Source: Xylanibacter ruminicola 23
GTDB taxonomy: Bacteria; Bacteroidota; Bacteroidia; Bacteroidales; Bacteroidaceae
Assembly: GCF_000025925.1 (NCBI RefSeq)
Contig: NC_014033.1
Span: 2,730,001-2,762,000 of the forward strand
DNA: 32,000 bases
Direction: 5' to 3'
Below are positions 1-32,000 of this stretch, piece after piece (position 1 is the stretch's first letter; each line of letters begins with the position of its first letter). A model generated the notes under the pieces. The model did no database searches. It was not told the DNA's origin and saw nothing but the letters and a program-made list of their open reading frames with translations. A program made the translations under genes and the position numbers.

Positions 1-1
1 A

Positions 2-1105
2 ATGGAAGGTACCCAGCGTATGAAGGATAATGCCCGCGTGTTGAAATTCTTCATGACTACCGCCACAGCTAAACCCAGCGACAGTTTTGACACGTATTTT
101 ACCGAAGAGCTGACATGGATGCAGTCTAAACAGCAAACAGCCGACGGATTCTTTGACAGTGCATTGCGACGAATCTCGTATCAGGCTATCGTGCCCCACT
201 ATCAGAACAAACCCGAGCAGCAGTTGGCGCTGATGATTATCACCAACAACACCGATTACATCGAGCGTATGGAAACCATGCCTGTGGCCGACCTGGAGAA
301 GTTTTTCTATTACACCAAGACACCAGGCGACAAGCCCTTCGACCAGTTCCTGCAGCGCCAGTTCCAGATTAACGATTCATCGTACATCGAGCTCATCGGC
401 ACCAAGTACATGCGCTTAGCCAAATGGGACAAAGCCATCGAGTGGCTCAGCAAACTGCCCCTGACATACTTTAACTATCACCACAGTCAGGAGTACCTTT
501 ATTATTCTACAGCACGCAAGTACGATGTTGAACCTTGGATAACACGCCAGTGGCTTGATAGCAGCAATGCCTACAAGCGCGAGCAGAAGTGGAACAAAAA
601 CATCAAACTCGAATTCTGTAAGGAGATGCAGACCATGGAAAGTTCGCTGAACCTATTGCAAGACAAAGCTCTCGACCAGCGTTATTACGACCTGGCCGTA
701 CGCTATGCCCAAGCCAGTTTGAAGGGCGACTGCTGGTGGCTGCTCCGCAGCTCGAAGAACATCTACGACTCGGTACGTGTAAACGAGATTGACTTTGGCG
801 CTAAAGCTGCGGAGCTGTTGCAGAAGACAACCATGACAAAGGATAAGAACCTGAAGTTGAAGGCTATGTTTGCCATGGGCTGGCAGGAACTCTATAACGC
901 CACACCAGGTGCCAAGCTGTGGACCAGCAATGAATGGAACGAGCAGGCAGCCGACTATATCAGGCAGTATAACCGCGAATCGTGGCAGTTCCGCGCCTTC
1001 CAGAATCTGTACAATATGGTTGAGAATATGACCAACAAACCAGCGTACATTACCAAGTGCGATGAGTACGACCAGTTCCGTCAATACTACAGTAAGCATA
1101 AATAA
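2..1105 (+). CDS. hypothetical protein, C-terminal 367 aa; the gene starts upstream of the window
   Basis: The frame is open from the window edge to TAA at 1103-1105. It is W/Y-rich and helical-looking, and I recognised no family motif. The antisense ORF 653..1099 is judged a shadow. Confidence 0.75.
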   Translation: MEGTQRMKDNARVLKFFMTTATAKPSDSFDTYFTEELTWMQSKQQTADGFFDSALRRISYQAIVPHYQNKPEQQLALMIITNNTDYIERMETMPVADLEKFFYYTKTPGDKPFDQFLQRQFQINDSSYIELIGTKYMRLAKWDKAIEWLSKLPLTYFNYHHSQEYLYYSTARKYDVEPWITRQWLDSSNAYKREQKWNKNIKLEFCKEMQTMESSLNLLQDKALDQRYYDLAVRYAQASLKGDCWWLLRSSKNIYDSVRVNEIDFGAKAAELLQKTTMTKDKNLKLKAMFAMGWQELYNATPGAKLWTSNEWNEQAADYIRQYNRESWQFRAFQNLYNMVENMTNKPAYITKCDEYDQFRQYYSKHK

Positions 1106-1131
1106 GGGATTTAGTAAAAATTATCCCTTTT
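1104..1131 (+). terminator. weak intrinsic terminator after the first CDS
   Basis: AAGGGAT (1104-1110) pairs with ATCCCTT (1123-1129), giving a 7-bp stem followed by TTTT. Confidence 0.4.
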
Positions 1132-1157
1132 CGTGCACGTATTTCAAAAAATAGATG

Positions 1158-1165
1158 TACCTTTG
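1158..1165 (+). promoter_or_regulatory. Bacteroidota -7 promoter box TACCTTTG upstream of tRNA-Pro
   Basis: Matches the TAnnTTTG consensus followed by CA, 31 nt before the tRNA 5' end. Confidence 0.55.
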
Positions 1166-1195
1166 CAGGCGATTCTTCGGAATCACCCGCAAAAT

Positions 1196-1268
1196 CGGGA
1201 TGTAGCGCAGTTGGTAGCGCACTACGTTCGGGACGTAGGGGTCGGGCGTTCGAGTCGCCTCATCCCGA
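1196..1268 (+). tRNA. tRNA-Pro, anticodon CGG
   Basis: Hand-folded 73-nt cloverleaf: acceptor CGGGATG/CATCCCG, D arm GCGC-AGTTGGTA-GCGC, anticodon arm CTACG-TTCGGGA-CGTAG (anticodon CGG, G37), variable loop GGGTC, T arm GGGCG-TTCGAGT-CGCCT, discriminator A. CCA is not fully encoded. Confidence 0.93.
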
Positions 1269-1281
1269 CCTAGAGCAAGAG

Positions 1282-1311
1282 AGGTGACTGTGTAAAACGG
1301 CCACCTTTTTT
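1282..1311 (+). terminator. modest hairpin plus T-run after the tRNA
   Basis: AGGTG..CACCT stem followed by TTTTTT (1306-1311). Confidence 0.4.
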
Positions 1312-1386
1312 ATGGCTTTATGTATAAATTTTCGTCCAGAAATGCATTTTTTTGCGTTTTTCCTTGGATATTCCGCTAAAATTGAA

Positions 1387-1394
1387 TAAATTTG
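1387..1394 (+). promoter_or_regulatory. -7 promoter box TAAATTTG upstream of korA
   Basis: TAnnTTTG+CA match, 42 nt before the ATG at 1436. Confidence 0.55.
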
Positions 1395-1435
1395 CACCCC
1401 GTAAGTTAGAAACGTTAGAAACAAAACTGAATATT

Positions 1436-3280
1436 ATGGCAGAAACATTGGAAGTAAAGGAGCTTGACCAAGTGGTTGTACGCTTCTCTGGTGACTCCGG
1501 CGACGGCATGCAGCTTGCTGGAAACATCTTCTCTACGGTCAGTGCCACCGTTGGTAACGGCATTTCAACATTCCCCGACTATCCAGCCGACATCCGCGCC
1601 CCGCAAGGTTCGCTCACTGGTGTATCAGGTTTCCAGGTACACATCGGTGCTGGTAAAGTTTACACCCCTGGTGACAAGTGCGACGTGCTCGTAGCCATGA
1701 ACGCAGCCGCGCTAAAGACACAGTATCGTTACGCCAAGCCCGGTGCAACGATTATCATCGACACAGACTCATTCGGTCCTAAGGATCTGGAGAAGGCCCA
1801 GTTTGCTACCGAGGATTACCTCGGCGAGATGGGTATCGACCCCGACCGTGTGATCCAGTGCCCTCTCACTACCATGGTTAAGGATTGTCTGGCCGACAGC
1901 GGTATGGACAACAAGGCTATGCTGAAATGTAGAAACATGTTCGCGCTCGGATTGGTTTGCTGGCTCTTCGATCGCGACCTGAACCTCGTAGCTAACTTCC
2001 TGCGTGAAAAGTTTGCCAAGAAACCTGCTATCGCCGAGGCTAACATCAAGGTGATTCAGGCTGGTTGGGACTATGGTCACAACACACACTCAAGCGCTAT
2101 CAATGTTTATCGCGTAGAAACCAAGGAGAAGACTCCTGGACGCTATATGGATATCACCGGTAACAAGGCTACCGCTTACGGCTTCATCGCTGCTGCCGAG
2201 AAGGCTGGTCTGCGCCTTTACTTAGGTTCTTATCCTATCACTCCTGCAACCGACGTGCTGCACGAGCTCAGTAAGCACAAGTCGTGCGGTGTCATCACCG
2301 TACAGTGCGAGGATGAGATTTCAGGCTGTGCCTCGGCTCTCGGTGCTTCGTTCGCCGGTGCACTGGGTGTTACCTCAACCTCTGGTCCTGGTGTTTGCTT
2401 GAAGAGCGAGGCCATGAACCTGGCTGTGATTATGGAGTTGCCACTCGTAGTACTCGACGTACAGCGTGGTGGTCCTGCTACCGGTCTGCCAACCAAGAGC
2501 GAGCAGACCGACCTACTGCAGGCCCTGTTCGGCCGTAACGGTGAGAGCCCCATGCCAGTGCTGGCAGCCACCAGTCCTGCCGACTGTTTCGACGCTGCTT
2601 ATCAGGCTGCCAAGATGGCCCTTGAGCACATGACACCTGTGGTACTGCTCACCGATGCTTATATCGCTAATGGTTCTGGTGCTTTCAAACTGCCAGAGAT
2701 GGCCAAGCTCGATGCCATTAATCCTCCTTACGTTCCTGAGGAGCTGAAGGGTAAGTGGACACCTTACATGCGTGCCGAGAACGGAACCCGCTACTGGGCT
2801 ATTCCTGGTCGCGAGGGCTTTGCTCATATCCTGGGTGGACTGGAGAAGGACTCTAACACAGGTGCTATCTCTACCAACCCTGAGAACCACGATCTGATGA
2901 CTCGTCTGCGCCAGCAGAAGATTGACAATATCCAGGTGCCCGACCTTGAAGTTGACGGCGATGCCGATGCCGACCTGCTGATTGTTGGCTTCGGTTCCAC
3001 CTACGGTCACCTGCACTCAGCTATGGATGAGCTGAAGGCTAAGGGCTACAAGGTAGCTCAGGCTCAGTTCAAGTATCTGAACCCACTGCCAAAGAACACT
3101 GCTGCCGTTCTTACTAAATATAAGAAGGTGGTAGTAGCCGAGCAGAACATGGGTCAGCTGGCTGCTTACCTCCGCATGAAGGTTGACGGCTTCGTACCTT
3201 ACCAGTTCAATCAGGTAAAGGGCCAGCCATTCGTAGTAGAAGAACTTGTAAATGCGTTTGAGGAGATCATAAAAAAATAA
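1436..3280 (+). CDS. korA: 2-oxoacid (2-oxoglutarate):ferredoxin oxidoreductase, alpha subunit (fused gamma+alpha domains)
   Basis: 614 aa starting MAETLEVKELDQVVVRFSGDSGDGMQLAG, followed by a pyruvate-flavodoxin/ferredoxin oxidoreductase core. The TPP-binding beta subunit lies directly downstream. I prefer the ATG at 1436 to ORF-track position 1352, because 1352 lies upstream of the promoter box. Confidence 0.9.
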   Translation: MAETLEVKELDQVVVRFSGDSGDGMQLAGNIFSTVSATVGNGISTFPDYPADIRAPQGSLTGVSGFQVHIGAGKVYTPGDKCDVLVAMNAAALKTQYRYAKPGATIIIDTDSFGPKDLEKAQFATEDYLGEMGIDPDRVIQCPLTTMVKDCLADSGMDNKAMLKCRNMFALGLVCWLFDRDLNLVANFLREKFAKKPAIAEANIKVIQAGWDYGHNTHSSAINVYRVETKEKTPGRYMDITGNKATAYGFIAAAEKAGLRLYLGSYPITPATDVLHELSKHKSCGVITVQCEDEISGCASALGASFAGALGVTSTSGPGVCLKSEAMNLAVIMELPLVVLDVQRGGPATGLPTKSEQTDLLQALFGRNGESPMPVLAATSPADCFDAAYQAAKMALEHMTPVVLLTDAYIANGSGAFKLPEMAKLDAINPPYVPEELKGKWTPYMRAENGTRYWAIPGREGFAHILGGLEKDSNTGAISTNPENHDLMTRLRQQKIDNIQVPDLEVDGDADADLLIVGFGSTYGHLHSAMDELKAKGYKVAQAQFKYLNPLPKNTAAVLTKYKKVVVAEQNMGQLAAYLRMKVDGFVPYQFNQVKGQPFVVEELVNAFEEIIKK

Positions 3281-3288
3281 TTAGCAAC

Positions 3289-3341
3289 GGACTACAGGAC
3301 TAAAACGACTTTACAAAAATAGTCCTTAAGTCCTGTAGTCC
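3289..3341. repeat. perfect 13-bp inverted repeat (hairpin) in the korA-korB intercistronic spacer
   Basis: GGACTACAGGACT (3289-3301) is the exact reverse complement of AGTCCTGTAGTCC (3329-3341). An extra AGTCCT copy sits at 3321-3326. No T-run follows. Confidence 0.85.
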
Positions 3342-3361
3342 TTGCAAAAAATATAAAAAGT

Positions 3362-4366
3362 ATGGAATATACAGCACAAGATTTTAAGAAAGGCCAGCCT
3401 CGTTGGTGCCCTGGTTGCGGCGACCACTTCTTCCTGGCTTCACTCCATAAGGCTATGGCCGAGATTGGCGTAGCTCCCGAGAACGTAGCAGTCATCTCAG
3501 GTATCGGCTGTTCAAGCCGTCTGCCACACTATATGGCTACCTACGGCATGAACACCATCCACGGTCGTGCCGCTGCCATCGCTACCGGTGCTAAGGTAGC
3601 TAACCCCAACCTGACTGTATGGCAGGTATCAGGTGATGGTGACGGACTGGCTATCGGTGGTAACCACTTTATTCACGCCAACCGTCGTAACATCGACCTG
3701 AACATGATTCTGCTCAACAACCGTATCTACGGTCTTACCAAGGGTCAGTACTCTCCTACCTCACCCCGTGGCTTCGTATCTAAGTCGAGCCCTTACGGTA
3801 CCGTAGAGGATCCTTTCCGTCCTGCCGAGCTTTGCTTCGGTGCCCGCGGTCACTTCTTTGCCCGTTGCGTGGCTACCGATGCCAAGGGTACTGTTGAGGT
3901 TCTGAAGGCTGCTTACGAGCACAAAGGTGCCAGCGTAACAGAGGTTCTGCAGAACTGCGTAATCTTCAACGACCATTGCCACGATGTGGTTTACAACAAC
4001 GAGGGTCGTAAGAAGAACGCCATCTATGTAAAGCACGGTGAGAAGTTGGTATTCGGCGAGAACAACGAGTTCGGACTGGTACAGCAGGGCTTCGGACTGA
4101 AGGTAGTTGAGATTGGCAAGGATGGCTACACCATCGACGATGTACTGGTACACGACGCTCACTGCGAGGACAACACTCTGCAGCTGAAGCTGGCTATGAT
4201 GACACCTGAGGATGGATTCCCCATCGCTCTCGGTGTAATCCGCGATGTAGAGGCTCCTACCTACAACGATGCCGTTCATGCACAGCTGGCTGAAGTAGCT
4301 GCTCAGAAGAAGTATCACAACTTTGAGGAGTTGCTCGAGACCAACGACATCTGGGAGGTTAAATAA
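3362..4366 (+). CDS. korB: 2-oxoacid:ferredoxin oxidoreductase, beta (TPP-binding) subunit
   Basis: 334 aa with PRWCPGCGDH near the N-terminus and a GDGD..NN TPP-binding motif (SGDGDGLAIGGNHFIHANRRNIDLNMILLNN). Confidence 0.92.
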   Translation: MEYTAQDFKKGQPRWCPGCGDHFFLASLHKAMAEIGVAPENVAVISGIGCSSRLPHYMATYGMNTIHGRAAAIATGAKVANPNLTVWQVSGDGDGLAIGGNHFIHANRRNIDLNMILLNNRIYGLTKGQYSPTSPRGFVSKSSPYGTVEDPFRPAELCFGARGHFFARCVATDAKGTVEVLKAAYEHKGASVTEVLQNCVIFNDHCHDVVYNNEGRKKNAIYVKHGEKLVFGENNEFGLVQQGFGLKVVEIGKDGYTIDDVLVHDAHCEDNTLQLKLAMMTPEDGFPIALGVIRDVEAPTYNDAVHAQLAEVAAQKKYHNFEELLETNDIWEVK

Positions 4367-4404
4367 CCTCTAAATTACCCGCGAGTTTGTAAACTCCACA
4401 TATC

Positions 4405-4442
4405 AATCATCCCCATGGCAAATCGTTGTGGGGATGATTTTT
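4405..4442 (+). terminator. intrinsic terminator after korB
   Basis: AATCATCCCCA (4405-4415) pairs with TGGGGATGATT (4429-4439), an 11-bp stem running into a T-run. Confidence 0.8.
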
Positions 4443-4507
4443 GTGTAAAAATACACTCATTTATCGTTTTTTCTCTCAACTATAAAACTAGTTTCTCAAT
4501 AAATGAT

Positions 4508-4515
4508 TATCTTTG
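4508..4515 (+). promoter_or_regulatory. -7 promoter box TATCTTTG upstream of the DASS transporter
   Basis: TAnnTTTG match, 49 nt before the ATG at 4564. Confidence 0.5.
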
Positions 4516-4563
4516 CGCTCGATTTTTACTTAAAACCAAATATTAAATAATAACTTATAACAT

Positions 4564-6069
4564 ATGTTTCACATTTACGAAGGATTTCATCTTGTTGAGG
4601 CGTATCACAAAATGCGTCACAATCGTAAGTACTATCCTGCCGATGGTACCAAACGAGCTATTAAGATTGCACTTGTAGCTCTCATTACTCTGTTACTTTG
4701 GAATATGCCTGCCGAATGGTATGGCATCCAGAACCTTACCGTCATTCAGCAGCGCATCATCGCTATCTTCGCGTTTGCTACACTCATGTGGGTTTTCGAG
4801 GTTGTCAGCTCGTGGGCCACTTCGGTAGCCATCATTGTGTTGATGCTTCTATTCTGCACAGACAGTGGTATCCTACCCATGGTGAACGAAGAAGAAGTAG
4901 GTAAGTTGCTTAGTTACAAAGGTGTGATGGCCACCTTCGCCGACCCAGTGATTATGCTGTTTATCGGTGGATTTGTGCTGGCTATTGCTGCCACCAAGAC
5001 CGGTCTCGATGCCCAGTTGGCCAAGGTGCTGCTGAAGCCTTTCGGCACACGCAGCGAGATGGTGCTCTTAGGATTCCTGCTCATCACCGGTTTATTCTCG
5101 ATGTTCGTATCTAACACAGCTACAGCTGCCATGATGCTGACATTCCTCACACCTGTGTTCCACCAGCTGCCTCCCGAGGGTAAGGGTCGTGTAGCCCTGG
5201 CCATGAGTATCCCTGTAGCTGCCAACCTGGGTGGTATGGGTACCCCTATCGGTACACCTCCAAACACCATCGCCCTGAAATACCTGAACGATCCTGAAGG
5301 TTTGAATATGGGTCTGGGCTTTGGTCAGTGGATGATGTTCATGTTCCCACTTGTTATCCTGCTGCTGTTCATCAGCTGGCGCATCCTGCTCAAGGCATTC
5401 CCATTCACACAGAAGACGATTGAGCTGAACATAGAGGGTGGTATGAAGAAGGGTTTCCACTCTAAAGTGGTTATCATCACCTTCTTTGTTACCGTAGCTC
5501 TCTGGTTGCTCGACCGTGTTACTGGTATCAACTCATATACTGTGGCTATGATTCCCTTTATGGTGTTCGCCCTGACAGGTGTGATTACCAAGCGTGACCT
5601 GGAGCAGATTAACTGGAGTGTGATCTGGATGGTGGCCGGTGGTTTCGCACTGGGTTACGGTCTGAACGCTTCGGGACTGGCAGCTAACGCTGTTGAGAGC
5701 ATCCCCTTCGGCGAGTTCTCACCACTGCTCATCCTGTTGATGGGAGGTGCTATCTGCTACCTGCTCAGTAACTTCATCTCTAACTCGGCCACAGCAGCAC
5801 TGTTGATGCCTATCCTGGCTATCGTTTGTGGTGCCATGGGCGACAAGCTGGCTCCTATCGGCGGTACACCAACCGTACTGATCGGTGTAGCCATCGCAGC
5901 CTCATCGGCCATGATTCTGCCTATCTCTACCCCACCAAATGCTCTGGCATTTGCTACAGGCTATGTGAAGCAGAATGATATGGCAAAGATGGGTATTGTA
6001 ATGGGTATCATCTCTATGGTATTAGGCTTCGGTCTGGTTTACCTGATGGGAACACTCCACTTGATTTAA
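4564..6069 (+). CDS. DASS/SLC13-family sodium-coupled anion (di/tricarboxylate or sulfate) symporter
   Basis: 501 aa polytopic membrane protein with the two hairpin-tip motifs typical of DASS transporters (VSNTATAAMM and SNSATAALLMP). The start could instead be the internal Met at 4612. Confidence 0.85.
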   Translation: MFHIYEGFHLVEAYHKMRHNRKYYPADGTKRAIKIALVALITLLLWNMPAEWYGIQNLTVIQQRIIAIFAFATLMWVFEVVSSWATSVAIIVLMLLFCTDSGILPMVNEEEVGKLLSYKGVMATFADPVIMLFIGGFVLAIAATKTGLDAQLAKVLLKPFGTRSEMVLLGFLLITGLFSMFVSNTATAAMMLTFLTPVFHQLPPEGKGRVALAMSIPVAANLGGMGTPIGTPPNTIALKYLNDPEGLNMGLGFGQWMMFMFPLVILLLFISWRILLKAFPFTQKTIELNIEGGMKKGFHSKVVIITFFVTVALWLLDRVTGINSYTVAMIPFMVFALTGVITKRDLEQINWSVIWMVAGGFALGYGLNASGLAANAVESIPFGEFSPLLILLMGGAICYLLSNFISNSATAALLMPILAIVCGAMGDKLAPIGGTPTVLIGVAIAASSAMILPISTPPNALAFATGYVKQNDMAKMGIVMGIISMVLGFGLVYLMGTLHLI

Positions 6070-6080
6070 TTCTAGATTTT

Positions 6081-6182
6081 TAGGCACGGATTACACGGCT
6101 TAAATAAAATTTAAGACACGGCTTTAGTTGCGATGCTAAAGCCGTGTCTTTTTATAAAAAAAAGCTGTGTAATCCGTGCCTA
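6081..6182. repeat. nested palindromic element between convergent genes: outer 20-bp stem enclosing an inner 15-bp hairpin
   Basis: Outer arms are TAGGCACGGATTACACGGCT (6081-6100) and AGCTGTGTAATCCGTGCCTA (6163-6182), complementary at 19 of 20 positions. Inner arms are AAGACACGGCTTTAG (6113-6127) and CTAAAGCCGTGTCTT (6136-6150), perfectly complementary. Confidence 0.9.
6113..6153. terminator. bidirectional intrinsic terminator for the DASS gene (+) and upp (-)
   Basis: Perfect 15-bp stem with an 8-nt loop. It is followed by TTTTT on the plus strand and by AAATTTTATTT on the minus-strand transcript. Confidence 0.8.
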
Positions 6183-6190
6183 TAAAAAAA

Positions 6191-6850
6191 CTACAGTTTC
6201 TCGCCGTAGCACAGGTCGCCACAGTCACCGAAGCCTGGAACGATATACTTATGCTCGTTCATACCTGGGTCGATGGCGGCACACCAGATGGTAGAGCCAT
6301 CGGGAAGCGCACTTTTCACAACCTCAAGTCCCTCGGGTACAGCAATCACACAAGCCACGTGAATCTTCTTGGGTTTGCCTGTCTTTACCAATGCCTCGAT
6401 ACTGGCAGCCATAGAACCGCCGGTAGCCAGCATCGGATCGACAATCACCAGTGTTTTGCCCTTGGCACTTGGTGCAGCCAGATACTCGGTATGCACGCCC
6501 ACCTCGGTATGCTCACGGTTGGTGTACATACGATAAGCCGATACGAAAGCATTGTCGGCATGATCGAACACATTGATAAAACCCTCGTGGAAAGGCAGAC
6601 CGGCACGCAGCACAGTGGCAATCAGCAGGTCTTCCTTTGGCAGCTGGATATCGATAGTGCCCAATGGTGTTGTAATAGTCTTGGGACGATACTCCAGAGT
6701 TTTCGACAACTCGTAGGCCATCATCTCGCCCACACGCTTGATATTATGACGGAACAACAGACGGTTCTTCTGATAGTTCTTGTCTCTCAGTTCCGACATG
6801 TACAAATTGATAACCGAATTGGTTTTGCTAAAATCTACTACTTCAATCAT
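6191..6850 (-). CDS. upp: uracil phosphoribosyltransferase
   Basis: 219 aa from MIEVVDFSK. The motif LVIVDPMLATGGS (PRPP-binding loop) is present and the C-terminus YIVPGFGDCGDLCYG is typical of Upp. The ATG at 6850 is preferred to 6871, which leaves the promoter box 27 nt upstream. Confidence 0.92.
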   Translation of the reverse strand: MIEVVDFSKTNSVINLYMSELRDKNYQKNRLLFRHNIKRVGEMMAYELSKTLEYRPKTITTPLGTIDIQLPKEDLLIATVLRAGLPFHEGFINVFDHADNAFVSAYRMYTNREHTEVGVHTEYLAAPSAKGKTLVIVDPMLATGGSMAASIEALVKTGKPKKIHVACVIAVPEGLEVVKSALPDGSTIWCAAIDPGMNEHKYIVPGFGDCGDLCYGEKL

Positions 6851-6876
6851 ATACTTACATTTTTGCGGCAAAAGTA

Positions 6877-6884
6877 CAAATTTA
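6877..6884 (-). promoter_or_regulatory. -7 promoter box TAAATTTG (minus strand) for upp
   Basis: The plus strand reads CAAATTTA, which is TAnnTTTG on the minus strand. Confidence 0.5.
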
Positions 6885-6924
6885 AAATGACAGTGACAAG
6901 TTTTAATAGGAAAAACATGCTGAG

Positions 6925-8463
6925 TTAGGACAGATCGGAAGGACTGATTCCAAATTCATCCTTGAAACACTTGGTAAAGTAGCTGGGGGCGGTGAAACCA
7001 ACCTCGTAGGCAACCTCGGCGATGGTCTTATCGCCTTTTACCAGTAACTGATAGCCGCGATTCAATCGGGCAGAACGCAACAGCTCGACAGGCGACGAAC
7101 CAGAGATGGCCTTAACTTTACGGTACAGCTGTACACGACTCAGATTCATAGCAGCAGCCAAATCATCAACAGTCAGATCACTGTCGGAGAGACGGGCCTC
7201 GACCACATCCTTGAAGCGCACAATGAATAGCGGCTCCTTGGCCGATTCAGCAGCCTCATCTTCGGGTTGAACGACGGGCTGTGCAGCCGCAGGCTGTTGA
7301 TCGGCAGGCCGTACCGGCTCAGCTGGTGCCTTCATGTTCCACAGGTTATTGACAATACGCTCGCGCTGGGCCGACACTCTGGAACGATGATAGAGGATAA
7401 AGAGTACTAATATAAGTACCAGCAATGCCAACAAGACGAGTGCCAGCAACGAGATGGTGCGCTGTGTTGACAGTTGTTCAAGATAGCTGGCGGCTTTTTT
7501 CTGAAGTTTAATCAGATTATGCGCCTGGCGCACCACTTCGTCGCTTTCGAGTAACAGCACCGTAGCATTATCGCGGGTTACCAAAGCCGAGGTAAACAAG
7601 GTTTCTCTTGGATATTCTTTGCCATCGAGGATGTCGAGGGCCAGTTGTAGCAGTTGGTCGCCATGTGTAGGATAGATATACGAGGCATCGAGGAGCGAAT
7701 CGCGCACCTGTTGGATACCACCATCAGGTCCTGGCAAGGCATCGATACCACAGAACATGGGCAGTTTGGCGCCTCGTTCTTCGAAGGCCTTACGGGCCCC
7801 AATAGCAGAACGATCGTTATGTCCGAAAACCAGATCGATACTATTCATATCGCCCTTCCAGTTCTTAACGGCCTGATAAGCCGTAGGCTCAGTCCAGTCG
7901 CCTTGTATTTCGGCCACCACCTTAATATCGGGATAGGCTGCCAAAGCCACATGGAAGCCATTATAACGCTCCTCGGCAGGCGATGAACCTTTCAGTCCTT
8001 TCACTTCCATTATCTGCCCCTTACCACCAAGTTGGGTAGCGATGTATTCACCCATCAGGTGTCCCATCTCGTAGTTATCAGCACTCACAAAGGCTGAATA
8101 TTTTCGCGAGTCGGTTTTACGTTCGAACACGATAACGGGGATGCCCTTATCGTAGGCACGGTCGATAGCAGGCGACACCGACGAGAGCTGGTTGGGAGCC
8201 ACAATCAGCAGATTGATACCACTTTCCACCAGACTGTCTATCTGTTTACTCTGAAGTTCAGAATCGTCGTGAGCAGCAGTAAAGCGTAGTTCTACGCCCT
8301 CATGAAAGTTGGCCTCCATTCTCATCTCGGCGTTCTGCCAATCGCGCCAGATATCCTCAGAGCATTGCGATACACCTATTATATATTTAGGCTCGGCTTG
8401 TTTGCATCCCATGAACAGGATGGCCGTAAACATTAAAATAGAAATGAAAGAGTTTCTCATCAT
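6925..8463 (-). CDS. membrane-spanning one-component regulator: periplasmic sugar-binding (PBP type I) domain, TM helix, P/A/Q linker and AraC-type HTH
   Basis: 512 aa from MMRNSF. The signal or anchor has a lipobox-like LFMGC. A ribose-binding-protein-like domain (IGVSQCSEDIW...FGHNDRSAIGA...) spans about nt 7549-8385. A single TM helix ISLLALVLLALLVLILVLFILY lies at nt 7390-7455. The linker APAEPVRPADQQPAAAQPVVQPEDEAAE follows, and the C-terminal AraC HTH (nt 6928-7230) includes IAEVAYEVGFTAPSYFTKCFKDEFGISPS. I see no H-box, ATPase or receiver motifs. Confidence 0.85.
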   Translation of the reverse strand: MMRNSFISILMFTAILFMGCKQAEPKYIIGVSQCSEDIWRDWQNAEMRMEANFHEGVELRFTAAHDDSELQSKQIDSLVESGINLLIVAPNQLSSVSPAIDRAYDKGIPVIVFERKTDSRKYSAFVSADNYEMGHLMGEYIATQLGGKGQIMEVKGLKGSSPAEERYNGFHVALAAYPDIKVVAEIQGDWTEPTAYQAVKNWKGDMNSIDLVFGHNDRSAIGARKAFEERGAKLPMFCGIDALPGPDGGIQQVRDSLLDASYIYPTHGDQLLQLALDILDGKEYPRETLFTSALVTRDNATVLLLESDEVVRQAHNLIKLQKKAASYLEQLSTQRTISLLALVLLALLVLILVLFILYHRSRVSAQRERIVNNLWNMKAPAEPVRPADQQPAAAQPVVQPEDEAAESAKEPLFIVRFKDVVEARLSDSDLTVDDLAAAMNLSRVQLYRKVKAISGSSPVELLRSARLNRGYQLLVKGDKTIAEVAYEVGFTAPSYFTKCFKDEFGISPSDLS

Positions 8464-8483
8464 TGATCTCTGTTTTATGCAGG

Positions 8484-8491
8484 CAAATATA
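8484..8491 (-). promoter_or_regulatory. -7 promoter box TATATTTG (minus strand) for the regulator gene
   Basis: The plus strand reads CAAATATA, 21 nt upstream of the ATG at 8463. Confidence 0.5.
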
Positions 8492-8559
8492 CGAAATAAT
8501 CGCGAAACACGAAAACAAATTGATATTTTTTTGTATATTTGCAAGAGATAATAAGAATA

Positions 8560-8617
8560 ATCGTTCATAAATTAGCAAAAATGTTACATTGAAACAAAAA
8601 TAGGACGCAATGAACGA
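8560..8617. promoter_or_regulatory. candidate operator: split inverted repeat ATCGTTCAT / GCAATGAACGA upstream of susC
   Basis: ATCGTTCAT lies at 8560-8568 and GCAATGAACGA at 8607-8617. The same 9-mer and 11-mer recur at 16833-16869 before the second operon of the locus. Confidence 0.5.
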
Positions 8618-8647
8618 AATTTTGACGCTGCACGCACAATACATTAG

Positions 8648-8655
8648 TAATTTTG
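8648..8655 (+). promoter_or_regulatory. -7 promoter box TAATTTTG for the susC operon (alternative box TATATTTG at 8534-8541)
   Basis: TAnnTTTG match, 50 nt before the susC ATG. The alternative box would give a 164-nt leader. Confidence 0.45.
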
Positions 8656-8704
8656 TGCAGGATTTAAAATCAGATTTGAGTACTAACAATTAAAACAAGC
8701 AACA

Positions 8705-11700
8705 ATGGAAAGACTAAAGAAACGTTTTCTGTGTTTTGCTCTCTTGCTCGTAAGTACAATGATGTATGCACAGACAGAGATCAGTGGTACGGTGATAGAT
8801 GCTACAGGCGAAGCTGTCATCGGTGCTACAGTAAAGGAGAAGGGGACCACGAACGGTACAGTAACCGATTTCGATGGAGCCTTCACCATCAAAGTGAACG
8901 AGAATGCCACTCTGGTTATCTCGTACATCGGCTACCAGACACAAGAGGTACCTGCGAAACAAGGTATGAAGGTAACTATGAAAGACGACAGCGAACTTCT
9001 GAAGGAGGTTGTGGTAACAGGTTATACCACCCAGCGCAAGGCCGATCTGACGGGTGCCATCTCGACCGTAAGCGTAGACGAGATTGCCAAGCAGAACGAG
9101 AACAACCCAATGAAGGCACTGCAGGGTCGTGTACCAGGCATGAATATCACAGCCGATGGTAATCCTTCGGGTGCTGCAACGGTCCGTATCCGTGGTGTAG
9201 GAACCCTGAACGACAACGATCCACTTTACATCATCGACGGTGTGCCCACAAAGGCTGGTATGCATGAGTTGAACGGTAACGATATCGAGAGCATCCAGGT
9301 GCTGAAGGATGCAGCTTCTGCCAGTATCTATGGTAGCCGCGCCGCCAACGGTGTGATCATCATCACCACCAAGAAGGGTAAGGACGGCAAGGTAAAGGTG
9401 AACTTCGACGGCAGTGTGGCCACCTCGTTCTATACTAATAAGATTGAGACCATGAACGCCAGCGAGTGGGGACGCGCATACTGGCAGGCTTGCGTGAACG
9501 ATGGTGTGAACCCAAGCAACAATAACCTAGGATACAACTACGACTGGAGCTACGACGCTAAAGGCAATCCCGTACTGAATAATATGACTATGAACATGTA
9601 TCTGGACGAGAACGCCAGTGTACGTGCAGGTGATACAGACTGGTTCGATGAGATTACGCGCACAGGCGTGGTACAGCAGTACAACCTCTCGGTAAGCAAC
9701 GGCTCGGAGAAGGGCAGTTCATTCTTCAGCATTGGCTACTACGACAACCAAGGTACCATTAAGAAGAGTAACTTCAACCGTCTGTCGGCTCGTGCTAATG
9801 CAGACTATAAGCTGTTCGATGGCAAGGTAGTGATTGGTGAGAACTTCACCATGAACCGTACCAAGGGCAATGACGCTCCTGGCGGAGTGCTGGAGCACGC
9901 ACTTGAGTTTAACCCTAACTTCCCTATATGGGCAGAGAACGGTAAATATGCTCAGGCACTGGGTGCCTACTCTGAGCGCGAGAACCCTCTGAGCATGATT
10001 GATAATAACAAGGACAACGAATACACACAGTGGCGCTCATTCGGCGATGTGCACCTGAGCATCACCCCATTCAAGAACTTTATGGTTCGCACCACACTGG
10101 GTATGGACTATACACAGAAGGAGCAGCGCTTCTTTACCTACCCTATCGAAAATGGTAAGGTTAAGCGTACCGATAGCGCTGTTGAAAGCAAGCAGGAACA
10201 CTGGATGCGCTGGATGTGGAACGCCATTGCTACCTATAATCTTGAAATCGGCAAGCATCGCGGCGATGCCATGATTGGTACAGAGGTGAACCGTCAGGAC
10301 TATAAGTGGAATAGTGCCAAGCGCTATGAACTGGCTATTCTGAACACCGACTATATGTGGCCAAGTGCTGGTGCAGGCAAGCAGTTAGCCGAAGGTTCAG
10401 GCGAAGGATTCAGTCTTCTGTCATTCTTCGGTAAAGTGAACTACACCTACGACGACAAGTATCTGGCATCTGTCACCATCCGTCGCGACGGTTCGAGCCG
10501 ATTCGGTAGCAACAACCAGTATGGTACATTCCCATCAGTATCAGCTGGTTGGCGCATCTCAGAAGAGAAGTTTATGGCTAAGACAAAGAGCTGGCTCGAC
10601 AATCTGAAACTTCGCTATTCTTGGGGACAGACTGGTAACCAAGAAATCTCAAACACTTCACGATACACCCTCTACAAGTCGGTAGTATCTACTGGACTAT
10701 GGGGCAGCGGACAGGCTGGTTCTTCATACGACATCAGCGGTAAGAACGGTGGTTACGACCTGGCGAACGGTTATGTACGCAATCAGCGCGGTAACGACGA
10801 CATCAAGTGGGAAACCACCACACAGCATAATATAGGTATTGATTTCGCTATCCTGCGAAACGAAATCTACGGTAGTTTCGACTGGTTCAACAAGAAGACC
10901 ACCGACATTCTGCTCTTCATGGAAGGTATCGCTGCTATGGGTGAAGGATCTGGTCAGTGGATCAATGCCGGCGAGGTGAAGAACAACGGTTGGGAACTGA
11001 GCATTGGCTATCGCCACCAGTTGGATAACGGTTTTTCGTGGGATATCAACGGAAACATCAGTAAGTATGTGAATGAGATTACAAAACTGCCTGAGACAGT
11101 AGCTGCCAACGGTAAGTATGGTGGTAACGGCGTGAAGAGTGTTGTAGGTCATCCTATGTTTTCACAGGTTGGCTACATCTACGACGGCATCTTCAAGAGT
11201 CAGGAGGAGATTGACAATCATGCCACACAGGAAGGTGCAGGACTGGGCCGAATCCGTTATAAGGATCTTAACGGCGATGGCATCATCACAGAGGCCGATC
11301 AGGACTGGATATATGACCCAACACCCGACTTCACTTGGGGTCTGAACATCTACCTGCAGTACAAGGACTGGGATATGACCATGTTCTGGCAGGGCGTACA
11401 GGGTGTTGATGTAGACTGTCGCGGATATAAGTCGCAGACCGACTTCTGGGCCAACTCTGCCATCAACGTTCCTTATCTGAACAAGGGTAAGCGTGCACTC
11501 GACGCTTGGAGTCCAGCTAATCCTGGCAGCAATATCCCTGCCCTCACCACATCGGATACCAACAACGAGGGTCGTGTATCATCTTACTACATTGAGAACG
11601 GTTCGTATGCCAAGCTGCGCACCATACAGCTGGGCTACAACCTGCCCAAGAAGGTTACAGAGAAACTACACATGGACCGCATCCGTGTATATGCCTCGGC

Positions 11701-11815
11701 TCAGAATCTCATTACCATCAAGAGCGGCAAGTTTACTGGTGCCGATCCTGAGAACCCTGGATTCAACTATCCTATACCTCTCAACCTTACATTTGGTGTG
11801 AACGTAGGATTCTAA
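8705..11815 (+). CDS. susC: SusC/RagA-family TonB-dependent outer-membrane transporter
   Basis: 1036 aa. It has a signal peptide, an N-terminal carboxypeptidase-regulatory-like domain (ISGTVIDATGEAVIGATV), the TonB box/plug region (EVVVTGYTTQRKADLTGAIS), and the NGVIIITTKKG motif. The C-terminal residue is F. There is no STN domain. Confidence 0.95.
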   Translation: MERLKKRFLCFALLLVSTMMYAQTEISGTVIDATGEAVIGATVKEKGTTNGTVTDFDGAFTIKVNENATLVISYIGYQTQEVPAKQGMKVTMKDDSELLKEVVVTGYTTQRKADLTGAISTVSVDEIAKQNENNPMKALQGRVPGMNITADGNPSGAATVRIRGVGTLNDNDPLYIIDGVPTKAGMHELNGNDIESIQVLKDAASASIYGSRAANGVIIITTKKGKDGKVKVNFDGSVATSFYTNKIETMNASEWGRAYWQACVNDGVNPSNNNLGYNYDWSYDAKGNPVLNNMTMNMYLDENASVRAGDTDWFDEITRTGVVQQYNLSVSNGSEKGSSFFSIGYYDNQGTIKKSNFNRLSARANADYKLFDGKVVIGENFTMNRTKGNDAPGGVLEHALEFNPNFPIWAENGKYAQALGAYSERENPLSMIDNNKDNEYTQWRSFGDVHLSITPFKNFMVRTTLGMDYTQKEQRFFTYPIENGKVKRTDSAVESKQEHWMRWMWNAIATYNLEIGKHRGDAMIGTEVNRQDYKWNSAKRYELAILNTDYMWPSAGAGKQLAEGSGEGFSLLSFFGKVNYTYDDKYLASVTIRRDGSSRFGSNNQYGTFPSVSAGWRISEEKFMAKTKSWLDNLKLRYSWGQTGNQEISNTSRYTLYKSVVSTGLWGSGQAGSSYDISGKNGGYDLANGYVRNQRGNDDIKWETTTQHNIGIDFAILRNEIYGSFDWFNKKTTDILLFMEGIAAMGEGSGQWINAGEVKNNGWELSIGYRHQLDNGFSWDINGNISKYVNEITKLPETVAANGKYGGNGVKSVVGHPMFSQVGYIYDGIFKSQEEIDNHATQEGAGLGRIRYKDLNGDGIITEADQDWIYDPTPDFTWGLNIYLQYKDWDMTMFWQGVQGVDVDCRGYKSQTDFWANSAINVPYLNKGKRALDAWSPANPGSNIPALTTSDTNNEGRVSSYYIENGSYAKLRTIQLGYNLPKKVTEKLHMDRIRVYASAQNLITIKSGKFTGADPENPGFNYPIPLNLTFGVNVGF

Positions 11816-11819
11816 TTGA

Positions 11820-11847
11820 ATTGATAAATGAAAATTGATAAATGAAA
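11820..11847 (+). repeat. perfect tandem 14-mer (ATTGATAAATGAAA x2 plus a partial third copy) in the susC-susD spacer
   Basis: Bases 11820-11833 are identical to 11834-11847. A third partial copy runs into the susD start region. Confidence 0.85.
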
Positions 11848-11857
11848 ATTGATGATT

Positions 11858-13603
11858 ATGAAAACAATATATAGATCAATCTGCGCAATCTGCGTCATCT
11901 GTGGTTTCATGAGCTGCTCCAACTTCCTGGAAGAGCAGGTACCACAGGCCACACTGACACAGGACGAGGTGAAGAACCCAGAATATATAGACAATGTGCT
12001 GATATCAGCATACGCCGGACTGGTTTCGATTGAGGATATGAACGCATCTTTCTCACTCTGGAACTACGACACACGAAGCGACGACGCATACGTTGGCGGT
12101 TCAGACTTCTCTGATGGTGAACCATTCCACCGCTTGGAAAAGAGCACTGGCGTGATGACTACCGACTGGCCTTTCAGCTCGATTTGGACACGTTTCTACA
12201 ATTATCTGAGCCGCGTAAGTCTGTCGCTCGACATTCTGGCCAGCGCCGATCAGGAGAACGCCACCATCAAGCAGCGTACTGCCGAGATGAAGTTCCTGCG
12301 TGCTTACGGACACTTCCAGCTGAAGCGCCTGTTCAAGAAGATTCCATTCGTGAACAAGCCCAACATGACGGAAGAGGACTACAACAACCTTTCGAACACG
12401 GAATACACCAACGACGAGGGCTGGCAGCAGATTATCAACGATCTGGAGGATGCTTACGCCGTACTGCCTGTTACCCAGGCCGACAAGGGACGCCCCACAA
12501 AGGCTGCATGTGCCGCATTCCTGGCTAAGGTTTATCTCTATAAGGCTTATCATCAGGACGATGCCAACAGCAATCAGGTGACATCTATCAGCGATGCCGA
12601 CCTACAGAAGGTGGTAGAATACACCAATCCATCCATCTACACTGCTGCCGGCTATGGTCTGGAGCCCGACCTGCACAATAATTTCCGCCCTGAGGAGCAG
12701 TATGAGAACGGCAAGGAGAGTATCTGGGCCATCCAGTACTCAAGAAACGATGGTACCGTATATGGTAACCTGAACTTCTCATACCGTCTGATTGTACCAT
12801 GTATCCCTAAGGTTCACGACTCTGGTTGCGATTTCTACAAGCCATCACATAATCTGGTAAGTGCTTATCGTACCAACAGCGACGGTCTGCCCATGCTCGA
12901 TACTTTTGCTGATACTGAATACACCGTAGGTTCAGCACAGACTGTAGATCCAAGATTGTTTGTAACAGTAGGCGTACCAGGTACCCCTTATATGTTCAAT
13001 ACAAGCTTTATGATTGCAGAGAGCAATGCTTGGAGCCGCTCAGGTGGCACATTCGGATACTTTGTATCGCTGAAGCAGAATGTTGATCCTGCGCTGACAG
13101 ACAGCTATCTATATCTGTGCGACTCGCAGTGGGCAAGTTCGATGAACCGCATCGTTCTTCGCTATGCCGACGTACTATTGATGCGCGCTGAGGCTCAGGC
13201 ACAGTTAGGGCAGACATCTGAGGCTATTGCACTGGTTAATCAGGTTCGTGAGCGTGCTGCAGGCATGATTACAAGCAGTGTTGTATCTAACTATCCTAAT
13301 AAGTATGGTGTACACTATGCAGTAGGTAAGTACAGCGGCAGTTACAGCAAGGACGAGGCCATGAAGATTGTGAAGATGGAACGCCGACTGGAGTTGGCTA
13401 TGGAGAGTGAGCGTTTCTTCGACCTGGTACGCTGGGGCGATGCGGCTACAGTACTTAACAAGTACTACTCTACAGAGAGTGAGAAGATGAACTTCCTGAG
13501 CGGATCGCAGTTTACTGCCAACAAGAATGAGTACCTACCCGTACCATTCGAACAGATGGCTGCATCTAACGGACACTACACCCAGAACTGTGGACAGTGG
13601 TAA
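11858..13603 (+). CDS. susD: SusD/RagB-family nutrient-binding outer-membrane lipoprotein
   Basis: It lies directly downstream of susC. The lipoprotein signal is MKTIYRSICAICVICGFMSC, and the TPR-like SusD core includes RAYGHFQLKRLF and LLMRAEA. Starts at 11849 (TTG) or 11852 are also possible. Confidence 0.93.
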   Translation: MKTIYRSICAICVICGFMSCSNFLEEQVPQATLTQDEVKNPEYIDNVLISAYAGLVSIEDMNASFSLWNYDTRSDDAYVGGSDFSDGEPFHRLEKSTGVMTTDWPFSSIWTRFYNYLSRVSLSLDILASADQENATIKQRTAEMKFLRAYGHFQLKRLFKKIPFVNKPNMTEEDYNNLSNTEYTNDEGWQQIINDLEDAYAVLPVTQADKGRPTKAACAAFLAKVYLYKAYHQDDANSNQVTSISDADLQKVVEYTNPSIYTAAGYGLEPDLHNNFRPEEQYENGKESIWAIQYSRNDGTVYGNLNFSYRLIVPCIPKVHDSGCDFYKPSHNLVSAYRTNSDGLPMLDTFADTEYTVGSAQTVDPRLFVTVGVPGTPYMFNTSFMIAESNAWSRSGGTFGYFVSLKQNVDPALTDSYLYLCDSQWASSMNRIVLRYADVLLMRAEAQAQLGQTSEAIALVNQVRERAAGMITSSVVSNYPNKYGVHYAVGKYSGSYSKDEAMKIVKMERRLELAMESERFFDLVRWGDAATVLNKYYSTESEKMNFLSGSQFTANKNEYLPVPFEQMAASNGHYTQNCGQW

Positions 13604-13648
13604 GAATCGAGTTAAGATTTAACAATTAAGAATTTAGAGTTAAGAGTT

Positions 13649-15037
13649 ATGAAAACGATATATAGCATTATCTGCGCAATATGCATCGTATGCGGGCTCA
13701 CCGCTTGTAACGATGATCATACGGGCAGCATCGACGTAAGCGGTTCATGCTTGGTTGAGAAGTTTGTCCTGAACGGACAATACGAAGGTACCATCAACAC
13801 AGAGAAGCGACTGGTAAAAGTAAAAGTGCCCGTAGATTTCGCCCAGAAGGGTGATATGGAGATAACCAGTCTGACCGTATCAGCTGGTGCACAGACCAAT
13901 ATGAAGGTAGGTGACCACATCAACTTTGATGCCGATCGCAATCTTCACATCAGCAATGGCGACTTGGTGATGGACTATCAGGTAAGCGTAAGAAATGACG
14001 AGGCTCTGATGTCGCTCTTTATCCTTGAGGGTGTGAAAGGTGCCATCAACCAGCAAGACAAGACTATCACAGTAAGCGTGATGGCTAACAGCGGTATCGA
14101 CCTGAGCAATGCAACATTCGAGGTTGAATGCAGCGAGGATGCCACATGTAGTCCAGCAAGCGGCACTAAGGGCAACTTCACTGAGCCATTCCAGATTACA
14201 CTCAACGATAATACTGCTACCACAGTTTATACGGTTTACGTAACACTGATTGAGGATCCTATCGCACTGTTTGTTGGCGATGCTGAGAACATCGAACTGC
14301 TGAACGATGAGGAGAAGGCCGCTGCCAAGTGGCTCACTGGTAACATCGCAAGCGCTGCCTACGCATCGTGGAGCGACGTAGCTGGCGGTAACATCTCGCT
14401 CGAGAAGTGTAAGCTGATATTCTTCCACCGTCATTGCTCATCGTATGGCAATTACAACGGATTTGCTGAGGCTGAGCAGGGCGCTATGACAGCACTGGCT
14501 AAGATGAAGGAATACTGGCAGAAGGGTGGCGCATTCGTACTGGGACGTAGCGCTGTGAACTATGCTATTGCACTGGGTGCTATGCCTGAGGACGCTTATC
14601 CAAACAATGTTTGGGGCGGCGGAGGCGGCGAAGGCTCCGACCTGATGGGCGACGATCCTTGGCATACATGGGCCTACGACGCTGCTCACCCACTATGGAA
14701 AGGACTCACCACCTATCCAGGAGCACCTGAAAACGCCATCTACACACTCGACAATGGCTACACCATCTGTAACACCACATCACAGTACGGATTCTGGGAT
14801 ACCTATCAGGATGGTAAGGATGCATTCGAGGCCAAGACTGGTGGACGCGCACTGACTGGCGACAACAGCGTGAACGCCTGGGAGTTGAAGAGTGCTAACG
14901 GCGAATTTGGCAAGGGTGGTATCATCTGTCTGGGCTCAGGCCTCTACGACTGGAACTCTCCTACTCCATACGAGTCGATCTATCACGAAAACATGGGCAA
15001 GATTATGCTCAACGCATTTGATTATCTAACAAAATAA
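13649..15037 (+). CDS. surface lipoprotein, probable glycan-binding protein of the fructan locus (DUF4960-like C-terminal domain)
   Basis: The lipobox is GLTAC followed by NDD, an acidic surface-export signature. Its position after susD matches that of the BT1761-type protein in Bacteroides fructan loci. The family assignment is from memory only. Confidence 0.7.
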   Translation: MKTIYSIICAICIVCGLTACNDDHTGSIDVSGSCLVEKFVLNGQYEGTINTEKRLVKVKVPVDFAQKGDMEITSLTVSAGAQTNMKVGDHINFDADRNLHISNGDLVMDYQVSVRNDEALMSLFILEGVKGAINQQDKTITVSVMANSGIDLSNATFEVECSEDATCSPASGTKGNFTEPFQITLNDNTATTVYTVYVTLIEDPIALFVGDAENIELLNDEEKAAAKWLTGNIASAAYASWSDVAGGNISLEKCKLIFFHRHCSSYGNYNGFAEAEQGAMTALAKMKEYWQKGGAFVLGRSAVNYAIALGAMPEDAYPNNVWGGGGGEGSDLMGDDPWHTWAYDAAHPLWKGLTTYPGAPENAIYTLDNGYTICNTTSQYGFWDTYQDGKDAFEAKTGGRALTGDNSVNAWELKSANGEFGKGGIICLGSGLYDWNSPTPYESIYHENMGKIMLNAFDYLTK

Positions 15038-15049
15038 AAACAGAAAGTT

Positions 15050-16648
15050 ATGAAGACAATGATATATTCAGTATTCGCACTCATGCTGTCAGCCTCTGCG
15101 CTGACGGCGTGCAGCGATGACGAGTTCAGCGGCGACCCCGCTAAGGACTGGAACGGCACAACCACATTCTTCGCTTCGACTGATGCTGCCGGCTTTGGCA
15201 CCTATTACACACCTTCAGTGGGACGCGTAGGCGACCCTATGCCATTCTACGATCAGAAGGCTGGCGACTTCAAGGTACTCTACCTGCAGGAGTTTACTAA
15301 CAACATGCCCTATCGCTTCCACCCCATTTGGGCTGTTTCTACCAAGGATGGTGCCAACTACGAGTCGATGGGCGAGCTGATTCCATTCGGAGCCAACGAC
15401 TACCAGCAAGATGCTGCCTTAGGAACAGGTTGCGCCTATGAGAAGGACGGCACATATTACATCTATTATACTGGTCATAACGGCAACTGCAAAAACCGCG
15501 AAGTTGTTATGCGAGCTACATCTACCGACTTCAAGACATGGACTAAGGATGAGCTTTGGGCACTGAATGGTCCTGACTTCGGTTACTCAAGCAATGACTT
15601 CCGCGACCCACAGATTTTCGTAGCCGACGACAACCTCTACCACATGGTTATCTCTACCTATCCCAATGGTGGTGGCGACCCCTGTTTTGCAGAGTTCAAG
15701 TCGAGCGACCTGAAGAACTGGGAGCATGTAGGTCGTATCCGTATGATCTGGGATCGCATGTTGGAGTGTCCTGACATCTTCAAGATGGGCAACTACTGGT
15801 ACATCGTGTTCAGCGAGAGCTATCGCGCCAGCTGGAGCCGTAAGGTGAAATACATGGTAGCCTCAACCTACGAGGAGCTGAAGAGTTGTTTGAACGACGG
15901 ACCAAAGTGGGCTCCTGACGGACACGAGGGTGTGCTCGACAGCCGTTCGCTCTATGCCGCCAAGACTGCTTCTAACGGCACAGACCGTTACATCTGGGGA
16001 TGGTGCCCATTCCGTTCTGGTAGCGATATTCACGAGAAGAACACCAACGTAGGTGCTGGCGACGGCAACGAGCCTAACTGGAGTGGTGCACTGGTTTGTC
16101 ACAAGATTATCCAGCACAGCGATGGTACACTTACTCTGGGTGCTGTGCCTGCAATGGCTGCCAAGTACAATCAGACTGTTAATGCTACAGTGATGGAATC
16201 GAATGGCTACAACAGTGGTTCACTGAGCGGCGATGGAGCATACGTACTCTACAACCGTCTGGGCACATCCAACCACATCTCGTTCACCGTAAAGACTTCT
16301 AACGTCTGGGATAAGTTTGGTGTATCGTTCGTACGTGGCACAGATTCTAAGAAGTACTACACCATCGTAGTGAACCCCGAGGACGATAACCACCGCAAGC
16401 TCAATTTCGAGCAGGAAGGCGAAGAAGGCAAGGGCTTCATCGAGGCCGCTGATGGCTACTGGTTCGAGCGTCCCGCCGACAACACCTACAACATCGACAT
16501 CTACACAGACAACAGCGTCCTGACACTTTACATTAACGATGTATGTGCCTACACCCAGCGCATCTACGGCATCCAGAAGAACTGCTGGAGCATCAACAAC
16601 TACGGCGGCTCAATCACAGTTAGCGATGTGAAGGTAAGCCAGCAATAA
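15050..16648 (+). CDS. glycoside hydrolase family 32, surface lipoprotein (candidate endo-fructanase) with a C-terminal beta-sandwich
   Basis: The lipobox is LTAC followed by SDDE. Three GH32 catalytic blocks are present: a divergent nucleophile block VGDPMPFYD...FKVLYLQ, the RDP block FRDPQIF, and the EC block LECPDIF. Confidence 0.88.
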   Translation: MKTMIYSVFALMLSASALTACSDDEFSGDPAKDWNGTTTFFASTDAAGFGTYYTPSVGRVGDPMPFYDQKAGDFKVLYLQEFTNNMPYRFHPIWAVSTKDGANYESMGELIPFGANDYQQDAALGTGCAYEKDGTYYIYYTGHNGNCKNREVVMRATSTDFKTWTKDELWALNGPDFGYSSNDFRDPQIFVADDNLYHMVISTYPNGGGDPCFAEFKSSDLKNWEHVGRIRMIWDRMLECPDIFKMGNYWYIVFSESYRASWSRKVKYMVASTYEELKSCLNDGPKWAPDGHEGVLDSRSLYAAKTASNGTDRYIWGWCPFRSGSDIHEKNTNVGAGDGNEPNWSGALVCHKIIQHSDGTLTLGAVPAMAAKYNQTVNATVMESNGYNSGSLSGDGAYVLYNRLGTSNHISFTVKTSNVWDKFGVSFVRGTDSKKYYTIVVNPEDDNHRKLNFEQEGEEGKGFIEAADGYWFERPADNTYNIDIYTDNSVLTLYINDVCAYTQRIYGIQKNCWSINNYGGSITVSDVKVSQQ

Positions 16649-16711
16649 AATCTAGCAAATGGTTAAATGTTAGTTAGTAATAAGGTAATAGATTGGTTTT
16701 GAGTAACAACG

Positions 16712-16740
16712 GTGCGGCTCATGAGAGTCGCACTTTTTTT
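16712..16740 (+). terminator. intrinsic terminator after the first GH32; it splits the locus into two transcription units
   Basis: GTGCGGCTC-ATGA-GAGTCGCAC forms a 9-bp stem with one G.U pair, followed by T7. Confidence 0.8.
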
Positions 16741-16754
16741 ATTAAGTGTAGTAT

Positions 16755-16799
16755 TTGCAAAGTACCTAGAAAACAATTGCACGCCAGGTACTTTGCAAT
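16755..16799. repeat. perfect 13-bp inverted repeat with a 19-nt spacer
   Basis: TTGCAAAGTACCT (16755-16767) is the exact reverse complement of AGGTACTTTGCAA (16787-16799). Confidence 0.9.
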
Positions 16800-16832
16800 T
16801 GAAAAGTAGTTAGAGAATTAAACCTTTCAATT

Positions 16833-16869
16833 ATCGTTCATTGCATATAAATTTGTTGCAATGAACGAT
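16833..16869. promoter_or_regulatory. candidate operator: perfect 13-bp inverted repeat ATCGTTCATTGCA-N11-TGCAATGAACGAT bracketing a TAAATTTG box
   Basis: The arms at 16833-16845 and 16857-16869 are exact reverse complements. The spacer contains TAAATTTG (16848-16855). The half-sites are shared with 8560-8617. Confidence 0.55.
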
Positions 16870-16919
16870 TTTTCTTAAGAAATGAAACATTATTTATAGG
16901 ATATACACGCGATTTGACT

Positions 16920-16927
16920 TAACTTTG
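16920..16927 (+). promoter_or_regulatory. -7 promoter box TAACTTTG for the GH32/MFS/fructokinase operon
   Basis: TAnnTTTG+CA match, 31 nt before the ATG at 16958. The alternative box at 16848-16855 is noted in the previous entry. Confidence 0.5.
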
Positions 16928-16957
16928 CAGCAGAAATCTAAAATCGTACAACAAAAA

Positions 16958-18628
16958 ATGAATAGCAAAATGAGAAAAACGGTAATGATGATGGTGACAG
17001 CCGTGCTTACCTCTGCATCGGCAATGGCGCAGGTAACGCCTATGGTGCTGGGCGAGAAGCATGCCATGCTACGAGTGGAACAACCAAGCAAATACTTGCT
17101 GCTGCCCGTACAGGAAACTGAGGACATTGCAGCAATAGCTGTGGTAAACGGGAAGAACGAGATGGTGCAGCGCATCAATGTGAAGTTGGCAGTAGACCGC
17201 GTAGACTATTATGTGCCCTATGAACTGAAAGATGCCCAGCTGCTCGACATCGAGTTTCATGGCGACCGCCGTCTGAAAGGTGCCGTAGGCGAGTTCGCCT
17301 GTTGGAAGGAAATCAAATACTCCGATACATATGACACCACAAACCGTGAGCATTTCCGCCCCGTATATCATCACACCCCAGCTTATGGTTGGATGAATGA
17401 CCCGAATGGTATGTTCTACAAAGATGGTGTTTGGCATCTCTTCTATCAGTACAACCCTTATGGTTCACAATGGGAGAACATGCACTGGGGCCACTCTACG
17501 TCGAAAGACCTGGTGCATTGGGAAGCACAGCCACAGACATTCGAGCCCGACTGGTTGGGTAGCATCTTCAGTGGCTCATGTATCACCAACGGAGATGATG
17601 TAGTAGCCTTCTACACCTCAGCCGGTCACCACCAGACACAGTCGATGGCCATATCAAAAGACGGTGGAATGACATTCAAGAAATATGAAGGAAACCCTAT
17701 ACTGACCAGCGACAAGCCCGACTTCCGCGACCCCAATGTGTTCTGGTTTGAGGGCACCAAGCGCTGGGTGATGATCCTGGCAGTGGGTCAGGAGATGCAG
17801 CTCTACTCGTCAGAGAACCTAAAAGACTGGAAATACGAGTCAGCTTTCGGTCAGGAGTATGGCAATCACGGTGGCGTTTGGGAGTGCCCAGACCTGATGA
17901 AAATCGACAACAAGTGGGTGCTTATCTGCAACATCAATCCTGGCGGCCCATTCGGAGGTAGTGCTACACAGTACTTTGTGGGACAGTTCGACGGACATAA
18001 GTTTACCTGCGAGTCGATGCCAAAGGTGACCAAGTGGATGGATTATGGTAAGGATCACTACGCTACCGTATCATTCTATAACGCACCCGAGAACCGCCAT
18101 GTGGTGCTGGCGTGGATGAGCAACTGGCAGTACGCCAACCAGGTGCCAACCAAGCAGTATCGCTCGGGCAACAGTATACCTCGCGACCTGGGACTGTTTA
18201 ACTTTGGCGAGGAGACATACGTAAGCGTAGTACCATCGAAGGAGATGCTGGCTATGCGTGGCGCCAAAGTGAGGAAGCCTACTGAGGCTTGCGAGATAGT
18301 AGTGGACGTGAAGAATCAGGCGGAGATTGTGCTCTCGAACTCAAAGGGCGAAGAGGTTGTGATGGTTTACGACGGACAGCGCCAGAGCTTCAGCATGGAC
18401 CGCACAAAGAGTGGCGACGTGAGCTTCAGCGAAGCATTCGCATGCACAACTATCGCGCCCACCTATGGACATATCAAACAGCTGCGATTGTTTATCGACC
18501 GCTGTTCTATCGAGGCCTTCGATGCAGAAGGAAAGATGGCAATGACAAACCTGGTATTCCCATCAGAACCTTATAATAACATAAAGGTGAAGGGCGGAAA
18601 GGCGACCATATATGAGATTAAGAAGTAA
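16958..18628 (+). CDS. glycoside hydrolase family 32, periplasmic (candidate exo-beta-fructosidase)
   Basis: The SPase-I type signal ends ASAMAQ. Canonical GH32 blocks are present: WMNDPNGMFY..WHLFYQYNP, FRDPNVF and WECPDL. The ATG at 16958 is preferred to the TTG at 16925, which overlaps the promoter box. Confidence 0.93.
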   Translation: MNSKMRKTVMMMVTAVLTSASAMAQVTPMVLGEKHAMLRVEQPSKYLLLPVQETEDIAAIAVVNGKNEMVQRINVKLAVDRVDYYVPYELKDAQLLDIEFHGDRRLKGAVGEFACWKEIKYSDTYDTTNREHFRPVYHHTPAYGWMNDPNGMFYKDGVWHLFYQYNPYGSQWENMHWGHSTSKDLVHWEAQPQTFEPDWLGSIFSGSCITNGDDVVAFYTSAGHHQTQSMAISKDGGMTFKKYEGNPILTSDKPDFRDPNVFWFEGTKRWVMILAVGQEMQLYSSENLKDWKYESAFGQEYGNHGGVWECPDLMKIDNKWVLICNINPGGPFGGSATQYFVGQFDGHKFTCESMPKVTKWMDYGKDHYATVSFYNAPENRHVVLAWMSNWQYANQVPTKQYRSGNSIPRDLGLFNFGEETYVSVVPSKEMLAMRGAKVRKPTEACEIVVDVKNQAEIVLSNSKGEEVVMVYDGQRQSFSMDRTKSGDVSFSEAFACTTIAPTYGHIKQLRLFIDRCSIEAFDAEGKMAMTNLVFPSEPYNNIKVKGGKATIYEIKK

Positions 18629-18658
18629 GAATTTAGAATTTAGAGAATATTTAGTAAT

Positions 18659-19810
18659 ATGAAGAAATTTGCTCTGATCCCCGTGATGTTCTGCTTTTTC
18701 GCCATGGGATTTGTCGACCTGGTGGGCATTGCATCGAACTATGTGAAGGAAGACCTGCAGTTGACAGACAGCGTGGCCAACATCTTCCCGTCGCTCGTAT
18801 TCTTCTGGTTCCTGATCTTCAGCGTACCTACGGGGATGCTGATGAACAAGATCGGACGAAAGAACACTGTACTGCTGTCGCTCGGCGTGACCATCGCATC
18901 GCTGCTATTGCCTCTGTTTGGCGAGAACTTCCCGATTATGCTCTGCGCATTCTCGCTGCTTGGTATTGGTAACGCACTGATGCAGACATCGCTTAACCCA
19001 CTGGTATCAACCGTGATGGGCGGCGGCAATCTGGCATCGACACTCACCTTCGGACAGTTTATCAAGGCCATCGCCTCGTTCTTGGCTCCATATCTGGCCA
19101 TGTGGGGCGCCACACAGGTACTGCCTTCGTTCGGCTACGACTGGCGAGTGCTGTTTATGATCTACTTCGTGGTGGGTATTCTGGCTGCAGCACTGCTGGC
19201 AGTTACGCCTATCGAAGAAGAACACACCACAGGCAACGCATCTACATTTACTGAATGCCTGAAGCTGCTAGGCACACCTATCGTACTGCTATCATTCTTT
19301 GGTATCATGTGTCACGTAGGTATCGACGTGGGCACCAACACCACAGCGCCAAAGATTCTGATGGAACGACTGGGACTGACACTTAACGACGCAGCATTTG
19401 CTACCAGTCTGTACTTCATATTCCGTACTATCGGCTGCCTGACAGGCTCTTTCTTCCTGCGAGTACTGCCTAATCGCACATTCTTCGTAATAAGCGTAGT
19501 GATGATGGCGCTATCGATGTGCGGACTCTTTATCGGCACAGAAAAATGGATTCTCTACGCAGCAATCGCACTGGTGGGCTACGGCAACTCAAATATCTTC
19601 TCTATCTGTTTTGCACAGGCACTCACAGCCATGCCACAGAAGCAGAACGAGGTGTCGGGTTTGATGATTATGGGCTTGTTTGGAGGCACGATTTTTCCAC
19701 TGCTGATGGGAATTGCCAGCGACGCCATGGGCCAGGCCGGCGCAGTAGCAGTAATGGCTGTTGGAGTGATTTATCTGTTTACCTATATTAAAAACGTAAA
19801 AAACAACTAA
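18659..19810 (+). CDS. MFS sugar transporter (FucP / glucose-galactose transporter-like), probable fructose importer
   Basis: 383 aa with about 12 hydrophobic segments. It sits between a GH32 and a fructokinase, as in Bacteroides fructan loci. Confidence 0.85.
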   Translation: MKKFALIPVMFCFFAMGFVDLVGIASNYVKEDLQLTDSVANIFPSLVFFWFLIFSVPTGMLMNKIGRKNTVLLSLGVTIASLLLPLFGENFPIMLCAFSLLGIGNALMQTSLNPLVSTVMGGGNLASTLTFGQFIKAIASFLAPYLAMWGATQVLPSFGYDWRVLFMIYFVVGILAAALLAVTPIEEEHTTGNASTFTECLKLLGTPIVLLSFFGIMCHVGIDVGTNTTAPKILMERLGLTLNDAAFATSLYFIFRTIGCLTGSFFLRVLPNRTFFVISVVMMALSMCGLFIGTEKWILYAAIALVGYGNSNIFSICFAQALTAMPQKQNEVSGLMIMGLFGGTIFPLLMGIASDAMGQAGAVAVMAVGVIYLFTYIKNVKNN

Positions 19811-19815
19811 GTATT

Positions 19816-20691
19816 ATGAAGAGATATATAGTAGGCCTCGGAGAGGCATTGTGGGACGTACTTCCCGAAGGAAAGAAACTTGGTGGCGCACCAGCCAACT
19901 TCGCTTATCATGCTGGACAATTTGGTCTGAATACTATTGCCATCAGCGCACTAGGCGAAGATGCATTGGCAGAGGAAACTATCGAGGCGCTGAAGGAGCA
20001 CAATCTGAACTACCTGATGCCCCAGGTACCCTATCCTACCGGTACGGTACAAGTGACGCTAACGGGCGACGGCATACCCACCTATGACATTAAGGAAAAC
20101 GTAGCATGGGACAATATCCCCTTTACCGACGAGATGGAGGAGATAGCCAAGAATGCACGTGCAGTTTGTTTCGGATCGCTGGCACAGCGCAACGTAGTAA
20201 GTCGTGAGAATATACGTAAGTTCCTGGATGCCACCCCTGAAGACTGTATAAAAATCTGCGACATCAACCTGCGCCAACAGTTCTACACGAAGGAGATTCT
20301 TGAGGACTCGTTCTGCATTTGTAACATTCTAAAAATCAACGACGAAGAGTTGGTAGTGGTTAACCGCATGTTCGGCTACGACGGACTGGATATGCGCGGT
20401 ACCTGCGAGAAGATAGTTCAGGACTATCAACTGAAGATGCTGGTACTAACCTGCGGCACTAACGGATCGTATGTATTTACCGACGACGGTCTGACATCGT
20501 TCCAGGATACGCCAAAGGTAGAAGTGGCCGATACAGTAGGCGCTGGCGACTCGTTTACCGGCTCGTTCTGTGCATCAATCATCAACGGGAAACCCGTACA
20601 GGAAGCCCATAAAATCGCCGTCAGAGTAAGTGCCTTTGTATGCACCCAGAACGGTGCCATGCCCGTGATTCCAGAAGAGCTGAAAAAGTAA
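19816..20691 (+). CDS. PfkB-family carbohydrate kinase, probable fructokinase
   Basis: 291 aa. The N-terminus GLGEALWDVLP..KLGGAPANFA and the C-terminal motif DTVGAGDSF are typical of the ribokinase/PfkB family. Confidence 0.9.
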   Translation: MKRYIVGLGEALWDVLPEGKKLGGAPANFAYHAGQFGLNTIAISALGEDALAEETIEALKEHNLNYLMPQVPYPTGTVQVTLTGDGIPTYDIKENVAWDNIPFTDEMEEIAKNARAVCFGSLAQRNVVSRENIRKFLDATPEDCIKICDINLRQQFYTKEILEDSFCICNILKINDEELVVVNRMFGYDGLDMRGTCEKIVQDYQLKMLVLTCGTNGSYVFTDDGLTSFQDTPKVEVADTVGAGDSFTGSFCASIINGKPVQEAHKIAVRVSAFVCTQNGAMPVIPEELKK

Positions 20692-20714
20692 ATATCCAAA
20701 ATCATAAAATGATA

Positions 20715-20753
20715 TGTCGGAGTGGCAAAAGCGCTACTCCGGCATTATTTTTT
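20715..20753 (+). terminator. intrinsic terminator after the fructokinase gene
   Basis: TGTCGGAGTGGC (20715-20726) pairs with GCTACTCCGGCA (20733-20744), a 12-bp stem with two G.U pairs, followed by TTATTTTTT. Confidence 0.8.
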
Positions 20754-20829
20754 AATTTCTTTAACCTAAAAAGAATTGTGTGCGCACAAAATATTGCTAA
20801 ATGCCACTTGTCAATTCGAGAATAATTTG

Positions 20830-20837
20830 TAACTTTG
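20830..20837 (+). promoter_or_regulatory. -7 promoter box TAACTTTG for pckA
   Basis: TAnnTTTG+CA match, 68 nt before the ATG. Confidence 0.55.
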
Positions 20838-20904
20838 CAGCGCTTTTTAAAAGTTATATATAACAAAAGGATAATATTCACAACTTAAAATAAAGATTAG
20901 TAAT

Positions 20905-22518
20905 ATGGCAAAGTTAGATTTGACTCAGTATGGCATTACAGGTTCTACCGTAATTGCACACAATCCATCGTATGAGACTCTGTTCGCAGAGGAGACAAAG
21001 GCTGGCCTCGAGGGTTTCGACAAGGGCGTAAACACCGAGCTCAACGCTGTAAACGTAATGACTGGTATCTACACCGGCCGTTCACCTAAGGATAAGTACA
21101 TCGTAAAGGATGCACAGAGCGAGGACAAGGTATGGTGGACTTCTGAGGAATATAAGAACGACAACCACCCCATGAGCGAGGAGGTTTGGAAGCAGGTTAA
21201 GGACATCGCTATCAAGGAGCTCTCTAACAAGAACCTCTATGTAGTAGATGCTTTCTGCGGTGCTAACGAGGCTACACGTCTGGCTGTTCGCTTCATCGTT
21301 GAGGTAGCATGGCAGGCACACTTCGTAACAAACATGTTCATTCAGCCTACTGCTGAGGAGCTGGAGAAGTTCGAGCCTAACTTCGTAATCTACAACGCCT
21401 CTAAGGCTAAGGTTGAGAACTACAAGGAGCTGGGTCTGAACTCAGAGACTTGTGTTGCCTTCAACACAACAAGCCGCGAGCAGTGCATCATCAACACATG
21501 GTACGGTGGTGAGATGAAGAAGGGTATGTTCTCAATGCAGAACTACTATCTGCCTCTGCAGGGTATCGCTTCAATGCACTGCTCTGCTAACACCGACATG
21601 GAGGGTAAGAACACAGCTATCTTCTTCGGTCTGTCTGGTACAGGTAAGACCACTCTGTCAACCGATCCAAAGCGTCTGCTGATTGGTGACGACGAGCACG
21701 GATGGGACGACGAGGGCGTATTCAACCTCGAGGGTGGTTGCTACGCTAAGGTTATCAACCTTGACAAGGAGAGCGAGCCCGATATCTACAATGCTATCCG
21801 TCGTAACGCTCTGCTCGAGAACGTAACTGTTGCTGAGGATGGTAAGATCGACTTCGCTGATAAGAGCGTAACTGAGAATACTCGTGTATCATATCCTATC
21901 GACCACATCGAGAAGATTGCCCAGAAGGTAAATGGTAAGAGTGCTGGTCCTGACGCTAAGAACGTTATCTTCCTGAGTGCTGATGCATTCGGCGTACTGC
22001 CCCCAGTATCTATCCTGACTCCTGAGCAGACTAAGTACTACTTCCTCTCTGGTTTCACAGCTAAGCTGGCTGGTACAGAGCGCGGTATCACTGAGCCTAC
22101 TCCAACATTCTCTGCTTGCTTCGGTCAGGCATTCCTCGAGCTGCACCCAACAAAGTATGCTGAGGAGCTGGTTAAGAAGATGGAGAAGAGCGGTGCTAAG
22201 GCATACCTCGTAAACACTGGTTGGAACGGTACTGGTAAGCGTATCTCTATCCGCGATACTCGTGGTATCATCGACGCTATCCTGGGTGGTGCCATCCTGA
22301 ACGCTCCTACCAAGAAGATCCCTTACTTCGACTTCGAGGTTCCAACACAGCTTGAGGGCGTTGACACCAACATCCTTGATCCTCGCGACACTTACGCTAA
22401 CGCTGCTGAGTGGGAGGAGAAGGCTAAGGATCTGGCTGGCCGTTTCATCAAGAACTTCAAGAAGTACGAGGGCAACGAGGCTGGTAAGGCTCTGGTAGCT
22501 GCTGGTCCAAAGCTCTAA
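20905..22518 (+). CDS. pckA: phosphoenolpyruvate carboxykinase (ATP)
   Basis: 537 aa with the kinase-1a motif [13 protein letters not shown], plus IGDDEHGW and NTGWNG blocks characteristic of ATP-dependent PEPCK. Confidence 0.97.
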
Positions 22519-22547
22519 TAAGAGATTTATCACTCTAAATATCAGAA

Positions 22548-22579
22548 TTGGCTGCGCCGAAAGGCGTGGCCAATTTTTT
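22548..22579 (+). terminator. intrinsic terminator after pckA
   Basis: TTGGCTGCGCC-GAAA-GGCGTGGCCAA forms an 11-bp stem with two G.U pairs, followed by TTTTTT. Confidence 0.85.
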
Positions 22580-22652
22580 GATGTAAGTCAATAAGCGACA
22601 AAACGCCCCCCAAAATTTCAATTCTCAATTTTCAATTCTCAATTAATCTTTG

Positions 22653-22660
22653 TACCTTTG
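22653..22660 (+). promoter_or_regulatory. -7 promoter box TACCTTTG for the small-ORF transcript
   Basis: TAnnTTTG+CA, the identical octamer to the tRNA-Pro promoter. It is followed by a 7-bp hairpin, TGTAATC-GGGA-GATTACA (22665-22682). Confidence 0.5.
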
Positions 22661-22729
22661 CACTTGTAATCGGGAGATTACATGTATTTCATTAGGTTTT
22701 TTATTAGTTAGATTTTAAGGTAAAAGATT

Positions 22730-22825
22730 ATGTTATTAGATTTTCAAACAACTGTTATGTTAGTAACGGTTGGATTATCTGCCGGCCTGAGCATTTATAC
22801 GCTCATGCATACTAACATACGTTGA
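22730..22825 (+). CDS. candidate small hydrophobic protein, 31 aa (MLLDFQTTVMLVTVGLSAGLSIYTLMHTNIR)
   Basis: ATG at 22730 preceded by an A-rich stretch, and TGA at 22823-22825. One predicted TM helix. It has its own promoter box upstream and a terminator 4 nt downstream. It falls below the ORF-track size cut-off. Coding status is unproven, and the transcript could be a non-coding RNA. Confidence 0.35.
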   Translation: MLLDFQTTVMLVTVGLSAGLSIYTLMHTNIR

Positions 22826-22828
22826 ATT

Positions 22829-22864
22829 GAGTGCGGGGTGAGTGATTCATACCGCGCTCTTTTT
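22829..22864 (+). terminator. intrinsic terminator of the small-ORF transcript
   Basis: GAGTGCGG (22829-22836) pairs with CCGCGCTC (22852-22859), an 8-bp stem followed by TTTTT. Confidence 0.7.
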
Positions 22865-22960
22865 GGTATTAAAACCCTAAACTAACTTAAAATCGGTCAA
22901 ATTATGGCATATTTTCATTAATTATAAGTAGAAATGTGCTCATTTTTGCAGAAATGTGCG

Positions 22961-22968
22961 TAAATTTG
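22961..22968 (+). promoter_or_regulatory. -7 promoter box TAAATTTG for the envelope gene cluster
   Basis: TAnnTTTG+CA, 36 nt before the ATG at 23004. It lies in the second copy of a 20-bp tandem duplication (22931-22970). Confidence 0.5.
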
Positions 22969-23003
22969 CAGCCAAATTGAACAAAATAGAGATTATTGAC
23001 TCA

Positions 23004-24140
23004 ATGAAAAGATATATTTCTACGCTTTGCATGATGCTGGCGGGTGCCCTGCTGATGACTTCGTGCCTGAAGGACGAGAACGACGACACCACCCAGTATT
23101 ACAACAACACGGCTATTACACAGTTCAAGCTGTCGTGTGTAAATCGTTATGTACATACCACAACTTCGGCAGGTGCGGATTCTGTTTACAAGAAAACGTT
23201 GAGCGACCCTGTTGTATTCACCATCGATCAGGCACAGCGCAAGATATATAATACCGACTCGCTGCCATCGGATGTTGACTTGAACCACGTTCTGGCCACA
23301 ATCAGCAGCCTTAACTCTGGTACGGTGGTAGTAAACTACCCAGATAAGAACGGCGAAGACTCACTGCTCTACTACAGCAGTACCGACTCGATCGACTTTA
23401 CCAAGCTGAAAGACCTGCGTGTATACGCACAGAGCGGTAACAGCTATCGCACTTATGCTGTATCAATCAACGTACACCAGGCCGAGACAAATAAGATGAT
23501 TTGGGAGCAGAAGACTGCTGCCGACCTGCCTACCGATGCTAAGAAAGCCCTTTGGGAACAGAAAGCTGCTGCAGCAGGTATGAAACAGTTGTTAGGCTAT
23601 GGCACAGCCGAGGGATATGCATTTGGCACCGACGGTATGCTGATGGTAAGTAAGGACAACGGCGACACATGGGCTGCAGATATGCTCGACGATGATGCAG
23701 CCTGGCTGCCAACAGATAATATCGCCTTTGCTTCGTGGGCCTTTGCTGCCAACGATTCTACCGATTACCAGATGTTGATAGGCACCAACGACAAGAGCGA
23801 TAAAGCTTGTATGGTATGGCGCAAGATAGCAGAATATGCCCATAACAGTCTGCCTTCAAGATGGGTGCTCATTCCTATCGAGGAATACAGCGGTTACTAT
23901 CTGCCTAAGATGGAGAACCTGAACCTGGTACGCTTTAACAACGTGGTTCTGGCTATCGGCAACGACAAGAACATTTACGTAAGTCGCGATCAGGGCATCA
24001 CCTGGAAAACGACAACGAAATATACATTACCCGATGCTTTGGGCACCAATAATCTCACCGCCATCACCGACGACAACGGCTATCTCTGGCTGGTAGGCAA
24101 GGATACCGGTGAAGTATGGCGAGGCCTTATTATTGAATAA
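23004..24140 (+). CDS. hypothetical surface lipoprotein with two BNR/Asp-box motifs
   Basis: The lipoprotein signal is MKRYISTLCMMLAGALLMTSC followed by LKDENDD. Two SxDxGxTW Asp-boxes are present (SKDNGDTW, SRDQGITW). The ATG at 23004 is preferred to the GTG at 22956, which overlaps the promoter. Confidence 0.8.
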   Translation: MKRYISTLCMMLAGALLMTSCLKDENDDTTQYYNNTAITQFKLSCVNRYVHTTTSAGADSVYKKTLSDPVVFTIDQAQRKIYNTDSLPSDVDLNHVLATISSLNSGTVVVNYPDKNGEDSLLYYSSTDSIDFTKLKDLRVYAQSGNSYRTYAVSINVHQAETNKMIWEQKTAADLPTDAKKALWEQKAAAAGMKQLLGYGTAEGYAFGTDGMLMVSKDNGDTWAADMLDDDAAWLPTDNIAFASWAFAANDSTDYQMLIGTNDKSDKACMVWRKIAEYAHNSLPSRWVLIPIEEYSGYYLPKMENLNLVRFNNVVLAIGNDKNIYVSRDQGITWKTTTKYTLPDALGTNNLTAITDDNGYLWLVGKDTGEVWRGLIIE

Positions 24141-24142
24141 CA

Positions 24143-24799
24143 GTGAAAAAGCTGCTGGCAGTAATCTTCGCACTGGCCATAACGATGGCCGCCTCTGCTC
24201 AGGACGAGCCTGAGTACAAGATGGAGATAGGTGCCGGTGTAGGCTTGGTAAGCTATGTAGGCGACTACAACAGCAATCCACTGAAAGGAATGCAGCCTTG
24301 GCTGGCATTAGTAGCCAAATACCGACTGGATCCACGTGTGGCCATAGCCTTTGATTTAGGCACAGGCAAGCTGAAAGGCAAAGCCGAAACAATAACCAAT
24401 GGCTACGAGTTCAGTCACAATGTAACCGAGGCTGACGTACGATTGGAATACAACTTCTGGCCGTATGGAACAGGTTATGAATACCGAGGCGCAAGGCGCT
24501 TTACACCATTTATCACCATAGGTGCAGGCGCAAGCTTTTATGGCGGACCAGAGAAAGGAGCAACGATGAACATGCCAATAGGCGCAGGCATAAAATATAA
24601 AATAGGCAACAGACTGAACCTGACAGCTGAGTGGGCCATGCGTTTTACGCTGAGCGACAAGCTGGACGGCAGTAAGGATCCCTTAGGCATTAAGAGCAGC
24701 GGCCTGTTTAAGAACACCGATGGCTACAGCGTGCTACAAATAGCACTAACCTACGACCTTTGGGAGAAATGCAAAACGTGTAACAACGATAGATATTAA
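24143..24799 (+). CDS. small outer-membrane beta-barrel protein (DUF6089-like)
   Basis: 218 aa with signal [20 protein letters not shown]. It shows an alternating amphipathic strand pattern and an aromatic C-terminus. The GTG start lies 2 nt after the upstream stop. The family name is from memory. Confidence 0.75.
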
Positions 24800-24804
24800 G
24801 ATAT

Positions 24805-25548
24805 ATGAAGGAACTTTTAGACATGAACAGGATTCCCCAGCACATTGCCATCATTATGGACGGTAATGGACGTTGGGCCATGGAGCGTGGTAAAGACCGT
24901 AGTTTTGGCCACCAGGCAGGTGTAGACGCAGTGCGCCGCATCACTTCTGAGTGTACCCGACTGGGAGTCAAGTTCTTAACGCTATACACCTTCTCTACGG
25001 AGAACTGGAATCGTCCAGCCGACGAGGTTGCAGCCCTGATGGGACTGGTACTCACATCGCTTGAGGACGAGATCTTCATGAAGAATAACGTACGCTTCCG
25101 CGTGGTGGGCGACCGTTCACGTATCCCCGATACCGTAAACAAGAAGTTGGCCGAGACCGAGGAGCATACTGCCAAGAACGACGCCATGACCATGGTAGTA
25201 GCACTGAGCTACTCATCGAAGCTGGAGCTGACCACAGCTACCAAGCAGATTGCTCAGGAGGTAAAGGAAGGAAAACTGGATGTAAACAGCATTACCGAGG
25301 AGACCATTAACGAACGTTTGTGGACTAATTTCATGCCCGATCCAGAGTTGCTGATCCGTACTGGTGGTGAGATTCGTATATCAAACTATCTGTTGTGGCA
25401 GATTGCCTACTCAGAGCTTTACTTCTGCGATACATACTGGCCCGATTTTATGGAAGAGGACCTGCATAAGGCCATCTATAGTTACCAGAGCCGCCAGCGC
25501 AGATTCGGCAAGACAGAGGCACAGGTAGAGGCCGAAGAGAAAAAGTAA
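24805..25548 (+). CDS. uppS: isoprenyl transferase / undecaprenyl-diphosphate synthase
   Basis: The cis-prenyltransferase motifs [26 protein letters not shown] and [23 protein letters not shown] are present. Confidence 0.96.
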
Positions 25549-25580
25549 AAAGGTAAGAGAGTAATAAAGTAAAAAAGAAA

Positions 25581-28283
25581 GTGACTTATATATATATTAT
25601 AAATAAGGTGAAAGGACTGGTGAAAGGTATCTTACCTGTTTGCCTTTTAACCTTTTTACCTTTCACTGCTTCTGCTCAGGATAAGATTGTAAACCCTGAT
25701 ATCTCGTACGCCGGTACACCTCGTACCTGCGAAATCGGTGGTATCGCAGTTGAGGGTGTTGAGGGATACGAGGATTATGTATTAGCTGGTCTCTCGGGAC
25801 TGACAGTAGGTCAGGAGATTGAGGTGCCCGGTTCGCAGATTACCGAAGCCGTAAAGCGCTACTGGCGTAACGGACTGTTCTCGAAGGTTCAGATTACTGC
25901 CGACTCGATTGTTGGCAACAAAATTTATCTGTGCATTCACTTAGGTATGCGTCCACGTATCAAGACCATCAACTACAACGGTATCAAAAAGGCCGAGCGC
26001 GAGGATATGGAGGCTAAGCTGGGTATGGTTAAGGGTATGAGTTTGACTCGTAACATCATCGACCGTGCCAAGATCTTGGCTAAGAAATACTTCGACGACA
26101 AGGGTTACAAGAATGCCGAGATCGACATCATACAGCATGAGGACGCCTCTGGACAGGTAACACTTGACGTAAACATCGACAAGAAAGACAAAATGAAGGT
26201 ACGCCAGCTGGTGTTCCAGGGTAACGACAAGCTGAAGACTGGCAAGATTAAAGGCTCGCTGTTTGGCAAGGGTGCTTTCGGAAAGATTCACGAAGCAGGT
26301 AAGTTTACCAACTTCTTCAAGGCCAAGAAGTTTACCGACGAGCGCTATAAGGAGGCAAAGCAGGCTCTGATCGACAAATATAACGAGTTAGGTTTCCGCG
26401 ATGCAACCATCGTCGAGGATTCGGTTTATCCTTGCGACGACAAGCACGTAAACATCTTAGTAAAGATCGACGAAGGTGAGAAATACTTTGTACGCGATAT
26501 CACATGGGTAGGTAACACTGTGGTTACAACCGACTACCTGAATGCCGTATTAGGCATGAAGAAGGGTGATGTATATAACCAGAAGCACATCGACAAGCGC
26601 CTGCGTGAAGACGAGGATGCCGCTGGTAACTATTACTATAACAACGGTTATGTTTTCTCGAATATCGACCCTGTTGAGGTAAACATCGACGGAGACTCTA
26701 TCGATATCGAGATGCGTGTAACCGAAGGTCCTCAGGCTCACCTGAACCATGTCCGTATCTATGGTAACGACCGTTTGTACGAAGAGGTGGTACGTCGTGA
26801 GTTGCGCACCAAGCCAGGCGACCTGTTCAACAAGGAGGCACTGACACGTTCGGTACGTGATATCGCATCAATGGGATTCTTTGATCCTGAAAAGGTTGTT
26901 CCAGATATCAAGCCAAACGTTGAGGATGGTTCGGTTGACGTGAACTGGCGCCTGGAGCAGAAGAGTAACGACCAGCTGGAGTTCTCATTAGGTTGGGGAC
27001 AGACCGGTATCATCGGTAAGATTGGTATCAAGTTCAACAACTTCTCTATCCGTAACCTGTTTGGTAAGAACAAACTGCACCGCGGTATTCTGCCTTATGG
27101 CGATGGTGAGCAGCTGGGTTTCAGCTTCCAGACCAATGGTAGCTACTATAGTTCACTGAGTGCCAACTACGGTACCAACTGGTTTGGTGGCAAGCGTCCT
27201 AACAGTTTGAATGTGGGTGTGTTCTACTCTAAGCAGAGCGACATCTCAAGTTACTACCGTAACAATTCATTCTACAACAACTACTACATGTACAGCGGTG
27301 GCTACGGTTCATACAATAATTACTATTACAACTATGAGTCGATGCTCGACGATGATAAGACCATGACCGTATTCGGTGCATCGTTAGGATGGGGTAAGCG
27401 TCTGCGCTGGCCCGACGACTACTTCCAACTGTCGGCACAGCTCGGTTTCTCACGCTACATGCTGCGCGACTGGAGCTACTTCTACATCCACAACGGTAAC
27501 TGTAACAATATCAACCTTGGTTTGACATTGAGTCGTACATCTACCGACAACCAGCTGTTCCCACGTCGTGGTTCAGAGTTCATGGCATCTGTAACCGTTA
27601 CACCACCTTGGTCGCTCTTCGACAATAAGGACTATGCTAATCTGGCCAAGAACTCTAACTCGGCTACCTACGAGGACGAGTTGCAGGACGTTTATCGCTG
27701 GATTGAGTACCACAAGTGGAAGTTTAAGAGTCGCACCTTTACAGCCCTCACAGGCGGTCAGAAGTGCTTTGTGCTGATGACCCGTGTAGAGATGGGACTG
27801 TTAGGCAGCTACAACAGCAATAAGCGCTCACCATTCGAGACCTTCTACGTGGGTGGTGACGGTATGAGCGGATACTCATACGGCTACTCGGAAGAGACCA
27901 TTGGACTGCGCGGATACGAGAATGGATCACTCTCTTACTCTTCGGCCTACGAGACCATGATGAAGGGTGGTACCATCTCATCTTACAACTCTTACGCTTA
28001 CGACCGATTCACACTCGAGCTGCGCTACCCATTCATGCTGGGTAACACTACTATCTACGGACTGGGCTTCCTGGAGGGTGGTAACGCTTGGGCCAACGCC
28101 AAGGACTTCAACCCATTCAAGATGAAGCGTTCGGCAGGTCTCGGTGTTCGTATCTTCCTGCCTATGGTTGGTTTGATGGGTATCGACTGGGCATACGGTT
28201 TCGACAATGTTTACACCAGCCAGTATGGTGCACAGAAGAAGGGCGGAAGCAACTTCCACTTCATTCTCGGTCAGGAATTCTAA
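25581..28283 (+). CDS. bamA: outer-membrane protein assembly factor BamA
   Basis: About 890-900 aa with a signal peptide ending FTASAQ, repeated POTRA-like modules, and a C-terminal Omp85/D15 barrel ending in F. There is no in-frame ATG near the N-terminus. Candidate starts are GTG at 25581, 25608 or 25620. Confidence 0.93.
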   Translation: MTYIYIINKVKGLVKGILPVCLLTFLPFTASAQDKIVNPDISYAGTPRTCEIGGIAVEGVEGYEDYVLAGLSGLTVGQEIEVPGSQITEAVKRYWRNGLFSKVQITADSIVGNKIYLCIHLGMRPRIKTINYNGIKKAEREDMEAKLGMVKGMSLTRNIIDRAKILAKKYFDDKGYKNAEIDIIQHEDASGQVTLDVNIDKKDKMKVRQLVFQGNDKLKTGKIKGSLFGKGAFGKIHEAGKFTNFFKAKKFTDERYKEAKQALIDKYNELGFRDATIVEDSVYPCDDKHVNILVKIDEGEKYFVRDITWVGNTVVTTDYLNAVLGMKKGDVYNQKHIDKRLREDEDAAGNYYYNNGYVFSNIDPVEVNIDGDSIDIEMRVTEGPQAHLNHVRIYGNDRLYEEVVRRELRTKPGDLFNKEALTRSVRDIASMGFFDPEKVVPDIKPNVEDGSVDVNWRLEQKSNDQLEFSLGWGQTGIIGKIGIKFNNFSIRNLFGKNKLHRGILPYGDGEQLGFSFQTNGSYYSSLSANYGTNWFGGKRPNSLNVGVFYSKQSDISSYYRNNSFYNNYYMYSGGYGSYNNYYYNYESMLDDDKTMTVFGASLGWGKRLRWPDDYFQLSAQLGFSRYMLRDWSYFYIHNGNCNNINLGLTLSRTSTDNQLFPRRGSEFMASVTVTPPWSLFDNKDYANLAKNSNSATYEDELQDVYRWIEYHKWKFKSRTFTALTGGQKCFVLMTRVEMGLLGSYNSNKRSPFETFYVGGDGMSGYSYGYSEETIGLRGYENGSLSYSSAYETMMKGGTISSYNSYAYDRFTLELRYPFMLGNTTIYGLGFLEGGNAWANAKDFNPFKMKRSAGLGVRIFLPMVGLMGIDWAYGFDNVYTSQYGAQKKGGSNFHFILGQEF

Positions 28284-28294
28284 ATTATACAGTT

Positions 28295-28810
28295 ATGAAG
28301 AAATTGATTATCTGCGCAATCTGCGCAATCTGTGGTTTCACAAGTATCAACGCCCAGAAGGTGGCAGTGATCGACATGGAGTACATCCTGAAGAATATCC
28401 CAGCCTACGAGCGTGCCAACGAGCAGTTAGGTCAGGTATCAAAGCAGTGGCAGGCTGAGGTTGACGCTCTGAATGCCGAAGCCCAGACACTTTATAAGAA
28501 CTACCAGAACGAGGTGGTGTTCCTCTCGAAGGAACAGAAGAAAGCCAAGCAGGATGCTATCGTTGACAAGGAGAAGCAGGCTGCCGAGCTGAAGAAGCAC
28601 TACTTCGGTCCAGAGGGCGAGCTGTTTAAGAAGCGTACCGCCTTGATGAACCCCATACAGGAAGAGGTTTACAACGTGATTAAAGATATAGCAGAACTGC
28701 GAGGCTATCAGTTGGTACTCGATCGTGCCAGCGATGCCGGTATCATCTTCAGTTCGCCCAAGATTGACATCTCGTCAGAGGTGCTTCGTAAGTTGGGATA
28801 CGCTAACTAA
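28295..28810 (+). CDS. skp: OmpH/Skp-family periplasmic chaperone, paralog 1
   Basis: 171 aa with signal MKKLIICAICAICGFTSINAQ and a coiled-coil K/E/Q-rich body. It lies directly after bamA. The ORF-track start at 28088 overlaps bamA and is rejected. Confidence 0.88.
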   Translation: MKKLIICAICAICGFTSINAQKVAVIDMEYILKNIPAYERANEQLGQVSKQWQAEVDALNAEAQTLYKNYQNEVVFLSKEQKKAKQDAIVDKEKQAAELKKHYFGPEGELFKKRTALMNPIQEEVYNVIKDIAELRGYQLVLDRASDAGIIFSSPKIDISSEVLRKLGYAN

Positions 28811-28858
28811 TTGAGAATTGATAATTGAAAAAATAATAATTAAAAAACAATAAGTAAT

Positions 28859-29362
28859 ATGAAAAAATTGATTATCTGCGCACTTTGCGCTATCTGCGGT
28901 TTCACTACCGCCAATGCACAGGGTAAGTTCGGCCATGTGAACACCCAGGAGATTATGCAGGCCATGCCTGAGTTTACTAAGGCTCAGAACGAGATTAAGG
29001 CACTGCAGGACCAGTATGAGGCTGACCTGAAGAGCATGCAGGACGAACTGCAGAAGAAGGGTGAGGCTTTCGAGAAGGAGCAGGCTTCACTGCCCGAGAA
29101 CATCAAGCAGCGCCGTCAGCAGGAACTGCAGGATATGTATCAGAAGATTCAGCAGAGCTACCAGGACAACCAGCAGGCTTTGCAGAAGGCTTCGGCTGAG
29201 AAGATGCAGGCTATCCAGACCAAGATTCTTGATGCTATCAAGGCCGTAGGTCAGGCTGGTCAGTATGTTTACATCATGGAGAACAACTCGCTGCCTTACA
29301 TCAGCACTACCCTCTCTACCGATGTAACTGCTCAGGTTAAGACAAAGTTAGGTTTGAAGTAA
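28859..29362 (+). CDS. skp: OmpH/Skp-family periplasmic chaperone, paralog 2
   Basis: 167 aa with signal MKKLIICALCAICGFTTANAQ and a Q/E/K-rich coiled-coil body. Confidence 0.88.
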   Translation: MKKLIICALCAICGFTTANAQGKFGHVNTQEIMQAMPEFTKAQNEIKALQDQYEADLKSMQDELQKKGEAFEKEQASLPENIKQRRQQELQDMYQKIQQSYQDNQQALQKASAEKMQAIQTKILDAIKAVGQAGQYVYIMENNSLPYISTTLSTDVTAQVKTKLGLK

Positions 29363-29393
29363 TTCGAAAGTATAACTACCAAATTATAACATC

Positions 29394-29909
29394 ATGAAAC
29401 GATTCCTCGTACTTCTTGTGGCATTCGTATCGCTCAACGCATTTGCACAGGGCGACGCCACATCATCCATCAAGTTTGGCTACCTGAGCTATCAGGCTGC
29501 CATCCAGTCGATGACCGACTACGCGCTGGTTCAGCAGCAGATGGCCGACCTCAAAGCCAAGTATCAGGCAGAGGCCAAGCGTGTAGAAGACGAATTCAAC
29601 AGGAAGTACGAGGAATTTCTTGATGGTCAGCGCGACTTCCCTAAAAGCATTCTGCAGAAGCGTCAGTCTGAGCTTCAGGAGCTGATGCAGCAGAACATCT
29701 TGTTTAAGAACAAGAGCACAAAGGAGCTTGAAGCCGCTGAGAAAGAGGCAATGAATGCCCTCAAGACTCGTCTTAACGAGACGCTTAGCGCCATTGCCCA
29801 GCAACGTGGTCTGGCACTCATTGTCAATACCGACAGCGATGTCTGCCCATTCATCAATCCCGCTCTGGGCGAAGATATCAACGAAATAGTTAAGGATGCT
29901 CTCAAGTAA
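29394..29909 (+). CDS. OmpH/Skp-family periplasmic chaperone, paralog 3
   Basis: 171 aa with signal MKRFLVLLVAFVSLNAFAQ. Size and coiled-coil composition match the two upstream paralogs. Confidence 0.8.
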   Translation: MKRFLVLLVAFVSLNAFAQGDATSSIKFGYLSYQAAIQSMTDYALVQQQMADLKAKYQAEAKRVEDEFNRKYEEFLDGQRDFPKSILQKRQSELQELMQQNILFKNKSTKELEAAEKEAMNALKTRLNETLSAIAQQRGLALIVNTDSDVCPFINPALGEDINEIVKDALK

Positions 29910-30729
29910 TCCAGGACCAATTGGTATTTTTGATAGCGGTTACGGCGGACTCACCATCCTGCATGGCATCCGTCAACTGCTTCCCGAATACGATTATCTT
30001 TATTTGGGCGACAATGCCCGTGCGCCTTATGGACCACGTTCGTTCGACGTGGTTTATGAGTTTACGCGCCAAGCCGTAGTAAAACTGTTTGAGATGGGTT
30101 GCCACCTGGTTATCTTAGGTTGTAACACAGCCTCGGCCAAGGCACTACGCACCATCCAGCAGAACGATCTTCCAAAGATTGATCCCGAACGTCGCGTGTT
30201 GGGTATCATCCGTCCTACAGCCGAGGTGATTGGCGATCTTACCACTTCCAAGCATGTAGGCGTACTAGCCACCGAAGGAACCATCAAGAGTGAGAGCTAC
30301 GACCTTGAAATTCACAAGCTTTTTCCTGACATCAAGGTATCAGGCGTGGCCTGTCCCTTCTGGGTGCCACTGGTAGAATACAACGAGGCCGACTCGCCAG
30401 GTGCCGATTACTTCGTAAAGAAACGCATCGACGAAATCATGCGTAAGGATCCCGACATCGATACCATCATCTTAGGCTGCACCCATTATCCCTTATTGAT
30501 GCCTAAGATTCTGAAGTATCTGCCCGCAGGAGTACGCGTCGTCCCCCAAGGCGAATACGTAGCCGAGAGTTTGAAACAATATTTGGAGCGCCATCCAAAT
30601 ATCGAAGCCAAATGCTCTAAAGGTGCAGGTGTACACTACCTCACCACCGAGAACCCCAACAAGTTCAAGGAACAAGCACAAATCTTCCTCCACGAACCCG
30701 TAGAGGTAGATAACATCACTTTAGGTTAG
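29896..30729 (+). CDS. murI: glutamate racemase
   Basis: The motifs IGIFDSGYGGLT, LGCNTASA and LGCTHYPLL (both catalytic Cys blocks) are present. It overlaps the upstream gene by 14 nt. Confidence 0.95.
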   Translation: MLSSNPGPIGIFDSGYGGLTILHGIRQLLPEYDYLYLGDNARAPYGPRSFDVVYEFTRQAVVKLFEMGCHLVILGCNTASAKALRTIQQNDLPKIDPERRVLGIIRPTAEVIGDLTTSKHVGVLATEGTIKSESYDLEIHKLFPDIKVSGVACPFWVPLVEYNEADSPGADYFVKKRIDEIMRKDPDIDTIILGCTHYPLLMPKILKYLPAGVRVVPQGEYVAESLKQYLERHPNIEAKCSKGAGVHYLTTENPNKFKEQAQIFLHEPVEVDNITLG

Positions 30730-31627
30730 TTTTCTTATTTCGTGGATGATGCTCTAAGATTTCTTGTCTTAGGGTTGAAGTATCTATGTGGGTATAGATT
30801 TCTGTCGTACCGATATCTTCGTGACCTAAAAGGGCTTGGATAAAGCGAAGGTCGGCGCCGCCTTCGAGCAAGGCAGTGGCAAAGGAGTGACGCAAGGTAT
30901 GGGGAGATATCGTTTTTTGAATACGGGCTTCTTTGGCCTGGGCTTTGATCATAATGAGAATCATGGTGCGAGTAAGATGGGCACCGCGACGATTCAGGAA
31001 CACATAGTCTTCCTCGCCAGGCTTAATCTTCATCAAGTTACGAACATTAAACCAAAAACGCAGTTCCTGAATGGCCTTGGGCGAGATAGGCACCAAACGT
31101 TCCTTGGAGCCTTTACCCAGCACACGCACATACTCTTCGTCGAGATAAAGATCGGAAAGTTTGAGGTTAACCAACTCGCTGACACGTAAGCCACACGAAA
31201 AGAGCACCTCAATGATTGCACGATTGCGATGCCCTTCCCATTTGGAAAGGTCGATGCTTTCTTCGAGGCGGTCAACCTCCTGTGTGGTGAGCACCTCGGG
31301 CAGATGGTCGCCAATCTGTGGCGACTCCAACAATTCGGTAGGATCGTCATCACGATAGCCATCCAACTGTACAAACTTAAAGAAGCTACGGATACCACTC
31401 AGAATGCGACATTGCGAACGAGGATGAATACCGATATCATGCAAACTGGCCGAGAAATGTTCCAAATCGGCTAACGTCACATCGCTTATAGCAAGCTGCT
31501 CATGTTCGAGATAGTCAAGCAATTTACGCAAGTCGCGCTGATAGGCATCGAGCGTATTACCCGACATATTACGTTGCAGCTTCAGATAGCGTACATAAGC
31601 CTTTACAATGCCCTTTTGGTCAATCAT
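30716..31627 (-). CDS. xerD: site-specific tyrosine recombinase XerD (chromosome dimer resolution)
   Basis: It has an N-terminal SAM-like core-binding domain. The catalytic residues lie in GLRVSEL, HTLRHSFATALLEGGADLRFIQALLGHEDIGTTEIYTH. The ATG at 31627 is preferred to the GTG at 31633. The divergent aroQ neighbour is a common housekeeping arrangement. Confidence 0.9.
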   Translation of the reverse strand: MIDQKGIVKAYVRYLKLQRNMSGNTLDAYQRDLRKLLDYLEHEQLAISDVTLADLEHFSASLHDIGIHPRSQCRILSGIRSFFKFVQLDGYRDDDPTELLESPQIGDHLPEVLTTQEVDRLEESIDLSKWEGHRNRAIIEVLFSCGLRVSELVNLKLSDLYLDEEYVRVLGKGSKERLVPISPKAIQELRFWFNVRNLMKIKPGEEDYVFLNRRGAHLTRTMILIMIKAQAKEARIQKTISPHTLRHSFATALLEGGADLRFIQALLGHEDIGTTEIYTHIDTSTLRQEILEHHPRNKKTNLK

Positions 31628-31643
31628 TTGCACAAATTTGGTG

Positions 31644-31651
31644 CAAAGTTA
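31644..31651 (-). promoter_or_regulatory. -7 promoter box TAACTTTG (minus strand) for xerD
   Basis: The plus strand reads CAAAGTTA, 17 nt upstream of the ATG at 31627, implying a short leader. Confidence 0.4.
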
Positions 31652-31683
31652 GTATTTTTTTCTAATATATAGAAAAATATTTG

Positions 31684-31691
31684 TAACTTTG
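31684..31691 (+). promoter_or_regulatory. -7 promoter box TAACTTTG for aroQ
   Basis: TAnnTTTG+CA, 28 nt before the ATG at 31719. Confidence 0.5.
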
Positions 31692-31718
31692 CAGCCGTAT
31701 TAATACAAAGTTACAAAA

Positions 31719-32000
31719 ATGAAGATTCTGATTATCAATGGTCCGAACCTGAACTTGTTGGGCCAGAGAGAGCCAGGCATCTATGGTTCGTCGTCGTTCG
31801 ACGCATACCTGCCTGAGTTGCGTAAGCGCTTTGCCGACATCGACATCGAGTACTATCAGAGCAACGTAGAGGGCGAGCTGATTAACAAGATGCAAGAGGT
31901 TGGCTTTAGCTACGACGGCATTGTTCTGAATGCTGGCGCCTACACCCACACCTCTATAGCTCTGCAGGACTGTATCCGTTCGCTCAAGGCACCTGTGATC
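31719..32000 (+). CDS. aroQ: type II 3-dehydroquinate dehydratase, N-terminal 94 aa; the gene continues past the window end
   Basis: My own translation reads MKILIINGPNLNLLGQREPGIYGSSSFD...YQSNVEGELINKMQE...GIVLNAGAYTHTSIALQD, which is the classic AroQ signature. It is absent from the ORF track because no stop falls within the window. Confidence 0.92.
   Translation, partial: MKILIINGPNLNLLGQREPGIYGSSSFDAYLPELRKRFADIDIEYYQSNVEGELINKMQEVGFSYDGIVLNAGAYTHTSIALQDCIRSLKAPVI

Follow-up and report, generated by a model that had tools for sequence, protein, structure and literature searches.

A short regulator at a Xylanibacter ruminicola fructan locus that joins a periplasmic sugar sensor to an AraC domain without a phosphorelay

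Introduction

In Bacteroidales of the gut and rumen, glycan use is regulated mainly by hybrid two-component systems (HTCSs). The fructan locus of Xylanibacter ruminicola 23 raises the question of whether such control can be exerted by a protein without a phosphorelay, as the gene next to its susC encodes a periplasmic sugar sensor together with a DNA-binding domain (DBD) of AraC type on one short chain. Here we ask what this regulator contains, where it comes from and how a sugar might act through it on transcription, using the locus in its window (a stretch of 32,000 nucleotides, NC_014033.1 positions 2,730,001 to 2,762,000) together with relatives of the regulator. In a literature search for the short architecture we found no paper describing the class.

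Domain architecture and topology

The regulator gene occupies 6925-8463 on the minus strand (512 residues plus the stop codon, from the list of open reading frames), and its product is an exact match to WP_177168175.1 of X. ruminicola. The minus-strand frame is unbroken over 6925-8568 and its first ATG would give 547 residues; the start at 8463, which gives 512, is the likely one because an operator-like copy of ATGAACGA contains the ATG at 8568 and because the homologues are about 510 residues long. The database record bears the name 'AraC family transcriptional regulator / substrate-binding domain-containing protein [Xylanibacter ruminicola]'.

The chain, all of whose features lie on the minus strand, begins with a lipoprotein-type signal peptide recognized from the sequence (residues 1-20, ending in LFMGC; 8404-8463). 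The lipobox cysteine, Cys20, does not vary across 25 Prevotellaceae and Muribaculaceae short forms, and a lipobox-like motif is present in ~77% of the long and ~77% of the short relatives. A periplasmic PBP type I sugar-sensor domain follows (residues 25-290; 7594-8391), identified by Pfam, PDB match and AlphaFold2. Peripla_BP_4 matches residues 39-283 (E 4e-45, 154.7 bits against a cut-off of 35.1), and the best solved relative is 2x7x, the periplasmic domain of BT1754, the fructose-sensing HTCS_Fru of the Bacteroides thetaiotaomicron fructan polysaccharide-utilization locus, or PUL (E 9e-81), in an alignment that includes the pre-TM helix to residue 337 and has roughly 55% identity in the sensor when counted by hand. 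Many sugar-binding PBP structures also match this domain in the PDB sequence search. AlphaFold2 gives a confident two-lobed PBP fold with pLDDT > 90, and this fold, the Peripla_BP_4 match and the export signal place the domain among the type I periplasmic sugar-binding proteins.

A pre-TM periplasmic helix (residues 300-336; 7456-7566), which aligns with the C-terminal helix of 2x7x, is continuous in the AlphaFold2 model with the single transmembrane helix (residues 337-359; 7387-7455). The latter has a Kyte-Doolittle peak of 3.67 and is followed directly by the basic stretch HRSRVSAQRER, and both the membrane segment and the basic residues are kept in 44/44 short-form representatives having a PBP-HTH gap. 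Next come a juxtamembrane segment that is conserved across the window clade (residues 360-376, RSRVSAQRERIVNNLWN; 7336-7386) and a disordered tether of ~33 residues rich in Pro, Ala, Gln and Glu (residues 377-409; 7237-7335; pLDDT < 50), hypervariable among relatives in both length and sequence. The chain ends in an AraC-type DBD with two helix-turn-helix (HTH) motifs (residues 410-512; 6928-7236), where HTH_18 matches residues 435-510 (E 1.5e-19), HTH_AraC matches as well, and the AraC part of the HTCS structure 12aw is the top match among solved structures (E 3e-20). Its two HTH motifs within ~100 residues, found by both Pfam models and in the predicted structure, make it a member of the AraC/XylS family. 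Over the whole chain AlphaFold2 returns a mean pLDDT of 82.6, with the PBP fold, a continuous helix over residues 300-375, disorder over 377-410 and an AraC domain folded over 409-504. With sensor and DBD in one membrane-spanning chain that contains no phosphotransfer module, the protein belongs to the membrane-bound one-component regulators (ToxR-like, SusR-like), a functional class and not a homology family.

Absence of the phosphorelay

Only Peripla_BP_4 and the AraC-type HTH pass the Pfam thresholds in the regulator, and HisKA, HATPase_c and Response_reg are not found by Pfam even at E <= 1. HMMs made specifically for the family from 77 full-length relatives, one for each of the three domains, do not match the window protein either, and NCBIfam and AlphaFold2 likewise reveal no hidden relay domain; in the predicted structure there is no HATPase_c fold and just the disordered tether separates the TM helix from the DBD. 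The regulator thus has part of the HTCS plan. It possesses a BT1754-homologous PBP sensor flanked by membrane anchoring (the lipobox and TM 337-359) and a C-terminal HTCS-subtype AraC (HTH_18) DBD whose best PDB match is an HTCS. It has no HisKA/DHp with an acceptor histidine (no PF00512 match at E <= 1, with at most 9 residues of helix 2 left over) and no receiver with an acceptor Asp and S/CHIP loop (no Response_reg match). The window contains no other two-component genes.

These results bear out a first-pass annotation made from the letters alone. It had described one uninterrupted 512-codon frame, and the frame is indeed continuous and its product identical to WP_177168175.1; its PBP domain (7549-8385), TM helix (7390-7455) and HTH (6928-7230) agree with ours within a few codons. 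The order it gave, in which a sensor is followed by a TM helix, a low-complexity linker and an AraC HTH, is borne out by Pfam, the custom HMMs and AlphaFold2, which likewise return no kinase or receiver. Its comparison with BT1754 was apt, given 2x7x as best sensor match and the HTCS 12aw as best HTH match.

Origin from hybrid two-component systems

A set of 150 diverse relatives of the regulator contains 45 short forms, which are scattered among 78 full HTCSs. Intermediates that have lost only the ATPase domain also occur (PBP-HisKA-REC-AraC, about 720-780 residues, e.g. P0122 and P0473) and are the nearest longer neighbours of the window clade; nine of ten have both the acceptor His and Asp intact, and nine of ten the [SC]HIP motif. 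This interleaving, together with the ATPase-less intermediates, indicates from sequence that the phosphorelay was lost in frame repeatedly. Because the neighbour-joining tree has short internal branches, we rely on nearest-neighbour identities and on the differing junctions, not on its topology.

In alignment with P0122, P0125, P0124 and P0494, the regulator displays clean deletions of the HisKA helical hairpin (DHp), of the ATP-binding HATPase_c domain (CA) and of the receiver (REC). MAFFT places its RIVNNLWNM against the HisKA-end segments EQVNKILNV, NLINEILDF and QLVDEILTL of longer relatives, so that the juxtamembrane segment (360-376) is possibly, on weakly supported homology, a remnant of the end of DHp helix 2. 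The first-pass annotation had offered two readings, a one-component factor and an in-frame deletion derivative of a hybrid regulator; the aligned relay deletions and the stepwise intermediates make both correct. Its remaining doubt, that this might be a strain-specific deletion allele, is ruled out by the distribution and by the strong purifying selection set out below.

The assignment of relatives to species bears on published genetics. The short cluster P0141 (327 members) was at one point taken for S. copri, an identification that we rejected when it proved to be Muribaculaceae. The full-length P0494 (2,342 members) lies in a locus that fits the published description of the S. copri PUL, and the S. 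copri 'HTCS^Inu' genetics most likely concern this full-length protein of 895 residues; the text of PMC8634118, PMC11784079 and bioRxiv 10.1101/2024.04.05.588293 gives no length for htcs^Inu.

Conservation and selection

The ~510-residue form with matching domains makes up more than 100 clusters at 90% identity and is found in about 75 species genomes, and its intact frame recurs in the genomes of isolates as well as in independent contigs numbering in the hundreds. The dN/dS ratio is 0.03-0.06 in the sensor, the pre-TM helix (about 0.03) and the DBD, with dS of about 0.9-1.2, and rises to 0.2-0.6 in the tether. Short forms retain 93% of the residues that are at least 90% conserved in 78 full HTCSs, and the window protein itself retains 33 of 36 such PBP columns and 14 of 14 such HTH columns. 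On these sequence comparisons the short regulator is evidently a conserved, functional HTCS descendant that has shed its kinase and receiver core. That it is a non-functional relic, or an annotation or assembly artefact of a truncated HTCS, would agree with its demonstrable derivation from an HTCS by deletion; this reading is nonetheless extremely improbable, and refuted as far as sequence analysis reaches, given the intact frame in isolates and independent contigs, the dN/dS well below 1 in every folded part and the absence, in any frame, of leftover kinase or receiver coding sequence where the gene abuts upp (at 6871).

The DBD also preserves a trace of the missing receiver. In HTCSs the receiver suppresses the DBD through a contact that involves the S/CHIP motif (the S/CHIP-D-K receiver-DBD inhibitory lock), and mutations in the interface raise DNA binding without phosphorylation (PMC11253607). 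The regulator carries the DBD side of this contact as E410 and K449, whose spacing of 39 residues equals that of D1344 and K1383 in BT4124. An acidic residue at 410 together with K449 is kept in 75/78 long forms but in 22/44 short forms, and the [SC]HIP motif, present in 66/78 long forms, is found in 0/44 short ones, whereas control DNA-binding positions do not change between the two. The receiver-contact residues of the DBD are, in these alignments, relaxed in the short forms, which argues that the relay is truly dispensable in them.

The same contact raises the alternative of a constitutive tethered activator, in which the DBD is always DNA-competent after receiver loss, induction is set by global carbohydrate regulators or by substrate import, and the periplasmic domain serves for anchoring or dimerization. 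Gao et al. argue that REC-mediated suppression is required when a DBD is tethered to a dimer (PMC11253607), and a REC-less protein could therefore be constitutively active; the effect of interface mutations and the relaxed contact residues of the REC-less short forms point the same way. However, purifying selection on the sensor is as strong as that on the DBD, and 93% of the positions that hardly vary among ligand-sensing full HTCSs are preserved in it, both of which are hard to square with a mere anchor; every one of the independent short lineages has kept a complete PBP domain. We therefore consider constitutive activity unlikely, although it is the best placed of the alternatives to regulation by ligand.

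The fructan locus and its promoters

The PUL under presumed control extends over 8705-20691 on the plus strand and, by Pfam, comprises SusC (8705-11815), SusD (11849-13603), a DUF4960 levan-binding surface protein (SGBP; 13649-15037), a first GH32 enzyme (15050-16648), a second GH32 with two candidate starts (16925/16958-18628), an MFS transporter (18659-19810) and a PfkB fructokinase (19816-20691). In 67 of 84 related loci the short regulator adjoins susC/susD, in two different gene orders and despite rearrangements, and no second regulator lies close by.

Both promoters of the locus share one layout, a direct repeat of TGAA(A/C)(C/G)A with a 21-nt period, 37 nt before a −7 box of the form TAnnTTTG. 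The candidate susC-promoter operator (8590-8617, plus strand) consists of TGAAACA (8590-8596) and TGAACGA (8611-8617), and its blocks are kept in relatives whose regulator is at least 76% identical. The candidate −7 box of the susC operon lies 37 nt after the second half-site (8648-8655, plus strand); its sequence, TAATTTTG, fits the Bacteroidetes consensus, TAnnTTTG. An arrangement of the susC promoter as one half-site with a degenerate second site at +21 was rejected, the true partner being the TGAAACA 21 nt upstream. At the second GH32 the candidate operator (16862-16889, plus strand) has the half-sites in the reverse order, TGAACGA (16862-16868) and TGAAACA (16883-16889), and is conserved in the syntenic loci L001 and L002. 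Here the candidate −7 box for the GH32-MFS-fructokinase operon, TAACTTTG (16920-16927, plus strand), again lies 37 nt after the second half-site. Because this box overlaps the TTG start called by the ORF finder at 16925, the true start of the second GH32 is probably the ATG at 16958. The published promoter of BT1763, in the BT1754 regulon, is built in this way too, with 38 instead of 37 nt to the −7 box, and for HTCS operators direct repeats at a spacing of ~21 bp have been predicted (PMC3878776).

The octamer ATGAACGA occurs five times in the window against 1.2 expected, and four of the five copies lie in the two PUL intergenic regions. One extra inverted copy faces the regulator gene (8561-8568, minus strand), its CGTTCAT core conserved in close relatives, and is a possible site of autoregulation; a second inverted copy is at 16834-16841 (minus strand). 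A candidate −7 box for the regulator's own promoter, read from the sequence, would be TATATTTG on the minus strand (8484-8491), and a GCAAATATA block at this promoter is conserved in close relatives. As a family-wide operator the exact octamer was rejected: it is found upstream of the regulator in 13/76 related loci, all from close relatives, so that support for the operator comes from the ruminicola group and from the Bacteroides analogy and does not extend to the whole family.

The genomic setting also bears on whether the short protein might be a modulator that heterodimerizes with a full HTCS paralogue through the sensor and TM helices and so tunes or antagonizes its output. Full-length and short forms do coexist in Prevotellaceae, and the sensor and pre-TM helix are very similar in the two. 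Yet the short form is the PUL-linked gene in those 67 of 84 loci with no second regulator nearby, and its DBD is fully conserved with cognate operator repeats at its own locus, which leaves such a modulator a rather improbable reading.

A model for signalling without phosphotransfer

Taken together, the regulator is probably a functional, inner-membrane-anchored one-component activator of the fructan locus that arose from a BT1754-type HTCS by in-frame loss of DHp/HisKA, ATPase and REC. In our model, fructose released in the periplasm by the GH32 enzymes would bind the PBP-fold sensor; an N-terminal lipid anchor and the rigid helix running into the single TM segment would keep this sensor at the membrane. 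Fructose is the probable ligand in view of the ~55% identity to 2x7x, the conservation of 33 of 36 family-invariant columns and the GH32/fructokinase context. Domain closure may then alter the packing or association of two protomers, and two AraC DBDs on their flexible ~33-residue tethers would be brought to co-occupy the two TGAA(A/C)(C/G)A half-sites, 21 bp apart and 37 nt upstream of the −7 box, at the susC and GH32 promoters. Transcription would thereby be activated without phosphotransfer. Signalling through a dimer, activation as opposed to repression, and ligand dependence without a phosphorelay are all features that we infer. Because a disordered tether cannot pass on a defined rotation or piston movement, regulation would have to act through proximity or oligomerization.

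Other membrane-tethered regulators are known to work by regulated intramembrane proteolysis, and the long disordered Pro/Ala/Glu-rich tether that joins membrane and DBD would suit a scheme in which a protease gains access to the tether or TM segment once sugar has bound, and the AraC domain, cut free, switches on transcription in the cytoplasm. No linked protease gene was seen in the window or in related loci, however, and in many independent short lineages the linkers are coiled-coil-like, not disordered, which suggests structural coupling and not cleavage. Moreover, target DNA of intact HTCSs was recovered by ChIP when the antibody was directed at the periplasmic domain (PMC3404733), so the parent proteins bind DNA as intact membrane proteins. 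Ligand-triggered release is accordingly improbable, and DNA binding by the tethered regulator is feasible; such binding is by itself not new, being already known for intact HTCSs (PMC3404733).

Beyond this locus, we see about an even chance that the PBP-sensor HTCS branch of Bacteroidales can do without the whole relay and has lost it on many separate occasions, with end products that are true ligand-regulated transcription factors, in which sugar binding in the periplasm governs promoter occupancy solely through the geometry or association of membrane-tethered DBDs. The order of loss proposed with this reading is the ATPase, then the acceptor His and receiver, then the DHp hairpin. If it is true, the HTCS relay would be a tuning layer and not the signal path, and these proteins would be a natural, minimal model of how a signal crosses the membrane to reach DNA. 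Confirmation of regulation by ligand would mean that sugar-responsive PUL control can be built without phosphotransfer.

Comparison with known systems

The closest known system is BT1754, with its homologous PBP sensor, single TM segment after the sensor and homologous C-terminal AraC DBD. It controls a locus of the same SusC/SusD/GH32/MFS/fructokinase content from promoters in which a pair of TGNAAC-type half-sites with a 21-nt period precedes the −7 box by 37-38 nt. Unlike BT1754, the regulator is about 400 residues shorter and has no HisKA, HATPase_c or receiver, hence no phosphorelay and, without a receiver, none of the S/CHIP-D-K inhibitory lock of HTCSs. The ATPase-less relatives P0122 and P0473 belong to the same family and illustrate partial relay loss, as they still have DHp and receiver.

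Single-pass regulators such as ToxR, CadC and TcpP also couple a periplasmic sensor to a cytoplasmic DBD on one chain across the membrane without phosphorylation, under a control that is thought to work through oligomerization. Their topology is the opposite, the winged-helix (OmpR-type) DBD being N-terminal and cytoplasmic and the periplasmic domain C-terminal, and their domain families and ancestry differ. Escherichia coli XylR, a ligand-dependent dimeric activator, has a sugar-binding domain of PBP / LacI-GalR fold N-terminal to an AraC two-HTH DBD, but is soluble and cytoplasmic, without a signal peptide or TM segment, and is absent among the best 60 PDB sequence matches of the regulator. 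SusR-like regulators of Bacteroides PULs resemble the X. ruminicola regulator in spanning the membrane without a phosphorelay, in joining a periplasmic sugar sensor to a C-terminal cytoplasmic DBD and in using direct-repeat operators (PMC3878776). Their sensor and DBD families are nevertheless unrelated to those of the regulator, in which DUF6377 gives a sub-threshold match confined to the TM region (E 0.06, 13.4 bits against a cut-off of 36.7), and the SusR operator spacing is 67-77 bp, as against 21 bp in the regulator's candidate operators.

A sensor, a helix and a DBD on one chain make a much simpler system in which to study how sensing is coupled to DNA binding, and a compact fructose-sensing one-component activator with a 21-bp-period operator could be a useful part for engineering Bacteroidales. 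Searches that demand all HTCS domains miss the fructan-locus regulators of many rumen Prevotellaceae and of Muribaculaceae, and names such as 'AraC family' or 'substrate-binding protein' for a PUL regulator hide a sensor-regulator.

Architecture of the regulator

The minus-strand frame at 6925-8568 is open and encodes 512 amino acids from the start at 8463, a product identical to WP_177168175.1 of Xylanibacter (Prevotella) ruminicola, whose database name is only 'AraC family transcriptional regulator / substrate-binding domain-containing protein'. The Pfam families above threshold are Peripla_BP_4 at residues 39-283 (E 4e-45) and HTH_18 at residues 435-510 (E 1.5e-19), with no others; HisKA, HATPase_c and Response_reg are absent from the Pfam results even at E <= 1, and NCBIfam matches are sub-threshold only, to sugar-binding proteins and AraC regulators. 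Hydropathy places a single transmembrane (TM) segment at residues 337-359, followed by a basic stretch, and the N-terminus carries a signal peptide with a terminal lipobox, LFMGC. In the AlphaFold2 model (alignment of 25 sequences, mean pLDDT 82.6), the periplasmic binding protein (PBP) fold is predicted confidently, residues 300-375 form one unbroken helix comprising the periplasmic stalk, TM and juxtamembrane segments, residues 377-410 are disordered and residues 409-504 are a folded AraC domain. The first-pass annotation had proposed a PBP sensor, one TM helix and an AraC HTH without kinase or receiver, an arrangement that Pfam, hydropathy and AlphaFold2 all bear out, and it had placed these features correctly in the window.

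The lipobox cysteine, Cys20 (8404-8406), is invariant in 25 short forms (PBP plus AraC HTH without the relay), and a lipobox-like motif is found in ~77% of long and ~77% of short relatives. As the N-terminus of the family is a lipoprotein-type signal, its sequence suggests that the sensor probably has a lipid anchor at one end and a TM anchor at the other, as opposed to being held by two flanking TM helices. The 530-aa length of P0001 and P0002, two database representatives, probably reflects differing, upstream start calls. Read from its first ATG, the long frame has 547 aa, and that ATG sits within an inverted copy of the octamer ATGAACGA (8561-8568).

Descent from hybrid two-component systems

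By far the best solved relative of the sensor is the periplasmic domain of BT1754 (2x7x, E 9e-81), the regulator to which it had been likened at first pass, and residues 25-337 are aligned, stalk helix included. The best solved relative of the HTH is the AraC part of the HTCS receiver-DBD structure 12aw. A search of 1.84 billion representatives returned 639 relatives at E < 1e-30, and the best 150 were classified with HMMs for five HTCS modules, built from 77 full-length relatives. Full HTCSs account for 78 and window-like PBP + HTH proteins for 45; ten are PBP-HisKA-REC-HTH proteins of 720-755 aa without the ATPase, three are PBP-HisKA-HTH and two have a receiver remnant. Thirteen are fragments or otherwise incomplete: P0209 (396 aa, no TM segment), which is one of the 45, and 12 outside these classes. 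The 120 homologues closest to the window protein are PBP + HTH without exception. Precomputed database Pfam lists independently give the same intermediates, such as P0473 (741 aa, 62 members), with HisKA and Response_reg and no HATPase_c. When the window clade is aligned with the longer relatives nearest to it (P0122, which has no ATPase, and P0125, a full HTCS), clean in-frame gaps fall at DHp, CA (the ATP-binding HATPase_c domain) and REC, in agreement with the earlier proposal of an in-frame deletion derivative. The conserved juxtamembrane RIVNNLWNM aligns with the end of DHp helix 2, a placement that is suggestive only.

In a neighbour-joining tree of sensor and DBD the short forms are scattered among the long ones, and because the deep branches are weak we used nearest neighbours in place of topology. 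For 18 of the 41 short representatives in the tree the nearest neighbour is a full HTCS, for four it is a form lacking only the ATPase and for two a receiver-remnant form; short-long nearest pairs include P0154-P0144 (62%) and P0146-P0137 (61%), and different short lineages are <50% identical to each other. The TM segment and basic residues are kept in 44/44 short representatives having a PBP-HTH gap. Their junctions are not alike: the TM-to-DBD gap varies from 53 to 166 residues, many short lineages have a heptad-rich linker (QRDELEEQRD...), and the window-clade linker is acidic and Pro-rich. The ten PBP-HisKA-REC-AraC proteins without HATPase_c (P0122, P0130, P0132, P0137, P0138, P0147, P0148, P0215, P0242 and P0473) retain the acceptor His and Asp in nine cases and the [SC]HIP loop in nine; the acceptor His is gone in all three HisKA-only forms. 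As sequences, the short forms and intermediates read as a decay series of the relay. The HATPase_c-less intermediate cannot autophosphorylate alone, and might use small-molecule phosphodonors or serve solely as a phosphatase or lock. Three related loci with ~2.15 kb matches (L078, L079 and L081) belong with this recurrent intermediate.

Conservation and selection

The short architecture, far from being limited to one strain, is found in >100 clusters at 90% identity that are 71-95% identical to the window protein, have the same length and domains, and are supported by many independent contigs with length constant. A scan of species-representative genomes gave 410 relatives, and the best 80 are almost all matches of ~1.5 kb, a length denoting short forms, in rumen Prevotellaceae. 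Isolates with the short form include X. ruminicola D31d, Ga6B6 and KHT3 and Prevotella sp. khp7, P6B1, MA2016 and ne3005, and Muribaculaceae hold a separate short clade. Against orthologues at dS ~0.9-1.2, dN/dS is 0.03-0.06 in the sensor, ~0.03 in the stalk helix, 0.03-0.04 in the DBD, 0.09-0.18 in the TM and juxtamembrane segments and 0.2-0.6 in the tether, the only relaxed part. At columns at least 90% conserved in 78 full HTCSs, short forms retain the residue 93% of the time both in the sensor (36 columns; window protein 33/36) and in the DBD (14 columns; window protein 14/14). These comparisons indicate selection on all folded parts; that the short regulator is a dead relic is extremely improbable. 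With the relay undetected and the short form widespread and constrained, the protein is explained neither by an overlooked relay domain nor by a strain-specific deletion.

Receivers of HTCSs suppress the DBD via a conserved contact (Gao, Wu and Stock, PMC11253607), formed by receiver S/CHIP, an Asp of the first DBD helix and a Lys of the first recognition helix; this lock is argued to be necessary because dimeric-kinase tethering promotes DBD dimerisation (PMC11253607). The E410-K449 spacing of the window protein, 39 residues, equals that of D1344-K1383 in BT4124. An acidic residue at 410 is found in 76/78 long and 30/44 short forms (Fisher p 9e-6), K at 449 in 76/78 and 35/44 (p 0.002) and both in 75/78 and 22/44 (p 2.5e-9), p-values that overstate the evidence because the sequences are not phylogenetically independent. 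R448, K451, R466 and G489 do not differ between long and short forms. As far as residue counts can indicate, this relaxation runs in the direction expected if the lock was lost and DNA binding kept. The main rival reading, in which the short regulator became constitutively active once the receiver lock was lost, is unlikely, the strong constraint on the sensor counting against it.

Promoters and candidate operators

Divergent from the regulator, the fructan PUL of the window encodes SusC, SusD, a DUF4960 levan-binding SGBP, two GH32 enzymes, an MFS transporter and a PfkB fructokinase. We found no other signalling genes within the 32 kb, and we give little credence to the short protein acting as a modulator of a full-length paralogue. 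The short regulator adjoins susC/susD in 67/84 loci, in two gene orders, divergent as in the window or co-directional (GH32-MFS-PfkB-REG-susC-susD-SGBP). Five copies of ATGAACGA occur in the window against 1.2 expected, and four of them fall in the two PUL intergenic regions; L001, a syntenic locus, shows the same pattern. Only close relatives (13/76 loci) have the exact octamer.

Footprinting across close relatives reveals conserved promoter blocks, and both PUL promoters carry predicted cognate direct repeats. The susC promoter has half-sites TGAAACA (8590-8596) and TGAACGA (8611-8617) and a -7 box TAATTTTG (8648-8655); the GH32b promoter has TGAACGA (16862-16868) and TGAAACA (16883-16889) and a -7 box TAACTTTG (16920-16927). 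A scripted comparison found their geometry identical, with a period of 21 nt and 37 nt from half-site 2 to the -7 box. Upstream of BT1763 (susC_Fru, of the BT1754 regulon) lies TGCAACA-N14-TGAAACA, then TAATTTG after 38 nt (PMC3878776 supplement), and HTCS operators are generally predicted to be dimer-bound direct repeats ~21 bp apart (PMC3878776). Given the half-site geometry shared with the BT1763 promoter, the output side of the short protein appears unaltered relative to its HTCS ancestor.

A leader, G(T)GCAG(C/G)A..AAT(C/T)TAAAATC, directly follows the -7 box at both PUL promoters (8656-8676 and 16928-16948), and its conservation extends to L001 and other relatives; it may correspond to a transcription start region or a post-transcriptional control site. 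For the second GH32, the TTG at 16925 taken as the start by the ORF finder falls within the predicted -7 box at 16920-16927, and translation probably begins instead at the ATG at 16958-16960. At 16755-16798, ~100 nt past the first GH32 stop, TTGCAAAGTACCT...AGGTACTTTGCAA form a perfect inverted repeat of 13 nt whose arms are 18 nt apart; it has no T-run and may be a terminator-like hairpin or another factor's binding site.

Proposed signalling and related systems

The sensor is an exported, membrane-anchored homologue of a fructose sensor, the stalk-TM helix is rigid, the tether is flexible and the AraC DBD is conserved. In the parent family, intact membrane-spanning HTCSs bind target DNA (PMC3404733). 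Fructose released by the GH32 enzymes would close the PBP domain, and closure, acting through the stalk and TM helices, would alter how protomers pack or associate. The two tethered DBDs would then pair differently or be at a different local concentration, leading to cooperative occupancy of the 21-bp-spaced half-sites and activation. Because the window-clade tether is predicted to be disordered, a proximity/oligomerisation switch is more plausible in this clade than a rigid rotation; coiled-coil linkers in other short lineages may transmit more directly. Signalling by proteolytic release of the DBD seems improbable.

The window protein is homologous to HTCSs but lacks their three defining features, HisKA, HATPase and receiver, and should therefore not be filed as one. 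Membrane-bound one-component regulators of the SusR and ToxR/CadC types work alike but are unrelated, and XylR has the same domain pair but is cytoplasmic. Our literature search for a description or test of the short PBP-AraC class found none; thousands of its proteins are in databases under generic names. The class is notable for recurrent relay loss, existing intermediates and relaxed lock residues, and is a prospective minimal system for a still-open signalling question.

At locus L084, ~600 nt separate a minimal susC-susD-GH32-MFS-PfkB locus from an upstream gene for a full 895-aa BT1754-type HTCS, P0494, the head of a cluster of 2,342 members; this layout fits what has been published on the inulin PUL of S. 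copri DSM 18205. The gap may hold a small gene implied by locus-tag numbering, and the genetically studied S. copri inulin regulator is most likely a full 895-aa HTCS.

At two other loci, L003 and L010, the regulator is 96-97% identical to the window's, yet SusC is 45% and SusD 36% identical (versus window 8705-13603), which indicates a swapped transporter pair. Compared with the window, synonymous divergence (pS) is 0.39-0.56 in regulator codons 1-24 versus 0.07-0.12 in the sensor, suggesting a recombination boundary inside the regulator gene. The apparent swap resembles the variation in SusC/D that is reported from the fructan PULs of B. thetaiotaomicron (PMC5967196). Past the PUL, 20905-31633 holds housekeeping genes (PEPCK, DUF6242, an outer-membrane beta-barrel protein, undecaprenyl-diphosphate synthase, a BamA-like POTRA protein, OmpH and a racemase) and a tyrosine recombinase of the phage-integrase family (30716-31633, minus strand).
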